64,000 nucleotides of DNA from the IMG/VR virus record IMGVR_UViG_3300009503_000955; one strand, written 5' to 3'. The position numbers were made by a program, and so were the translations under genes. The notes under the pieces were generated by a model, which worked only from the letters and a program-made list of their open reading frames with translations, had not been told where the DNA came from and did no database searches. The stretch is from an uncultured virus (IMG/VR IMGVR_UViG_3300009503_000955) (Duplodnaviria; Heunggongvirae; Uroviricota; Caudoviricetes). Below, piece after piece: positions 1 through 64,000 of this stretch. Each line of letters starts with the position of its first letter. Position 1 is the first letter of the stretch.

Positions 1-2
1 AA

Positions 3-452
3 AAGTTAACCCCTGAACAAGTAGACAAAGCTATAGAAATAGGAAAAGATTTAGATTATTTATATGAATGTCAAAAGTTAACGCCAGAACAAATAGATAA
101 GGCTATAAAAAAAGATAAAAATTTAGATTATTTGTATGAGTATCAAAAGTTAACCCCTGAACAAGTAGACAAAGCTATAGAAAAAGGTAAAAGTTTAAGT
201 GATTTGTATAGGTTTCAAAAATTAGTGCCAGAACAAATAGATAAGGCAATAGAAGAAGGAGAATATTTAGATGATTTGTATAAGTTTCAAAAATTAGTGC
301 CAGAACAAATAGATAAGGCTATAGAAAAAGGTAAAAATTTAGATTATTTGTATGGGTATCAAAAGTTAACGCCAGAACAAATAGATAAAGCAATAGAAAA
401 AGGAGAATATTTAAGTTTTTTATATGGATATCAAAAGTTAACGCCAGAACAA
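3..452 (+). repeat. 72-bp (24-aa) in-frame tandem repeat KL(T/V)PEQ(I/V)DKAIExGxxLxxLYxxQ, at least 6 copies, continuing off the window edge
   Basis: Units start at 3, 75, 147, 219, 291 and 363, with a partial unit at 435. Confidence 0.95.
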
Positions 453-2810
453 AGAGAAAGAATAAAAAGTAAAATGAAAAAAAGTTCCATTAGATTAAGC
501 AATAAAACAATTATTCCACCAGAGCTTGAATCATTAGCAGAAGAAGCAAGAAAGTATAAAAGTGCGGAAGAATTTGCAAAGAAAGGACGACTTCCTTATT
601 TACCTCCAGTTAGAGAAGTTGTTACTTCAAAAGGGGTGTATCAAGTATTTGATTTAGGTGATGAAATCAGAATAGATAAGAGTTATAAAGCATACCATCC
701 CCTTGGTGCTGGATATATTAGTACGACTTCTGTTGAAAAGAAATTTCCAGCAGGACAGATTAAAGAAGCAAATCAATGGTTGGATAATTATATTAAGGGA
801 GAAAAGATTATATCTGATAGAAATCCTTTTGGATATTCTTCTCTTATTGATTTTTACAACCAAGTTGTTAAAGGAATAAAAGAAGTTGAACCGGAGGAAA
901 CAAGACCAAAACAAGAAAATGAGATAAAAAGTAAAATAAAACAAAGTTTCATTAGGTTAAGCAATAGAGTTATAACAGCAGATTTAGAAAGTAAAAGAGA
1001 ACAAATTAAAAATTGGATAATTAGAAGAAATCCAAATATTACATCAGAAGAAGCTGATACTATAATTAATGAAGCAAATAGTGTTGATCCAACAGGTTCT
1101 TTAGGGGAATATACTTGGTGGATAGTAAAACAACTAATACATAAAAATCTTATATTTCCAGAAGATAAAGATAAAGTAAAAGAAAGTTTATCTATTTTTC
1201 ATAAATTAAAATTAGCTAAAACTCCAGGAATTGAATTTAATATAGATAAGTATTCTAAATATGGTGATTTAGCAGAAGTGATATATAAATATAAAAGTGG
1301 TGAAATAGATGTATCTAAAAAAGAATTAAAAAGAAAAGAGTTAGAAGAAGGTATAGAAACTGTATATCAGGATAAAACCTATACTGTTTTGAAACTTACA
1401 ACAAAAGAAGCTGCTTTAAAGTATTCTCAAGGTACTGAATGGTGTACTAGATTTCCAAACTATGCTTCAAGTTATATAGCTAGTGGTCCTTTGTATTTAA
1501 TTTTAAAAAATGGAAAAAGAAGTTGGTTAGTATCTAAAGAAGAAGCACAAATAAAAGATGTTTTTGATAAAGATATTGATATGAAAGATTATAATGAGTT
1601 AAGAAATATTTTACTTAATTTAGGTATAAATATTAAAAAATATGAAGATCTATATAAAATATTAGTAAAAGGAGAAGTACCTGAAAAAATTTTATCTTAT
1701 ATTGTAGATAGTATATTTTATTATAGTTTACAACAAGTGGATTTAGAAAAATTTATTAATGATATATATGAATATTGGAATAGAGAATCTAGATATTATT
1801 CTATTTTAGATTTACCATCTATGCCTTATGTAGAAGATTTATTTGATTTAGAAGAAATGTTTTCAGGACAAGGAAGAGATATAATATATAATGCTTATTT
1901 TCCTGTAGATGATGAAACTGCAGATGAAATAGCAGAAATGTGTGGGGATGAAATAGATGAAATTATAATGGATTTAGCATATGAATATTTTGATACTATT
2001 TTAAGGCGATTAAGCGAAATTAAAAAAGGTTTTGAAAAATATATGGAAGAAGAATTAGAGAGGATAAAAGATGAAATTGCTGTAGAAGAAGGATATTCTT
2101 CTTTTAAAGAAGTACCTGAAAATAAACAAGATGAAATTCTTGAACAAGCAGGAATGTCTATAGATGAAGATGCGGGTTTTTATTATCAAGATCTTGATGA
2201 CGACTTTAGAAATCCAGATTTAATAGAGTTAGAAAAAATAAAAAAAGAAATAAAAAGTAAGAAAAGAGAGTATATAATGAAAAGAGTAAAAAAAATATTT
2301 AGTGAAGAATTAAAAGAAGAAGAAAAAGAAAGTAAAGTTGCTATGATTATTAAAAGTCAATTAAAACCAATAGATACTCATCAAGATAGGGATTTTACAG
2401 TTGCAATTGATTTCGATGGAGTTATAACTGATAGAGGAGTATCTATAGAAGGAGAGTTTGGTAAAATAACTGATGGAACAAGAAAAGCATTATCTAAATT
2501 AAAAGAGTTAGGTGTAAAAATTATAATTTTTACTGCAAGAGAAGATAAAGATAATGTAGAAAAGTTTTTAAATGAGAATAATATACCTTATGATGAAATA
2601 AATGAAAATGTTGATATAGATAATTTAAGTGAAAAAGTAGTTGCGGATGTATATGTAGATGATAGAGCATTTAGGTTTGAAGGAAATTGGAATAGAGTAA
2701 TAGATTTTGTTTTAGATAAAGAAAAACATAAACCATGGTGGACTAGTTTCGCAATAAATAGAAATGGGAGGTATGAAAATGTCTATTTTACGAAATATTT
2801 TTCGGTATAA
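3..2810 (+). CDS. Large multidomain phage protein, 5'-truncated: 24-aa repeat region, 'GTEWCT' (PcfJ-like/WCT) domain, acidic region, C-terminal HAD-family hydrolase
   Basis: The frame is open from base 3, so the TTG at 132 is not the true start. Motifs are AALKYSQGTEWCT..GPLYLI, HAD motif I AIDFDGVI, IIIFTAR and motif IV ADVYVDDRA. Confidence 0.8.
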   Translation, partial: KLTPEQVDKAIEIGKDLDYLYECQKLTPEQIDKAIKKDKNLDYLYEYQKLTPEQVDKAIEKGKSLSDLYRFQKLVPEQIDKAIEEGEYLDDLYKFQKLVPEQIDKAIEKGKNLDYLYGYQKLTPEQIDKAIEKGEYLSFLYGYQKLTPEQRERIKSKMKKSSIRLSNKTIIPPELESLAEEARKYKSAEEFAKKGRLPYLPPVREVVTSKGVYQVFDLGDEIRIDKSYKAYHPLGAGYISTTSVEKKFPAGQIKEANQWLDNYIKGEKIISDRNPFGYSSLIDFYNQVVKGIKEVEPEETRPKQENEIKSKIKQSFIRLSNRVITADLESKREQIKNWIIRRNPNITSEEADTIINEANSVDPTGSLGEYTWWIVKQLIHKNLIFPEDKDKVKESLSIFHKLKLAKTPGIEFNIDKYSKYGDLAEVIYKYKSGEIDVSKKELKRKELEEGIETVYQDKTYTVLKLTTKEAALKYSQGTEWCTRFPNYASSYIASGPLYLILKNGKRSWLVSKEEAQIKDVFDKDIDMKDYNELRNILLNLGINIKKYEDLYKILVKGEVPEKILSYIVDSIFYYSLQQVDLEKFINDIYEYWNRESRYYSILDLPSMPYVEDLFDLEEMFSGQGRDIIYNAYFPVDDETADEIAEMCGDEIDEIIMDLAYEYFDTILRRLSEIKKGFEKYMEEELERIKDEIAVEEGYSSFKEVPENKQDEILEQAGMSIDEDAGFYYQDLDDDFRNPDLIELEKIKKEIKSKKREYIMKRVKKIFSEELKEEEKESKVAMIIKSQLKPIDTHQDRDFTVAIDFDGVITDRGVSIEGEFGKITDGTRKALSKLKELGVKIIIFTAREDKDNVEKFLNENNIPYDEINENVDIDNLSEKVVADVYVDDRAFRFEGNWNRVIDFVLDKEKHKPWWTSFAINRNGRYENVYFTKYFSV

Positions 2811-3576
2811 AATAGTATTAGGTCAGGAAAAAGAAAAACAAGAAGAAGAATTTAAAGAAGTAGAATATGAGAAAAAAGATGAAGTAGAAAAAGTAAAAGG
2901 TATTCTTGAAGCAAAATATAAGTTTCTTCTTGAACCAGGTGCAGAAAAAAGAGAAGCTGATATTGAAGAAGCTTTATTTAATTCTTTTGGTCCTGAAGAA
3001 TATAGTACAGAGAGTTATACATATGATATTCAGAAAGATCCTGCATCAGGAAGATATTATTTGATTGTAGAAATAACTGTTTCTGCAAAAGAAGTAGTTA
3101 AAAGAATTTATAGATGGACTGACGTTTTATCTATTGAAAAGATTTTATCAGATTGGCCAAAATGGAAAAGAGAAGAACTAGAATTCTATTTACGAGATAA
3201 AAAGTTGATACCTAAATCTGAAAAAGGTATAAGATTGTCAAATAAAGTAAATGCACAATGGGGTGGTAAAAGGATAGTATTTAGTAAAGAAGTACCTTTA
3301 CTAGTTGTTGTTGATGAGGGAGATATTACTGTACGGGATGAGTATAGAGATATTATATCGGATAAATCGTTAAATGATGAACAGAAAATAGAAAAGTTAA
3401 AAGAACTTGCAGTAGATATTGCTAATGAACATTGTTCTGAGATAGAAGATAGAGTTAAAGTTTTTGGTAATATAAGATGTGAATATATTTCTATAGATGA
3501 TATTGATGAAGATACAATAGATTGGGTTAGTTTATTAGAAAACAATTTTATAAAAGAAAAAAGTAAAAAAGTGTAA
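2779..3576 (+). CDS. Hypothetical acidic protein with internal IRLSNK linker motif
   Basis: GGAGG at 2767-2771 favours ATG 2779. It shares IRLSN(K/R) with the upstream ORF. Confidence 0.75.
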   Translation: MSILRNIFRYKIVLGQEKEKQEEEFKEVEYEKKDEVEKVKGILEAKYKFLLEPGAEKREADIEEALFNSFGPEEYSTESYTYDIQKDPASGRYYLIVEITVSAKEVVKRIYRWTDVLSIEKILSDWPKWKREELEFYLRDKKLIPKSEKGIRLSNKVNAQWGGKRIVFSKEVPLLVVVDEGDITVRDEYRDIISDKSLNDEQKIEKLKELAVDIANEHCSEIEDRVKVFGNIRCEYISIDDIDEDTIDWVSLLENNFIKEKSKKV

Positions 3577-3623
3577 TAAAAATGTAAAGTTGTATAATAA
3601 TCTATATATGGAGGATTAAGAAA

Positions 3624-3926
3624 ATGGGATATGATTACATAGCAGTTAAGGTAAATTATAATAATTATAGTTTAACTGCAACTACAACTTCACAGTTTTT
3701 AGAAATTCCACGTGCTTCTGAGTATATTCGTATTAAAAACTTTGGTGATTCTGATTTGAAAGTAGTTATAAGAACAAGTGGAGATAGAGATGCAAATTTT
3801 TCTTCTTCTAATAAAGTAATAACAGTAGTAGCATTACAAGAGTTTTCAGATAAACTTCAAGTAGAAGGAATTTATTATAAAACAGATTCTGGAACAGCTA
3901 ATTTTGAGGTTTATGTTTCTTATTAA
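3624..3926 (+). CDS. Small beta-rich protein, probably virion-associated
   Basis: GGAGG SD, alternating beta-strand pattern, and position heading the structural block. Confidence 0.6.
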   Translation: MGYDYIAVKVNYNNYSLTATTTSQFLEIPRASEYIRIKNFGDSDLKVVIRTSGDRDANFSSSNKVITVVALQEFSDKLQVEGIYYKTDSGTANFEVYVSY

Positions 3927-3940
3927 AAAGGAGAATAAAA

Positions 3941-5284
3941 ATGAGAAAATTAAAAAATATTTTTATATCTTTAGTATTAATTTCTTTCCCTATGATTTCC
4001 TTTTCACAAGTAGTAAAGTATGAAAAGAATATTGATGGTAGTTATAAAGGAATATATACAAAAGTTGGTGGGGGTTCTTTAGATGAAAAACTTGCTACTG
4101 AAACTACTTTACAAGGGATTAAATCTCAAACGGATAAGTTATTATTCAATGGAAGTAACCATCTTTATGTAACTGCAAATGATTTAGATATCAGAAATTT
4201 AGTTCCTTCTCAAGATGGAGTGGGGTTATATGGCTGGGATGGAAGTAATTGGCAGAAATTGAAAATTCTCTCTTCAAGTTATCCATATCTTATAAATACT
4301 TTGGCTTATGGGACAAATTATGCTTATGTTATCAATCCTGCAACTGATAATTTTTCAACTTTATATAACGGTGTATTAACTTTAAATTTTCTTTATGGAT
4401 TTAACGGGGCAGGTTGGGACAGATTAAGAAGTGATACAACCTATGGATTAGATGTTGATGTAACAAGATTACCGAATGATATTGATATTAGAAATCTTAA
4501 TGCTTTAGATGATTCCATTAGAGTTGAAACTTGCAAACTTTTTGGATATTCTCCTTTTGAAGATAAATGGTTGCCTTTAGGTGTTTATAAAGAAGTTTAT
4601 GGTGGGAAAGATGTTTGGAAATTAATGACTAATTCAAAATTAGTTTTATGGGATGATGTTATGAATGATTATTGGAATTTAAACACAGATGCCAAAAATG
4701 CTAATGTTAACGGTTATATTTCTCCAGCACCTTTATATATTTTTGATGGTTCTGTATTCAACAGAGCAAGAGGAGATATAACTTACGGTCTTGATGTGGA
4801 TGTAACAAGAAGTGCTTTACCAATAGGTGCTTCAACAGAAGCAAAACAAGATATAGGAAATGCAAATTTGTCAAGTATTGATAATAAATTAAATTCTTTA
4901 GGACAGAAAACAATGGCTGGTTCTGTTCCAGTTGTAATTGCTTCAGACCAAAGTCAAGTTCCAGTAACGGGAAGTATGACTTTTACAGAAGATACTTTAT
5001 CTGAAACAATTGTAGATTTAAATCTTGCTGATAGTTCAACTGAATATTCTTATACACTACCAAGTAGTTGTAAAGAATATGAATTTCAATGTGAACAAAA
5101 TGTAGATGTTAGATATTCATCTGCTGCTGGTGGAACGAATACAAATTATAGAACCTTAAAAGCAGGAACAACTTGGGCAAGTTGGGGTAGAGTTGGAACA
5201 AATTATGCAAATAAAACTCTTTACTTTAAGTGTCCAAGCCAAAATAATGTAGTTATTCAAATAACTATTTGGAATAAACCATAA
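3941..5284 (+). CDS. Virion fibre/decoration-like protein with N-terminal signal peptide
   Basis: N-terminus MRKLKNIFISLVLISFPMISFS|Q, duplicated (W/F)xRxRxDxTYGLDVDVTR motif, and LGQKTMAGSVPVVIASDQS segment of a kind seen in phage structural proteins. Confidence 0.6.
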   Translation: MRKLKNIFISLVLISFPMISFSQVVKYEKNIDGSYKGIYTKVGGGSLDEKLATETTLQGIKSQTDKLLFNGSNHLYVTANDLDIRNLVPSQDGVGLYGWDGSNWQKLKILSSSYPYLINTLAYGTNYAYVINPATDNFSTLYNGVLTLNFLYGFNGAGWDRLRSDTTYGLDVDVTRLPNDIDIRNLNALDDSIRVETCKLFGYSPFEDKWLPLGVYKEVYGGKDVWKLMTNSKLVLWDDVMNDYWNLNTDAKNANVNGYISPAPLYIFDGSVFNRARGDITYGLDVDVTRSALPIGASTEAKQDIGNANLSSIDNKLNSLGQKTMAGSVPVVIASDQSQVPVTGSMTFTEDTLSETIVDLNLADSSTEYSYTLPSSCKEYEFQCEQNVDVRYSSAAGGTNTNYRTLKAGTTWASWGRVGTNYANKTLYFKCPSQNNVVIQITIWNKP

Positions 5285-5294
5285 AGGAGGAAAT

Positions 5295-6383
5295 ATGAAA
5301 AGATTTTTTATTTTATTAGTTGGAATATTAGTTGGTGTAATAAGTGTATCTTTTAGTCAAAATCCGAAAGCCTCTTGGGAACAATCTTCAGATACAAACC
5401 TTTTAGATGAATATAATGAATTCGTATCTGAAGAATTTTTAGTTGATACTGGTTTAACACTTAATTCAGTTAGATTATATTTAGATTGGGAAGTTAAACC
5501 GCCTAAAGAACCTACTATCCATTTAATGAAACGAAGTTCTACTAATACTATGTATGAACCAAAATTGCGAGGTTACTGGAAGTTTGAAGATACTACTTGG
5601 AAAGATGAAAGTAGATATGGAAATAATTTGATAGCAGTTGGTAACCCAACAGTTACTGTTGGAAGATTTGGAAATGCTGTTGATTTTTCATCAGGAACAA
5701 ATCAATTTCTCTATATTTCTGATGATTTACAGAAATATTTGGATTGTGATAAAGGACAAGGATTAACAGTTAGTTGTTGGGTGAAATTTCCAAGTTATAT
5801 GAATGAAGGTAGTTCATATTTGCCTTTAATTTACAAAACAACTGGCAGTTTAGAAGGATATGCATTATATGTTAATCATCTCAAAGATTATCCTGATTAC
5901 CAACCAAAATGGCAAGGAATAACATTTACAACTGGAACACAGAGTGCAGGAGATTACAATCAGATTTTTAATTTAAATACTTGGTATCATTTGGTTGGTC
6001 GTTGTGTAGCAGCTAAAGGAGAAGTTTCTGTATTTTTAAACGGTCTTGAAAATTTAACTAATAAAGTAACAAATCATCCTTTTGATTTACTTGTAGATAA
6101 TAAAATTCCTTTTGCAATTGGTGGCTATTATTATGCAGGACAGTGGTGGGCAAATTTTCCAAAAATAATAGACGAAGTTGCAATTTGGAATAGACCTTTA
6201 ACAAATGAAGAAATAATGACTGTTTATACTTCAGGAGTAGATGCTGTAGCAAAAAGGAAATCTTCTGTTGCAGTTTTAAAACAAGGAAATAATATAATTT
6301 CAGAAACTGGCGGATATTTCACTATAGAAATAGCTGGTTCTGAAGGTGGTATATTGAAAGGTGTATCTTTAATTTTTAGATAA
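5295..6383 (+). CDS. LamG/concanavalin A-like lectin domain protein with signal peptide
   Basis: GYWKFE..D.S..GN, TVSCWVK, WYHLVG and IDEVAIWNRPLT are LamG motifs. N-terminus MKRFFILLVGILVGVISVSFS|Q. Confidence 0.85.
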   Translation: MKRFFILLVGILVGVISVSFSQNPKASWEQSSDTNLLDEYNEFVSEEFLVDTGLTLNSVRLYLDWEVKPPKEPTIHLMKRSSTNTMYEPKLRGYWKFEDTTWKDESRYGNNLIAVGNPTVTVGRFGNAVDFSSGTNQFLYISDDLQKYLDCDKGQGLTVSCWVKFPSYMNEGSSYLPLIYKTTGSLEGYALYVNHLKDYPDYQPKWQGITFTTGTQSAGDYNQIFNLNTWYHLVGRCVAAKGEVSVFLNGLENLTNKVTNHPFDLLVDNKIPFAIGGYYYAGQWWANFPKIIDEVAIWNRPLTNEEIMTVYTSGVDAVAKRKSSVAVLKQGNNIISETGGYFTIEIAGSEGGILKGVSLIFR

Positions 6384-6400
6384 ATAAAAAGGAGGAATAA

Positions 6401-6631
6401 ATGTCTATTTTAGCAAGAGTTTTGAGTAAAAGTGAATTAGAGGATGGAAATTTAAAAATTGTTGTTGGATATTTTAATGATGATATGAAAGTTCAAGAGG
6501 AAGAGTATGTAATTGAGAATTCAGCAGTTGCTCAAGGAAAAATTAAAGAAACAATAAAAGTAAGAATTAAAGAAATACAAGAATCATTAGAAAAGGCAAC
6601 TGAAATTCAAGAAGGAGATGTTATAAGTTAA
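6401..6631 (+). CDS. Hypothetical protein
   Basis: AGGAGG SD and tight operon packing. Confidence 0.7.
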   Translation: MSILARVLSKSELEDGNLKIVVGYFNDDMKVQEEEYVIENSAVAQGKIKETIKVRIKEIQESLEKATEIQEGDVIS

Positions 6632-6645
6632 AGGGAGTTAATAAA

Positions 6646-7719
6646 ATGAAAAAATTTTTACTTATATCTTTATTTTTAGTTTCATTTGTTAAATTATGTT
6701 TTGCTCCTACTTCTGGAGGAGGTGGAGGTGAGGGATTTGATTATAAAATAACATATTCTAAAAATTCAGTTTCAGATTTAACTGGAACTGATACTTCTAT
6801 TTTAACAGATTTAATTCTTATTGATACCCATATTATTCAAAATGGTATTACTCATTGTTATCCTATGTTACAAGTTCAAGATACTACTCAAAATCCAACC
6901 ATTACTTTATATTCTTATCAACCAGGGGATTTAGATGAATACACAAAAGCGTTATTGCATATGAATGGTATAAATGGAGGCACAACTTTTATAGATGAGA
7001 TGGGACATACTGTAACTGCTTATGGAAATATACAAATTTCTACAACACAAAGTAAATTCGGAGGGGCTTCTGGATATTTTGATGGAAACGGAGATTATAT
7101 AAGCCTTCCAAACAGTGATGACTGGAATGTTGGAAACGGGGATTTTACCATAGAAGCTTGGGCTTATTTTTTAGATACAAATTATCATTCAATCTGGGCA
7201 AGTAATTCTGATTATGTGTTGGGTTTCTTCTATCAAGGTGGTCGTATGCATTATTTTGCAAGTTCTAATGGAACATCTTGGAATTTAATTATTGGAGATG
7301 GAACTACTAACCCCGGCTCTGGTAGTATTGATATTTCACTTAATACTTGGCATCATTTAGCATTTGTTAGACATGGTGATGATTGGTATGGTTTTGTAGA
7401 TGGCCAACAAGATATGCATACAGTTGTTTCAGGGTCAGTCGTAGTAAAAAATGAACCTAAAAATATTGGTAGATGGGGGAATGGTGGTTATTGGATGTAT
7501 GGTTATATAGACGAATTTAGATTTTCAAAAGGAATAGCAAGATGGACTTCTAATTTTACACCACCAACACAAGAATATAGTGAACTTTTAACATCTATGA
7601 CTACATTAATAAATGGACAAGATAATTCTTTTACTGCAAATACAATTGGAAAGTATAAAATAAAGATTGAAGGTGATAGTAATTTAGATTATCGTGGTGG
7701 AGTAGTTTATTTTAAATAG
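6646..7719 (+). CDS. LamG/concanavalin A-like tail fibre-type domain protein with signal peptide
   Basis: LLHMNG, SKFGGASGYFDG, DFTIEAW, WHHLAFVR and GYIDEFRFSKGIARWTSNFTPP form a typical phage LamG module. N-terminus MKKFLLISLFLVSFVKLCFA. Confidence 0.9.
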   Translation: MKKFLLISLFLVSFVKLCFAPTSGGGGGEGFDYKITYSKNSVSDLTGTDTSILTDLILIDTHIIQNGITHCYPMLQVQDTTQNPTITLYSYQPGDLDEYTKALLHMNGINGGTTFIDEMGHTVTAYGNIQISTTQSKFGGASGYFDGNGDYISLPNSDDWNVGNGDFTIEAWAYFLDTNYHSIWASNSDYVLGFFYQGGRMHYFASSNGTSWNLIIGDGTTNPGSGSIDISLNTWHHLAFVRHGDDWYGFVDGQQDMHTVVSGSVVVKNEPKNIGRWGNGGYWMYGYIDEFRFSKGIARWTSNFTPPTQEYSELLTSMTTLINGQDNSFTANTIGKYKIKIEGDSNLDYRGGVVYFK

Positions 7720-7726
7720 GAGGAAT

Positions 7727-8059
7727 ATGAAAAAACTTTTAATTCTATTTATTATTTTTACAATTTCAACTTTATTATTTGCAGTTGAATTTCAAGAGAA
7801 GGGTAATGTAATAATAAGAAAAAATGATAATGGTAGTATTTCTACCATTCCTAAAGATAATAATAATCCAGATTATATTGGATATCTATATTATAGAAAG
7901 ACAGGTATTTTGTTAAAAACAGAAGATAATACCAAGGCTGATACGGAAATAGAAGTATTAAAAACAATTATTAAAAAACTAACGGATTCAACTAATATTC
8001 AATTAACTGAAGAAGAAAGAAAAGTATTGAATGAACAAATTCAGTCAGAAACGCAATAA
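7727..8059 (+). CDS. Possible tail fibre assembly/chaperone-like protein with signal peptide
   Basis: IPKDNNNPDYIGYL resembles the IPxDxxNxDYxxYL motif of small genes that follow fibre genes. N-terminus MKKLLILFIIFTISTLLFA. Confidence 0.5.
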   Translation: MKKLLILFIIFTISTLLFAVEFQEKGNVIIRKNDNGSISTIPKDNNNPDYIGYLYYRKTGILLKTEDNTKADTEIEVLKTIIKKLTDSTNIQLTEEERKVLNEQIQSETQ

Positions 8060-8171
8060 GGAGGACATTATGTTATTAGAAGTTAGAACTGATGGGTAAA
8101 TGAATTTAGAAGAGAAAGTAATATTAAAAAATGAATTCAAATAAAAACTCAGTAAGATAAAGGAGGAATGC

Positions 8172-8393
8172 ATGGAAATACCTTATATTTTATTAGGTTC
8201 AGGAAGTGTAACACTATTGATTGGTATTGCTTCATTAGTTTATTCAACAGGTAGGTTTAGTCATAGAGTTGAAGAATTAGAAAAGAAAAGCCATGAAAGT
8301 CCTTGTAAGATAGTAGAAGAAATAAGAGTTTTATTAGCGGAAATTAAAAAAGATATTGAATGGCTTAAGAAAAACGGAGCTAGAAAAGAATGA
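8172..8393 (+). CDS. Single-TM plus coiled-coil protein, holin-like
   Basis: N-terminal hydrophobic helix followed by heptads ending EIKKDIEWLK. AGGAGG SD. Confidence 0.55.
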   Translation: MEIPYILLGSGSVTLLIGIASLVYSTGRFSHRVEELEKKSHESPCKIVEEIRVLLAEIKKDIEWLKKNGARKE

Positions 8394-8611
8394 AATTTGT
8401 TTTAATTTTAAGTTTATTGTTGTGTAGTTGTGGGCTTGTATCATATAAAACAGTTGTAACTTTTGATGAAAATACAAGAACTGCTACTATGATAAGTAAT
8501 ATACCAGCAAAAGGGAAAATTAAAGATATTGAAATAGACCAAAAAAGTCAATCTTGGTGGGAAAAAGTACTAGATAAATCTACACCTGAAACTGTAAAAA
8601 TAGAAAAATAA
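8390..8611 (+). CDS. Lipoprotein (o-spanin-like candidate)
   Basis: MKFVLILSLLLCSC|G lipobox-like sequence, with ATGA overlap to the upstream membrane gene. Confidence 0.6.
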   Translation: MKFVLILSLLLCSCGLVSYKTVVTFDENTRTATMISNIPAKGKIKDIEIDQKSQSWWEKVLDKSTPETVKIEK

Positions 8612-8639
8612 GTAAATATGAAAGGAGGTGAAATATAAG

Positions 8640-9098
8640 TTGAATTTTATAGTTAAGTGGTTGATAATAAGAAAGTTAAAAGAATTAATTAAAAAAATAG
8701 AAAAACAAGGAGGTATTATGAAACCTGGATGGTTAACAAGTGAATTTGTAATTGGTTTAATAGGTACAGTAGTAATCTCTTCTTGTAAAGCGTTAGGATT
8801 ACCTGAAGAAGCTTCAAAACAATTACTTTCTTTAGTACTTGCTTTTATAGGAAGTAGAACTGTAATTAAAATATTTGCAACTAAGATAATAAGAGAAGGA
8901 TTTAGGACAACAGAGTTTTATGCTACTTTAATTACAGGAATTATTACTTATGTAGGTCAATTTCTAAAACTTGACCCTCAAATAATTGATTTAATAACTA
9001 AACTTGCATTGGTAATTATAGGAAGCAGAACTGTAGTTAAAGTAAGTAATGCAATAAAAACAGGTACTGATGTTGGATTAAAAAGTAAAAATAAGTAA
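8640..9098 (+). CDS. Holin-like multi-TM protein built from two internal repeats, with alternative start at 8718
   Basis: Repeats begin KPGWLTSEF and REGFRTTEF, each with two TM helices ending IGSRTV(I/V)K. There are SDs before both TTG 8640 and ATG 8718. Confidence 0.65.
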   Translation: MNFIVKWLIIRKLKELIKKIEKQGGIMKPGWLTSEFVIGLIGTVVISSCKALGLPEEASKQLLSLVLAFIGSRTVIKIFATKIIREGFRTTEFYATLITGIITYVGQFLKLDPQIIDLITKLALVIIGSRTVVKVSNAIKTGTDVGLKSKNK

Positions 9099-9112
9099 AA
9101 AGGAAGATAAAG

Positions 9113-9598
9113 ATGGCAGATTATTATGCAGGAACTTGGGAAGATGTAAAAAGGCTTATTGGACAAAGTTTGTCTGTAGGGACAGGTAAAGCAGATATTT
9201 TAACTCCTGCGATTATTGAAAAGTTTATGAGTGATGTAGATGATGAAATAAACTCAGTATTAAGTCAGGTGTATTTTGTTCCTTTAAGAAAGGTAAAAGT
9301 AGGTGGTAATTATATTTATCCTGAGCCGATTCCATATATTGCACGAGTTTTAACTGCAAATAGTATTATTGCTACTTATTATAAAGATATATCGCCAAAT
9401 GAAAATATAGCTGTAAGACAAATGTATGAAAGAGCCTATTTCTTACTAAATAGGTTAGTAAATGCTGACCCAGGTCAGAGTAATAGTAATGTTTTAAAAG
9501 GACAAAGGTTAAAAAATAGAACAAGATTTGTTAGTCCATCAATTGCTCCTTCAAAACCTGCTACGCCAACAAGTGGGCCAGCAGGAGGAGTTGGGTAA
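9113..9598 (+). CDS. Head-tail adaptor/connector (Mu gp36-like)
   Basis: YAGTWEDVK..IEKFMSDVDDEINSVLSQVYFVPL..YERA pattern, located upstream of the tail genes. Confidence 0.7.
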   Translation: MADYYAGTWEDVKRLIGQSLSVGTGKADILTPAIIEKFMSDVDDEINSVLSQVYFVPLRKVKVGGNYIYPEPIPYIARVLTANSIIATYYKDISPNENIAVRQMYERAYFLLNRLVNADPGQSNSNVLKGQRLKNRTRFVSPSIAPSKPATPTSGPAGGVG

Positions 9599-9703
9599 TT
9601 AAAGGTATGATTACAGTGTATATAATGAATATATAAATGAGATTTTTGCGATATAGTATGAAACTATTATTTTACAAAAAATAATGGTTATATTTCAATT
9701 ATA

Positions 9704-9946
9704 ATGAGTAAAAGTAAAGAACCAATATCTGTTAATATAAGTAGATTAAGAAAAAAAGTAGAACAGTTAATTAATTTTAATCAGTTTAAAAAAACAGGTA
9801 CTAATGTTTTTGAACAAGATTATTATGTATTCTTAACTGATGAAAATGATATAGATAGTTTTTTACATTTATTAAATGATTTAATAATGGATAGTTATGC
9901 AGTAAGAGAATTTATTAAATTAAAAAAAGAAGAATCTAAAAAATGA
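9704..9946 (+). CDS. Hypothetical protein
   Basis: ATGA overlap with the next gene. SD is weak. Confidence 0.5.
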   Translation: MSKSKEPISVNISRLRKKVEQLINFNQFKKTGTNVFEQDYYVFLTDENDIDSFLHLLNDLIMDSYAVREFIKLKKEESKK

Positions 9947-10440
9947 GTTATATATATGTAAGAGATGTTTCAATATTAGAAATTTTTGATTATTTAAAAA
10001 ATGAACTTGAAAAAGAAATACAACTTATAAATGAAGTTATAAAAAAATATGAAAGTGAAAATGAGTTAAGAGGAATATTATTTGGTGATTATCAGATTAT
10101 TGGGGAGTATCCAGCAATAACCATAGGGGCGTCTGGTGAAGATATAAATTGGATTGCTACTGATGCTACTCAACAAAATGTTTTTAATTTAATAATTATG
10201 TGTTATGTAAAGAACTTAGCAAGAGAAGAAACTGAAAAATATATTGTAGAATTTGGTGAAACTATTAGAAAAATATTAACTCATCCATCACGATTACGGT
10301 TTAAAACTAGTGATGGGGTAGTTTGGGATTCTATTGTAAGTAGAATAGATTTTGGAACAATAAAAGGAGGTAGTGTGAAAGCATGTAGATTATCATATAC
10401 AGCAAAAAGTTGGACGCCTATTGGTATAGTAAAAAACTAA
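9943..10440 (+). CDS. Tail terminator/completion protein
   Basis: Size, YPAITI motif, and position directly before the tube gene. Confidence 0.6.
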   Translation: MSYIYVRDVSILEIFDYLKNELEKEIQLINEVIKKYESENELRGILFGDYQIIGEYPAITIGASGEDINWIATDATQQNVFNLIIMCYVKNLAREETEKYIVEFGETIRKILTHPSRLRFKTSDGVVWDSIVSRIDFGTIKGGSVKACRLSYTAKSWTPIGIVKN

Positions 10441-10464
10441 AAAAGTAAAAAGGAGGTGTATAAA

Positions 10465-11472
10465 ATGGCTATTACTCAGTATAGAGATGCAAGAGGTGTA
10501 GGTTATACTGGTTGGGTTAAAATTGCAAAATCTGAAGTAGAAGGTGATTATATGGCTCTTCCTGTTACTGCTTGTTCTCTTGAGAAAACTCCAGGTAAGA
10601 TTATTCCAGATAATTTAATACATGGTTCTTCTAGTGATGAAGCAGCAAGTCAGGTAGTATGGGCATGGGGAGCGAATGCGTATGGTGGAGATATAAGTAC
10701 ATTATTCTTTAAGAAAATGCTTGAAGCAAACTTTTGGGATTGGCTAATAAACAAAAGAACTTTAGGTAGAACTGTAATAGCATCTCCAGATAATTATAAT
10801 GTATGGAAGTATAAAAATTGCTATGTTTCAGAGTTTACTATTAGTGGTAATGTACCTACTGGTGCAGGAGGTACGCCTATTGAAGTAAGGTTTAGTGTTG
10901 TTGCAACAGGAAGAGAAAAACTTTCTGGTGATTCTTATTTACCTACAGCTAGTGAATATGAAGGATTTATAACTAATCCTAATCATTTAGGTGATGCTCC
11001 TATTCCTGGTTGGAGGTCAAATGTTTATTATGCAGGATTTAAAGCTCCAACAGGTTCAAGTGATCCAAATATATATCCAACTGCTTGGAGTATTACAGTA
11101 AGGAATAATCCAACTACTCTTTATGTAGCAAATGGGGAAAGAGATCCAAAATGGGTTAAACAAGGTATTATGACAGTAACTGGAACTGTTACTTTATATC
11201 ATCCTGATGGAGTACCATTACCTGAAGATTCTGTTATTGAAAGTTATAATAAAAATGGAGCATTAACAATAACTATTTATGGTGAAGGAACAACACCTGC
11301 TAATGATCCAGAAACTAGTGAGAATTTAACTACAGCGTTGAGAATTACAATTCCTTATATAGTAATTACAAGATATGCACAACCATTTGCTGCTCCAGCT
11401 GCTCCAGTTGTAAGAACAGTTGATTTTACTGGATTAGGAAGTGCAACAGAAAAAGCAATTAAATTTGAATAA
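10465..11472 (+). CDS. Major tail tube protein
   Basis: Beta-rich, with GGDIS, VSEFTISG and WSITVRNN..VTGTVTLY tube-type motifs. AGGAGG favours ATG 10465. Synteny with chaperone and tape measure. Confidence 0.75.
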   Translation: MAITQYRDARGVGYTGWVKIAKSEVEGDYMALPVTACSLEKTPGKIIPDNLIHGSSSDEAASQVVWAWGANAYGGDISTLFFKKMLEANFWDWLINKRTLGRTVIASPDNYNVWKYKNCYVSEFTISGNVPTGAGGTPIEVRFSVVATGREKLSGDSYLPTASEYEGFITNPNHLGDAPIPGWRSNVYYAGFKAPTGSSDPNIYPTAWSITVRNNPTTLYVANGERDPKWVKQGIMTVTGTVTLYHPDGVPLPEDSVIESYNKNGALTITIYGEGTTPANDPETSENLTTALRITIPYIVITRYAQPFAAPAAPVVRTVDFTGLGSATEKAIKFE

Positions 11473-11521
11473 TTTTCAGTATAGTTTTATGTGATTAAGA
11501 ATAATATAAAGGGGGTGAATA

Positions 11522-11944
11522 ATGGCGTTAATTAGTTCTAGTTTATTCACTAAAATTGTAGATAGGTTAGCTTACCAATATAAAGAAATAAAAAGTGGAA
11601 TAGAACATGGTATTGGTACAGGAACAAACGGTCCTTATTTTGATAATATTACTGATACTGATGATTATGAAATTGAAAAACTTTTTTTAGATGCTTCTTA
11701 TAATTTTGATAATTCTTATAATACTACTAATATTGTATCTGGAAGACAAGCTATATCTTCTTTGTTTTCTTCTATGGTAAACTTAATAGCTGCACATTTA
11801 AATACTCATCAATATGCAACTTATGATGAGTATTTAAGTGGAATGGATATTAAAGTAAGTAGAGATTTTGCTGAGCTATATCATATTATAACAGGTAGAA
11901 CTATTGATAATGAATATATTGAAGATAGAGAAACAAGCTTATAA
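11522..11944 (+). CDS. Hypothetical, probably structural protein
   Basis: GGGGGTG SD, inside the tail module. Confidence 0.65.
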   Translation: MALISSSLFTKIVDRLAYQYKEIKSGIEHGIGTGTNGPYFDNITDTDDYEIEKLFLDASYNFDNSYNTTNIVSGRQAISSLFSSMVNLIAAHLNTHQYATYDEYLSGMDIKVSRDFAELYHIITGRTIDNEYIEDRETSL

Positions 11945-11949
11945 TGTTA

Positions 11950-11987
11950 GAAACTTTTTACTAGTTAGGAGCATCTAAATATATAGA
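11950..11987 (+). promoter_or_regulatory. ECF-sigma-like promoter motif copy 1
   Basis: GAAACTTTTT-ACTAGTTA-GGAGCATCTAAATATATAGA, intergenic, upstream of 12017. Confidence 0.75.
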
Positions 11988-12016
11988 GAAGGTATAATTG
12001 AAAGAAAGGAGGAAAA

Positions 12017-12343
12017 ATGAGTATTATTGTTTGTAAGAAATGTAAAGAACCTATGGATGCGAATGACTTTTTCAATAATAATGGTTTTTGTCAAAATTGT
12101 GGAAATAGTTTGGGTAAAGAAGAAGTTATAAAAATAGGAGAGTCGGAAAGGCTAAAAATGCATGCAAAAAAGAAAAGTGAAAAGTATGTTCCTTATGTAC
12201 AAAATTCAAATTGTGGACAAGCATATCAAGCATATGATGACCCATTTAATAGTATTGGATCTCTTATTTTGCTTTTAATTCCAGGTGGTTTTATTATAGT
12301 ATTATTAGGTTTATTATTTTCAGCTTGTGATAATAGACGTTAA
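12017..12343 (+). CDS. Zinc-ribbon plus C-terminal TM protein (moron-like insert in the tail module)
   Basis: CKKC..CQNC, hydrophobic C-terminus, and its own promoter motif. Confidence 0.7.
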   Translation: MSIIVCKKCKEPMDANDFFNNNGFCQNCGNSLGKEEVIKIGESERLKMHAKKKSEKYVPYVQNSNCGQAYQAYDDPFNSIGSLILLLIPGGFIIVLLGLLFSACDNRR

Positions 12344-12388
12344 TTATATTTATTATTTTATAAGGAAGAACCTAAAAAGGAGGAAAAA

Positions 12389-12871
12389 ATGGCAAAGTAT
12401 AAAGTAGAAGGAAGAACCTTTAAGGTACATATCGTAGTAGATGTATCTAAGACATATCCAAAACTCCTTCCTGATACTGAAAAAGAAAAAGCTAAAACTG
12501 ATTCTAATATAAAAATAGAGTGGGCTGAATTTTTATATTGGAATTGGGAATTAGCTTCTATTATTAATAAAGAAGCAAGAAATCCAGATGGTTCTATAGA
12601 TTTTATTAAATTAAGAGAAGCAAAATTGAAATATTTACTTATTGATTGGTCATTAGAAGAAGACGGTAAAAAAATTAAAATAGAAAGAAAAAATAAGACA
12701 TTAACTCCAGAATGTCTAAAAGAAATAAAAGAAATTCATCCTGTTATTTTAAATGCGTTTTTAAATAAAGCTGATTTAATATTAGAGTTAGGGGAGGAAG
12801 AAGAAGATTTTTTTATAAAAAATTCTCCGCCTACTGGGGAACAATCTACTCAGGCGGAGAAGCAAGATTAG
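12389..12871 (+). CDS. Tail assembly chaperone (lambda gpG-like)
   Basis: Lies between tube and tape measure, has the LIDWSL motif, and carries a slippery site near its 3' end. Confidence 0.8.
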   Translation: MAKYKVEGRTFKVHIVVDVSKTYPKLLPDTEKEKAKTDSNIKIEWAEFLYWNWELASIINKEARNPDGSIDFIKLREAKLKYLLIDWSLEEDGKKIKIERKNKTLTPECLKEIKEIHPVILNAFLNKADLILELGEEEEDFFIKNSPPTGEQSTQAEKQD

Positions 12872-13035
12872 ATGATAGTGATTTACAAACATTAAGTATT
12901 TATGGTTTATTTCATGAAAAATACGGGTTTAATAAAGAAGAAGTAGATAAGTTAGACCCAAAATTAGTAAGAAAAGTTGTTATATTTCATAATATAGAAG
13001 GTCAAATAAGAGAACAAAGGTTAAAAAAAGTTTAA
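12808..13035 (+). CDS. -1 frameshift extension of the tail chaperone (gpGT-like), not in the ORF track
   Basis: T TTT TTT at 12808-12814, then a 10-bp stem TTCTCCGCCT/AGGCGGAGAA (12823-12861). The -1 frame is open to TAA 13033-13035 and encodes ..HEKYGFNKEEVDKLDP... Confidence 0.85.
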   Translation, partial: FFYKKFSAYWGTIYSGGEARLDDSDLQTLSIYGLFHEKYGFNKEEVDKLDPKLVRKVVIFHNIEGQIREQRLKKV

Positions 13036-13062
13036 TATAATAAATAAAAAGAGGTGTAAAAA

Positions 13063-16000
13063 ATGCCAGAAGGTGGACAAGGTCCTTTTGTTCCAACAGG
13101 TGGCGGTGTAGATTTAGGTTCGGTTGTTGAAGGTGTTAGAGAAGTATTTGAAGCTATTGGAGGATTTTATACTAGATATATTACTCAGATGTTTACTTTC
13201 TTTCCTAGTTTGACAGAAAGTGTTATGAATACAAGCCGCCAGATTAATGAATTAAATAATAGATTTAGAGAATTTGCTAGTACTAGTTTTACTACATTAC
13301 AACAAAAATTAACTGAAACTGCTTGGAGTTTAAATCTTGTAACCACTAGATTTGCTAGTTTATATGAGCGATTAAGAGATTTAGATAGTGCTGGTGTATT
13401 ATCCGTTGAAACTATTAAAAATTTAGGAAATACTTTAAGTAATGTTTATCCTAAAGGAGAACAACTTGCACAAGCTATAGATAGAGTAGGTTCAGTAATT
13501 GCAAAATTTCCCTCCTTAGCTCCATATGTATCCACAGGTAGAGCCATCCCTGAAGAAGAAATTAGAAGATTAGTATCTATGTATGGTGCACAAATGAGAG
13601 AGCCTCTTATGGCACTTATGGAATATCAAAGAGCAGCAGTTTTAGGTGCACCTACTACTTATCCTGGTAGAGCAGCTGCAGAAGCAAGAGAACGTATACA
13701 AACAAGATTTGATATAGTGACACAAAGATTTGGTGAAACTGTTGGAAGATTATCTCCATTTTTAGGTGAATTAGTTGCTGCTATTCCTATGTTAATGGGT
13801 GCAAGAGGATATAGAAGAGAAATAAGAAGAATTTTAGGAATTGGCGGTATAAGTGGTGCGGGTAGGGGTGTTGGTGTTGTAGGTGGTGTTGGTGGTGTAG
13901 GTGGTGGTGGAGTAGCAGCATTATTACAACAAGTTGCTGGTGGGTTATATATGCCTTCATTCGTTAGACCTGAGTGGTATCCTGCTAGAAGGGCACGGTT
14001 ACCTGTTAAAATGGAAGCTATGAGAGCATTTGGAGAAATGTATAGTGGAAGACCTGAATGGAGAGAAGCATTTCCTTGGTATCAACGATTTACATTTATG
14101 CATCCTGAAGCTATGAATATATTAGCTGGTTTGACTAGAGGTGGATTATTTGGTGGTGGTGTTGGAATAGGTGTAAGTGCTGTAGCTGCTGGTATGGGTG
14201 CTACTCCTTTAACACAAGCGTTAAGTGGTGTATTTAGTGGTGCATTAACTGGTTTCTTTACTGGTGCAGGTCCTTGGGGAGCAGTTATGGGTGCAATAGT
14301 AGGAGGAATACCAGGTATTTTTGCTCTTATAAATAAGAAAAAAGCAGATGAAGAAAGAGCAAGAGAAGAAGAAAAACAACGAAATTTAAAATGGATGGAA
14401 GATCAATTAAAACGTCTTGAAGATATTAATAAATCATTATTTTTATTAGAACAGCGTATTTTTCCATTACAACGAAATTTAGACTTGATAGGTACAAGAC
14501 TTCAATATGCTTCTGCACTTGGTTATGGACCAGGTGTTGAATTAGGATTAATGAGACAACAAGCAGAATATATGAGAGCTATTGGTGCAGAAAGAATGAG
14601 AACTGCACAACAAATGGCAAGAGAACAAGGATGGACACCTGAATTATGGAAAACTTATTTAGAAGGATATAACCAAATATTAGGAGCACAACAAAAAATA
14701 TTAGAAATAGAAGGTAAACGAGTTGAATATACGAAGCAATTAAGAGATACTACTAGTGGATTATTAGACTTTGTAGAGCAAGAAGGTTACTTAAAATCTC
14801 AATTTCCTGGATTAATGCAAGCTAATCTTAATCTTGTAGATAAAGAAATTGAAGCAAGAAAAAGATTGTTATCAAGTTATGCTGACCAAAATAGTATGCA
14901 AGCTATAAATCAGAAGATAGAGATAGCACGATTAGAAGTAATAAAGAAAAGACTTGAATTTGAAGCTGAAGTTTTGCAAAGAATTAAAGATCAACAATAT
15001 GTATTAGGTATGCAAAAAGAAGGATATAATACTCTTTTAAGTATGGCACAACAAATTCAAGCGCCATGGTCAATTCAAATGAATTTGATGAAAAATATTA
15101 CTGAAGTTAGTAAACGAAATTATGAATTAAGTAAAGAAGCTTATCAAGCAGCATTAGATCATAATAGACCAATTAGAGAACAATTAGAGCTTAGAAATAA
15201 GATGGTACAAAGCGCACAAGAATATGTTAATTCATTACTTTATGCAAGAAGGACTTTATTTGAACAAATGGCTGCTGGATTTATGGGTGGTGGAGGAACA
15301 GCTGCTGGAGCATTACCTGTTTTAACTCCAGAAGGTATGTGGAAAGGACCTGCGTGGTATAGAGGAGCAATATTAGGAACAACTGAAGGTAGACCTACAG
15401 GAATAACTTGGCAAGAAATGATGGAACAAATGTTTGGAACTATAGCTGAACAAACTACTTTATTTGAAAATATGGTAGCAAATTCTAAAACTACAGTTTC
15501 ACTTATTAAAGATGGAACAAATGTTTCTTTAGATAATTTAAATGCTGGTGTATCTAATATGGATACTGCTTTATCTGATTTATCTACTAGTATACCACAA
15601 GGTTTTCAAGATGTAGTTCAAAGTATAGAACATTTAAGTAATAATATAGAAAGTTGGTTAGCAGAAAAACCAGCTACTGGTATGGGAGGTCCTGCTGTTC
15701 CGCCAGGTAGTACAGCTCAATTGCAATTAGAAAAAGAAAGAGAAAAACAAGAAAAAGAACAAGAAAGACAAAAAAGATTAGAATGGCTTCATAAAGCACA
15801 AGAGGAAGCAGCAAAAGGAGCATTACCATCTACTTATACATTTTGGAGGCGAGCAAGAACAATACAGAAAAAATTAGAAGAAAAATTTGGAAAACCTATA
15901 GAAATCCCTAAAGAATTTCAACATGGTGGAATTGTAGAAAGACCAACTATAGCTATGATGGGAGAAACTGGTGCTGAAGCAGTAATTCCACTACGAAATG

Positions 16001-16119
16001 GTAGAGTTCCTGTTGAAATAATAAATAGTTCTTTGAAACCGCCAACTGTTAATGTTAGTGTGTATATTGGTAATAAAAAAATAGAAGATTATCTTTATCA
16101 AGCTTATACACAACCATAA
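13063..16119 (+). CDS. Tape measure protein
   Basis: 1018 aa, helical/coiled-coil with Gly/Ala-rich hydrophobic segments, C-terminal FQHGGIVERPTIAMMGETGAEAVIPL motif, and follows G/GT. Confidence 0.9.
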   Translation: MPEGGQGPFVPTGGGVDLGSVVEGVREVFEAIGGFYTRYITQMFTFFPSLTESVMNTSRQINELNNRFREFASTSFTTLQQKLTETAWSLNLVTTRFASLYERLRDLDSAGVLSVETIKNLGNTLSNVYPKGEQLAQAIDRVGSVIAKFPSLAPYVSTGRAIPEEEIRRLVSMYGAQMREPLMALMEYQRAAVLGAPTTYPGRAAAEARERIQTRFDIVTQRFGETVGRLSPFLGELVAAIPMLMGARGYRREIRRILGIGGISGAGRGVGVVGGVGGVGGGGVAALLQQVAGGLYMPSFVRPEWYPARRARLPVKMEAMRAFGEMYSGRPEWREAFPWYQRFTFMHPEAMNILAGLTRGGLFGGGVGIGVSAVAAGMGATPLTQALSGVFSGALTGFFTGAGPWGAVMGAIVGGIPGIFALINKKKADEERAREEEKQRNLKWMEDQLKRLEDINKSLFLLEQRIFPLQRNLDLIGTRLQYASALGYGPGVELGLMRQQAEYMRAIGAERMRTAQQMAREQGWTPELWKTYLEGYNQILGAQQKILEIEGKRVEYTKQLRDTTSGLLDFVEQEGYLKSQFPGLMQANLNLVDKEIEARKRLLSSYADQNSMQAINQKIEIARLEVIKKRLEFEAEVLQRIKDQQYVLGMQKEGYNTLLSMAQQIQAPWSIQMNLMKNITEVSKRNYELSKEAYQAALDHNRPIREQLELRNKMVQSAQEYVNSLLYARRTLFEQMAAGFMGGGGTAAGALPVLTPEGMWKGPAWYRGAILGTTEGRPTGITWQEMMEQMFGTIAEQTTLFENMVANSKTTVSLIKDGTNVSLDNLNAGVSNMDTALSDLSTSIPQGFQDVVQSIEHLSNNIESWLAEKPATGMGGPAVPPGSTAQLQLEKEREKQEKEQERQKRLEWLHKAQEEAAKGALPSTYTFWRRARTIQKKLEEKFGKPIEIPKEFQHGGIVERPTIAMMGETGAEAVIPLRNGRVPVEIINSSLKPPTVNVSVYIGNKKIEDYLYQAYTQP

Positions 16120-16125
16120 AGTAAA

Positions 16126-18897
16126 ATGGCGAATATTATAAATGAAAAAGCTGTTGGATTTAGGCCTGGAACACCAAAGATTACTTTAAATTGGGATAGT
16201 GATTATAGATGGTATCATAGATATGAAAATATAAAAGTAAATGCAGCTGATTTAGTAAGTAATACAGCTGTTAAAAATAAAGATGAAAATGCTGGTATTA
16301 TAAATCCCAATGAAACTAGTAATATGAGTGAATTTCATTTAAATAATGCTGTTTATAATACTTTAGTGAATGGAATTCAACCAACACCTGAAATAGATTT
16401 TTCTGATAGAGGATTATTAAGACTTTCTAATGTAGTAGAACCTAATAATAATAAAGTATATGTAAACTCAAAAGAAGTACCTGTTTTTGTTGAAAATACT
16501 AGTATTAATAGTAATATATTTCTAGACCAAGATGTTACACTTGTAGATGTACTTTGGAATTCTACTAAAGTAAAACCTAATAATAATAATAATACATCTA
16601 CTGCATTTTATTTTATGTGTTCTCATTTTATGCCTCCACCTAACTTTAAAAAGATGGTTGAAGAAAAAGGTGAGCTCTTCGATATAGGTCATTTCTTAGA
16701 TATGTATGATAAAGGTTATTATACATCTGTATATGTACTTTTTACTGTACAAGGAAAAAACACACACCATTTTGTATTACAATTTATATTTTCTGAAACA
16801 ATGTCAAGTTTAACAGGAAGTATTAAATTATATAATATTAGTGATTATAAACTTAACAAAGCAATAAAAATGAATAAATTTTGGTTAGCAGAATGGAATG
16901 CGTTAAGTGATGGAAATGGTATTATTTGTAAACCAACTGATTCTATAATAGATAAATTTGAATACTTATTTTTAACTAAAAATAGTTCAAAAAAAGGTGT
17001 TATAACTCGTGCCGTAGCGGGATATATGTTGAAGTTAGAAGAAATGAGTTTTCGTGGAGAAGAAAGTACTATTAATAATAAAATTTTTTATAGTTGTATT
17101 ATACAAGTAATAGATAAAACTTTAACATTGCAACCACCTCCTATTGGTAATATTGTTTGGAGTGAAGGTGAAAAATATAATCTTCCTAATGAAGAAGTTA
17201 CAGCAGATAGTGAACTTAGAGAACAAAAAGATGAATTACAAAAATGTAGTATTACTATTGATGCAATAGTTAATAGAGGTCATCCAGCAATATTTCAGCT
17301 TTTTAAAGTAAAATATCCAGAAGGTTTTGTTACAGAAGGTCCTATACATACAGATGTTGGCAAAAAACCTTATTATATATCTCTTCCTTCTTCTAAAAAT
17401 GTAAATATTCCTTCTAATCATATAACATTAGATTTTATTGATCAACAAAAAAAAGATTCTCTTGAATTTAAAGTTGAATTTAAAGAATTTAATTATAAAG
17501 AATATTTACCTCTTTTTAGGAATGCTGTATTTGGATATGATCCTGATGAAATAAAACCAGAAAAACCTAGTTGGTGGGTAGATAATATATATCCAACTTC
17601 TATTAATGGAACAGAAAAAATGGATGGAATTTCTTTTAATTTAGGTTTTTATATTCCGCCAGATACTACTGATAATGATTTAATAAAAACAAGAGAGTTT
17701 TTACAAAAATTAAAAGGGGTATATCCAGTTACTTTAAAAATAGAAGTAGTAGATGGTGAATCTGATATAGATAAAGAAATTGTTTTTAAAGGATTTATTA
17801 CTTCTGGTATAAGTAGGAGAAGAGATGCTCAAAAAGGAGAATTATATATAACTTTTAGTGATAGAAGTTATATGTTAAAACATCAAATTGTTATGGGATT
17901 ACCTTTTTATGATGGTTGGGGACATGTATCTGCATTAAAGGATTTATTAGCAAGAGCTGGTTATCTTAGGGATACACCAACTAGTAAACAAGATGGTTTT
18001 CAATTATCAATACCTATGGATAGAAAGCCTGAATTTGATTTTAAGATGGGAACTTCTTTTTATAATTGTATAAAAAGAATTGTTGAATATGTTGGAGAAT
18101 GGTTTATAGTAGAAAGAAATGGTACTTTTTCCTTAAAAACACCAAAAGATGTATACATTAGTTTAACAGATTTTATGGATAAGTTAGGTAAAACAATATC
18201 AGGAGAAGAAACACAGTTTTCATTTAAACCTCAAATAATAAGTGGAATGAATGTTTGTATGTTTTTTGAAGAAATTTTAAGTAGAAATATGGGATGGTTT
18301 AATATTATTTTGTCTCCTTTAGAATATAGTGAAGGTTTTGATAGTTCTTATAATTTATATGCAGTTTTTGGATTACTTCCAGCATATACGAGAAAAAAAG
18401 GAAAATTAGAAATTAGTTCTTATAGTGCTTATTTAGCTAAAAAGATACCAGCAACATGGAGTACACTTATTGAAAGAATAAAAAATATGGATAAAAATGT
18501 AGAAAATGGTTTAGAGTATGTATATTTCCCCTTTGCAAAGAATGCTTTATTTTCAGAACCTGATTTAAATACTATTGAAGCGGTAGAAACTAAAGCAAAA
18601 AAAGAAGCAAAACGATTATTTATGCCTCAAACTTCTGTATCATTTACAACTTTTGGTAATTATTATTGTAAACCGTTTAGTATAGCTGTTATTGTTGAAA
18701 CAAGTGAACCTAAAATAATTGTAGATAGAGGTGAAAAATCTTATGGATTAGGAATAGGAGTATTTTTAATTGAAGAAGTAAATCATACTATAGATGTTAA
18801 TAATAAAACTTGGTTTGTCACTTTAAAAGGATTACGAATTTATGAAGATGAAGATTTTTATCCAAGTCCAAGTGATTTTACACCAATTAATAGGTAA
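16126..18897 (+). CDS. Tail tip/hub-like protein
   Basis: Follows the tape measure. C-terminal half has hub-like motifs (VFKGFIT, ITFSDRSYML, FLIEEVNHTID). Confidence 0.6.
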   Translation: MANIINEKAVGFRPGTPKITLNWDSDYRWYHRYENIKVNAADLVSNTAVKNKDENAGIINPNETSNMSEFHLNNAVYNTLVNGIQPTPEIDFSDRGLLRLSNVVEPNNNKVYVNSKEVPVFVENTSINSNIFLDQDVTLVDVLWNSTKVKPNNNNNTSTAFYFMCSHFMPPPNFKKMVEEKGELFDIGHFLDMYDKGYYTSVYVLFTVQGKNTHHFVLQFIFSETMSSLTGSIKLYNISDYKLNKAIKMNKFWLAEWNALSDGNGIICKPTDSIIDKFEYLFLTKNSSKKGVITRAVAGYMLKLEEMSFRGEESTINNKIFYSCIIQVIDKTLTLQPPPIGNIVWSEGEKYNLPNEEVTADSELREQKDELQKCSITIDAIVNRGHPAIFQLFKVKYPEGFVTEGPIHTDVGKKPYYISLPSSKNVNIPSNHITLDFIDQQKKDSLEFKVEFKEFNYKEYLPLFRNAVFGYDPDEIKPEKPSWWVDNIYPTSINGTEKMDGISFNLGFYIPPDTTDNDLIKTREFLQKLKGVYPVTLKIEVVDGESDIDKEIVFKGFITSGISRRRDAQKGELYITFSDRSYMLKHQIVMGLPFYDGWGHVSALKDLLARAGYLRDTPTSKQDGFQLSIPMDRKPEFDFKMGTSFYNCIKRIVEYVGEWFIVERNGTFSLKTPKDVYISLTDFMDKLGKTISGEETQFSFKPQIISGMNVCMFFEEILSRNMGWFNIILSPLEYSEGFDSSYNLYAVFGLLPAYTRKKGKLEISSYSAYLAKKIPATWSTLIERIKNMDKNVENGLEYVYFPFAKNALFSEPDLNTIEAVETKAKKEAKRLFMPQTSVSFTTFGNYYCKPFSIAVIVETSEPKIIVDRGEKSYGLGIGVFLIEEVNHTIDVNNKTWFVTLKGLRIYEDEDFYPSPSDFTPINR

Positions 18898-18942
18898 AAA
18901 CTTAATTTTACAACTTTTATTATGTAAAAAGGAGTTTAGAAA

Positions 18943-19134
18943 ATGAGAGATTTATATAGAGTAATTTTAAATAGAATATCAAAAGATTTTGGAGTAGATA
19001 GAAGAATATCTCGTTTTTTACCAAAATCTGATATTTTTGATCCTGATGTTTATTATATGGATACTATTCCTGAAAAAGATGGAACTTTACTTACATCATC
19101 AACTAGACTTACTAAAAATAAACAATTTAAATAA
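18943..19134 (+). CDS. Hypothetical protein
   Basis: AGGAG SD. Confidence 0.6.
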   Translation: MRDLYRVILNRISKDFGVDRRISRFLPKSDIFDPDVYYMDTIPEKDGTLLTSSTRLTKNKQFK

Positions 19135-19139
19135 TAAAA

Positions 19140-19811
19140 ATGTATAAACTATCCATATTTTATAAAAAAGGAGTAAAGTTATATAGACCAACTGAAGAAG
19201 AAATAAAAAGAAGGCAAGAAGAGTTTAGGAAAATAAAATTAGAAGAACTTACGAAAGTTGTAGAAGAAATATTAAAAATACCTCATAAGAAACGAGCGGA
19301 TGGTAAGTATGATATTTATGGAGATGTATATTTAGATAATATGTACTTAACGAGTTTATTAGAATTACCTATTAGATTTGGTAAAGTGTATGGAATTTTT
19401 TCTTGTTATAATAATCAGCTTAAAGATTTAAGAGGAGCGCCAGAGTATGTAGGTAAAAGTTTTTGGTGTGGCCATAATGAACTTACAAGTTTAGAAGGAG
19501 CACCTATATATGTGAATGGCACTTTTCTTTGTAGTGATAATCATCTTAGAGATTTAAAAGGAGCGCCGGCATATGTAGGTGGACATTTTGATTGTAGTTA
19601 TAATAAGCTTATAAGTTTAGAAGGAGTACCAAAATCTATAAGTGGAGTTTTTCGTTGTAATAATAATCAGCTTAGAGATTTAAAAGAGGCTCCAGAGTAT
19701 GTAGGTGGAGATTTTCATATTCAGAATAATCGTAAGAAATTTACAGAAGAAGAAATAAGGAAAGTAGTAAATGTAAAAGGTGATGTATATGTAGGTGATA
19801 TATATGTATAA
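19140..19811 (+). CDS. Leucine-rich-repeat-like protein (22-aa LxSLEGAPxYVGGxFxCxxN repeats), paralog 1
   Basis: About five 22-aa repeats are visible. Confidence 0.85.
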   Translation: MYKLSIFYKKGVKLYRPTEEEIKRRQEEFRKIKLEELTKVVEEILKIPHKKRADGKYDIYGDVYLDNMYLTSLLELPIRFGKVYGIFSCYNNQLKDLRGAPEYVGKSFWCGHNELTSLEGAPIYVNGTFLCSDNHLRDLKGAPAYVGGHFDCSYNKLISLEGVPKSISGVFRCNNNQLRDLKEAPEYVGGDFHIQNNRKKFTEEEIRKVVNVKGDVYVGDIYV

Positions 19812-20388
19812 ATTATCTATATTTTACAAAAAAGGAGTAAAGCTGTATAGGCCAACTGAAGAAGAGGTAAAAAGGAGACAAGAAGAGTATAAGAGAATAA
19901 GGTCAGAAGAAATTGCAGAAAAAATATTAAAAATACCTCATAAGAAACGAGCAGATGGTAAGTATGATGTTTATGGAAATGTATATTTAGATGATATACG
20001 ATTAATTAGTTTATTAGAAGTACCTATTAGATTTGGTAAAGTATATGGAGATTTTTCATGTCGTTGTAATCATCTTAGAGATTTAAAAGGAGCTCCGGAG
20101 TATGTGAGAAATGGTTTTGATTGTGGTGAGAATCAGCTTATAAGTTTAGAGGGAGCACCAAAGTATGTAGGTGGAAGTTTTTATTGTAATAATAATCAGT
20201 TAGTAAGTTTAGAAGGAGCACCAGAGTATGTAGGTAGGTATTTTTCCTGTAGTGATAATCAGCTTATAAGTTTAGAGGGAGCACCAAAGTATGTAGGTAA
20301 AAATTTTAATATTGCTGATAATCCTAAAAAATTTACAGAAGAAGAAGTAAGAAAAGTAGTAGATGTAAAAGGTGAAGTGTATGTATAA
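19804..20388 (+). CDS. Leucine-rich-repeat-like protein, paralog 2 (tandem duplicate)
   Basis: Same N-terminus MYKLSIFYKKGVKLYRPTEEE, with one fewer repeat. Confidence 0.85.
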   Translation: MYKLSIFYKKGVKLYRPTEEEVKRRQEEYKRIRSEEIAEKILKIPHKKRADGKYDVYGNVYLDDIRLISLLEVPIRFGKVYGDFSCRCNHLRDLKGAPEYVRNGFDCGENQLISLEGAPKYVGGSFYCNNNQLVSLEGAPEYVGRYFSCSDNQLISLEGAPKYVGKNFNIADNPKKFTEEEVRKVVDVKGEVYV

Positions 20389-20785
20389 AAGATTAAGTAA
20401 TTTTAAAAGAAGTTTATTAAATTTTGAATCTAAGGTATTACCAATAAGCAAATTACAGCTTTTTATAGCTAAAAATAATGAAGAGCAAACAAGAGGTCTT
20501 ATTGGTGTTGATAAAGAAGAATTTAGTGATAATTCTATTCTTTTATTTACTAATGTTAATGGTGGTGTATATTTCCATATGAAAGGAGTAAAATTTCCTA
20601 TTGAAATTATGTTTTTAGATAAAAATTTTAATATTATAGAAAAATATGAATTAAAGCCTGAAATTGGATTAGTAAAGTCTCCAGAAAATACTTGTTATGC
20701 TATTGAAGCTAATGTAGGTTTTTCTGATAATATAATAAAAGATAAATTTTTATTAGAATTAAAAAAAGCGTTAAGAAATGGATAA
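20381..20785 (+). CDS. DUF192 (COG1430) family protein
   Basis: EEQTRGL..LLF..FHMKGVKFPIEIMFLD..YAIEANVG. Confidence 0.85.
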   Translation: MYKRLSNFKRSLLNFESKVLPISKLQLFIAKNNEEQTRGLIGVDKEEFSDNSILLFTNVNGGVYFHMKGVKFPIEIMFLDKNFNIIEKYELKPEIGLVKSPENTCYAIEANVGFSDNIIKDKFLLELKKALRNG

Positions 20786-20981
20786 AAAAAGAGGACTTAT
20801 TGCATCACAAATTATAGAAACAGCAAGAAATAATTTAGATTTATTAGATAATATAGGATATGGTGAAGTTGTATTTTATATAAAAAATGATACAGTATGG
20901 AGAGCAGAATTTAAAATATCTAGAAAAATAAACGAACCTATAAATATTAATAAAAAGAAGGAGAACAATAATAATCTATAA
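20778..20981 (+). CDS. Small hypothetical protein (DUF2292-like)
   Basis: IGYGEVVFYIKN pattern. Overlaps the upstream stop. Confidence 0.5.
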   Translation: MDKKRGLIASQIIETARNNLDLLDNIGYGEVVFYIKNDTVWRAEFKISRKINEPININKKKENNNNL

Positions 20982-20995
20982 TAGAGAGGTAGAAT

Positions 20996-23900
20996 ATGTC
21001 TTATTTATATAAATCTAATAAATATTTACTTCCACGACCAAGTGAAGGAGATTATTTTGATGAACAAGAAGAAAAGCGGTTTAGTGATATTATAGATAGA
21101 GTATTAAATGAACTTGTAAGGTATCAGACGCCAGATAAAAAAGGATATGGAGTTATTCAAGAAGGTATTTATGTTACTCATTTCGTTAATAATAATTCTT
21201 ATATAGAATTACAGCCTACTACATCATTACCAGCAATATTTGCATTTATTAATTCTATACCTATTTATTCTAATAGTACTATAACTTTTACTGGATTAGA
21301 AAATAATCAAACTTATTATTTATATTTATCTTTAGTAGAAGATAGGACTATAGAGCCTGAAAAAAGTTCAAGGCGTTTTGGTGATATTGTTCCAATTAAA
21401 TCTACAGTTCCTTCTAACAATTCTAATTATCTTCTTATCGCTATTGCTACAACAACAGGTTCAAGTATATCTGTTAATACAAATCCAGAAGGCAAAACTG
21501 TACTTTATAGTATTGTAGATTATGATAAAGACGCAGATGGTATTATTGATAATACGAAGTTATTAGATGGTAAATCTTTAGAATATATATTAAATAGAAG
21601 TAATCATATTGGAAAACAAGATTGGGAAACTATAGATACAACTACACATAAAGTTTCTGAAGAAGATATTGTTGAAAGTTTAAATATAAGTTTAAGATTT
21701 AAAGAGTTATTAGGTAGTTTTCATATAAAAGGTAATTTACCAACAACTTCTAATAATCTTACACATACAATTCCAGAACAAACGGTTTGTGTTAATGGTA
21801 AAAGGATTGTTTTATCTGAAATACAACATACTTATATTCCAAATAGAGATACTTATATAGAAGTTGGTGAAGATGGTATTTATTACTTTATAGAATATTT
21901 AAACGGAGAACCACCAGAACCTGAAAGGGAAGGTAGATATAGATGGTTAAAAGTAGTTACAACTTCAGCAAGAGCTTCTACTGGTAAAATTATAGTTGAA
22001 CGACAACCAAAAGTTGGTGATAAAATTGTTATAGGTAGTGATGAATTTGTTGCAGTTGCTACTCAAAGTGAAGTATCTCCAGGTAATAAAAAGTTTTGGA
22101 TTGGTAGTGGGGATAATGTTTCAGGTTGGATAGAATGTGCAACTTCAATAGCTTATGCAATAAATACAGCAAATATTTCAATAAATGCAACTACAAGTAA
22201 TAATATAGTAAATTTAACTTTTTCAACTGAAGGTAGTAATGGTAATATTCCAATTGAATTAGTTCTTAATACAAAAGGAGATTTAGTTGCGTTTGGATTA
22301 GAAAATGGAGTTAATGCTTGTATACTTGAAGTAGTAGATTTAAGAAAATTTTTCTTTCCATATTTTAAAGAACCTGTTAATAAAAAAGAAGATTTACCAA
22401 ATTCTGTAGTTGATGGAGAAGTAAGATTAGTTAAAGAAGAAAATACTTTATATAGATATTCAACAGATAAAAAGTATGGTGAAGGTAGAATAAGGTTTTT
22501 AAATACACCAACTCATGGTGATAGATTACAAATAGGAGATATAATAGCAATAGCAACTTCTGGCGTAGAAGATATAGATAAAAAAGAGTTTTCTATTTCT
22601 TCACCATTAACCTCATTAAAACATGTTTTAGATTCTTCTGTATATCCATCTTCTAATTTAACTTCAGCAATTTTTGATGATATTTTACATGTTTATACAA
22701 AAGTTGCATCTAAGAGTGAGAATAAAGAAATAAAATTACTTATTGGAAATGCAAATGACTATTATTTATCAGGTATAGCTGGTGCTGGTGAAGATACAGG
22801 TTGGGTTGCTATTGGGAATCAATCTTCTGGTATAAGTTTAAGTAGTGAAACTATTTTACAAAAACGAGGACATATTGAAGGTACATCTGGAGTAGGATTA
22901 TATTATACTTCATCACCTTTTGAAAAAGATTTATTATTTGTATTTAGAGGTGGAATTTATCAAGAACCAGATATAGATTATAATGTTATATTACCATCAG
23001 GTATACAGTTTATAGAACCTACTGTTGAAGATGGTGAAGATATAGAATATATTATTTATAGACCTGCTGGAGTAGTTCAAAAAGATATTACAAGTTATTC
23101 CTTTGTTACAATACATAAAGAGAATGAATTAGTTAATAGTTTAGATGTAGAAACACATCATAAATTCCATGATGAAATAAATCATGATAGTGTTCCAATT
23201 TCTGACCCAGGTACTTTATATATACATAAAACAGATTATAAAGTTCTTGGAGACCATATTTCTGATAATGTAGCTCATTCAAGTGTAAGTAAATTAGAAT
23301 TTTGGTGGAAGATATTAAAAGGTGGAGTTAATAATAAGTTTAGAATTCAAGGTACTAACATCCATTACTTCCCTGAAAGTAACCTTTTATTTGATTATAA
23401 CTCTGAAACAGTATCAGAAAATGATGGTGAATTCTGGTTTCAAGCAGATACTACTATATATCCTATAGTTAAAGATACTTCAGAAAGTAAATTATACTGT
23501 CCATTAAACCTTTCTGGGATTGGAATTGATGAAATATACTTTTTTGGAAAAGGTAAAGCATATAAAAGTACACAATCAGGACTTGAATGGGTAGATGAAA
23601 CAACTCTTTCTTCAACACCTATACTTAACGATTCTGTTATATATAATGATAAAGTATGGTTAGGGTTAGATAATGGTGAATTTTGGAGAAGAGATGGTGT
23701 TAGTAATTATGTAAAAGTAGGAAATATTCCTGGAACACAAATAAAATCAATATCTACCTTTGGTATTGATTTATTATTAGGTACTGATGGTGAAATTTAT
23801 AGGTATAATCCAACTGAAGGGTTACAAACAACACCTTTTATTGATATTTCTGTAGAATGGATAACTGCAGGAATAGAGTATGCAGGATTATTCTTCTTCG

Positions 23901-25078
23901 CAACACAAAATCCAAATAGAGTATATAAGTATGATGGCGTAAATGTTATACAAGAAACAATAAGTCTTACTAGTTACGGTACAGAATTTTTTGTTTATAA
24001 TGGTAGGTTGTATTTAGGTACTTATGATGGAAAAGTATATGAAAAAGAAAATATTAATGCTTCATGGATACAAATATTTTCTTCTACAGGATCTGTTACA
24101 AACTTTTCTTCTGCAAATGGTATTTTATATGTAGGTATTGGAAAAGTATTATATAAGAAGGAAGGATTAAATAATTTTGAAATTGTACATATTTTTGATT
24201 ATAATTTAGATTGTATTCTTGCTACCTCTGCATTTATATTTGTTTCTTATAGTGGTGATATTTATCGTAATGCACCTTATATTGGGTGGGAAAAAGTTCC
24301 TACTACTGGTATAGATGCTAGTATATATTATGGTAATCAAGTAAAGTTTATCCTTAAAAATCCAGAAGTTTTATTCCAAATTAGACAAACAGGGACATTT
24401 TTCTCAAGAAGAAAGCAGTATCCTAATGATGATATATGGTACTATAATACTTATCCGACAGGAGAAACTCCTTTTTCACATTCTTTATTAATAGATTTAG
24501 ATAATGATGATCATTTACAATATTTAACTGAAGGAAGACATAAATTAATTGACCATGTTAGTGGGTTAGGGCTTGCACCAGGAGATGCAAGTTATATTAC
24601 TTATAATGATGAATTAGATAGGTTGCCTGAATCGTATCCATTAGATACAATATCAGTAGAACATGATTTACATACTCATTCTGAAGTACCTGGTATTGTT
24701 TGGAGTATAGAAGATTATACTAATCCAGAAAAGAGGTTAAGGGGAAATGTAAGGTTTGAAGGAGTGTCCGGAATTGGTGTAGAGTTTTATAGTGGACTTG
24801 ATGTTGAAGAGAGAGTTCAGATTTATATGACTGGTATTAATTTACCTGATTTTGTTGTTTTAAAGAGATATAAGGATTTTTATTCAACGGATTGGGTTTC
24901 TTCAGGTGGCACTTTTTACTTAGATTTTAATCATAATCTTAATAATATGTATATTATAAACCAAGTTTATTCTGGAAATACTTTAGTTTTAGTTGATAAA
25001 GTAGATATTCTTGATGTAAATACTATTAGGTTAGGATCAACAAGTACTTTTGATGGAAAAGTAATTGTTATTGGATAA
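20996..25078 (+). CDS. Large virion/tail fibre-type protein with beta-propeller region
   Basis: 1360 aa. LNRSNHIGKQ fibre motif, YQEPDIDY motif, and propeller-like blades (VYNGRLYLGT). Confidence 0.65.
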   Translation: MSYLYKSNKYLLPRPSEGDYFDEQEEKRFSDIIDRVLNELVRYQTPDKKGYGVIQEGIYVTHFVNNNSYIELQPTTSLPAIFAFINSIPIYSNSTITFTGLENNQTYYLYLSLVEDRTIEPEKSSRRFGDIVPIKSTVPSNNSNYLLIAIATTTGSSISVNTNPEGKTVLYSIVDYDKDADGIIDNTKLLDGKSLEYILNRSNHIGKQDWETIDTTTHKVSEEDIVESLNISLRFKELLGSFHIKGNLPTTSNNLTHTIPEQTVCVNGKRIVLSEIQHTYIPNRDTYIEVGEDGIYYFIEYLNGEPPEPEREGRYRWLKVVTTSARASTGKIIVERQPKVGDKIVIGSDEFVAVATQSEVSPGNKKFWIGSGDNVSGWIECATSIAYAINTANISINATTSNNIVNLTFSTEGSNGNIPIELVLNTKGDLVAFGLENGVNACILEVVDLRKFFFPYFKEPVNKKEDLPNSVVDGEVRLVKEENTLYRYSTDKKYGEGRIRFLNTPTHGDRLQIGDIIAIATSGVEDIDKKEFSISSPLTSLKHVLDSSVYPSSNLTSAIFDDILHVYTKVASKSENKEIKLLIGNANDYYLSGIAGAGEDTGWVAIGNQSSGISLSSETILQKRGHIEGTSGVGLYYTSSPFEKDLLFVFRGGIYQEPDIDYNVILPSGIQFIEPTVEDGEDIEYIIYRPAGVVQKDITSYSFVTIHKENELVNSLDVETHHKFHDEINHDSVPISDPGTLYIHKTDYKVLGDHISDNVAHSSVSKLEFWWKILKGGVNNKFRIQGTNIHYFPESNLLFDYNSETVSENDGEFWFQADTTIYPIVKDTSESKLYCPLNLSGIGIDEIYFFGKGKAYKSTQSGLEWVDETTLSSTPILNDSVIYNDKVWLGLDNGEFWRRDGVSNYVKVGNIPGTQIKSISTFGIDLLLGTDGEIYRYNPTEGLQTTPFIDISVEWITAGIEYAGLFFFATQNPNRVYKYDGVNVIQETISLTSYGTEFFVYNGRLYLGTYDGKVYEKENINASWIQIFSSTGSVTNFSSANGILYVGIGKVLYKKEGLNNFEIVHIFDYNLDCILATSAFIFVSYSGDIYRNAPYIGWEKVPTTGIDASIYYGNQVKFILKNPEVLFQIRQTGTFFSRRKQYPNDDIWYYNTYPTGETPFSHSLLIDLDNDDHLQYLTEGRHKLIDHVSGLGLAPGDASYITYNDELDRLPESYPLDTISVEHDLHTHSEVPGIVWSIEDYTNPEKRLRGNVRFEGVSGIGVEFYSGLDVEERVQIYMTGINLPDFVVLKRYKDFYSTDWVSSGGTFYLDFNHNLNNMYIINQVYSGNTLVLVDKVDILDVNTIRLGSTSTFDGKVIVIG

Positions 25079-25094
25079 AAAGGAGGGTTGAAAT

Positions 25095-26282
25095 ATGGGA
25101 AGTTATGTTTACTTTTGGCAATGTTCATCAGGAACAGGACAAACTATATTAAAAAGATTTAAAGTATCTACATCTGAATGGGAAACTGTACATACTGCCC
25201 CTAAGGATTATGCAGCTTTTGGAAGCCTTTATGGAACAGTAAATAGAGCAGTTCAAATTGGAAAATATATATATTTTGTTGGTAATGCTCAAACGGCTTA
25301 CAAAATGATAAAATTTGATATAGAAAAAAATACTTATACTGAATTACATGATACTCCTTTTGGAGCAACAAAACATATGATAGCTTGGGATGGTGGTAAC
25401 TATATTTATACTATACATGGTAGTGCATATAAATATAATATAACTTTAGATTATTTCACACAAATTGCAACACCAGAGGAGTATGATTATAATTATAGTT
25501 CTTTAGTTAGATACAATAACAATATAGTTTGTGTTGGATGCTGGTCTTGGAGTGGTGGTGATCATATTAGAATTAAAAAATATAATCCAGATACTAATTC
25601 ATGGACATTATATGCGGCAAATGGATCTTATAATGGCAATGTACTTGAATGTAGAGAATCTGCTTGTGTTATAGGTGGTAGTATATATTTTGTAGAAAGT
25701 AGACAATATAGAATGTGTGAATGTACTCCATCAGATAATCCTAACGATCCTGCAATAGTTATAGTATCTCCACCTAATCCTCCTTATGGGCCACAATCAG
25801 CTGTTACTGATTCTTCCAGATATATGTATAGTTTTGCTCATTGGAATGATTCTTTTAGATATGATGCATTTTTAAACTCTTATATACATCCTCTTTCAAA
25901 TGCTGGTAGCTGTGATTTTGGTGTTGTATGTTATGTGACTTTAAGAAATTTTGTTTTTTATAAGAGTGATGGTATAACTGAAACAGATCTAATAGAAGAT
26001 TTAGGTGCAACTTTATCAGGTGTTTCTACAGAACCAAAAAAATATTATATTAAATCAAGGTATGGTACTCAAGGAAATGTTTTACTTAAAGTAGTAGAAG
26101 ATCCACAAAACGATGCTGATAATTGGACTTATGTATCAACAAGTAGTACAGGTCCTTGGTATCCAATGGTAGGTTTAGGTGTATTTTCTGCAGGTGAAGA
26201 GAAACCTTTTTGGATTAAAAGTGTACCACCAATTGATTCTTCCCCAGGTACAAGAAAAATTTTAGTACAAGTTTCTGGATAA
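25095..26282 (+). CDS. Kelch-type beta-propeller virion protein
   Basis: Repeats such as IGKYIYFVG, KYNPDTNSWT and IGGSIYF. Confidence 0.7.
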   Translation: MGSYVYFWQCSSGTGQTILKRFKVSTSEWETVHTAPKDYAAFGSLYGTVNRAVQIGKYIYFVGNAQTAYKMIKFDIEKNTYTELHDTPFGATKHMIAWDGGNYIYTIHGSAYKYNITLDYFTQIATPEEYDYNYSSLVRYNNNIVCVGCWSWSGGDHIRIKKYNPDTNSWTLYAANGSYNGNVLECRESACVIGGSIYFVESRQYRMCECTPSDNPNDPAIVIVSPPNPPYGPQSAVTDSSRYMYSFAHWNDSFRYDAFLNSYIHPLSNAGSCDFGVVCYVTLRNFVFYKSDGITETDLIEDLGATLSGVSTEPKKYYIKSRYGTQGNVLLKVVEDPQNDADNWTYVSTSSTGPWYPMVGLGVFSAGEEKPFWIKSVPPIDSSPGTRKILVQVSG

Positions 26283-26324
26283 AGTCAGTTTTATTTTTTA
26301 ACTTTATAATAAGAGAAACAAAAA

Positions 26325-29300
26325 ATGAATGGTAATACTGAACAACAATTTTATACATTTGGTATAATTTCTCAATATCATACAGATTCTGAAATACAAT
26401 CTTTTTCTTTAGAAGTTGAAGAAAATCCTATTGTATACCAATTATATAGTTTAGATGTTGTTTTATTAAAAATAGATGAAGTTACACCCGTTTCTGGTAA
26501 AGTTGGTGATGTTATTACATTAACTGGTGTAAGTTTCGGTAATTCTCAAGGTAATTCTAAAGTATATTTTAAAGTAAAAGAACCAACTGAAACTTTATTT
26601 ATTGCAGAAATAATTTCTTGGTCAGATACTACTATTACTTGTAAAGTTCCAACTGGTATTACTTCTGGTATTGTGTATATTTATGTTTATAGAGATTATG
26701 ATAATATTAAAGGTAATAGTAATGAAGTAGAATTTTATATGACTGGATTAAAAGTATGTAAAGTTTGGGATACTTGTAATGATTGGAAAGATTGGAATAA
26801 ATATGATGTAAGTGTAGATGAAAATTGTGATTTAGTATTAAGTAAAGCAAGCGTAAATGAGGTAGAGCTATTATATACTTATATTAATCCAGATATAGTT
26901 ACAATTTATGGTTGTGAATGGTCTTCTACTTATAATAAACTTATTATGGCTGCTAAAGCAAAAGATGGTAAGTATTATATATATTCTGTAAATAAGAATG
27001 GTATATGGCAGAAATCTAATTTATCATTTCCTTTCTTAAGTTATGGCTGGGAATCAGTACATAGAATATTAACTATAATTAATGGTAGAGTGAAAATATT
27101 AGGGAGAGTAGCTAGTTATATAAACTTTTATGAATTTAGAGAATCTGATTTAGTATTTTTAAAAGAATCTTTTACTCCAATGAATATAGCTTATCCAAAT
27201 AATAATGCATCTTATACTATATCACAAGATATAGATAATAAAACTTATGTACTTATGCACTATTATTGGAGTGGAAGTGGTCCTTATGCAACTGGATCTT
27301 ATTATCATTATTCTAGACTTTTTATTTTTGATAAAGATACGAATGTAATAAATGCTTATAATAACACTTATTATAAACTTTACAATGAATCGGGAAAAAG
27401 AAAATTGACTGGAAATTATACTATTGATTTGTATCCTTACGCAGGATATGTATATTCAATAGCTAAGGATTTGTCATCAGTAAATAAAGATGTTATAATA
27501 TTTGAAAAACCTGTGATATGGGATTATAATACAGATAAACTCAGTCTTGAAATAGAGGCATTTTTAGATGAACATAGTAAATGGGTAACTACAACAAAAG
27601 ATGTTTACTGGTATGATGAAAAAGCTCATGCTTATCAAAGTGTTTTTCCATCATTTGAAAATTCTATAACAGAAGTTTTTCCATCAATGACACGGTTTAG
27701 TATGAATGAAAGTACTTATCTTTATCGTATAGGCCAAGTTGGGAGAGATGCAGTTACTGTTAGAATTTATTCTCTTAAAGAAAGTGCTTATAAATCATAT
27801 GGTTACGCTACATATACTTATACACCAAAAGCTGGTATAAAATTTAAAAGTTGGTCTTCTTTAGTGGATAAAGAAGTTCCTACTAACACTTCTTTAACTA
27901 TGAAATATAATAGTAGTGCTGATATTAGTAGTATTGGAACTGTAGAAAGTATAGATATAAAAGCAGATTTTAATACAAATGATAGTTCTATTACACCAAA
28001 ATTAAAGTCAATTCAAATTTGTGCAGAAACTACACCATCAGTACAAGTTCTTTCTCCAAATGGTGGTGAAACTTTTACTGCAGATACTACACAAACAATA
28101 ACTTGGAAAAAGTTAATTAATTGTGATAAATTTAAAGTTTATTATATGACAGAAGGACAGTGGATATACTTAACAGAAACTACAAACACTTCTTACAATT
28201 GGACAATTCCTAATGATCCTTCAGATAAATGTCTTATAAAAGTGGAAGCGTATATTGGTTCAGAAATGGTTGGTGATGATGTTTCAGATAATTATTTTAA
28301 AATAGTTTCTGCAAATTATACTGTAACTGTTACTTCTCCAAACGGTAATGAAATATTAGAAAAGGGTGAAAATTATAATATTACTTGGACATATTCATCA
28401 CCAATTTCAGTATATTTTAAAATTTACATTTCTTTAGATAATGGTATAAATTATACTTTGATTACTGATAATGTAACATCTAGTCCATATCCTTGGAATG
28501 TAAATGTAAATGATACTATTTATGGGAAAATAAAAATAGAAATGTTAAAATCAGGTACTACTGATAAAGTTTTAGCAACAGATACTTCAGATAATACATT
28601 TACTATTATTCATAAATCATTAGCTGTAAATACACCATCTACTAATGAAGTTGTTACTGCAAATACAAATTATAATGTTACTTGGACAAAAACAGGAACA
28701 TTTACTTCATTTGATTTATATTATTCAAGAGATAATAAGTCAACTTGGAATACAATTGCTACTTCATTACCATCAACTACTACTTCATATAGTTGGCCTG
28801 TTCCTGATATTATTTCAAGTGAATGTTATATTAAATTAGTAGGACATAATTCTGGTGCAGATATAGTTGTTTACTCTGGATTATTTAAGATACTTCCTGC
28901 AGAAGGTTCTTATTGGGTAAAGATTATTTCTCCTGATGGTAGTACTTCTCTTACTGCAAATTCAGATATTACAATAAAATGGAGTTATCAAGGTGGTGAA
29001 ATTAAGAATTTTTATATTGAATATGATAATATTTCTTCTGGACAGAATAATATATTTATATTAGTTGCAAATGTACCTACAACACAAATTTCTTGGAAAG
29101 TACCTGATATGAATGGTTATATTAGAATAAGGATAAAAGCAAGAGCTAATACAGGACAAATTTTAGTTTTTGCAGAAACGGGTACTTTACAAGTTAAAAA
29201 AGAAATATCTGATGGGGGAGGTAATACACCTTTAAATGCTACATTTAGTAGGCCATATTTTGAAGAATTAATCTATAATAGTCAAAATTATTTAGTTCAA

Positions 29301-30869
29301 TTTACAATAACTGGTAATTATAGTTATTGGCATTTAGATTATGCTTTAGATGGAGGGAATAATTATACTGATTTATCTGCTACAAATTGGGTAAGATTAG
29401 CTAGTAATCAACAAGGTATGTCTTATACTTGGTCTATTTCTGGTGATATTATTTCCAATCAAGCTAGGTTAAGATTGTTAATATATGATAGTAATAACAA
29501 TTTATCTTTAATAGTTCCTTCTTCTATATTTGAAATTGTACAAAAAGTATCTGAAGAAGAAATACCACAAGTAATAGATTATTTTGATATAATTTTACCA
29601 ACAAAGTTTAGTAAATGTTATAGGAACTATGGTTATATTTTTAGGTATAAAACAAGTTGTGTTGGAACACATACTTTTGGTATGGAAATGAGAACTGATG
29701 GGATTAGTGATTTAGAAGATACTTCTAAAGATGTATATAAAATAGATAAAATTTCAAACTTTACTGTTCCAAATAGTTTATATCCAGGTAGATATCTAAA
29801 AGTTACAAGAGATATGGTTGGAATTATTAAACTTTATGTTAATTGGCAAAAAAATAGTAGTGGTACTAGTTATGTTGAACCTATTTATATTTTCCAACCA
29901 GGTAATTTATCTTTTATAAATGTATATGAAAATATAAAAATTGAGAAGAATACTGATTTTATTTTAAGTATACATACTGATTTTAAAAATTATGAACATA
30001 GAATATACTATACTCTTAATAATGATATTACAGATAATCTTGAGTATGGTGATACTGGTTTATGGGTAAAATTTGCAACTATAACTCCAACAACAAATGA
30101 CTTTTCAGTATCTTGTCATTTACCTAATATTACTTCAAATAAATGTATGTTTGCAGTAGAAGTTTGGAAAAAAGGTAGTGAAATTGATAGTATATTTAAC
30201 ACTTCTGAAGATGTATCTACTATTGAAGATGATCAGTTAGTTAAAGGAATGCAAAAGTATAGTAATACTAAATTTTTAGTTTCAAGAGCTTATTCTGAAA
30301 AGTTTAGTATATGTGATCCATCACCTACAATAACAATAACAAATCCAACTTCAAGTTCAATATTTTATGCGGGTGATTTAATAAATGTATCTTGGCAGAT
30401 AACAGGTTCTTTTACATATTATAAAATATATTATTATTTAAATGGAGTTTGGAATTATAGTGGTATTTCAGTAGGTACAACTTACTCCTTCTTAGCACCT
30501 AATCAGAATTGTAGTACAAAAGTAAAAGTTGAAGGATATGATGATAGTGGATATGTTACAGAAAGTATATCTTCAAATTTTGAAGTAAGATCAATAGTAG
30601 TAAGATTATTAAACCCTAGAAAAGGTGAAAGAGTTTTACAAGGATCAATATATAAAATACAGTGGGATTTAAATAGAAATGTAGATAGTATTAACTTATA
30701 TTTTTCTTCAGATGGTGGTGAAAATTATAATATAATTGCAAGTAATTTATTAGGAACAAAGAGAGAGTTTTTATGGCATGTACCTAATAATATAGTTTCT
30801 AAAAAATGTTTAATAAAAATAGAAGCAATAAAAGGTACAATTATTGTTTCTGATATTAGTGGAGATTAA
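26325..30869 (+). CDS. Large virion protein: IPT/TIG domain plus multiple SPNGGE-type Ig-like repeats
   Basis: ITLTGVSFG..IISWSDTTITCKVP (IPT) and repeated SPNG(G/N)E..ITW..YxWxVP..CLIK..SDxxF units. Confidence 0.75.
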   Translation: MNGNTEQQFYTFGIISQYHTDSEIQSFSLEVEENPIVYQLYSLDVVLLKIDEVTPVSGKVGDVITLTGVSFGNSQGNSKVYFKVKEPTETLFIAEIISWSDTTITCKVPTGITSGIVYIYVYRDYDNIKGNSNEVEFYMTGLKVCKVWDTCNDWKDWNKYDVSVDENCDLVLSKASVNEVELLYTYINPDIVTIYGCEWSSTYNKLIMAAKAKDGKYYIYSVNKNGIWQKSNLSFPFLSYGWESVHRILTIINGRVKILGRVASYINFYEFRESDLVFLKESFTPMNIAYPNNNASYTISQDIDNKTYVLMHYYWSGSGPYATGSYYHYSRLFIFDKDTNVINAYNNTYYKLYNESGKRKLTGNYTIDLYPYAGYVYSIAKDLSSVNKDVIIFEKPVIWDYNTDKLSLEIEAFLDEHSKWVTTTKDVYWYDEKAHAYQSVFPSFENSITEVFPSMTRFSMNESTYLYRIGQVGRDAVTVRIYSLKESAYKSYGYATYTYTPKAGIKFKSWSSLVDKEVPTNTSLTMKYNSSADISSIGTVESIDIKADFNTNDSSITPKLKSIQICAETTPSVQVLSPNGGETFTADTTQTITWKKLINCDKFKVYYMTEGQWIYLTETTNTSYNWTIPNDPSDKCLIKVEAYIGSEMVGDDVSDNYFKIVSANYTVTVTSPNGNEILEKGENYNITWTYSSPISVYFKIYISLDNGINYTLITDNVTSSPYPWNVNVNDTIYGKIKIEMLKSGTTDKVLATDTSDNTFTIIHKSLAVNTPSTNEVVTANTNYNVTWTKTGTFTSFDLYYSRDNKSTWNTIATSLPSTTTSYSWPVPDIISSECYIKLVGHNSGADIVVYSGLFKILPAEGSYWVKIISPDGSTSLTANSDITIKWSYQGGEIKNFYIEYDNISSGQNNIFILVANVPTTQISWKVPDMNGYIRIRIKARANTGQILVFAETGTLQVKKEISDGGGNTPLNATFSRPYFEELIYNSQNYLVQFTITGNYSYWHLDYALDGGNNYTDLSATNWVRLASNQQGMSYTWSISGDIISNQARLRLLIYDSNNNLSLIVPSSIFEIVQKVSEEEIPQVIDYFDIILPTKFSKCYRNYGYIFRYKTSCVGTHTFGMEMRTDGISDLEDTSKDVYKIDKISNFTVPNSLYPGRYLKVTRDMVGIIKLYVNWQKNSSGTSYVEPIYIFQPGNLSFINVYENIKIEKNTDFILSIHTDFKNYEHRIYYTLNNDITDNLEYGDTGLWVKFATITPTTNDFSVSCHLPNITSNKCMFAVEVWKKGSEIDSIFNTSEDVSTIEDDQLVKGMQKYSNTKFLVSRAYSEKFSICDPSPTITITNPTSSSIFYAGDLINVSWQITGSFTYYKIYYYLNGVWNYSGISVGTTYSFLAPNQNCSTKVKVEGYDDSGYVTESISSNFEVRSIVVRLLNPRKGERVLQGSIYKIQWDLNRNVDSINLYFSSDGGENYNIIASNLLGTKREFLWHVPNNIVSKKCLIKIEAIKGTIIVSDISGD

Positions 30870-30871
30870 AT

Positions 30872-32623
30872 ATGGCTACACAATTTGATACAACTTATGG
30901 TATAAAATGTAATGGTGAAAATATAGCTGGTCAGATAGTACAAGGGAATCAGGTTTATTCTCTTTCCTTTAGAGTTATAAATGAAAATGTTGGTGATCAA
31001 TATTGGTTATTTATGAAATCTGGTAATGATGATTGGAAATCTATTACCATATCTGAAGGATTACCATACCCATCTGGTGGAGGAACTGGTGGAACTAAAA
31101 CTTATACAGTTAATTGGAGGGTTCCTCCATTATTAAATTCTTCTTGTACAATAAAAATAACAAAAGTAACTGGTGGTGAATTAGTTTCAGGAACATTTGC
31201 AGTACATTGGTATACAGAATTTCAAAGCGAACCTATTTATATTAACGGAATTGCAGGTAGTACAGTAAATGGTAAAACTTTTAGTGGTGATATTACAATT
31301 TCGTTTTATTTAACACATGAAAGTGGAGACCATTTTGATGGTTATTTAAATACACATGGAGAAGAGTTTACAGTATATTATGAAGATATGAATGAAGGTA
31401 TATGGAGAAAATGTACTTTAAAAGATGTATCTAATCCTATTATAGGGTTAGGTGGAACTTTTTCTCCAAGAGGTTATAGTGTAGTTTGGAGAAGTAGTTT
31501 AGATGTTTCTTCTGATATAGGAAATTGTAGAATAAAAATTTGGCTTAAGACATATAATTGGGGAGCAATGACTTCAAATTTTCATCTTCTAGATTCTCCA
31601 TTACCACCTTCTGAAGAGGAAGAAGGAAATTATTTTGAAATTTATTCTTCTGCACCACAGAGTTACGTAAGAATTCTTTCTCCAAATGGTAATGAAAAAA
31701 TTATTAAACAAAGTAATTATAATATTACTTGGGAATCATCTTCAAATGTACACCATTTTGCTTTAATGTATTCTAATAATGGTGGTGTTAATTGGAATAA
31801 TATAAATAGTAATGTTAATGGTAGTTTAAGACAGTATAGTTGGACAACTCCAGATGTTATCAGTAGTATTTGTTTAATAAAAATAATTGCATATGATCCT
31901 GATGGGAATATACTTAGTGAAGATATATCTGATTATTTCTTTAGTATTTATAATTCACTATATCAGATTAATTTAGTTTATCCAAATGGTGGTGAAAAGT
32001 TTTATTATGGTAATATAGAAAATATTACCTTTACAAATATAGGAAATTATCAATGTTATAAATATAAACTTTTATATTCAGTAGATAATGGTAGAACTTG
32101 GAATGAAATTGTTACTACACAATCATATTTATATTCTTGGCAAGTTCCAGTTTTGACACAGGAGACAAATAAAGGAATAGTAAGAGTTTTAGGATTATCT
32201 TCCAATAATACAACTTTAGCTGATGATATTTGTAATAATTACATTTCTATACTTCCTTTTATAATAAATATAGTAAGTCCAAAAGAAAATTCTATATTAA
32301 ATCCTAAAACAAAAACGTATATAAAATGGGTAAAAGTTGAAAATAAAACATTTAAATGTTTTAGTATTTACCTTTCTACTAACGGTAAAGATTTTACAAA
32401 GATATTTGATTATATAAACCCAAATTTAAATAAAATTCCTTGGAAAGTATATGATACTGAAACAAATAATGCAGTATTATCAGTACAAGCAATGACTGAT
32501 ACAAATAAAGTTATGGGTAGAGGTATAGTAAATTTTAAAATAAGAAAATTAACAATTTTAAAAGATACGGCTAAGCATATTTATACAAAAGTACAAAATA
32601 TAAGAAAAATTTTTATAAAATAA
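30872..32623 (+). CDS. Ig-like (SPNGGE repeat) virion protein
   Basis: Same repeat family as the upstream gene (SPNGNE, YPNGGE, SPKENS). Confidence 0.75.
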   Translation: MATQFDTTYGIKCNGENIAGQIVQGNQVYSLSFRVINENVGDQYWLFMKSGNDDWKSITISEGLPYPSGGGTGGTKTYTVNWRVPPLLNSSCTIKITKVTGGELVSGTFAVHWYTEFQSEPIYINGIAGSTVNGKTFSGDITISFYLTHESGDHFDGYLNTHGEEFTVYYEDMNEGIWRKCTLKDVSNPIIGLGGTFSPRGYSVVWRSSLDVSSDIGNCRIKIWLKTYNWGAMTSNFHLLDSPLPPSEEEEGNYFEIYSSAPQSYVRILSPNGNEKIIKQSNYNITWESSSNVHHFALMYSNNGGVNWNNINSNVNGSLRQYSWTTPDVISSICLIKIIAYDPDGNILSEDISDYFFSIYNSLYQINLVYPNGGEKFYYGNIENITFTNIGNYQCYKYKLLYSVDNGRTWNEIVTTQSYLYSWQVPVLTQETNKGIVRVLGLSSNNTTLADDICNNYISILPFIINIVSPKENSILNPKTKTYIKWVKVENKTFKCFSIYLSTNGKDFTKIFDYINPNLNKIPWKVYDTETNNAVLSVQAMTDTNKVMGRGIVNFKIRKLTILKDTAKHIYTKVQNIRKIFIK

Positions 32624-32638
32624 AAAGGAGGTGTAAAT

Positions 32639-35600
32639 ATGAAGTTTCTTAAGTATAGTTTAATTATTTACTTTCTTATAGTAATAAATAACATATTTTC
32701 TTCTACTATAAGGAGCAATTTAGAAGTAGATGGGGATATATCTACTAAGAAGAATTTATATTTAAATAGTGATGGAACTACTTCTGAAACTGCTATAATC
32801 CAAGTAACTAATCAGTATAATGCACCGAAGATAAGATGGAATGGTAGTTTAGGTGTTTGGCAGTGTACTAGTAATGGAACAATTTGGAACAATTTTGGTT
32901 TACCTTTAGGGACAAGTGGACAAACACTTCGTTATGATGGAACTAATTGGATAGCAAATAGTATTCTTTTTAATAATGGTGTTAATGTTGGAGTTAATAC
33001 AAGTAATCCATCAGAAAAATTAGATGTCAATGGAAATATAAAATGTGATACTGTAAGAGTAGATTTTATTTCTGATAAAAACGGAGACAATACGAGTAGT
33101 CCAACACAAATAGCAAGTGCTATTTCTAATTCTCATTCGTCTTATTTAATAGGAACAAAGTTAATAGATGAAACTGGAATAGATACAGGGAAAGTTTTAA
33201 AGTTTGATAGTACTGAAAATAAATGGAAAATGATGCCTGATGTTGGAGGTGAACCTTATGGTAGTTCTAAAACAATTCAATATAATGATAATGGAAAATT
33301 TGGTGGAGATGATAATTTAACTTGGGATAGTAGTATAGCAGAGTTAAGAATAAAAAATACAAATGTAAGTAGTAAACCACAAATTATTCTTAAAGATGAA
33401 ACAGAAGGTAATCCATATCCAAATAGTTATGGGCAGGTGGTTCAAAATAATGAAGATTTAAACATTTATTCAAGTGATGGTGGCATATTGTTTATACCTA
33501 ATTCAAATTATAAAGTTAGAGTAGAAAGTGCTTTAAGGGTTGACCGTCAAATAGAACAAGACCAAGTTGGATATTACAATTTATTTAGGTCTCCATTAGG
33601 AGTTGGAAACAAATTTGCATCAGATTTTTCAGTTTATCCTGTAGAAGTTCTTGAAGTAGATGGAAATGTTCAATGTGATACTGTCAAGATAGATTTCATT
33701 TCTGACAAAAATGGTGATAATACATCCAGTCCTACCCAAATCGTTAATGCTATTTCTAATTCTCATTCGTCTTATTTAATAGGAACAAAGTTAATAGATG
33801 AAACTGGAATAGATACTGGGCTAATTTTAAAATACAATTCAGTAGAAGGTAAATGGAAAATAGGAAATGATTTAGTTGGTATTACAGAAGAAACTGACCC
33901 TATTTTTTCTGCTTGGGATAAATCTACAGGTATTACTATAGGAATAAACCAAGTTACCAATTTACAAGCTGAACTTGATGGAAAAGTAGATAGTGATAGT
34001 CAAACTTATCAAGATGTTGTTTCAAATTCTCATTCTTCTTATCAAATAGGAACAAAACTGATTGATGAAACTGGGATAGATACAGGAAAAGTTTTAAAGT
34101 TTGATAGTACTGAAAATAAATGGAAGATAGGAAATGATTTAGAAGGTGCTTATACATTTTTAGAATTAACTGATACACCATCATCTTATACTGGACAATC
34201 AAATAAAGTTCCTATTGTAAAATCAACAGAAGATAGTTTAGAATTTAGTTTAATTTCAACAAATAATATTGCTGATAATTCTATTACGGAAACTAAACTT
34301 CAAGATAATTCTGTAACAACTTCTAAAATACAAGATGGTGCAGTTACAGAAACGGATATATCTGATAATGCAGTTACTACTAATAAAATTCAGAATAATG
34401 CTGTTACATTAGAAAAACTTGCTGTAAATAGTGTTAATAGTTCAAAAATAGTTGATGGGACAATTGTAGATACTGATATAAATTCAAATGCAAGTATTTC
34501 CTTAACAAAACTTGAAAGGTATCCTTTTACAACACAAGATATTCAAGATAGTGCTATTACTTCAATAAAAATTGCAGATGGAGCAGTTACCGAAACTGAT
34601 ATTGCTAATAATTCAGTAAGTTCGTCAAAAATAATAGATGGTGCAGTAGGAACTGATGATTTAGGTGATAATGTAGTAACTTCATCTAAAATACAAGATT
34701 ATACTATTACAGAGACAGATATAAGTGATTCTGCTAAAATTCTCAAAACTAATGAACCTTTAACTTTGCCAACAATATTAGGTAATTCAGGGAAGTTTTT
34801 AAAGACAGATGGAAGTGGTTTGATATGGGATGTTCCTGCTGGTGATATTACTGGTTCAGGAACTGCAGGTAAATTAGTAAAATTCACAGATACAAAAGTA
34901 ATTGGTGATGCAACTAATACAGATACAGAAGTGTCTGATGCAGTTAGTAAAGCGCATACACAGAATACTGACACAATTTTAACAACAGATGGTTCAACAC
35001 AACTCATAAATGCTGGAACTTTAAAATCAAATTTAGCAGTAGATACTGGAATAACAATAGATGGAATTGATATTTCCGATAAGATTGACCAAGCAGTTAA
35101 AACAACAAGTAGTCCAACTTTCCAGTTAGTTAATACAGCTTCTGGGTCTAATACTGGAATACTTTTAGGTAGTTTAGTAAACTCTTACGGTGGACGGTTA
35201 ATTCGTTATTCTGACCAGAGTATACTTTTAGGTCTTACTGGTAATACTTCATCATATCATTTTTTAATTACGCAAAGTGATGGAACAAATATTATGTGTT
35301 TTAACGGTGATGGAAATATAGGTATTGGAACAAGTGTTTTAGGAACTTCTGCTTACAGAGTTTTAGGTTTTATTAATGGAACAGCACCATCTACTTCACC
35401 AGCAGATACAGTCCAGTTATATGCCAACGACGCTACAGCAGGAAAATCTGTTTTACATATAAGAAATGAAGATGGAACGGTATATAATACTTGGATGTCA
35501 GGAGCAAGGGCATATAGGTCATTAGGTGCTAGTGTCCAGACAATTCCTACTGGAACTTGGACGATAGTTCAGTTTAATGCTGAAACTTTTGATATACAAA

Positions 35601-35917
35601 ACGAATATGATAACACAACTAATTTTAGATTTACAGCAACGAAAGCAGGATATTATCAAGTTAATGCAAGTGTTATGTGGTCATCTTGGAATACAAGCAG
35701 TGTTTTTTATGTTTCTATTTATAAAAATGCAGCTGAATATGCAAGAAATTACTTTGTAGCACCTTCAGCCAGTGGTGGAAGTGTCCCAGTTTCAGATATT
35801 GTTTATTTATCTACGGGTGATTATATAGATGTTAGAGTATATCAAAATACAGGTGTAGATAAAACAATAGAACCAGGAAATGCCTATACTTATTTCTCAA
35901 TTATAAAGGTCTTCTAA
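32639..35917 (+). CDS. Tail fibre-like protein with signal peptide, internal duplications, 10-aa V(T/S)xxKIxDxA repeats and C-terminal C1q-like head
   Basis: GTSGQTLRYDGTNW, NVGVNTSNPSEKLDVNG, FLELTDTPSSY and C1q-like FTATKAGYYQV..YLSTGDYIDV. N-terminus MKFLKYSLIIYFLIVINNIFS. Confidence 0.8.
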   Translation: MKFLKYSLIIYFLIVINNIFSSTIRSNLEVDGDISTKKNLYLNSDGTTSETAIIQVTNQYNAPKIRWNGSLGVWQCTSNGTIWNNFGLPLGTSGQTLRYDGTNWIANSILFNNGVNVGVNTSNPSEKLDVNGNIKCDTVRVDFISDKNGDNTSSPTQIASAISNSHSSYLIGTKLIDETGIDTGKVLKFDSTENKWKMMPDVGGEPYGSSKTIQYNDNGKFGGDDNLTWDSSIAELRIKNTNVSSKPQIILKDETEGNPYPNSYGQVVQNNEDLNIYSSDGGILFIPNSNYKVRVESALRVDRQIEQDQVGYYNLFRSPLGVGNKFASDFSVYPVEVLEVDGNVQCDTVKIDFISDKNGDNTSSPTQIVNAISNSHSSYLIGTKLIDETGIDTGLILKYNSVEGKWKIGNDLVGITEETDPIFSAWDKSTGITIGINQVTNLQAELDGKVDSDSQTYQDVVSNSHSSYQIGTKLIDETGIDTGKVLKFDSTENKWKIGNDLEGAYTFLELTDTPSSYTGQSNKVPIVKSTEDSLEFSLISTNNIADNSITETKLQDNSVTTSKIQDGAVTETDISDNAVTTNKIQNNAVTLEKLAVNSVNSSKIVDGTIVDTDINSNASISLTKLERYPFTTQDIQDSAITSIKIADGAVTETDIANNSVSSSKIIDGAVGTDDLGDNVVTSSKIQDYTITETDISDSAKILKTNEPLTLPTILGNSGKFLKTDGSGLIWDVPAGDITGSGTAGKLVKFTDTKVIGDATNTDTEVSDAVSKAHTQNTDTILTTDGSTQLINAGTLKSNLAVDTGITIDGIDISDKIDQAVKTTSSPTFQLVNTASGSNTGILLGSLVNSYGGRLIRYSDQSILLGLTGNTSSYHFLITQSDGTNIMCFNGDGNIGIGTSVLGTSAYRVLGFINGTAPSTSPADTVQLYANDATAGKSVLHIRNEDGTVYNTWMSGARAYRSLGASVQTIPTGTWTIVQFNAETFDIQNEYDNTTNFRFTATKAGYYQVNASVMWSSWNTSSVFYVSIYKNAAEYARNYFVAPSASGGSVPVSDIVYLSTGDYIDVRVYQNTGVDKTIEPGNAYTYFSIIKVF
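33020..34145 (+). repeat. Three internal copies of an SNSHSSYxIGTKLIDETGIDTG..KWK module
   Basis: Copies near 33121, 33751 and 34021. The first two are identical over about 66 bp. Confidence 0.85.
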
Positions 35918-35970
35918 AATGAAAAAACTATATCTTTTAACAGATGAGGAATTAATATTTAAAAAACTTT

Positions 35971-36008
35971 GAAACTTTTTATGTTTCCGGAGCATCTAAA
36001 TATATAGA
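35971..36008 (+). promoter_or_regulatory. ECF-sigma-like promoter motif copy 2
   Basis: GAAACTTTTT-ATGTTTCC-GGAGCATCTAAATATATAGA before the amidase. Confidence 0.8.
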
Positions 36009-36022
36009 AAGGAGAAAGTAAA

Positions 36023-36541
36023 ATGGAAAAATGGACAAATGTAGTTATACATCACTCTGCATCTGAGTTTGGATGTAGAGAAGTAATAAAACAGTGGCAT
36101 TTGCAGAGAGGATGGAGAGATATTGGATACCATTTTGTTATAGGTAATGGTTTTCCTACATCTGAATGGAAAAAACCCTTAAAACCATTTATAGGTTCTA
36201 TAGAAATAGGTAGATTAATAAATGATGATACTTGGGCACAAGATGTGGAAATAGGTGCCCATTGTCTTGGCTTTAATAAGAATTCTATAGGTATATGTTT
36301 AATTCATTTAACTAAATTTTATATTGAACAAATTTTTACTCTTTTTACATTATGTCAATTTTTATCAGAACTATACCAAATTCCTTACGATAACTTTTTT
36401 GGACATTATGAATTAGATGTTAAAAAACCAGATTGTCCTGGTTTTGATATGAAATTGTTTAGAGAAGCTTTAAAAAATCAGAATATTAAACATAAATTTA
36501 TAGAATCTTTAGTAACACAAAATAAATTAAAAACAGAATAA
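36023..36541 (+). CDS. N-acetylmuramoyl-L-alanine amidase (Amidase_2, T7 lysozyme-like endolysin)
   Basis: VIHHSA, WHLQRGWRDIGYHFVI, GAHC..N..SIGICL, GHYE and K.DCPG zinc ligands. Confidence 0.95.
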   Translation: MEKWTNVVIHHSASEFGCREVIKQWHLQRGWRDIGYHFVIGNGFPTSEWKKPLKPFIGSIEIGRLINDDTWAQDVEIGAHCLGFNKNSIGICLIHLTKFYIEQIFTLFTLCQFLSELYQIPYDNFFGHYELDVKKPDCPGFDMKLFREALKNQNIKHKFIESLVTQNKLKTE

Positions 36542-36547
36542 TAGAAT

Positions 36548-36631
36548 ATGCTTAAAATAATTTTAACATTACTTATATTATTTGTTGGTTTTTTATTAGT
36601 AACTGAAATTATTGATATGTTTAAGAGTTAA
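36548..36631 (+). CDS. 27-aa single-TM peptide (not in the ORF track)
   Basis: MLKIILTLLILFVGFLLVTEIIDMFKS fills the gap after the amidase. SD is weak. Confidence 0.4.
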   Translation: MLKIILTLLILFVGFLLVTEIIDMFKS

Positions 36632-36643
36632 AAAAAGGAAAAT

Positions 36644-37039
36644 ATGAAAAAAGTATTATTGATATTTGTTTTACTAATTACATTTCAACTTTTAGTATAC
36701 ATACATTTTTTATGGCAAAGAAGAAAATTAGATGTGCATTATGAACAGATAGATAGGATTTCTTTTTGCTCACTAAGAGAGTTTTCTGGAAGAACTACAT
36801 TAGGAACTTATGCTTGTGAAAATACAGTTGCTGTTTCTCGTGATTTAAAACAATACTTGGGATATATGGTAAGAATACATAATAATGATTATTTTGTTTC
36901 TGATTTAACACATAAGAGATTTAATAAAACTATAGATATTTATGTAGATTTATCTAAAAAAGATGCTATGAAATTAGGTATAATAGAAGGTCCAACAACA
37001 GTAAAGTTTTACAAAACGTGGGAAATGGTAAAGGATTAA
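36644..37039 (+). CDS. Membrane-anchored 3D-domain (MltA-like) protein
   Basis: N-terminal TM and TVAVSRD..G..V.I....Y.V.D..TIDIY..A..LG. Confidence 0.7.
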   Translation: MKKVLLIFVLLITFQLLVYIHFLWQRRKLDVHYEQIDRISFCSLREFSGRTTLGTYACENTVAVSRDLKQYLGYMVRIHNNDYFVSDLTHKRFNKTIDIYVDLSKKDAMKLGIIEGPTTVKFYKTWEMVKD

Positions 37040-37044
37040 ATAAA

Positions 37045-37515
37045 ATGTTTAAAAAGAAAAGACGAAATAATAATAGTAAAAAGAATAATAATTATTATGA
37101 TAAAGCGTTTAATTTATTGTTAGAATTAGAATATATATTTCCTACTGATGATAAAGATAGAATATTAGGTATTTCTAAAAGTTTCTTTCCAAAACAGTTT
37201 GAAGAAATTAAAAATAAATCTAGCTATAAAGAAAAGAAAGAATATTCTAAGAAGTTTTGTAAAGAAAACATATGGGATGTTTTAGATTGTGATAAATTAA
37301 AATGTCCTTTGAATATTGTTATATTTGATTTAGCTATTGATGTAGGTATAAGGCGCACTAAGAATTTATTAAAAATTACAACAGATTATACTGAAGTTTT
37401 ATTACATAGAATTGAATTTTATTTATATACTATAAGAGATTTTAAAGTTTTACATACATGTATTGAGAGGATAATTGAATTGTGGAAAATATGTAAAGAC
37501 TTGGAAAAAATATAA
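37045..37515 (+). CDS. Glycoside hydrolase family 108-like protein, possibly degenerate
   Basis: IWD..CDKL..PLNIVIFDLAIDVG matches the GH108 core, but the usual EGGY motif reads LEYI. Confidence 0.6.
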   Translation: MFKKKRRNNNSKKNNNYYDKAFNLLLELEYIFPTDDKDRILGISKSFFPKQFEEIKNKSSYKEKKEYSKKFCKENIWDVLDCDKLKCPLNIVIFDLAIDVGIRRTKNLLKITTDYTEVLLHRIEFYLYTIRDFKVLHTCIERIIELWKICKDLEKI

Positions 37516-37528
37516 AAATAAAAATTTT

Positions 37529-37566
37529 GAAACTTTTTACCTGTCCGGAGCATCTAAATATATAGA
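37529..37566 (+). promoter_or_regulatory. ECF-sigma-like promoter motif copy 3
   Basis: GAAACTTTTT-ACCTGTCC-GGAGCATCTAAATATATAGA followed almost directly by ATG 37568. Confidence 0.8.
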
Positions 37567-37567
37567 A

Positions 37568-37831
37568 ATGGAAGAAGAAAAAAAGTATTTTATTTCTGTA
37601 GTTGAAGAATTTGTGCTTAATCCTGACTTTTATGGGTTTCGTGGAGGTCGGATTGAAATTTATGATGGAAATAATAAATATGCGATTTGGGAATTTAGGA
37701 TATTTCTTCCAGAAAGAATTTTTGAAAAAGTAAGAGAAGCATTTGATTTTGAAGAAATGTCTGAAAAAGAATTAAAAAATAGTTTTATCGAATTTGATGG
37801 GGAAAAAGTTTTAAGAAATAGTAAAGAATAA
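37568..37831 (+). CDS. Hypothetical protein, probably leaderless
   Basis: In-frame ATG right after the promoter motif with no SD. The upstream TTG start would read through the promoter. Confidence 0.65.
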   Translation: MEEEKKYFISVVEEFVLNPDFYGFRGGRIEIYDGNNKYAIWEFRIFLPERIFEKVREAFDFEEMSEKELKNSFIEFDGEKVLRNSKE

Positions 37832-37850
37832 AGGAGGTGAGAATAAAGAA

Positions 37851-38261
37851 ATGAAGAAAATATTGTTTATTTTATTTATTTTTGCTATTTTTTCTAGCTT
37901 TATTTATGCAGATCCACTAACTGACTTCTTTAAAGAAACTGTTTCTTATATACAGAAGAATGGAGTTAGTGGTGGAATGGTTTATGATGCACAAGAAGGG
38001 TATTTAGGGACAATAAATCTCCAGCTTGCACAAAGTAAACATAACTGGTTGCATTTCGGAGTAAACGCCGGATTAGATAATGATGTAAGTTTAGGACTAT
38101 ATGCTACAGTTAATGGAACTAAACTCTTAGATAGAATTTTAGGAAAGGAATTGCAGTATGTTAAATTTTTTGAAGTAGGCTACTCTGGATTAATACAATT
38201 AACTGGAGAAAGTGAAATATATAATGGTCCTTTTGTAATATTCTTAAAGAAAGATTTTTAA
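37851..38261 (+). CDS. Exported beta-strand protein, possible outer-membrane protein
   Basis: Signal peptide MKKILFILFIFAIFSSFIYA|D, amphipathic strands, terminal Phe. Confidence 0.6.
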   Translation: MKKILFILFIFAIFSSFIYADPLTDFFKETVSYIQKNGVSGGMVYDAQEGYLGTINLQLAQSKHNWLHFGVNAGLDNDVSLGLYATVNGTKLLDRILGKELQYVKFFEVGYSGLIQLTGESEIYNGPFVIFLKKDF

Positions 38262-38298
38262 TAGGGAAGTGAATTTAATATATAAAAATTGACTAAAA

Positions 38299-38391
38299 AT
38301 GCCCCTATTCTAAAAGCTTTAGTGGTAGGTATTACAAAAGGCGATACCAATATAAAGACCTCTCATGAAAGCCTCTTTAGGGTAGGGGCAT
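38299..38391 (+). ncRNA. Intergenic long stem-loop, candidate structured RNA
   Basis: ATGCCCCTATTCTAAA (38299-38314) pairs with TTTAGGGTAGGGGCAT (38376-38391), 16 bp with two U-G wobbles. Inner stems GCTTT/AAAGC and GGTATT/GATACC. Confidence 0.5.
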
Positions 38392-38404
38392 AACTAAAAA
38401 TATT

Positions 38405-39016
38405 ATGAAAAACTTAAAATTAAGTAAATGGAATGAAAATAAATTTGATGTAAAAATATTACCTTACGATATTATAGCTTTCCTGCCAAAATCGTTTTGT
38501 CAAAAATTTATATCATTTTTTTCAGGATTATTCTGTCATGTTGGTTTTATAGAGTATGGATACAATTTAAAAAACTTATTACAAAAAATAGACTTTCCAG
38601 AAAAATTACTTCCACAATCAGATAAAATATATGTTATATCCGCTTCTATTAAATATAGAGGTGTATTTTTTGAAGACTTTAATAGTATAAAGAATAAATA
38701 CGGTGGATATTATATATTTAGAGTACGAAATATAACAGATTTAGAAAGGCATTTATTAAGGATTTATGCAATAACATCAATTGGAAAATTTTATGATGTT
38801 TTTCAATTAGGAAGAATATTTTTAAATTTACTTTTTAGAATTGGTATTACAATCTCTTTTAGAAAAGAATTTGGTGGATTAATTTGTTCAGAATTTGTTA
38901 GTATACCTTTATCTTTTATTTTAGGACTAGAATTTGAGAAAAAATTAAAATATAATACTCCTGATGATGTAGTTACACATGAAAAAATAGATTTTTTGAA
39001 AGAGGGGGTGTTTTAA
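38405..39016 (+). CDS. Permuted papain-like NlpC/P60 amidase (YiiX/YebB-like)
   Basis: FCHVG (His), IGKFYD and LICSEFV (Cys) in permuted order. Confidence 0.8.
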   Translation: MKNLKLSKWNENKFDVKILPYDIIAFLPKSFCQKFISFFSGLFCHVGFIEYGYNLKNLLQKIDFPEKLLPQSDKIYVISASIKYRGVFFEDFNSIKNKYGGYYIFRVRNITDLERHLLRIYAITSIGKFYDVFQLGRIFLNLLFRIGITISFRKEFGGLICSEFVSIPLSFILGLEFEKKLKYNTPDDVVTHEKIDFLKEGVF

Positions 39017-39237
39017 TGCAAGAGTTTTTAGTAAGCTTTCCTGTAATTACTCCTTATTATATTGATACTTATATTGTATCTAATGGAAAAGAAAAAAAGT
39101 ATAGGTTTTATATTTCTGATTATATTTATGATAAGTTTTTTAAATATATGAAAAAACAAAAGAATAAAGGTAGATTACTTTCTTTTTTAAGAAAGAATTC
39201 TTATAAATATGAAGATATAACAAATATGAAAATATAA
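39016..39237 (+). CDS. Hypothetical protein
   Basis: TAATG coupling with the upstream gene. Confidence 0.65.
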   Translation: MQEFLVSFPVITPYYIDTYIVSNGKEKKYRFYISDYIYDKFFKYMKKQKNKGRLLSFLRKNSYKYEDITNMKI

Positions 39238-39259
39238 AATAAGTAATAAGGAGGAAAAT

Positions 39260-39478
39260 ATGGAAAAGTTCAATATTGAAGAAGCGAAAGTGATAATAGA
39301 AATAAAATATAATGGTAAATGGCATGGGTTAAAGGAAGTTTTACATAAAGCAGATTTCCAATCTTTTAAAGAAAAATTCAAATATCCCGCATCAATTCTC
39401 TTAATGGAGAGTGCAATAAGATTAATAAATGTTTTATTTGAAAGGGGGAAAAATGAAACTAGAGATAAAAGATTATAA
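39260..39478 (+). CDS. Hypothetical protein
   Basis: AGGAGG SD. Confidence 0.65.
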   Translation: MEKFNIEEAKVIIEIKYNGKWHGLKEVLHKADFQSFKEKFKYPASILLMESAIRLINVLFERGKNETRDKRL

Positions 39479-39698
39479 AGATGAAATGAGAAGTAGAGTA
39501 TCAGGACCAAAATATAAGGGATTTATTGTAAATAATAAATTTACAATTGAATTTAATTCTTTAACAAATGAATGGCTTGTAGAAAAAATAGATAAGCCTT
39601 GGGATGCATATTACTGTAAAAGTAAAAGGGATGCTTTAAAATTAGTTAGTTTTCTATTGAAAAAAGAAAGTAATAAAAACAAAAAGGGGGAAAAATGA
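39453..39698 (+). CDS. Hypothetical protein
   Basis: GGGGG SD before ATG 39453. Confidence 0.6.
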   Translation: MKLEIKDYKDEMRSRVSGPKYKGFIVNNKFTIEFNSLTNEWLVEKIDKPWDAYYCKSKRDALKLVSFLLKKESNKNKKGEK

Positions 39699-39997
39699 AA
39701 GTTAAAATGATTTTAGAAACTGAATATGGTTGTATAGGAGTTTATACTTATGGATATGTTGTATGTGATAGAGTAGACCTTGGCAAAAAAGGAGAAACAA
39801 AGTTAATAAGACCACGATATTTTTCTTTGTTAAAAAACGCTATTGAAGAACTAAGAGAAGTATTTTTAGCAAAGAAATTAACAGAAAAAGGACCTGCAAA
39901 AACTTTATTAGAGTTAATGGAAAGAATTGAAAGAATAAATAATGAATGGAAAAAATTTTATGATAAATATGGGATGGGAATGGAAATGAAACAGTAA
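39695..39997 (+). CDS. Hypothetical protein
   Basis: ATGA overlap and SD. Confidence 0.65.
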   Translation: MKVKMILETEYGCIGVYTYGYVVCDRVDLGKKGETKLIRPRYFSLLKNAIEELREVFLAKKLTEKGPAKTLLELMERIERINNEWKKFYDKYGMGMEMKQ

Positions 39998-40008
39998 CAA
40001 GGAGTACA

Positions 40009-40236
40009 ATGGGTAATTTAAAATGGTCAAATGAAGAAGTAAAATTGTTGAAAAAGATATATCCAAAATACATCACTGGAGAAATAACAAAAGAAGAAAT
40101 GGTTTCTATTTTCAAATACAGAACATTCACATCAATTAAATCAAAAGCTATATATTTAGGTTTATCTAATTACAAACCACCTGATTCGATAAATAGAAAA
40201 TTTTTATCACAATTAAGAAAAAGAATTAAGATTTAA
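40009..40236 (+). CDS. Small Myb/homeodomain-like HTH protein
   Basis: WSNEEVKLLKK.Y...RT..SIKSKA..LGL. Confidence 0.65.
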   Translation: MGNLKWSNEEVKLLKKIYPKYITGEITKEEMVSIFKYRTFTSIKSKAIYLGLSNYKPPDSINRKFLSQLRKRIKI

Positions 40237-40245
40237 TTTTGAAAA

Positions 40246-40737
40246 ATGAATATAAAAAGTCCAGATTTTTATTATACTAATGAGCAAATGGTTAAAGATT
40301 TATTAGCAATTACACCGATAGAAGCTAATGATAGTGTTTTAGATGCAGGTAGTGGTAAAAATAAAGTATGGTATAAAAATATACAAAATAAAGAAAAATA
40401 TGAATGTGAATTAGAAGAAGGATATGATTTTTTTAAATGGAATATAAAAGTTGACTGGGTTATAGGAAATCCACCATTTCAGGAAAATGGGAAAAACATA
40501 GTTCCATTATGGTTGGAAAAAGCATCAGAAATAGCAAATAAAGGAATGGCTTTTTTAATAAATCATAAAATATTTAATTTCTTAACACCTCGTAGGTTAG
40601 AAAATTTAAAACAAAAAGGGTTTTATTTAGAGAGAATTCATATTGTATCAGATAGAAGATGGTTTGGAAGATATTATTATTTAGTATTTACAAAAAAACC
40701 TAATACATTTCTGTCTTGGAATTTAAAAACATATTAA
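40246..40737 (+). CDS. Small amino (probably N6-adenine) DNA methyltransferase, gamma-like order
   Basis: Motif I VLDAGSGK precedes motif IV VIGNPPF. Confidence 0.85.
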   Translation: MNIKSPDFYYTNEQMVKDLLAITPIEANDSVLDAGSGKNKVWYKNIQNKEKYECELEEGYDFFKWNIKVDWVIGNPPFQENGKNIVPLWLEKASEIANKGMAFLINHKIFNFLTPRRLENLKQKGFYLERIHIVSDRRWFGRYYYLVFTKKPNTFLSWNLKTY

Positions 40738-40738
40738 T

Positions 40739-41740
40739 ATGTACAAATACAAAATTGAAGATATAGAAAATAAAATTTTATGTGGAGATGTATTTCAAGA
40801 ATTACAGAAGTTTCCTTCTAATGTAATAGATATGATTATAACAAGTCCTCCTTATTTCAATCAGCGTTCTTATTTGCCTGAAACTGATAAAAATAAAAAA
40901 TTTGAAATAGGATTAGAAGATAATCCACAAGAATATATTGATAAAATAGTATCAGTATGTTTAGAATGTGTAAGAGTTTTAAAAAATACAGGAGTTTTCT
41001 TTTTGAATATAGGAGATTTTTTTTATAACTCATCAATAAAACATAAAACTAATTGGTTAAAAGAAAAAGGAAAATTATTATTACCTATGAGAATTGCTAT
41101 TGCTCTGCAAGATAAAGGAGTATTAATTAGAGATACTATTATCTATGTAAAAAAATTAACAAAATATCCCGAAAAAGTATCTATTGGAACGACTTTACCC
41201 GCTTCAACAAAAGATAAGTTTTTACCAGCTTTTGAATATATATTTCAAATAGTTAAAAGTAAAAATTATTACTTTAATTTAGAGCCATTAAAAACAGAAA
41301 TAAAAAGAAGTCCTATAATAAGAACAAAATATCCAATAGTAGAAACTTATTCAGAAAATAGTTCTTATAAAAAGTCAATGTCTGGTGTTGAGAAGTTTAG
41401 AAGAAAATATTCATCTGCTTTTGAAGGTGATTCATGGAATCTTACATTAAAAAATCCTATATTTAGAGCCAATCCTACAAATGTTGTTATGTTTAAACCA
41501 AATAATCAATTTACTAACAATAAAGAGCATTACGCTCAATTTCCTGAAACATTAGTAGAATTTTTTATTATTGTAGGATGTCCTGAGAAGGGTATAGTAT
41601 TAGATCCATTTTTAGGAAGTGGAACTACTGCTATAGTAGCAAAAAAGTTAGGTAGAAAGTTTATAGGTATAGAATTATATGAGAAGTATTGTAAAGCAGC
41701 AGTAGAAAAAGTTGAAAATATACCAGAAAGCATGTTTTAG
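40739..41740 (+). CDS. Beta-class N4-cytosine/N6-adenine DNA methyltransferase
   Basis: ITSPPY, HYAQFP and VLDPFLGSGTT. Confidence 0.95.
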   Translation: MYKYKIEDIENKILCGDVFQELQKFPSNVIDMIITSPPYFNQRSYLPETDKNKKFEIGLEDNPQEYIDKIVSVCLECVRVLKNTGVFFLNIGDFFYNSSIKHKTNWLKEKGKLLLPMRIAIALQDKGVLIRDTIIYVKKLTKYPEKVSIGTTLPASTKDKFLPAFEYIFQIVKSKNYYFNLEPLKTEIKRSPIIRTKYPIVETYSENSSYKKSMSGVEKFRRKYSSAFEGDSWNLTLKNPIFRANPTNVVMFKPNNQFTNNKEHYAQFPETLVEFFIIVGCPEKGIVLDPFLGSGTTAIVAKKLGRKFIGIELYEKYCKAAVEKVENIPESMF

Positions 41741-41818
41741 GTAGTGTTTCGTAGATAATTATAAAGTTATCTATGCATTTCGTAGATAACTATAAGATTA
41801 TTCATAAAAGGGAGGTAT

Positions 41819-42622
41819 ATGATTAGAAAAATTGAAGTAAAGAAAAGTATTGCAGTAATATCAGATACTCATATTGGAGCGGAGAGAGGATTATTTTTAC
41901 CAGAGTGGGAAGATGAAGAGGGACATAAATATAAAGCAAGTAAATTTCAAATAAGGTTGTGGGAACACTGGCTATATTTTTTAGATAAATGTGATGAGTT
42001 TGGTGTTGATACAGTAATACATCTTGGGGACTTGATACAAGGATACAATAAAAAAGAGTGTGCAGAAAGGTTATTGATTTCAGATATGAACAAACAAATA
42101 GATGTTGCAGTTGAGATAATGAAGACAATTAAGAGAAATAGAAAATTTTTTATTGTATCAGGTAGTCCTTATCACGAGGCAAATGTAAAAATACACAAAA
42201 TACTTGCGGACAGAATAGGCGGAATTTACTGTGGATTTATTACTAATTTAGAAATAAAGGGATGTAATAGAACAATAAACATAGCACATAGTTTAGGTAA
42301 TTCTTCTGTTTATTTATCTACCGCTGTTGATAGAGAGATTTTATTTACGAAGTTTGCGGAAGGATTAGAGAAGATAACAGGAAAGATAGATTTACTTTTA
42401 CGAGGGCACCTGCATCACTTTTTAGAAATTCATCAGATAAAATGTAGAGGTATCCTTGTCCCATCTTGGCAAGGATTTGAAGGGTATAATTTAACTACAA
42501 AACTGTTTTCAAGAAAAATCCCTGATATCGGCGGTATTATTTTAGTATTTGATAAAGATAATAAGATTTATACTATACCATATTTGATGAATTATTCTTT
42601 TACTGATATTTTGCAAGTTTAG
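41819..42622 (+). CDS. Calcineurin-like metallophosphoesterase
   Basis: ISDTHIG, HLGDLIQG, GSPYH, IAH and RGHLH. Confidence 0.9.
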   Translation: MIRKIEVKKSIAVISDTHIGAERGLFLPEWEDEEGHKYKASKFQIRLWEHWLYFLDKCDEFGVDTVIHLGDLIQGYNKKECAERLLISDMNKQIDVAVEIMKTIKRNRKFFIVSGSPYHEANVKIHKILADRIGGIYCGFITNLEIKGCNRTINIAHSLGNSSVYLSTAVDREILFTKFAEGLEKITGKIDLLLRGHLHHFLEIHQIKCRGILVPSWQGFEGYNLTTKLFSRKIPDIGGIILVFDKDNKIYTIPYLMNYSFTDILQV

Positions 42623-42690
42623 GTCAACTTATTTTAGTTGACTTTACATTAGTCAGCCAAAAATGGTTGACGAAAAAAAGGAGGGGAAAA

Positions 42691-42885
42691 ATGGAAAAGA
42701 AGGTTAATGTAGCATTATGGTTTAATTCTACCGAGGATGGAAAAAAATGGATGTGGAGAGAAACAAAAACTTTTGATATAAATGAACCAATTTCTAAAAT
42801 TTATGATTGGTTTAAAACTTTTCAGAACAAAGAAGTTAAAATTTGTGAAATTGATTTTAAAAGGAGGCAAGAGGAAGAAAAATGA
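42691..42885 (+). CDS. Hypothetical protein
   Basis: AGGAGGGG SD before ATG 42691. Confidence 0.55.
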   Translation: MEKKVNVALWFNSTEDGKKWMWRETKTFDINEPISKIYDWFKTFQNKEVKICEIDFKRRQEEEK

Positions 42886-43207
42886 ATAAATATTCTTATG
42901 TTTTCGTCTGGAAAAATAATCCTATCAGAGAAAATTTTATAACAAAAAATGTAGAATAATAAAGAAAATGTCAATGAATAGTGTTATTTTAGAATTTGAA
43001 GATGGTGGATTTACACTTGAATATCAGTTAAATTTTCAAGATATAAAAGGAATTAAAAAAATAAATGGGACTTATGAAGAAATCTTACGAGGAAGAACAA
43101 TTAGAGGAGAATTAGTTGATGGACATTTTGTAGAATGGTGGGATAATTTTGAAGTTATTGGAAACATTTATGAAAATCCAAAACTTTTAAAGGAGGGGGA
43201 AAAATGA
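42882..43207 (+). pseudogene. Frameshifted/chimeric small gene ending in a YopX-type C-terminus
   Basis: ATG 42882 MNKYSYVFVWKNNPIRE joins the 42968 ORF by a -1 shift at A AAT TTT. The C-terminus FEVIGNIYENPKLL is the YopX signature. Confidence 0.5.
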
Positions 43208-43443
43208 GAAAAGGTGTAAGAAATATAAAATTTGACAAAAGAAGTTCACTTCAAAGTTATGCTTATGAATGGTTAAATAGCAGAGGTTTATTTGATGAAG
43301 ATGCAGGTTATGGAGGAATGTTGGGGGAAGCAGTTATGGAATTAGTAAAAGTATTTTCTAAACAAGGACATTCTGGATTTTCTGCCCAACTTACAAAGCA
43401 TCTATTCAATGAACTATTATCTGATTATGAAAATGGGAAGTAA
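43204..43443 (+). CDS. Conserved-looking phage hypothetical protein
   Basis: AVMELVKVFSKQGHSGFSA motif, SD and ATGA overlap. Confidence 0.65.
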   Translation: MRKGVRNIKFDKRSSLQSYAYEWLNSRGLFDEDAGYGGMLGEAVMELVKVFSKQGHSGFSAQLTKHLFNELLSDYENGK

Positions 43444-43444
43444 A

Positions 43445-43537
43445 ATGAGCGCAAATCGTTACGTTTACGTCTAGAAAATAATCCTGTCAGAGAAAAATTT
43501 TATAAGAAAAGATGTAGAATAATAAAGACAATGTCAA
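43445..43537 (+). pseudogene. Decayed second copy of the 42882 gene start
   Basis: About 80-bp direct repeat of 42896-42974 with TGG changed to TAG and a 1-nt loss. Confidence 0.55.
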
Positions 43538-43576
43538 CCAATAAAAGGTTGTAAAAAAGTAAGGGAGGAATAAATA

Positions 43577-45283
43577 ATGAAATTTGAAGAGATGATAAAT
43601 AAAATTCATTGTGCAGATTGTTTAAAATTTATGAAAGACATTCCAGATGAAAGTATTGACCTTGTTTTAACTGATCCTCCTTATAATATTAGTCAAAAAA
43701 ATAAAATATTTAGAGATTATAGAAGTGGCAAAAGAAGTGATATTAAAATGGATTTTGGTGAGTGGGATTATAATTTTCAAATAGAGCCATTTTTAAAAGA
43801 AGCAAAAAGAGTTTTAAATGATTTTGGAAGCATAATTGTTTGGACATCAGAACAACTTTACGGAAAATATAGAGAGTGGTTTGAAAAAGAAATGTATCCG
43901 AAACAACTACTTGTGTGGGTGAAATGTTTACACGGTCATACTAAACTATTAGCAAGAGTAAATGGAAAAGTGTCATTGACTACTGTAAGAGACTTATATA
44001 GAAGTAGTTATATTTTGGGAACTACTGTAGAACTATTAGCCCCTGAAAGAAAATGGGTAAAAGTGGTTAACTTTGTAGAAAACGATTCTATATCAGAAGG
44101 TAAAGTTATCTATTTAAGAAATGGAAGTAAAATTAAAGTTACAAATAATCATTATTTTCTGGTTAATAATATTTTAGTGCGAGCAAAAGATTTGAAAGAA
44201 CACGATATTCTGGATAATGGTAGCAACATTATCCAGGAAAATAAAGATTCTATATTGAGAAAAGAAGAAGGTTGGCTAATCGGTCTTTTTATAGCAAAAG
44301 GAAATTACCAGAAGGGTAATGAAATAAGATTCTTTTTAAATAAAAATGAAATTAATTTTTTTGAGAAGTTATCAAAGTTGACAGCTAAATATAATGGGAA
44401 TATAAGAAAACATATAAGCAAGGATGGTAATGGAATGGCTGTAATCATAAACAGTCATATTCTAACGGGATTGGTAAAAGAATTTGTAAAAGATAAGGGC
44501 TCAAAATACAAACACTTAAGCAATAATTGCTGGAATACAAATAAAGACTTTTTACAAGGAATATTCAAAGGATGGTTAGATGGAGATGGAAATTATGATG
44601 AAAAAGCAAAAAAGTGGATTGTAGAATTTGCAGTAAATACTAAATTAAATGATGATATGAAATTATTAGCAAATATACTAGGATATTCATATAAGAATAC
44701 GCACAAATTTGTTAATGCCTTTGGTAAAAGATTCAAAGTAATTCTATCACATATCAAAAAAGAGAGAACAGAACATTTTAATTCTAAAAGCGATTATGAA
44801 ATAATAAGAATAATAAACACAAAGTTAAAGTCTTATGAAATATCATTAGAAAATAATCATACTTTTTTATTATTTGATGGAACTATAGTTCATAATTCAA
44901 ATCCACTTCCTCAATTTCGGCTTGTAGGATATAGACAGGCTACAGAACTGTTATACTGGGCGTTAAAAAAGAAAAATACAAAAAATAATCCAAATTTTCT
45001 ATTTTTAAAACAATCAGAAATGACAAATGTTTTTTATGCTCCAATTGTAGGTGGAGAAGAAAGAACTATTCATCCAACTCAAAAACCATTATCAATTACT
45101 CAACAACTTATTATGAGACATTGCAGAGAAGGTGGTATAGTATTAGATCCGTTTTTAGGAAGTGGAACTACTGCAGTTGCCTGTAAACGGTTAAAAAGAA
45201 AATTCATAGGTATAGAAATTAATCCTGAATATTGTAGAATAGCAGAAGAACGATTAAAAAACGAGCCAGAACCGTTGTTTTAG
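43577..45283 (+). CDS. Beta-class DNA methyltransferase (DPPY) interrupted by an intein
   Basis: LTDPPYN in the N-extein. HPTQKP and DPFLGSGTT in the C-extein. Confidence 0.95.
   Translation: MKFEEMINKIHCADCLKFMKDIPDESIDLVLTDPPYNISQKNKIFRDYRSGKRSDIKMDFGEWDYNFQIEPFLKEAKRVLNDFGSIIVWTSEQLYGKYREWFEKEMYPKQLLVWVKCLHGHTKLLARVNGKVSLTTVRDLYRSSYILGTTVELLAPERKWVKVVNFVENDSISEGKVIYLRNGSKIKVTNNHYFLVNNILVRAKDLKEHDILDNGSNIIQENKDSILRKEEGWLIGLFIAKGNYQKGNEIRFFLNKNEINFFEKLSKLTAKYNGNIRKHISKDGNGMAVIINSHILTGLVKEFVKDKGSKYKHLSNNCWNTNKDFLQGIFKGWLDGDGNYDEKAKKWIVEFAVNTKLNDDMKLLANILGYSYKNTHKFVNAFGKRFKVILSHIKKERTEHFNSKSDYEIIRIINTKLKSYEISLENNHTFLLFDGTIVHNSNPLPQFRLVGYRQATELLYWALKKKNTKNNPNFLFLKQSEMTNVFYAPIVGGEERTIHPTQKPLSITQQLIMRHCREGGIVLDPFLGSGTTAVACKRLKRKFIGIEINPEYCRIAEERLKNEPEPLF
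43925..44896 (+). mobile_element. Intein with LAGLIDADG homing endonuclease domain (324 aa)
   Basis: WVK|CLHGHT (block A), VTNNH (block B TxxH), GLFIAKG and GWLDGDG (blocks C/E), IVHN|S (block G, Ser+1). Confidence 0.93.
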
Positions 45284-45287
45284 AAAT

Positions 45288-45653
45288 ATGGATTTAAAAC
45301 ATAATGTTTTAAAATGGGTTAAGGGAAAACCCACTGATATTGGTGGAGTAAAAGACGGTATTTTTTATAAATATTGGCAAAGTAAGAATATGTGCTATAA
45401 TCCAAAAGGAATTTCTATTTCTAAAGATGTTTTTGAAAAATATAAAGATAAATTTGATGAAATTGTAGTATTTATAGAAGATACAAACGAAGTCTATAAA
45501 GTTAAAAAAGACATATTTATAAAAAATTATAAAGTAGCTGATTTTGGAATGGGAGTAAATTATATTTTATCTACTAAATTTTGGGATAAAAGAAATAATA
45601 AAACAGGCCTTTGGGAAAAACCAACAACATTTGATGAACAAACTTTATTTTAA
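45288..45653 (+). CDS. Hypothetical protein ending QTLF
   Basis: Tightly packed in the methyltransferase operon. Confidence 0.7.
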   Translation: MDLKHNVLKWVKGKPTDIGGVKDGIFYKYWQSKNMCYNPKGISISKDVFEKYKDKFDEIVVFIEDTNEVYKVKKDIFIKNYKVADFGMGVNYILSTKFWDKRNNKTGLWEKPTTFDEQTLF

Positions 45654-45661
45654 CAATATAT

Positions 45662-46360
45662 ATGGATAAGTTTATAAATCAAATAATTTGTGGGGACTGT
45701 GTAGAAATTTTAAAAGAAATACCAGAGAGAACTATAGATTTTATTCTTACAGATCCTCCATTTAACGTTGGGATTGACTATGGAGAAAGTGAATATGATG
45801 ATAATATGAAAGATAATGAGTATGCAAACTGGTGCTATAAATGGATAGTAGAATGTTATAGGGTTTTAAAAGATAATCATTATTGTATAATATTTACAGG
45901 AGATAAAAAATTGTTTTATGTAGCAAAAGCTATTTATAATAGTAATTTTATATTTCATCATTTTTTAAAATGGTATAAACCAGGGTGTCAAAGATGTTTA
46001 TCAGGAACAGTATTTTTTAATAGAACAGAACTTGCTTTTATATTATCTAAAGATAAACCTAATATAAGTTTAATAGATAGAACTGTAATGTTTGAAGATA
46101 CTTTAAGATATAAAAACACCTCACCAAATCAAAAAGATTCTGTAGAACATAATTGTAGAAGACCTGTGGAATTATATTCTCATATAATTGCTGGATTTAC
46201 TAAAAAAGAAGATATTGTACTAGATCCATTTTTAGGTAGTGGAACAACAGCTATTGCTTGTAAAAGATTAGGTAGAAAGTTTATAGGTATAGAAATCAAT
46301 CCAGAGTATTGTAAGATTGCAGAAGAAAGATTAGATAACGAATCAGAACCTTTATTTTGA
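45662..46360 (+). CDS. Beta-class DNA methyltransferase (DPPF)
   Basis: LTDPPFN and VLDPFLGSGTT. Confidence 0.95.
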   Translation: MDKFINQIICGDCVEILKEIPERTIDFILTDPPFNVGIDYGESEYDDNMKDNEYANWCYKWIVECYRVLKDNHYCIIFTGDKKLFYVAKAIYNSNFIFHHFLKWYKPGCQRCLSGTVFFNRTELAFILSKDKPNISLIDRTVMFEDTLRYKNTSPNQKDSVEHNCRRPVELYSHIIAGFTKKEDIVLDPFLGSGTTAIACKRLGRKFIGIEINPEYCKIAEERLDNESEPLF

Positions 46361-46363
46361 AAA

Positions 46364-47179
46364 ATGTTAAAATATAAAGATGATTTTGTGGAAGTATGGA
46401 ATAATGATTCTAGAGATTTGTCTTTTATAAAAGATAAATCAGTTCATTTAGTTATAACATCTCCTCCTTATAATGTAAGAATGAATTATTCTGCTTATAA
46501 TGATGCTTTAGAATTAGATGAGTATTATAATTTATTAAGAGAAGTATTTTCAGAGTGTTATAGAGTTTTAGTTCCAGGAGGTAGAATAGCAGTAAATTGT
46601 CCAAGTTGCTGTCGGCAAACTACTGTTTCAAAAAATGCATTTGTTGCTGTAAATATACATAATATTTTAAAAGAAATAGGTTTCTTGCCAAGAGAATGGG
46701 TAGGCTGGGTGAAAGTTCCACCAATAGAAAATGAAACTGAGTATAAAGATATACATAGACATCAGAGATGGGGAAAGTCCACAAGTTGGGGGTCATGGTG
46801 TAGTCCATCCGATTCCTACTTGCGAGATGTTATGGAATATATAATAGTAATGTATAAAGAACAAAGTAATTTAGAAGGAGATAAAAATAAAATAGATATA
46901 ACTAGAGATGAATTTTTAATGTATTCTAATAATTGTTGGTTTATTTTACCAACAACAGAAAATAAGTCAGGACATCCAGCAGCATTTCCTGAAGAATTAG
47001 CTTATCGTTTAATGAAGTTTTATACTTATCAAGAGAATGTAATATTAGATCCTTTTGCAGGTTCAGGTACTGTAGGAGTAGTTGCAAAAAGATTTAAAAG
47101 AAAAGCTATCTTAGTTGAAATAGATAGTGGTTATTGTGATTTAATAAAACAAAAAGTAAGTCAAGAATATTTGTTTTAA
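46364..47179 (+). CDS. Beta-class DNA methyltransferase (SPPY, probably N4-cytosine)
   Basis: ITSPPYN, HPAAFP and ILDPFAGSGT. Confidence 0.95.
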   Translation: MLKYKDDFVEVWNNDSRDLSFIKDKSVHLVITSPPYNVRMNYSAYNDALELDEYYNLLREVFSECYRVLVPGGRIAVNCPSCCRQTTVSKNAFVAVNIHNILKEIGFLPREWVGWVKVPPIENETEYKDIHRHQRWGKSTSWGSWCSPSDSYLRDVMEYIIVMYKEQSNLEGDKNKIDITRDEFLMYSNNCWFILPTTENKSGHPAAFPEELAYRLMKFYTYQENVILDPFAGSGTVGVVAKRFKRKAILVEIDSGYCDLIKQKVSQEYLF

Positions 47180-47989
47180 ATGGAAAAAGATATTAATAAA
47201 TATATAAATCAAATAATAAATATGGATTGTGTAGAAGGGATGAGACTTCTACCTGATGAATCAATTGATTTAGTAGTCACTTCTCCTCCTTATGATGAAA
47301 TTAGAACTTATCATGGATTTAAATTAGACCTTCATAAAGTAGGACAAGAAATTTATAGAATACTTAAAAAAGGTTGTGTATCAGTAGTAGTTATTCAAGA
47401 CCAAACAATAAATTATGGGAAGACACTTACTTCTTTTAGAACAATAGTTGATTGGTGTGATAATATCGGTTTTAAACTTTTTGAATGTCTAATTTACAAA
47501 AAATATGGAGCAGAAGGAGCTTGGTGGAATAAAAGATTTAGAGTAGACCATGAATATATGCCTGTATTTCTTAAAGGAGATAAACCTATATATTTTAATA
47601 AAGAACCACTTAAAATACCTTCTAAATGGGGGGGAATTACTTTAACAGGTGGAGCTACTCGGCTTACTACTGGACAAACATTAAAAGCTAGACCTATAAA
47701 AATAAATGAAAAGAAATGTAGAGGAACTGTATGGGAATATTTAACTTGTGGAGATGGAGATAAATTAAAACATCTTCATCCTGCTACTTTTCCAGATAAA
47801 CTTCCTTATGATTTTATTCAATGTTTTTGTCCACCCGATGGGATAGTGTTAGATCCGTTTATTGGAAGTGGAACAACAGCTGTTGCTGCTAAAAAATTAG
47901 GCAGAAAGTTTATAGGTATAGAAATAAGTTCAGAATATTGTAAAATTGCAATACAAAGAATTGAAAATATATCAGAACTATTATTTTAA
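47180..47989 (+). CDS. Beta-class DNA methyltransferase (SPPY)
   Basis: VTSPPYD, HPATFP and VLDPFIGSGTT. Confidence 0.95.
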   Translation: MEKDINKYINQIINMDCVEGMRLLPDESIDLVVTSPPYDEIRTYHGFKLDLHKVGQEIYRILKKGCVSVVVIQDQTINYGKTLTSFRTIVDWCDNIGFKLFECLIYKKYGAEGAWWNKRFRVDHEYMPVFLKGDKPIYFNKEPLKIPSKWGGITLTGGATRLTTGQTLKARPIKINEKKCRGTVWEYLTCGDGDKLKHLHPATFPDKLPYDFIQCFCPPDGIVLDPFIGSGTTAVAAKKLGRKFIGIEISSEYCKIAIQRIENISELLF

Positions 47990-47992
47990 AAA

Positions 47993-48877
47993 ATGTATAA
48001 AATAGGAGATATACAAAATCAAATAATTTGTGGGAATTGTGTAGAAATTTTAAAAGAGATACCTGATAATTCATTTCATCTAGTTATTACTTCTCCGCCT
48101 TATTCTAACTTAAAACATTATTCTGATTTGAAAGATGATTTAGGAAATTTAGATATATATAATCAAATTCCAATTTTTGAAAATATTTTTAAAGAAATAC
48201 ATAGAATTTTACAAGCAGGTAGAAAGTTCATTTTATTTTTTTGTGATATTTCAATAAAAAAAGATGGTACATATTTTATAGAAAGTCCTACATATTTATT
48301 AATTCCAAAAATTTTAAATTTGGGAATTAATATAAAAAATATATTCATTTGGAGAAAACGTGGAAGTTTCAGTGTTTGGGGAAATAGTGGAACTCTTCCA
48401 TATCCACCATCTCCAGTTATTCGAAGTTATTTTGAATATATTTTTGTGTTTTGTAAGATAGGACAATCGGATTATTCTCATATTACAAAAGAAATTAAAC
48501 AAAGATCATTAATTCCTGTAAAAGATATAATGAAGTTTAGTGGGGTTTTAGATTTTGCTAATTCTAATTATCTTAAAAAAATTCATCCAGCTATTTTTCC
48601 TGAAGAATTAATAAGAAATTTAATAATGTTATATTCGTTTGTATCTGAAAATGTATTAGACCCATTTGCTGGAATAGGTACAGTTGGTATAGCTGCTAAA
48701 CAGCTAGAAAGAAATTATACTTTAATAGAATTGAATCCTAAATATGTAGAATTTTTTAATGAAAAAATAAAAAGTGAAAATTCTATCGTAGATAAAATTT
48801 TAGAAAGAGTTAAAATACTAAAAAACAGCAAAAAAAGTACAAAAGAACAATCTATTTTAGGTGATACATTATTTTAG
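47993..48877 (+). CDS. Beta-class DNA methyltransferase (SPPY)
   Basis: ITSPPYS, HPAIFP and VLDPFAGIGT. Confidence 0.95.
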   Translation: MYKIGDIQNQIICGNCVEILKEIPDNSFHLVITSPPYSNLKHYSDLKDDLGNLDIYNQIPIFENIFKEIHRILQAGRKFILFFCDISIKKDGTYFIESPTYLLIPKILNLGINIKNIFIWRKRGSFSVWGNSGTLPYPPSPVIRSYFEYIFVFCKIGQSDYSHITKEIKQRSLIPVKDIMKFSGVLDFANSNYLKKIHPAIFPEELIRNLIMLYSFVSENVLDPFAGIGTVGIAAKQLERNYTLIELNPKYVEFFNEKIKSENSIVDKILERVKILKNSKKSTKEQSILGDTLF

Positions 48878-48884
48878 AAATTAT

Positions 48885-48913
48885 TTGACAATATAGTGGT
48901 TTTTAGGTATAAT
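48885..48913 (+). promoter_or_regulatory. Consensus sigma70 promoter
   Basis: TTGACA (48885-48890), 17 nt, TATAAT (48908-48913). ATG follows at 48919. Confidence 0.9.
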
Positions 48914-48918
48914 ATACT

Positions 48919-49248
48919 ATGAGAGTTAAAAAGTTTTTAAGAATACTTAAAGATATACAGAAACAAGAGATAGATATAATTATTAATAAAAGTCATGATT
49001 ATGCTAATAAAGAAAATATATTTTCAAATTTTGAAATAGTATCTAAAATTGTAGGTTGTAATCCTGAAATTGTATTTTTAACTATGATTGGAATAAAAAT
49101 AGCAAGATTATCTGAATTATTAACTAATAAGAAAGTTCCTAAAAATGAAGCAATAGAAGATACTATTCTAGATATGCGGAATTATTTAGGGTTATTATAT
49201 GGATTTTTGAAAAATAATAAAAAAGGAGAAAAAAATGAAAAAAGTTAA
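48919..49248 (+). CDS. Nucleotide-modification-associated domain protein (DUF1599-like, all-alpha NTP pyrophosphatase-related)
   Basis: KSHDYA..NF..IKIARL..IEDTILDMRNY. Confidence 0.75.
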   Translation: MRVKKFLRILKDIQKQEIDIIINKSHDYANKENIFSNFEIVSKIVGCNPEIVFLTMIGIKIARLSELLTNKKVPKNEAIEDTILDMRNYLGLLYGFLKNNKKGEKNEKS

Positions 49249-49459
49249 TATTTTCATAGATTATTTTGATAAGTATTTATTTGATTTTTTTGTTGATAAA
49301 AAAGAAAATAGAGATTACTTAGATGATTTAAATGAAATTGTTAAGGCAAAAGTATCTAAAGAAAAGATTAAAAAATGGGGAAAATTAAAAAAAGAATTTA
49401 ATAATTATCAACAAGAATTACTTGAACTGTATGTTAAATATAAACTGTTGAACTACTAA
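49235..49459 (+). CDS. Hypothetical protein
   Basis: AGGAG SD. Confidence 0.6.
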   Translation: MKKVNIFIDYFDKYLFDFFVDKKENRDYLDDLNEIVKAKVSKEKIKKWGKLKKEFNNYQQELLELYVKYKLLNY

Positions 49460-49530
49460 AATATGCTAAAATAAGTTATGTAAAAATACATAAAATAAAA
49501 GAATTGAAAAAAAGATAAGGAGGTGAAATT

Positions 49531-49794
49531 ATGATTTACACAATTGCTTTTATAGTTACTAGAATTTTTTGGTTAGCTTCTTTGATAATAAAAGAGTGGG
49601 GAGTTTTTGTAGGACTAGTAGAACAAATGATTAAGATATTAGTAGGAATAACTTCTCTTACTCCAACGAGAGAAGATGATGAGGTAATACAATATGTAGA
49701 AGATTTATTTGATAGAATACAAGAAAAAATTTATGGTTGTTGCACAAAAATAGTAGAGTTTTATAACAATGTTTGGATTAAAATTGTAAAATAA
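49531..49794 (+). CDS. Small membrane/holin-like protein
   Basis: Hydrophobic N-half, LTPTREDD motif, AGGAGGTG SD. Confidence 0.55.
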   Translation: MIYTIAFIVTRIFWLASLIIKEWGVFVGLVEQMIKILVGITSLTPTREDDEVIQYVEDLFDRIQEKIYGCCTKIVEFYNNVWIKIVK

Positions 49795-52700
49795 ATGGTA
49801 AAAATAACTTCCTTAAAAAGTAATAGATTTGTTACAAATGAAATACAAATTTCTTGGGAAGTCAGTGGTACTGAATACGATTGGTATAGAATAGATTATA
49901 AATATGAAGGACAACAGAATTGGACAAATATTATAGATTATCTTGACAAAAGTACAAGAGAATATACATGGTATCCTCCAGCTACAGAAGGTAAAATATT
50001 TATAAAAGTAAGTGGTTTCATAAAAGGAAATAAACAAAATATACTTATTGTAGATGAGGATATTACTTTGCTTTTTGTTCCTGATAGAATTGATGAAACA
50101 TCTAATGTACTTTTAGGTAATTATAGTGTTTTATCTAATGAAAAAGGATTAACTTATGGTATCTATGATGAAAAGAATAAAAGTATCTTAGCAATAGCCA
50201 AAGATGAAAAAAGATATAAAATTAATGAAGATACTATTATATCTTTAACTAGTAAAGATGATATTATAAATGAATTTATAAGTAAAACAAAAAATAAAGA
50301 ATTCTCTTTTATACCACCACTAGAATTAGAATATAATCCTACTTACCTTTCTTTTATAGACAATTCTGGAATAGAATTTCATAGAATTGATTTTGATAAA
50401 TGTTATTGGGATAATCCACCAGATGAAGTAAAGAAACTTTCTAATCAATTCATAATAAAAAGTATAGATAAAGTAAAAGATAATAATTTACTTGTTTCAT
50501 TTCATACTAAAGATAATTTTCATTCAGTAACTACAGATAAAAATGGTAAATATGAAACACCTTATGTTTTTATACCTGGGAAAGTAAATATATCATTAGG
50601 TAAATTTATAGATAGTATTTCTTCTGATAATGTAAAGGATTTCTTATATTACTATTATGATACTTCTGAGGGAAGTTGGCAAGGTATAAAAGAAACAGAT
50701 GCTCAGCTTTATTTCAATCCGAAAGATTATTATAGTGGTGTTTGTATAGAAGATAAAGATTTGAAAGTAGATTTCGTTTTACATAAAGAAAGTAAAAAAT
50801 TTAATGTTGATTATGGAAACATTATAGTTAAAACTTTAAGAAGAGCTACTAGAGATTGTTTAAGTGGAGTTCCTGTATTTGTTAATGATTACTTTTCGAA
50901 TACAAATGTGTTAGGTATATCTACTTTTGAAGTTCCAGTTGGTAATTATAATGTATCTATACTTTCTAGTGGTTTAGGTTATGAAAGATGGCAATTTGTT
51001 CCTGCAACTAGTTCTATTACTGTAGAAAGTGGACAAACTGTTGAAGTCTTGTCTTATGGTGAACCTTATTATTCTATCTCTGGTAAAGTAGAAAATCAGT
51101 ATGGAAATTCTTTACCAGAATCAGTAACTATTGAAATTAAAGATAATTGGACATCTGAAGTATCTTATGTAGGAACTGATCATATTTATAATACTGGATA
51201 TAAATTTTCAAATGGTGAATATACTATTTCTTGTTTATATAAACCATCTTATCCTACAAGTTATTCTATTCGTATAGAAGATTCTGATGTTTCAGATATA
51301 AATTTTGTAGTACCTACATGTAGAGTAAGTGGAATAGTTTTTGAATTAGATGGAAATGGAATTGAAAAAGCAGATGTAAATGTATATAAAGGGCATATAG
51401 ATGAACCAAAAGTATCTTATGAAAAAGATAAAATGATAGTAGATAGAGGTTCTCCATTTTATACTGTTAAAACAAATAGTTCTGGTATATTTTTTGCTGA
51501 TTTATTTGCAGGCGATTATACTTTAAGAGCAACAAAAAGAGATTATAATTTAAATAACATTATAGAATGGATAAAAGAATTGTTAGGTCTTACTGAAGAA
51601 TCTGAACTTATTATGCTTTTGAGAATGTATTTAGAAGAAGCTAGTGAGGAAGAACAACAGCAATTAGCAAAAGAAATAGTAGAAATATTAGAAGAATATG
51701 GATTAGGTTCAGAAATTGTAGGTACTTTATCATTAGGAGAAGGATTAGTAGATTACTACTTTCAACCGACACAAAGATATATTACTTTATCTAATAAAGA
51801 TATAGGTAGTCAAGATTTCTTTAGAGAGAAAACTTATTCAATTACTGGTAAATTTATAGATGGATATGATTATAATAATGGTGTATCTGGAGTAGATTTT
51901 GTAGTATTAACTAACAATGAAAGACTTTTATATACACAATCATATTATAGAATTAATGGTGTAAAGTTTTTTGATAATAAGTATGGCATAGTTGGAGAGA
52001 CAAAATCTAATCCTTCTGGAAATTATTATTTGACGAATTTGCTTCCAGCAAATTACATAATTGCTCCTTTAAAAATTAAAGAAGAATTAGTTTATAATAA
52101 AGAAAAAGACGAATGGGAGTGGAATCCTATTTACGATACTTTTGATTCAAAAAGAAGTGCATTTAATTATGGATATATATTTGAACCAGAGTTTCAAGCA
52201 AGTAGAATAACTAATGCAAGTAAAAGTGGTATTAACTTTTATGGATATACTGGTATAATTAGTGGTATAGTTTTAGATGTTAGTGGTGTAGGTATTCCTG
52301 GTGTAAAGATAGAAGCTATTGGTGGTGAATATATAGAAGAATGGATAGAAGATGAAGAAAGTGAAGAAGGTGGATATTGGGTAAAAGTTGCAAAACAAGT
52401 ATATACTGATACTAATGGTGTAGGTATATTTACATTACAGAAACCTGATGAGTTGTATCAATTACATTTCTTTAAACAAACAAAATATAATGACTTCTAC
52501 TATTATTCTCCTAATGATGTAAAGAAAAGAACAAAAATAAATAATCCTAATTTTATATGTTATACAACTGGCATAGAATTTACTCATAATTTTATAACTG
52601 GTAAAGTTGTTGATATATCTGGTATTCCAATTCAAACTGAAGTAATAGCTACTGATGGTCCTGAAGAAAATATAAATATAGTATTAGATGAAAAATCTAA

Positions 52701-53988
52701 GAAAAACTACTACTTTTCAGGTGTAGTAGATGAAAATGGATTTTATACTATAGAAACTAAACTACCTGGAAGTTATAATATATATCCACGTTCTTACGGA
52801 TATAAGTATACTCCTACAAATTATATAATTTCTAATATAGATACGGATAATAAGTCAGGATTGGATTTCATAGCAGAAGTAATTACAACAGAAGAAGGAC
52901 AAATTACAAGTGGAATTGCTCCTGAATATGATTTAAGTTATTTTATTACTGGAAAAGTATATGATGTATGGAATAAGGAAGGTATAAGTGGTATTATTAT
53001 AACTGCAGTGCAAAAAGAGGATACTAGTAAGATATTTACTACGGAAACAGAAAGTGGAGGAACATTTAAATTAGAACCAGATGAAAGAGGAATTTATTAT
53101 GTATATTCTGATGATAAAAATAAATCTTATTTAATATATCCAAAAGTTCCATATGTAGTAAATCTTTATGTAAATCATAAAAGTGGAATTGACTTTGGTT
53201 TAATTAAAAAACATAAAATTTATGGTGAAGTAAAATATGATAATAATGAACCTATTGCAGATTTACCTATATTATTTAATCAAGCTTATTCAAAAGTTAG
53301 TATAATAGATAGAAGTGGAATAGAATTATTTTCTTATGATAAAGATTTGTATAAACCAATTGCAAAAAAATATTCGTTTGTTGAAGATAGTATAGTAATT
53401 GCAAATGAAGGAAAGCATAATTTATTTATTTTATCTGGTAATGATATAGTATGGTCAGTTGGCGATTTTACTTCAGGAAATAGTATTCCTGGTAGGCCTG
53501 ATTTTAATAACATAAACTATCCAGTAGACTTAGAAGTATATTATAATAAAGATATGAAAGTTTTAAACTATATTACAAAAAGTGGTATTACTATTAATTT
53601 AGATAATAATAAAAAAGATATTTTTGTTTATGATAATAATAAACTAATATTTGATAAATATTCATTATCAATGTTGTTTTATAATAAAAACTTTACTGTA
53701 TATTCTGATACATCTGATATATTTAACGATTATATAATACCTGATGAAAATAATGCAAGAGTTGAACCGACTTTAGTAGGAAATAAGTTTATGGGTAGAA
53801 CTAATGAAAATAAAGTTTTTGATATTCCTATGCTAGATAATAAGAAAATGGTATGTTTTGATATACATGATTATACTGATACGATAGAAGATGAAGATAT
53901 AGGTAGTTTAGATTTAAAAGATTTTACATTTATTTTAAGAAATAAATATAGATTTGTAAAAGATAAAGATGATTTTGTATTAGAATAA
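49795..53988 (+). CDS. Large virion-like protein with FN3-like N-terminus and repeated carboxypeptidase-regulatory/prealbumin-like beta domains
   Basis: Repeated I(S/T)GxV..GxxI..T...GxY..GxYxI..F units over 1397 aa. Confidence 0.7.
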   Translation: MVKITSLKSNRFVTNEIQISWEVSGTEYDWYRIDYKYEGQQNWTNIIDYLDKSTREYTWYPPATEGKIFIKVSGFIKGNKQNILIVDEDITLLFVPDRIDETSNVLLGNYSVLSNEKGLTYGIYDEKNKSILAIAKDEKRYKINEDTIISLTSKDDIINEFISKTKNKEFSFIPPLELEYNPTYLSFIDNSGIEFHRIDFDKCYWDNPPDEVKKLSNQFIIKSIDKVKDNNLLVSFHTKDNFHSVTTDKNGKYETPYVFIPGKVNISLGKFIDSISSDNVKDFLYYYYDTSEGSWQGIKETDAQLYFNPKDYYSGVCIEDKDLKVDFVLHKESKKFNVDYGNIIVKTLRRATRDCLSGVPVFVNDYFSNTNVLGISTFEVPVGNYNVSILSSGLGYERWQFVPATSSITVESGQTVEVLSYGEPYYSISGKVENQYGNSLPESVTIEIKDNWTSEVSYVGTDHIYNTGYKFSNGEYTISCLYKPSYPTSYSIRIEDSDVSDINFVVPTCRVSGIVFELDGNGIEKADVNVYKGHIDEPKVSYEKDKMIVDRGSPFYTVKTNSSGIFFADLFAGDYTLRATKRDYNLNNIIEWIKELLGLTEESELIMLLRMYLEEASEEEQQQLAKEIVEILEEYGLGSEIVGTLSLGEGLVDYYFQPTQRYITLSNKDIGSQDFFREKTYSITGKFIDGYDYNNGVSGVDFVVLTNNERLLYTQSYYRINGVKFFDNKYGIVGETKSNPSGNYYLTNLLPANYIIAPLKIKEELVYNKEKDEWEWNPIYDTFDSKRSAFNYGYIFEPEFQASRITNASKSGINFYGYTGIISGIVLDVSGVGIPGVKIEAIGGEYIEEWIEDEESEEGGYWVKVAKQVYTDTNGVGIFTLQKPDELYQLHFFKQTKYNDFYYYSPNDVKKRTKINNPNFICYTTGIEFTHNFITGKVVDISGIPIQTEVIATDGPEENINIVLDEKSKKNYYFSGVVDENGFYTIETKLPGSYNIYPRSYGYKYTPTNYIISNIDTDNKSGLDFIAEVITTEEGQITSGIAPEYDLSYFITGKVYDVWNKEGISGIIITAVQKEDTSKIFTTETESGGTFKLEPDERGIYYVYSDDKNKSYLIYPKVPYVVNLYVNHKSGIDFGLIKKHKIYGEVKYDNNEPIADLPILFNQAYSKVSIIDRSGIELFSYDKDLYKPIAKKYSFVEDSIVIANEGKHNLFILSGNDIVWSVGDFTSGNSIPGRPDFNNINYPVDLEVYYNKDMKVLNYITKSGITINLDNNKKDIFVYDNNKLIFDKYSLSMLFYNKNFTVYSDTSDIFNDYIIPDENNARVEPTLVGNKFMGRTNENKVFDIPMLDNKKMVCFDIHDYTDTIEDEDIGSLDLKDFTFILRNKYRFVKDKDDFVLE

Positions 53989-54014
53989 AAAAGCGAAAAC
54001 AGAAAAATATAAAA

Positions 54015-54796
54015 ATGGATGATTTATCTATTTTTTCTTCTTGCGAAGTAAAAACAGAAAACTATAAATCGTATGACAGAATGGCTGTTAAATTAGTTTC
54101 ATCATTGAGAATCAATGGTGGTATTTATAAAAATTCTCCTATAATTTTAGGGTATAATGTTAATAGAAAACCTTCAGATGATATTATTTCTCAGCTAACT
54201 GCTTATGGTTGTAAAATAGTTCAAATTAATTACACATTAAATAATCTTAGTATAAAACCAGAAATTTTATGCTTACCTTCTGATACAAAATACAAGATGT
54301 GGTTAGATACAGATATTTATATAATGTCTGACTTCTCAGATTTAATAGAAGAAATGAAAAGAAATGACTATGATATTGCTGTTGCTCCAACGACTTTTTC
54401 TCATCACAAATGGGCTAGAAAAGAAGATACTCAGGCTTTGAAAGATATATATAATAGTTTTAGTATTTCTCTACCTGAAAAAAGATTGTTTGTCACGTAG
54501 ACGGAAAGGAGGGAAATTTTTATTTTTGTTCCGGTATTATTTTAGTAAAATCTAATATTGGCTTTGAAAATGTATATAAAGAATGTTATAACGAACTTTG
54601 TAAGAAATTTGAAATACTTGCTCCAGATCAAGTATCTTTATCTATTGCTATAGCAAAGTTGAAATTGAAAGTATTTGTATTGCCAGAAAAGTATCATTAC
54701 GTTGTAGCAGCTCGTAATCATAAAATAGACAATAATCCAGTAATTGTTCATTATCAGGATAATGATATAGAAAAAATTTTACAAAACAACAAATAA
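54015..54796 (+). pseudogene. GT-A (GT8-like) glycosyltransferase split by a -1 frameshift at the A6 run 54478-54483
   Basis: The 5' part has WLDTD (DxD). The -1 frame (54479-54796) encodes FYFCSGII, PDQVSL and VIVHY, the expected C-terminal motifs. Confidence 0.8.
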
Positions 54797-54835
54797 ATAG
54801 TAAAAAATTATATTATCTTGTCTAAAGGAGGAAAA

Positions 54836-55504
54836 ATGAGAACAGATAAGTGGCAAATGTATATAGATATTTTACAAGGACATCCTTCTGTTTGTAAATC
54901 TTTTCATACTATAGATAGTATGAAATTTATAACAAAGCTTATTCCACCAAGTGAGTTTCCTAAAATGTTAGATATTGGAGTTGGGGAAGGATTAGAAACT
55001 AAGATTTTAAAAGATTTGGGATATAATGTTATAGGAGTAATAAAAGGAGAAGTAAATCTTAATTTTGCTAGAAAGAACTATCCTGGTATAGAATTTATTG
55101 AATGTGATATGCATGATTTACCATTTCCTTCAGAAACATTTAATGCTATTTATACAAATCATGTTTTTGAACATTCTTATGCTCCTTTTATTTTTTTATT
55201 AGAAATGTATTGTGTATTAAAACCTAAAGGAAGAATATGGATAGGTTTACCTGAATTTAAAGAAAAAAATGATCCAACAGCTAATCCTGATATAAATTTA
55301 GTTAATCATCATCATCCTAATATTCTTTGTAGTAATTTATATAGTTTATATTTTCAGAAATCTGGATTTAAAATTGTAAATCAAGGTTCAGTAAAAGGGA
55401 ATTCTTATTTTGATAATGCTTTTTTACTAGAGAAACAACCATTAGAGTTTGTGCATTCAGACGTGCAAACAGTAATTAAAAAAAGAAAAGAGTTATTTGG
55501 ATAG
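54836..55504 (+). CDS. Class I SAM-dependent methyltransferase (small-molecule/sugar type)
   Basis: MLDIGVGEG, CDMHDLPF, HVFEH and LKPKG. AGGAGG favours ATG 54836. Confidence 0.9.
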   Translation: MRTDKWQMYIDILQGHPSVCKSFHTIDSMKFITKLIPPSEFPKMLDIGVGEGLETKILKDLGYNVIGVIKGEVNLNFARKNYPGIEFIECDMHDLPFPSETFNAIYTNHVFEHSYAPFIFLLEMYCVLKPKGRIWIGLPEFKEKNDPTANPDINLVNHHHPNILCSNLYSLYFQKSGFKIVNQGSVKGNSYFDNAFLLEKQPLEFVHSDVQTVIKKRKELFG

Positions 55505-55513
55505 GAGGAGGAA

Positions 55514-56242
55514 ATGGATATATCTGTTATTGTAACTAATTGGAATAGACAACATTTTCTTTATGATATTGCTAAACAAATGAATGAACAAAAATTTCCA
55601 AAAGATAGATATGAAGTTATTTTTGTAGATGATGATAGTGTTGAAAAAGATGAAGTTTATTCTATATTTAAGAAAATACGAGAAAGTTATCCAAAGATGA
55701 ATTTAAAATTTATAGAAACTCACTTTTGTAAAACACAAAATCCTGCTTTTAGATATAATGTTGGAGTTCGACATGCTTGTGGTAAAATAATTATACTTAA
55801 TGAATCAGATGTTCTTCAACAAGGAGAATATCTTTCTAATGTCTATGAATATCTTTCAAAAGATCCAAATTTATATTTGAGCCCTACAGTTTATCATGTA
55901 AAAGAATCCGGTGAAGTAGAATTTGAAAATTTGAGATTTGAAACAGATTTAGGCTCAGCTTTGATGCGGGTTCATTTTGAAAAAGTACATGGATATGATG
56001 AGAATGTTTCCGGTTGGGGAGGAATAGAAGGAGATTTTATAAATCGTGTAAAAATGCATTGTAATCTTCGTTTATATCCACGAGCAAAAGGCCTTGTTGT
56101 TTATCATCATGGATGGACTTTTAAAGCTAAGCCTTATTTTGCAAAAATGATAGCTGGGCCTGGATCTGGCCCTAGAAATTGGGGCCCACCAAAAAGTAAT
56201 TCTTGGGGACTTTCAGATAAAGTAGAAGTTCTTTCAATATAA
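55514..56242 (+). CDS. Glycosyltransferase family 2 (with GT7C-like C-terminal motif)
   Basis: ISVIVTNWNR, EVIFVDDDS, NVGVRHACG and GYDE...WGGIEGDF..R. Confidence 0.9.
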   Translation: MDISVIVTNWNRQHFLYDIAKQMNEQKFPKDRYEVIFVDDDSVEKDEVYSIFKKIRESYPKMNLKFIETHFCKTQNPAFRYNVGVRHACGKIIILNESDVLQQGEYLSNVYEYLSKDPNLYLSPTVYHVKESGEVEFENLRFETDLGSALMRVHFEKVHGYDENVSGWGGIEGDFINRVKMHCNLRLYPRAKGLVVYHHGWTFKAKPYFAKMIAGPGSGPRNWGPPKSNSWGLSDKVEVLSI

Positions 56243-56259
56243 TAAATATAGGAGGATTT

Positions 56260-56793
56260 ATGCCAGCACCAAATGTTTGGGAAGTAGTAGAAAGTATTTT
56301 ACCACAAGGAAAGAAAAAGGTTATTGATATTGGTTGTGGAGAACAGTTAGCAATAGGACATATATGGAAGTTTAGTGATTACGAAATACATAGATGCGAT
56401 ATAAAAGATTTTAAAAATGTTCCAAATTTCAAAGTATGTGATTTAAATCAAAAGTTTCCTTATGCAGATAATGAATTTGATGGTGTTGTAGCTGTAGAAG
56501 TATTAGAGCATCTTGAAAATCCTAGACATGTAATTAGAGAATTTAAACGAATATCAAAAGAATTTATTGTAATAACTACTCCAAACTGTTGCTCTCCTGA
56601 GAGTAAAGATATTTTTAATAAAACAGGTTTCTTTAAGTACTTTGATATATATAAACCTTATGGACATATTACACCAATATTTCCTTGGATGATACATCAA
56701 ATTTGTGAAGAATTAAATTTAAAAATAAAGATTGAAACATTTAATAATCCAAAAACACAAGAAATATATATAGTTTATATTGAAAGGAGATAA
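56260..56793 (+). CDS. Class I SAM-dependent methyltransferase
   Basis: VIDIGCG, CDLN..FPY and EVLEHLENP. Confidence 0.9.
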   Translation: MPAPNVWEVVESILPQGKKKVIDIGCGEQLAIGHIWKFSDYEIHRCDIKDFKNVPNFKVCDLNQKFPYADNEFDGVVAVEVLEHLENPRHVIREFKRISKEFIVITTPNCCSPESKDIFNKTGFFKYFDIYKPYGHITPIFPWMIHQICEELNLKIKIETFNNPKTQEIYIVYIERR

Positions 56794-56795
56794 TA

Positions 56796-57064
56796 ATGAT
56801 TAACAAATTTGGAGATGGAATTAGTTGGGAAGCACATATAGAAGAAATAATACAAAAAAAGAATATCTTTCACAAAAAGGCATATTTTTTATGACAGAAA
56901 GTACTGTATCTATTGCTACTGCTATTCAAATGACTTATCAAAGATGGATAGATTTAGTTGAAAATTATGGATTTAAATTTTTAGAAAGTTGGCATGAAAA
57001 TGAGTTAGGATTACACGATCATTATCTTTTTCAAAAGTTTTTATTATTAAAAAATAAGGAATAA
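56796..57064 (+). pseudogene. Probable methyltransferase remnant in two frames
   Basis: SD plus ATG 56796 gives a 32-aa ORF. A AAA AAG at 56855-56861 links to a -1 frame resembling an MTase C-terminus (LSQKGIFFMTE..YGF). Confidence 0.4.
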
Positions 57065-57066
57065 AA

Positions 57067-57651
57067 ATGAAAGATTGGAGTTGGGAAAGAGATGATTTTG
57101 ATTCCAATGGTAAATTAATTCTTCTTTATAGACACCAAAGAATTATTACAGAAGGTTTAGTGAAAAAGGGAGATATTGTTTTAGATGTGGGGGGTTGGGG
57201 TAAGTTAGCTTATAGACTTTTTCAAGAAGGATGTTGTGTAACTTTAGTGAATAATGATAAGAACAAATGTGAAGAAATTAAATTAAAGTATCCAAATACC
57301 TTTAAAGTAATTTGTGGAGATGTAAGAAAGCTATCTTCTTTTATTAATTATACTTTTGATGTAGTAACCTGTTTTGAAACTTTAGAACATATTATTGAAG
57401 GTAGAAAACAAGCAATACAAGAAATTTTTTGTGTATTAAAACCAAATGGAGTTTTTGTAGGAACAGTACCAATACCTGGATACTGTCATCCAATAGACGA
57501 TCCTACAATATCTTTTTGTTATCCAGAAGAGTTAGAAGAATTGGTAAGACCTTATGTTTCTGAATTTAAGATTGAAAAGACTGCTTCTGTTAATCCTACT
57601 GGTGATTTATGTTGCTGGTATTTTTATGGAAGAAAATATAAAGCAAAGTAG
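57067..57651 (+). CDS. Class I SAM-dependent methyltransferase
   Basis: VLDVGG, FDVVTCFETLEHI and LKPNG. Confidence 0.9.
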   Translation: MKDWSWERDDFDSNGKLILLYRHQRIITEGLVKKGDIVLDVGGWGKLAYRLFQEGCCVTLVNNDKNKCEEIKLKYPNTFKVICGDVRKLSSFINYTFDVVTCFETLEHIIEGRKQAIQEIFCVLKPNGVFVGTVPIPGYCHPIDDPTISFCYPEELEELVRPYVSEFKIEKTASVNPTGDLCCWYFYGRKYKAK

Positions 57652-57707
57652 ATTGTCAAAGTTTTTTACAAAAGCTAGTTTTGACTGCGTTAAAATAGGA
57701 AATAAAA

Positions 57708-59699
57708 ATGGGATGGAGTAAATGGGAAACTTGTTGGAAAGGAGATGAAAAAAACCCTACTGGTGTTATACCAAAAGAATTATTACCTTGTGATTATTAT
57801 CAATATAGGTATGCTATACGAACGGAAATTGATCTTTCTAGTCTTGAAGGAAATGTATATAAAGAATTTACTGGAATATTGACAAATCATATTGGAAAAT
57901 CATATAAAGAAACTATATACCCTACATTTTTATTCGTTTATGTACCTTATCCATTAATACCTTTTCCTTATTCAACTTTGTTTTATTTTACACTTCAATA
58001 TTTAGATTATAAAGAAAAAAGAATTTTTTACAAATGGTTAGAATTAAATAACTTAGAAGAAGCATTAAAAGATAAAGTACAAAAAGAACAAACATTACTA
58101 TTCAATTTTAAAAAAAGTGAAGTAAAAATTGATAAAACTCCAAGTAATCTTTTTGTAGAATCACAAAATAATAAATTTTATATAGAATCTGATTTATTTA
58201 GCGCAACTGCAGGAAATCAAAATGTAGCAAAAGACTTATTAGAAGGAGAAGAAATTGAAATATTAAATGGAGATTATGTTGGTAAAAAATTTGAAATAAG
58301 GTCTAATGATGGTAAAGGCAAAGTATATTTTGATCCAAAAGACATAGATACTGGTGCTGAAATAGATTTTCAAAAACTTCCAGATGATACACAATTCAAA
58401 ATAAAACCAAAATATGCTTGGGTAGCTATAGGTGAAACAATCGGCGGAAAATTTAGTTGGTATGGTAATGAAAGGTATTCATTTGAAGGTGAAGCTGGAT
58501 TTGTATTTGAAACGCCTATTATGGGTCTTTTCTCATCTTTAACGGTTCCTTTTGTTGGTTTCTGGTATTCTAATATTATAAATACTATGTTAGCACCTGG
58601 AGACCAAGTTTGGATAGACCAACATAATTTAGGTATACCTGGACTAGGTCCAAAATATGCTTATTATGAAATTAGAACTACTGAAGCAGATAGACAGAGA
58701 GTATGTGGCATAAGAAAAAGAGATTGTTATGTTTATTTACTTTCTTATATAGATAACAAAGGTTATCTTAAAGTATTAGAAAAATCAATAGATGTTAATA
58801 CTCATTCATCTAAGACAAGAATAATAAATCTAGGTGGAAAAGAAGGTAAATATAGATTTCCAAATGTGTCACAATTTCCTTGGTTAGATTTATTTTTTGC
58901 TGTTCAAAATGAATTTAATACTTTTTTATATTTAGATTTTTCAAGATTAAACTTAGAAAAAACACCTGATTCAGCAGGATTAGAACCGTTGATTTTGAAA
59001 GATTTTATAGAACCGTTCTTTGTAGATATGGGAGACGAATTGGTTATGTTATGCAGAAAAAAAGATGAGTATATATATGCCTATAAAGTAAGTTTTACTA
59101 CGACAGAAGCGAAGAGTGTTATACCAGAAGGATATTGGCAATCTACAGAGAATTTAACATTATACGAATTATCTAATGTGAGTAAAATATTGGAAGAACA
59201 ATATTTTGAAGGAACACAAAGATTTTCACATGATTATAATATGTGGGGTGCTACCTATAGTAATAATAGTAATGAAGTTAGATTATGGTTTAAGTATGGA
59301 AATAGAATACAAGAATATAAAGCAAATAAAAGTTTTTCTATTATTTCTTACATAAGAACTATAAAAGGAATATTATCATTTTTTTGGGAAAAACAAGTTC
59401 CTAAAGGTATAGTAATGGTATATTCTTTTCCAGAAAATAAAAATCAATTATATTATGCATTTTTACCATATGATTTATCTATTTATGAAACAATTATTGA
59501 TGTAAATAAAAAAGATAAGATTGTAGTGAAAAAAAGCGAAAACGAAAAAGTAGAATATGATGTTGAAACTTTGCCTAAAGATATAAAACCTCCTATAGAT
59601 ATCATAAGTATAGAAGCTAGAAATGTAAGAGAACTTATTATTGCAAATAAAGATGGCTTTTGGAAAAGAGAAGCTGAGTGGGTTTGGAAAGAATTATGA
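57708..59699 (+). CDS. Large hypothetical, probably structural protein
   Basis: 663-aa beta-rich ORF. Its TGA stop overlaps promoter copy 4. Confidence 0.65.
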   Translation: MGWSKWETCWKGDEKNPTGVIPKELLPCDYYQYRYAIRTEIDLSSLEGNVYKEFTGILTNHIGKSYKETIYPTFLFVYVPYPLIPFPYSTLFYFTLQYLDYKEKRIFYKWLELNNLEEALKDKVQKEQTLLFNFKKSEVKIDKTPSNLFVESQNNKFYIESDLFSATAGNQNVAKDLLEGEEIEILNGDYVGKKFEIRSNDGKGKVYFDPKDIDTGAEIDFQKLPDDTQFKIKPKYAWVAIGETIGGKFSWYGNERYSFEGEAGFVFETPIMGLFSSLTVPFVGFWYSNIINTMLAPGDQVWIDQHNLGIPGLGPKYAYYEIRTTEADRQRVCGIRKRDCYVYLLSYIDNKGYLKVLEKSIDVNTHSSKTRIINLGGKEGKYRFPNVSQFPWLDLFFAVQNEFNTFLYLDFSRLNLEKTPDSAGLEPLILKDFIEPFFVDMGDELVMLCRKKDEYIYAYKVSFTTTEAKSVIPEGYWQSTENLTLYELSNVSKILEEQYFEGTQRFSHDYNMWGATYSNNSNEVRLWFKYGNRIQEYKANKSFSIISYIRTIKGILSFFWEKQVPKGIVMVYSFPENKNQLYYAFLPYDLSIYETIIDVNKKDKIVVKKSENEKVEYDVETLPKDIKPPIDIISIEARNVRELIIANKDGFWKREAEWVWKEL

Positions 59700-59793
59700 A
59701 ACTTTTTGCAACTTTGGAGCATCTAAATATATAGAAAGAAGAAAATGAAAATCTTGAAACTTTTTAGGTTCCAGGAGCATCTAAATATATAGA
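59698..59793 (+). promoter_or_regulatory. Tandem ECF-sigma-like promoter copies 4 (59698-59735) and 5 (59756-59793)
   Basis: 58-bp period, N8 spacers GCAACTTT and AGGTTCCA. Confidence 0.8.
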
Positions 59794-59809
59794 AAGAAGA
59801 AAATGAAAA

Positions 59810-60002
59810 ACGAGGAAGGCTATTTGGAAGTGATAGGACTTCCAATGGCTAACCTGTAAGCCAGTTCCTATCGCTGGTGATAAAGGGACAGGTGGACTGT
59901 TAAGTATTCAACTTAACAGACTGGGTTCAAATCCCACCGTTTCGGCTATGAAGTCGGCGGAGAGAGTGAAAGGCAAAACCTCACTTGCCAAACCTTCCTC
60001 GT
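59810..60002 (+). ncRNA. Candidate ~190-nt structured non-coding RNA with a T-loop element
   Basis: GC-rich island, terminal stem ACGAGGAAGG/CCTTCCTCGT, several internal hairpins, complementary loops, and TGGGTTCAAATCCCA. Confidence 0.75.
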
Positions 60003-60042
60003 AGGAAAAAGGGGAAAATGGAAACAAAAAAAGGAGGGAAAA

Positions 60043-60378
60043 ATGAAGAAAAAAGAAGTAAGAGAAGAGATTGAAAGAGAAATGAGAAAAGGATCTGCAG
60101 AAGAGGTCGACAAAGGGATAATTAGCGAAAAGATGAATAAGACAATTAGTGAAGAGATGACTGAGGAATCCCTTTTTCGTGGGCCTAGTTTTCTTGAAGG
60201 AGCAATTTTCATACAAATGGGACTTTCTCTTTTGCTTATATTTTTAGGTTGGTCATGTGGCGATAAGTTAATGTCTATTGTAGGGTTTACCTTAGGTGGG
60301 ATATTTATGTTAGGATTCATTTTTACTTTGTATTTTATGATTTATTTAGAAGTACATGAACGAAGCAAACAAAAATAA
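60043..60378 (+). CDS. Two-TM membrane protein
   Basis: SD and two hydrophobic helices. Confidence 0.65.
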   Translation: MKKKEVREEIEREMRKGSAEEVDKGIISEKMNKTISEEMTEESLFRGPSFLEGAIFIQMGLSLLLIFLGWSCGDKLMSIVGFTLGGIFMLGFIFTLYFMIYLEVHERSKQK

Positions 60379-60428
60379 AGAAGGAAAAAATGCTTCTAAA
60401 AATTGAAATTTGAAAAAAGGAGGAAAAA

Positions 60429-60644
60429 ATGAAGAAAAAAGATTTTATGCCTATCTTATTATTAATATCTATTTATATTTTATTCTCAGCAACATTAATT
60501 TTTCATTATATTATAAAAAATAATAACAGTATTTTAAAATACAATATAGAAAGAGATATAAAAATTTCAATAGATGATTTACAAAGAAATAAATGTGATG
60601 AAAATGCTATGGAACTTACATTAAAAAAACTAAATATAAAATAG
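60429..60644 (+). CDS. Single-TM hypothetical protein
   Basis: AGGAGG SD and N-terminal hydrophobic helix. Confidence 0.6.
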   Translation: MKKKDFMPILLLISIYILFSATLIFHYIIKNNNSILKYNIERDIKISIDDLQRNKCDENAMELTLKKLNIK

Positions 60645-60656
60645 AAAGGAGAAAAA

Positions 60657-60980
60657 ATGGATAATAAGATAAGAGATATAAGAAAGATTGATAAAATAGA
60701 AAGATTAAAGACGTTTTTGAAAAATGAAATAAGTTATTTAGAAAAAAATCTTTCAAGTAAAAACGATGCTTTTTTTCTTTGTGAATTGTATATGGCTTTG
60801 GAAGATATATCACCTTATATTGGAATATATATTCCAGAAACATTAAAGAATAAGTATAGAGATATACTAAGTAAGGTATCAATATATATGGATATTGTAG
60901 ATCAATTAGAAAAAATAATAACTGGAATGGAAGTTTTAAAAGAATCAATAAAAATAAGAAAAAGTGAATGGCCAAAATGA
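60657..60980 (+). CDS. Hypothetical protein
   Basis: AGGAG SD. Confidence 0.65.
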   Translation: MDNKIRDIRKIDKIERLKTFLKNEISYLEKNLSSKNDAFFLCELYMALEDISPYIGIYIPETLKNKYRDILSKVSIYMDIVDQLEKIITGMEVLKESIKIRKSEWPK

Positions 60981-60987
60981 GGGAAAA

Positions 60988-61287
60988 ATGAAGAAAAAAG
61001 AAGTAAGAGACGGAATTGAAAAAGAAATGAAAGAGATGAGAAAAGAAAAAATTGTTAAGATTTTTCACAAGTATTGTTCTAGGTCTTCAGATAATAAAGG
61101 TGGTTGTTTTTTACCAAGTTCTAAATATGATGAAGTGGCGGAAATGATTGTTAGTGAAATAGTAAAAATGCTTAATAGAATAAAGCGGAAGGTAAAACAA
61201 TTAGTTTTTTTAGATGATTTAGATAGGAGAGATATCAATTGGGTAATTAACGAAGAAATAAAAAAGTTAAAAAAAGAAAAGGAGTAA
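60988..61287 (+). CDS. Hypothetical protein sharing its N-terminus with 60043
   Basis: GAGGG SD and MKKKEVR start. Confidence 0.6.
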   Translation: MKKKEVRDGIEKEMKEMRKEKIVKIFHKYCSRSSDNKGGCFLPSSKYDEVAEMIVSEIVKMLNRIKRKVKQLVFLDDLDRRDINWVINEEIKKLKKEKE

Positions 61288-61289
61288 AA

Positions 61290-61421
61290 ATGACAGAAGA
61301 GGAAAAAAAGAAATTATTAGCAGAATTAATTCAAAAACAATTAAGGAAACAATTTGAGAAGAAGTTAAAGGAAAAAGTAGATAAAGAAGATTTAGTTAAT
61401 TGGGCAAGAAAAGAGAAATAG
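61290..61421 (+). CDS. 43-aa helical protein (not in the ORF track)
   Basis: AGGAG SD. MTEEEKKKLLAELIQKQLRKQFEKKLKEKVDKEDLVNWARKEK fills the gap exactly. Confidence 0.55.
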   Translation: MTEEEKKKLLAELIQKQLRKQFEKKLKEKVDKEDLVNWARKEK

Positions 61422-61430
61422 GGAGGAATA

Positions 61431-62369
61431 ATGCAAAATATATTAGTTACTGGTGTAGATGGCTTTATAGGTTCTCGTTTTTGTAGTATTTTATCTTCTA
61501 ATAAAAAGTATACAGTAGTAGGAACTATTTTTAATAAAAGTATGAAAAAACACGAATTACCTCAAAATATAAAAGTAGAAATATGTGATTTAACAAGTAT
61601 AGAAACATTTTCTATTTTAGAAAAATACAAACCAGTCAAAATATACCATTTTGCTGCTCAAGCTATTGTAAAAGAATCTCAGACAAATCCCTTCTTTACA
61701 CTACATAATAATATTATGAGTACTTTGATGTTATTAGAAGGAACAAAAAGATATTGTAAGGATATAGAACTATTCTACTATCATTCTACAGATAAAGTAT
61801 TTGGAAATAAAGAACAAGCAAAAGAAGAAGATAAATATGTAGTAACTGACCCTTATTCAGCATCAAAAATCTCTTCTGAAATAGTATGTCAAGCTTATAG
61901 AAACTTATATAATCTACCAATTGTAATTGGTAGATCCTGCAATGTATATGGACCAAAAGACTTTAATAGTAGAGTAATTCCAAATACAATAAAAGATATT
62001 ATACTAAATTCACAAGCTATTATTTATGATCAAGATAAATATATGTATAGACAATATATATATGTAGATGACCTTTGCAATATTATACAAAGTATTAAAT
62101 CTGGTAAGAAAACTTTTTATAATATATCACCAGTATCAAAAGAAAGTATCATAAATACAGAAAATTTAGTTTTATTAATAATAGATATAGCAAAAGCACT
62201 TTTTGATATAAAAGTAAAAATAATTAGAAAAAAGAAAGAAAAAATATTAGAAATACATTCGCAATCACTTTGTACTTCTTTTAAAAATTATCCTTATACA
62301 GACTTATCACAAGGACTGATTTATACTTTCTTATGGTATAAAGATTTTCTATATAACAAAAAATTATGA
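61431..62369 (+). CDS. NAD-dependent nucleotide-sugar epimerase/4,6-dehydratase (extended SDR)
   Basis: ILVTGVDGFIG, HFAAQ, STDKVFG, YSASK and NVYGP. Confidence 0.92.
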   Translation: MQNILVTGVDGFIGSRFCSILSSNKKYTVVGTIFNKSMKKHELPQNIKVEICDLTSIETFSILEKYKPVKIYHFAAQAIVKESQTNPFFTLHNNIMSTLMLLEGTKRYCKDIELFYYHSTDKVFGNKEQAKEEDKYVVTDPYSASKISSEIVCQAYRNLYNLPIVIGRSCNVYGPKDFNSRVIPNTIKDIILNSQAIIYDQDKYMYRQYIYVDDLCNIIQSIKSGKKTFYNISPVSKESIINTENLVLLIIDIAKALFDIKVKIIRKKKEKILEIHSQSLCTSFKNYPYTDLSQGLIYTFLWYKDFLYNKKL

Positions 62370-62405
62370 AACTTTTTGCAACTTTGGAGCATCTAAATAT
62401 ATAGA
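62368..62405 (+). promoter_or_regulatory. ECF-sigma-like promoter motif copy 6
   Basis: Identical to copy 4 over 47 bp (62362-62408 vs 59692-59738). Confidence 0.8.
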
Positions 62406-62414
62406 AAGGATAGA

Positions 62415-64000
62415 ATGGATTATAAATTACACTTAACTTATGATGATAAAAATCAAAATGTATGTGTTAAATTTCCCTATGAGATGAAAGAAGAATTACA
62501 GCATATACCTAAAGTTTATGATAGAAAAAATTTTAGGTATATACTTTCAAATGAATTCGATATTCCTATATTACTCAAATTATTTAAAGAAAATGAAATT
62601 CGTAAAGATGATTCTTTCGAAAATTTCTACAATAATCATTTTTTACCAAATTTAAGAAAAATATTTCTAATACAGAGTGGACAAGGAAAAAATATAATAA
62701 ATAGAGAATTATTAGAAAAATCTGGATTGAAAGATTATAATTTAGTACGGGATTATCAACTCACCGCAATTACATTTGCTTATTACAGAAAAAAAGTTCT
62801 TATCGCAGATGAAATGGGATTAGGAAAATGTCTTACGTCTTTAGCAGTTACTTTACTTGCCAAGAATGATAAATCTTGCAAATCAGTATTAATCGTTTGT
62901 CCGAACTCAACAAAAAAATCGGTTTGGGAAAAAGAAATAAAAAAGTGGACAAATGAAAGTCATATCATATACGAATCGTCAAAAAAGATGGATTTAACAC
63001 AACTTCTACACGAAAATTTTTATACTATAATTAATTATGAAGCTATAAGAAAAGTATATAATGATATATTATCTAATAAAATTAACGATTTATTTCTTAT
63101 AGTAGATGAATGTCATTTTGTTAAAAATAGAAAAGCATTACAAACAGGAGCAATAAAAAGTTTAAGTAGTATTAGTAATTATCTACTTTTACTATCGGGT
63201 ACTCCTATTTTAAATGCAGTAGATGATTTATGGAGTATTATGGATTGCATAAACACAAATTTATTAGGAAAATATTGGGATTTTGTTAATAGGTACTGTA
63301 TACTTAAGGAAAAGCGTGTAGGCCCCGGGATAACGATTAATCGAGTTGTTGGTGATAAAAACATGAATGAATTAAAAGAAAGAATGGCTCCTTATTATAT
63401 AAGACGAACAAAAGATGAAGTATTAAAAGAATTACCTGAAAAAATTTACAAAACATATACAGTAGATTTATATCCAAAGCAAAGAGAAATTTGGAAATAT
63501 ATAACAAGTAATTTTGAAACTAAAATAAATAATAAAGAAATTAAAGTAGATAAAAATTCTATAAAAAATATATTAATAAAATTACTTCAACTTTGTGATA
63601 CAACATACGGGTTTTGTGATGATGAAGTATCTTCAAAATTAGACTTATGTATAGAAATTATAAAAGAAATAATGTCTGAACACAAAATTGTAGTATTTAC
63701 TTGGTTTGTAAATACGGCAAGGGTTCTAAAAAAACGATTAGATCAAGAAAGAATAGAATGTGTCCAGATTGATGGAGAAACTTCAATAGAAGATAGATCT
63801 AAATATGTTAAAAAATTTCAAGAAGATGAGAATTGCAGGGTTTTTATATCTACTATATCTACAAGTGGATTAGGATTAGATTTATATAGTGCCGATGTTT
63901 GTATTTTTGTATCAAGATCATGGACACCTAAAGTTAATGAACAAGCGGAAGATAGAGTACATAGATTAGGACAAAAAAAAGCAGTAAATATTATAAATAT
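62415..64000 (+). CDS. SNF2-family helicase/ATPase, 3'-truncated (absent from the ORF track)
   Basis: RDYQ, ADEMGLGKC (motif I), IVCP, INYE, VDECH (motif II), LSGTP..N, GLGLDL and QAEDRVHRLGQ (motif VI). Confidence 0.95.
   Translation, partial: MDYKLHLTYDDKNQNVCVKFPYEMKEELQHIPKVYDRKNFRYILSNEFDIPILLKLFKENEIRKDDSFENFYNNHFLPNLRKIFLIQSGQGKNIINRELLEKSGLKDYNLVRDYQLTAITFAYYRKKVLIADEMGLGKCLTSLAVTLLAKNDKSCKSVLIVCPNSTKKSVWEKEIKKWTNESHIIYESSKKMDLTQLLHENFYTIINYEAIRKVYNDILSNKINDLFLIVDECHFVKNRKALQTGAIKSLSSISNYLLLLSGTPILNAVDDLWSIMDCINTNLLGKYWDFVNRYCILKEKRVGPGITINRVVGDKNMNELKERMAPYYIRRTKDEVLKELPEKIYKTYTVDLYPKQREIWKYITSNFETKINNKEIKVDKNSIKNILIKLLQLCDTTYGFCDDEVSSKLDLCIEIIKEIMSEHKIVVFTWFVNTARVLKKRLDQERIECVQIDGETSIEDRSKYVKKFQEDENCRVFISTISTSGLGLDLYSADVCIFVSRSWTPKVNEQAEDRVHRLGQKKAVNIIN

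Follow-up and report, generated by a model that had tools for sequence, protein, structure and literature searches.

Terminal Leu-Phe tails in a phage DNA methyltransferase cluster as candidate sliding-clamp docking peptides

An uncultured low-GC phage was found to carry, at nucleotides 40246-48877 of the window (the whole 64-kb stretch of DNA analysed), six DNA methyltransferases of PF01555 (beta-class N4/N6) together with one 163-aa methylase-like core (Table 1). Each of the six PF01555 enzymes, as well as an unrelated 121-aa protein encoded among them, terminates in Leu-Phe or Met-Phe. Based on these tails and on the pattern pooled from their homologues, we assign a probability of roughly 0.4 to the reading that phage beta-class DNA methyltransferases make up a large group of sliding-clamp clients, so far unrecognised, that are tethered by a C-terminal Q-x-[S/D]-L-F, and that the six methylases and the small nuclease-fold protein found here share one such tag.

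Table 1. Features of the methylase block and its surroundings (positions in the window).
Feature	Position	Strand	Remarks
163-aa methylase-like core	40246..40737	+	FYT.., DAGSG and NPPF motifs; ends NLKTY, without LF tail
PF01555 DNA methyltransferase, 333 aa, SPPY	40739..41740	+	tail IPESMF, nt 41720-41737; Pfam E 4.3e-48; PADLOC MTase_II E 6.8e-59
159-nt 3' module, further copy	41594-41752		repeat family D1
Intein-split PF01555 DNA methyltransferase, 568 aa (244-aa extein), DPPY	43577..45283	+	tail EPEPLF, nt 45263-45280; Pfam E 2.4e-36, two stretches
Putative intein, residues 117-440, 324 aa	43925..44896	+	Cys1, two LAGLIDADG-type motifs, terminal His-Asn, then Ser+1
159-nt 3' module, further copy	45137-45295		repeat family D1
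121-aa protein unrelated to methylases	45288..45653	+	folded domain 1 to ~105, then disordered tail ending DEQTLF, nt 45633-45650
PF01555 DNA methyltransferase, 232 aa, DPPF	45662..46360	+	tail ESEPLF, nt 46340-46357; Pfam E 3e-48
159-nt 3' module, motif I to stop	46214..46372 (reference copy)	+	repeat family D1, 70-81% nt identity
PF01555 DNA methyltransferase, 271 aa, SPPY	46364..47179	+	tail SQEYLF, nt 47159-47176; Pfam E 2.2e-40
PF01555 DNA methyltransferase, 269 aa, SPPY	47180..47989	+	tail ISELLF, nt 47969-47986; Pfam E 2.3e-41; PADLOC oMTase E 8e-44
159-nt 3' module, further copy	47843-48001		repeat family D1
PF01555 DNA methyltransferase, 294 aa, SPPY	47993..48877	+	tail LGDTLF, nt 48857-48874; Pfam E 5e-32, domain end at residue 256
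Sigma-70-type promoter consensus match, 12/12	48885..48913	+	directly after last methylase, marks block end; consensus match only

The six PF01555 ORFs scored 112-165 bits against a cut-off of 26.7 (Pfam; E 5e-32 to 3e-48), and their translations showed a permuted motif order, with SPPY, DPPY, DPPF, SPPY, SPPY and SPPY, respectively, near the N-terminus and DPF.GSGT, with the cofactor loop FxGxG, late. D188, F190 and G192 were invariant across 71 aligned sequences, and the six enzymes are diverged from one another (pairwise identity 29-43%). Four of them are probably N4-cytosine and two N6-adenine methyltransferases, judging from SPPY versus DPP[YF], which we take to be a sign of the target base. 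The earlier note had counted seven amino-methyltransferases; six are firm, and the product of 40246-40737 is a probable seventh, which matched phrog_799 'DNA methyltransferase' (E 3.8e-13) and gave a sub-threshold PF07669 Eco57I score (21.7 bits, cut-off 25.3; Pfam) with no match to PF01555. At 163 aa, this product is too short for a target-recognition domain.

Pfam recognised no nuclease family in the 14 ORFs spanning 40009-49248, and neither did PHROGs, NCBIfam or PADLOC in those subsets of them that were scanned; an anti-Thoeris Tad3-like gene lies within the same block. The absence of a recognisable restriction partner, as first proposed, holds at the level of profiles and is qualified by weak PD-(D/E)xK-like fold leads in the 121-aa protein (Foldseek E 4.5e-3; VIA Z 4.8; Atlas 0.88, DpnI cluster), which come without a conserved catalytic motif. 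With its six diverged type II methylases, its lack of a recognisable nuclease partner and its Tad3-like neighbour, the block fits the proposed description as an anti-restriction methylation battery. The 121-aa protein itself had no family match in Pfam, PHROG, NCBIfam or PADLOC. Of its six distant homologues among 1.8 billion representatives, two bear LF-containing tails (..QQGLLFG and ..KTLFN). In its AF2 model, the pLDDT fell below 50 over residues 112-121.

The methylase gene at 43577-45283 additionally contains an insert, absent from the earlier description, that has the features of an intein with a homing endonuclease and is predicted to splice. Its junction residues are C117 and HN440, followed by S441, and it scored 26.4 bits with TIGR01445 intein_Nterm (above the 24.5 cut-off) and 34.9 bits with PF14890 (below the 35.8 cut-off). 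An intein-free allele of 244 aa (P0097) was 97-98% identical to both exteins, with an exact gap at the insert.

Translation confirmed each of the C-termini that the earlier note had listed for the six methylases and the 121-aa protein. Among the 69 non-nested plus-strand ORFs of at least 50 aa in the window, seven end in [LM]F (six LF, one MF), and every one of them lies in the methylase cluster. Across 84 other viral loci, an [LM]F end was found on 8/84 methylase ORFs versus 4/1078 non-methylase ORFs, being about 25 times commoner on methylases. The [LM]F pattern of the cluster exceeds chance. The endings are, however, not all separate occurrences: four of the methylase genes carry copies of one 159-nt 3' module, and their last 50 aa are 62-86% identical versus 29-43% over the full length. 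The four tails on this module are paralogous copies and not independent, which leaves about three independent tail lineages plus the 121-aa protein.

One explanation that assigns the endings no role at the protein level is a nucleotide constraint, namely a U-rich TTR-TTT-stop before the next, translationally coupled start in an AT-rich genome, or chance. The methylase genes do lie 0-8 nt apart without Shine-Dalgarno sequences, their junctions reading TTRTTTT(A/G)R, an A-run and ATG. Yet homologues in high-GC phages and in other gene contexts keep Q-x-x-L-F, often with residues after it, and LF is also retained by the last methylase, whose downstream neighbour starts 42 nt off and behind its own promoter match. 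In addition, the enrichment is far above shuffles and above other ORFs, and we regard this explanation as highly improbable.

All seven window tails are acidic, with Phe as the last residue. The beta-clamp-binding consensus is QL[S/D]LF or Q-phi-x-[L/M]-[F/L], in which Gln is important and not required, and binding is aided when acidic residues or a free carboxylate at the C-terminus lie close to it, according to the available text of a beta-clamp review (PMC11139829). When the window tails were compared with this consensus, Gln was present at position 1 in 1/7, the others having S, P, S, P, G or E; a Q..[LM]F scan likewise found Gln four residues before Phe in SQEYLF of 46364-47179 (QEYLF) alone among the tails. 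An aliphatic residue at position 2 was found in 0/7 (E, E, E, E, E, D or Q), and [L/M][F/L] at positions 4-5 in all (LF in six tails, MF in one). By the published definition, the window tails are poor clamp motifs, of which only [LM]F fits. The description of the tails as clamp-binding-like, put forward in the earlier note, is supported for the family, whose logo lies near the published consensus; the window tails fail two of the three sequence features (Gln 1/7, aliphatic 0/7).

Judged from its homologues, the tail extends the protein past the last helix throughout the family and is not special to this phage. An [LM]F no more than 25 aa past that helix was found in 27/86 viral homologues (shuffle mean 6.6, maximum 14 in 1000), in 13/80 cellular genome homologues (shuffle mean 4.9) and in 23/87 of the closest metagenomic homologues (shuffle mean 10.6). 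It was absent in 5/6 of the first cultured-phage homologues sampled and in 5/5 archaeal genome homologues. The 73 tail-bearing sequences, out of 324 distinct, were pooled into a logo, Q-x-[S/D]-L-F, with Q at -4 in 37/73 (background 4.9%), L at -1 in 67/73, and S (14), D (13) or T (8) at -2 (35/73). Position 2 of the clamp motif was mixed (G 11, E 10, P 10, K 8 and L 7 of 73), and Phe was the last residue in only 25/73, LF often being followed by further residues. SRQLSLF-stop occurred in four uncultured phages (L110, L116, L121 and L122), and the methylase of S. pneumoniae phage phiARI0468b-3, whose gene adjoins an SSB gene, ends NAQLSLFDEV. Q-x-x-[LM]-F tails were further found in phages of Rhizobium, Pseudanabaena, Tetrasphaera, Tenacibaculum and Gordonia. 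This multi-host set is biased, since homology to a tail-bearing query was the basis of its selection; its host spread would be in keeping with a partner that is conserved from phylum to phylum.

The structure of one of the six PF01555 methylases, that encoded at 45662-46360, was predicted with AF2 (mean pLDDT 93.2; last helix 214-225). The model superposed on CcrM (6pbd) with a VIA Z of 29.2 and an rmsd of 2.3 A over 227 residues, and gave Z values of 28.9 to M.BceJIV and 26.6 to M.MboIIA. The pLDDT averaged 89 over block 221-230, was ~83 for tail residues 226-230 and dropped to 58 for the last two residues. Structural alignments to RsrI, TTHA0409, CcrM and rotifer N4CMT reached model residues 230-232, and therefore, together with the pLDDT of ~83, the greater part of the tail may rest against the surface of the domain. 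Meanwhile, no sequence alignment with PDB homologues covers the tail, and M1.HpyAVI (5hek, 5hfj) ends a few residues past the helix; judging from these solved homologues without it, the tail is dispensable for the fold.

These structural features bear on a second explanation, according to which the tail is a cis element: an inherited cap that follows the last helix and packs its Leu-Phe against the surface of the enzyme itself, against the dimer partner or near the cofactor pocket, which recurs here only through paralogy and whose likeness to a clamp motif is coincidental. Beta-class methylases are dimers, and such a cap would agree with the pLDDT of ~83 and the alignments to 230-232 noted above, with the location of four tails on one shared module, and with the lack of the clamp-motif Gln (6/7) and aliphatic residue in the window. 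The distance from the conserved last-helix Arg to Phe was 7, 9 or 11 residues, differing by subgroup; within each subgroup the helix-to-tail spacing is fixed, with conservation at N-[IT]-x-E and [IV]-P-E that no clamp motif explains and that hints at a cis role. The three spacings are nevertheless difficult to reconcile with a single fixed pocket within the enzyme, and in 47993-48877 the tail follows a spacer of ~30 aa beyond the usual end. Furthermore, M1.HpyAVI folds and works without a tail, the LF tip of the modelled enzyme has a pLDDT of only 58, the same ending stands on the disordered tail of the unrelated 121-aa fold, and a simple hydrophobic cap does not predict the strong enrichment of Q at -4 and S/D at -2. 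We regard a cis element as unlikely.

The sharing of the ending with the 121-aa neighbour would also fit a tail that docks on another hub. This might be the phage's polymerase or its helicase, a pocket that binds SSB tips, an adaptor of a chaperone or protease, or a packaging partner in the capsid that loads the methylases into virions. SSBs and helicases of phages and bacteria employ C-terminal tips that are acidic and end in an aromatic residue, which the window tails resemble in that 7/7 are acidic and end exactly at Phe-COOH; their poor match to the E. coli clamp consensus also speaks for such a hub. However, with Phe terminal in a minority of the homologues, a mechanism needing the terminal carboxylate fails family-wide, and it is specifically at Q, S/D, L and F that the pooled logo agrees with the clamp consensus. 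No candidate partner was found in the window (Pfam, PHROGs), and we consider docking on another hub distinctly unlikely. Mimicry of an SSB-type tip was considered separately: such a tip has an acidic run followed by hydrophobic-Pro-Phe at the C-terminus and requires the free carboxylate. The window tails are acidic with a terminal Phe but contain Pro-Phe in 0/7, and with Phe terminal in only 25/73 homologues this candidate was rejected.

In the clamp-docking reading, the [L/M]F-COOH extension after the last helix of each PF01555 enzyme would serve for docking as a short linear peptide and would be homologous to the Q-x-[S/D]-L-F tails that many phage methylases carry. It would hook the enzymes onto a sliding clamp, either the host beta clamp or a phage-encoded one outside the window; no clamp gene, gp45-like or other, was found in the 64 kb (Pfam, PHROGs). 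New phage DNA would receive its methyl groups at the fork, ahead of any encounter with host restriction enzymes, and the 121-aa nuclease-fold-like neighbour would use the same hook. Clamp docking by the methylase tails is plausible and unproven, its chances in our estimate falling a little short of even, and we found it described for these tails nowhere in print. On the wider reading of a whole class of clamp clients, phage DNA would acquire its methylation during synthesis, in a prokaryotic counterpart of DNMT1-PCNA, and the six methylases and the small nuclease-fold protein would take turns on the clamp.

Among known systems, CcrM (6pbd), M.BceJIV (8urk, 9c3s), M.MboIIA (1g60), M.RsrI (1eg2) and M1.HpyAVI (5hek) have the same fold and motif order as the window enzymes, whose sequence matches to solved beta-class methyltransferases ranged from E 2.7e-24 to 2.9e-11. 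CcrM differs in having a large C-terminal domain instead of a tail, and M1.HpyAVI in stopping right after the helix. With bacterial beta-clamp clients, the methylase-tail logo Q-x-[S/D]-L-F agrees at four of five positions, whereas the window tails, likened to them by sequence alone, are without Gln in 6/7 and without an aliphatic second residue in 7/7. E. coli Pol II and Pol IV as well as Pol III alpha, which bear terminal clamp motifs, are alike in presenting a C-terminal Leu-Phe peptide, in the methylases perhaps a flexible one, on a DNA enzyme and next to acidic residues or a free carboxylate, as described in the available part of PMC11139829; in the same part of that review, the word methyltransferase has 0 occurrences.

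In RB69/T4 polymerase, the C-terminal peptide is hydrophobic, sits on a flexible tether and inserts into a crevice of the gp45 clamp (PMC2705854, in the text available). This parallel would be relevant for a phage-encoded clamp, and differs in that the window holds no clamp gene. The plasmid methylases M.EcoGIX and M.BceJIII are replication-associated, the enzyme co-purifying with DNA polymerase I; the authors suggested another host protein as go-between, and Pol I binds the sliding clamp (PMC7736820, accessible portion). Set beside the window enzymes by description only, they are alike as mobile-element methylases acting in step with replication, and differ in being single-strand-specific and borne on conjugative plasmids, with no tail motif described in that portion of PMC7736820. 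Finally, eukaryotic DNMT1 is tethered to PCNA through a PIP motif (PMC9690074, in excerpt). It belongs to the C5 class, uses another clamp and motif and serves maintenance, not restriction protection; as a functional analogy and not a relative, it nonetheless offers the case of a DNA methyltransferase coupled to a replication clamp, by which nascent DNA is methylated at once.

Between 40246 and 48877, six methyltransferases of Pfam family PF01555 were identified (E 5e-32 to 3e-48). PADLOC matched all six to type II or orphan methylase models, while NCBIfam returned methylase matches below cut-off only. The seventh DNA methyltransferase counted in the earlier note is a 163-aa ORF with methylase motifs that fell under the Pfam cut-off, yet matched a PHROG methylase family, so that the count is firm for six. 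Translation reproduced the C-terminal sequences which the note gave for the methylases, and likewise DEQTLF at the end of a 121-aa non-methylase (45288-45653) lying among them. Its view that the enzymes lack a restriction partner agreed with the finding of no nuclease-family match in the block neighbours (Pfam, PHROG, NCBIfam and PADLOC), but the term "orphan" is tempered by fold comparisons of the 121-aa protein (best Foldseek E 4.5e-3; best VIA-align Z 4.8; Atlas 0.87–0.88, under the 0.9 bar). These gave weak leads by three methods, none significant, to PD-(D/E)xK restriction-endonuclease-like folds (D212, NhoI, DpnI and PvuII).

An exhaustive HMMER search with the 121-aa protein retrieved six distant homologues (29–34% identity), two of which likewise end in LF-bearing tails past the conserved domain, and a word-based search found near-identical copies only. 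Bar one chance match at 0.11, no Pfam family was matched by the protein or its six homologues at E values up to 1, and no catalytic motif was conserved among them. Its AF2 model showed a folded domain followed by a tail (residues 112–121) with pLDDT below 50. Within the methylase block, the protein might function in DNA cleavage as a nuclease, or else in the reading of methylated DNA.

Between the methylase genes lie ORFs for a metallophosphoesterase, a YopX-like protein and a member of the Tad3 (anti-Thoeris) family (Pfam), which comprises type I Thoeris inhibitors, and this gene content suggests that the block is an anti-defence island. Two intergenic copies of a segment of about 65 nt containing TGTAGAATAAT (42913-42980 and 43475-43543; 90–92% identical) precede ORFs 42968 and 43577, respectively, and are possibly duplicated promoters. 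The discrete features of the block are listed in the table.

Features located in and next to the methylase block
Feature	Position	Strand	Length	Remarks
Tad3-family ORF	43204-43443	+	79 aa	Pfam E 6.9e-13, 48.9 bits against a cut-off of 27; covers the first half of the profile
Intein	43925-44896	+	324 aa	LAGLIDADG-type motifs; insertion point follows the conserved W-x-K in methylase 43577-45283
Sigma-70-type promoter match	48885-48913	+		Consensus match, TTGACA-17-TATAAT, 12/12; directly 3' of the last methylase, before ORF 48919

Terminal [LM]F was confined to the methylase block. Among the 69 non-nested ORFs of the window, six end in LF and one in MF, all seven within the block; three further ORFs end in Phe, preceded by V, D or V. 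Nor was the ending equally common in other phage proteins, which the earlier note had named as a result that would speak against its reading: across the viral loci it terminates 8 of 84 methylase ORFs versus 4 of 1078 other ORFs (at least 80 aa), of which at least two look like methylases missed by the motif pattern. The pattern Q..[LM]F occurred 4 times in 70 window proteins against 2.5 expected, and thus no further candidate clamp clients were evident in the window.

By sequence comparison, the tail is family-wide rather than peculiar to this phage. For 45662, one of the block methylases, 6824 homologues had E values no higher than 1e-10; among the 120 of these that were listed, many had a short extension past the last helix. 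In equal-procedure samples, each comprising the best 80 loci by an alignment of 71 sequences (45662 as query, 66 of the 120 homologues and four window paralogues), [LM]F within 25 residues past the helix was found in 27 of 86 viral methylase ORFs (shuffle mean 6.6) and 13 of 80 genome ORFs (4.9). The closest homologues gave 23 of 87 (10.6), 33 of the 120 being left out because the motif-I pattern did not detect them. That such endings reflect a constraint at the nucleotide level, or chance, we regard as very improbable against these shuffle means. A 159-nt 3' module with 70–81% nucleotide identity is common to four methylase genes of the window. The last 50 residues of these four enzymes are 62–86% identical and the whole proteins 29–43%; since the genes share the module, the four tails are copies of one another. 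Meanwhile, the 568-aa methylase 43577-45283, in whose description by the earlier note no intein appeared, was found to contain one at residues 117–440 (Cys1, LAGLIDADG motifs, HN then S). An intein-free 244-aa allele (P0097) is present in a related metagenomic contig, with both exteins 97–98% identical and Thr instead of Ser as the +1 residue.

To what extent the tail belongs to the methylase fold was considered on methylase 45662, whose AF2 model (mean pLDDT 93.2) matches CcrM (Z 29.2) and M.BceJIV (Z 28.9). The last helix ends at residue 225; block 221–230 has a mean pLDDT of 89, and the last two residues 58. Because several structural alignments of the model extend to residues 230–232, the start of the tail may run as the chain does in enzymes of known structure. 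Alignments by sequence to PDB chains end short of the tail. Unlike the tailed window methylases, M1.HpyAVI has a chain that ends a few residues past the helix. The distance from Phe to a conserved helix Arg is 7, 9 or 11 residues depending on the subgroup, and about 30 residues longer in 47993, another methylase of the block. We therefore place the LF tip outside the core of the fold, although it could pack on the surface. A structural role in cis would suit such a path of the first tail residues, whereas the low confidence at the tip and the variable spacing speak against it, and we consider it rather unlikely. Separately, LF as motif III, a core strand of the cofactor site, was rejected because M1.HpyAVI ends before LF and AF2 models LF as coil.

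The pooled tails themselves resemble a known motif. The [LM]F dipeptide is present in 73 of 324 distinct pooled C-terminal regions; counting back from Phe, these carry Gln at −4 in 37 (background 4.9%), S/D/T at −2 in 35 and Leu at −1 in 67, and Phe is the terminal residue in 25. A clamp review gives the beta-clamp-binding consensus as QL(S/D)LF and its broader form as Q-phi-x-[L/M][F/L]; Gln is important yet not required, and adjacent negative charge or a free carboxylate favours binding (PMC11139829). The family logo, Q-x-[S/D]-L-F, is close to this consensus, so that the "clamp-binding-like tail" of the earlier note describes the family well; the window tails keep only [LM]F and acidity. 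An exact QLSLF-stop ending was found in four uncultured phages, and the methylase of the cultured S. pneumoniae phage phiARI0468b-3, which adjoins an SSB gene, ends NAQLSLFDEV. Among cultured-phage homologues, five of the first six sampled had no tail. A second set is biased, since its members were selected as homologues of a query that itself has the tail; each of the six had an [LM]F-bearing tail and five had Q-x-x-[LM]-F (Rhizobium 16-3, Pseudanabaena Pan3, Tetrasphaera TJE1, Tenacibaculum JQ and Gordonia PhorbesPhlower). In addition, a 155-aa non-methylase ORF family without assigned identity in two IMG/VR loci (L138 and L151) ends ..SPTQVGLFD, a clamp-motif-like tail.

A subgroup of close metagenomic homologues (P0002, P0052, P0063, P0076, P0105 and others) bears L-x-x-[WF]-[FVW] tails (e.g. 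..KLERWF) instead of LF, reminiscent of PCNA-type motifs, and tail type might track clamp type, archaeal versus bacterial. The PIP-like tail was absent from all five archaeal genome homologues, and an IMG/VR scan seeded with this subgroup returned another subfamily. Five viral records whose methylases have a QLSLF or QQTLF tail were searched for DnaN domain 3; it was found in none, only one of the records being complete. Docking on some other partner would suit the divergence of the window tails from the clamp consensus, but the family logo is close to that consensus; we think it unlikely. For the family, a clamp-docking peptide is the simplest reading of the cross-phylum Q-x-[S/D]-L-F tail, the tailed methylases being DNA enzymes often located in phage replication modules. 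The case is weaker for the window tails than for the family, because only [LM]F and acidity are kept, Gln occurs in one of seven, four tails are paralogous, and the window contains no clamp gene. Overall, we put the probability of clamp docking at roughly 0.45.

The window is a fragment of a tailed phage, with 27% G+C, all genes on the + strand over 64 kb, and tail, tape-measure, fibre-like, amidase lysis and sugar-modification genes as well as an SNF2 helicase. It has no close relatives in a set of 50,697 phage records, which gave no match at the nucleotide level and none for capsid or tail-tube proteins, and no tRNA genes were found in the window. Proteins identical to those of the window occur on a 74,427-nt contig, from which it probably derives, so that the window would cover all but about 10 kb. 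That the host is bacterial is indicated by an Amidase_2 endolysin and by strong Shine-Dalgarno sites. The epimerase had a Methanofastidiosum protein (39% identity) as its best named relative, which was uninformative on the host; an Atlas search with the amidase gave viral clusters only, and a metagenome walk from the SNF2 helicase found solely a 54% relative whose sequence stops at that gene. The SPPY motif, which we take to mark the N4-cytosine type, is present in four of the six PF01555 enzymes (40739-48877). Together with a rough growth-temperature estimate of 47–59 °C from composition ((E+K)/(Q+H) about 4), it hints at a warm-habitat host, although such a composition could also result from low G+C by itself; on composition, a thermophile and a host that is simply low in G+C are not separable. 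The 892-aa protein encoded at 132-2810 resembles, in its C-terminal part, a PHROG with the annotation phosphoheptose isomerase (E 1.2e-22), which is unusual beside structural genes. Clustered at 54818-62369 are three class I SAM methyltransferases of non-DNA type, an NAD-dependent sugar epimerase/dehydratase and a family 2 glycosyltransferase, which may serve to modify glycans or the surface.

Since DNA is restricted within minutes of entering the cell or being made, it is of practical interest how solitary phage methylases keep pace with replication. A clamp tether, if true, would explain this and add DNA methylation to the client activities of the bacterial clamp; changing the LF pair to AA would then offer a handle on anti-restriction timing in tractable phages, for example with the S. 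pneumoniae prophage enzyme ending QLSLFDEV or p097 of Rhizobium phage 16-3. Full-text searches of openly available literature turned up no paper that connects a methyltransferase of bacteria or phages with the beta clamp through such a motif. The word methyltransferase is absent from one clamp review (PMC11139829), and the sole methyltransferase example in another is DNMT1–PCNA (PMC9690074). For B. subtilis DnmA, replisome-proximal localisation was attributed to substrate availability, in text that lacks the word clamp (PMC9973331). For M.EcoGIX, the authors propose an intermediary host protein, and note Pol I as a sliding-clamp binder (PMC7736820).
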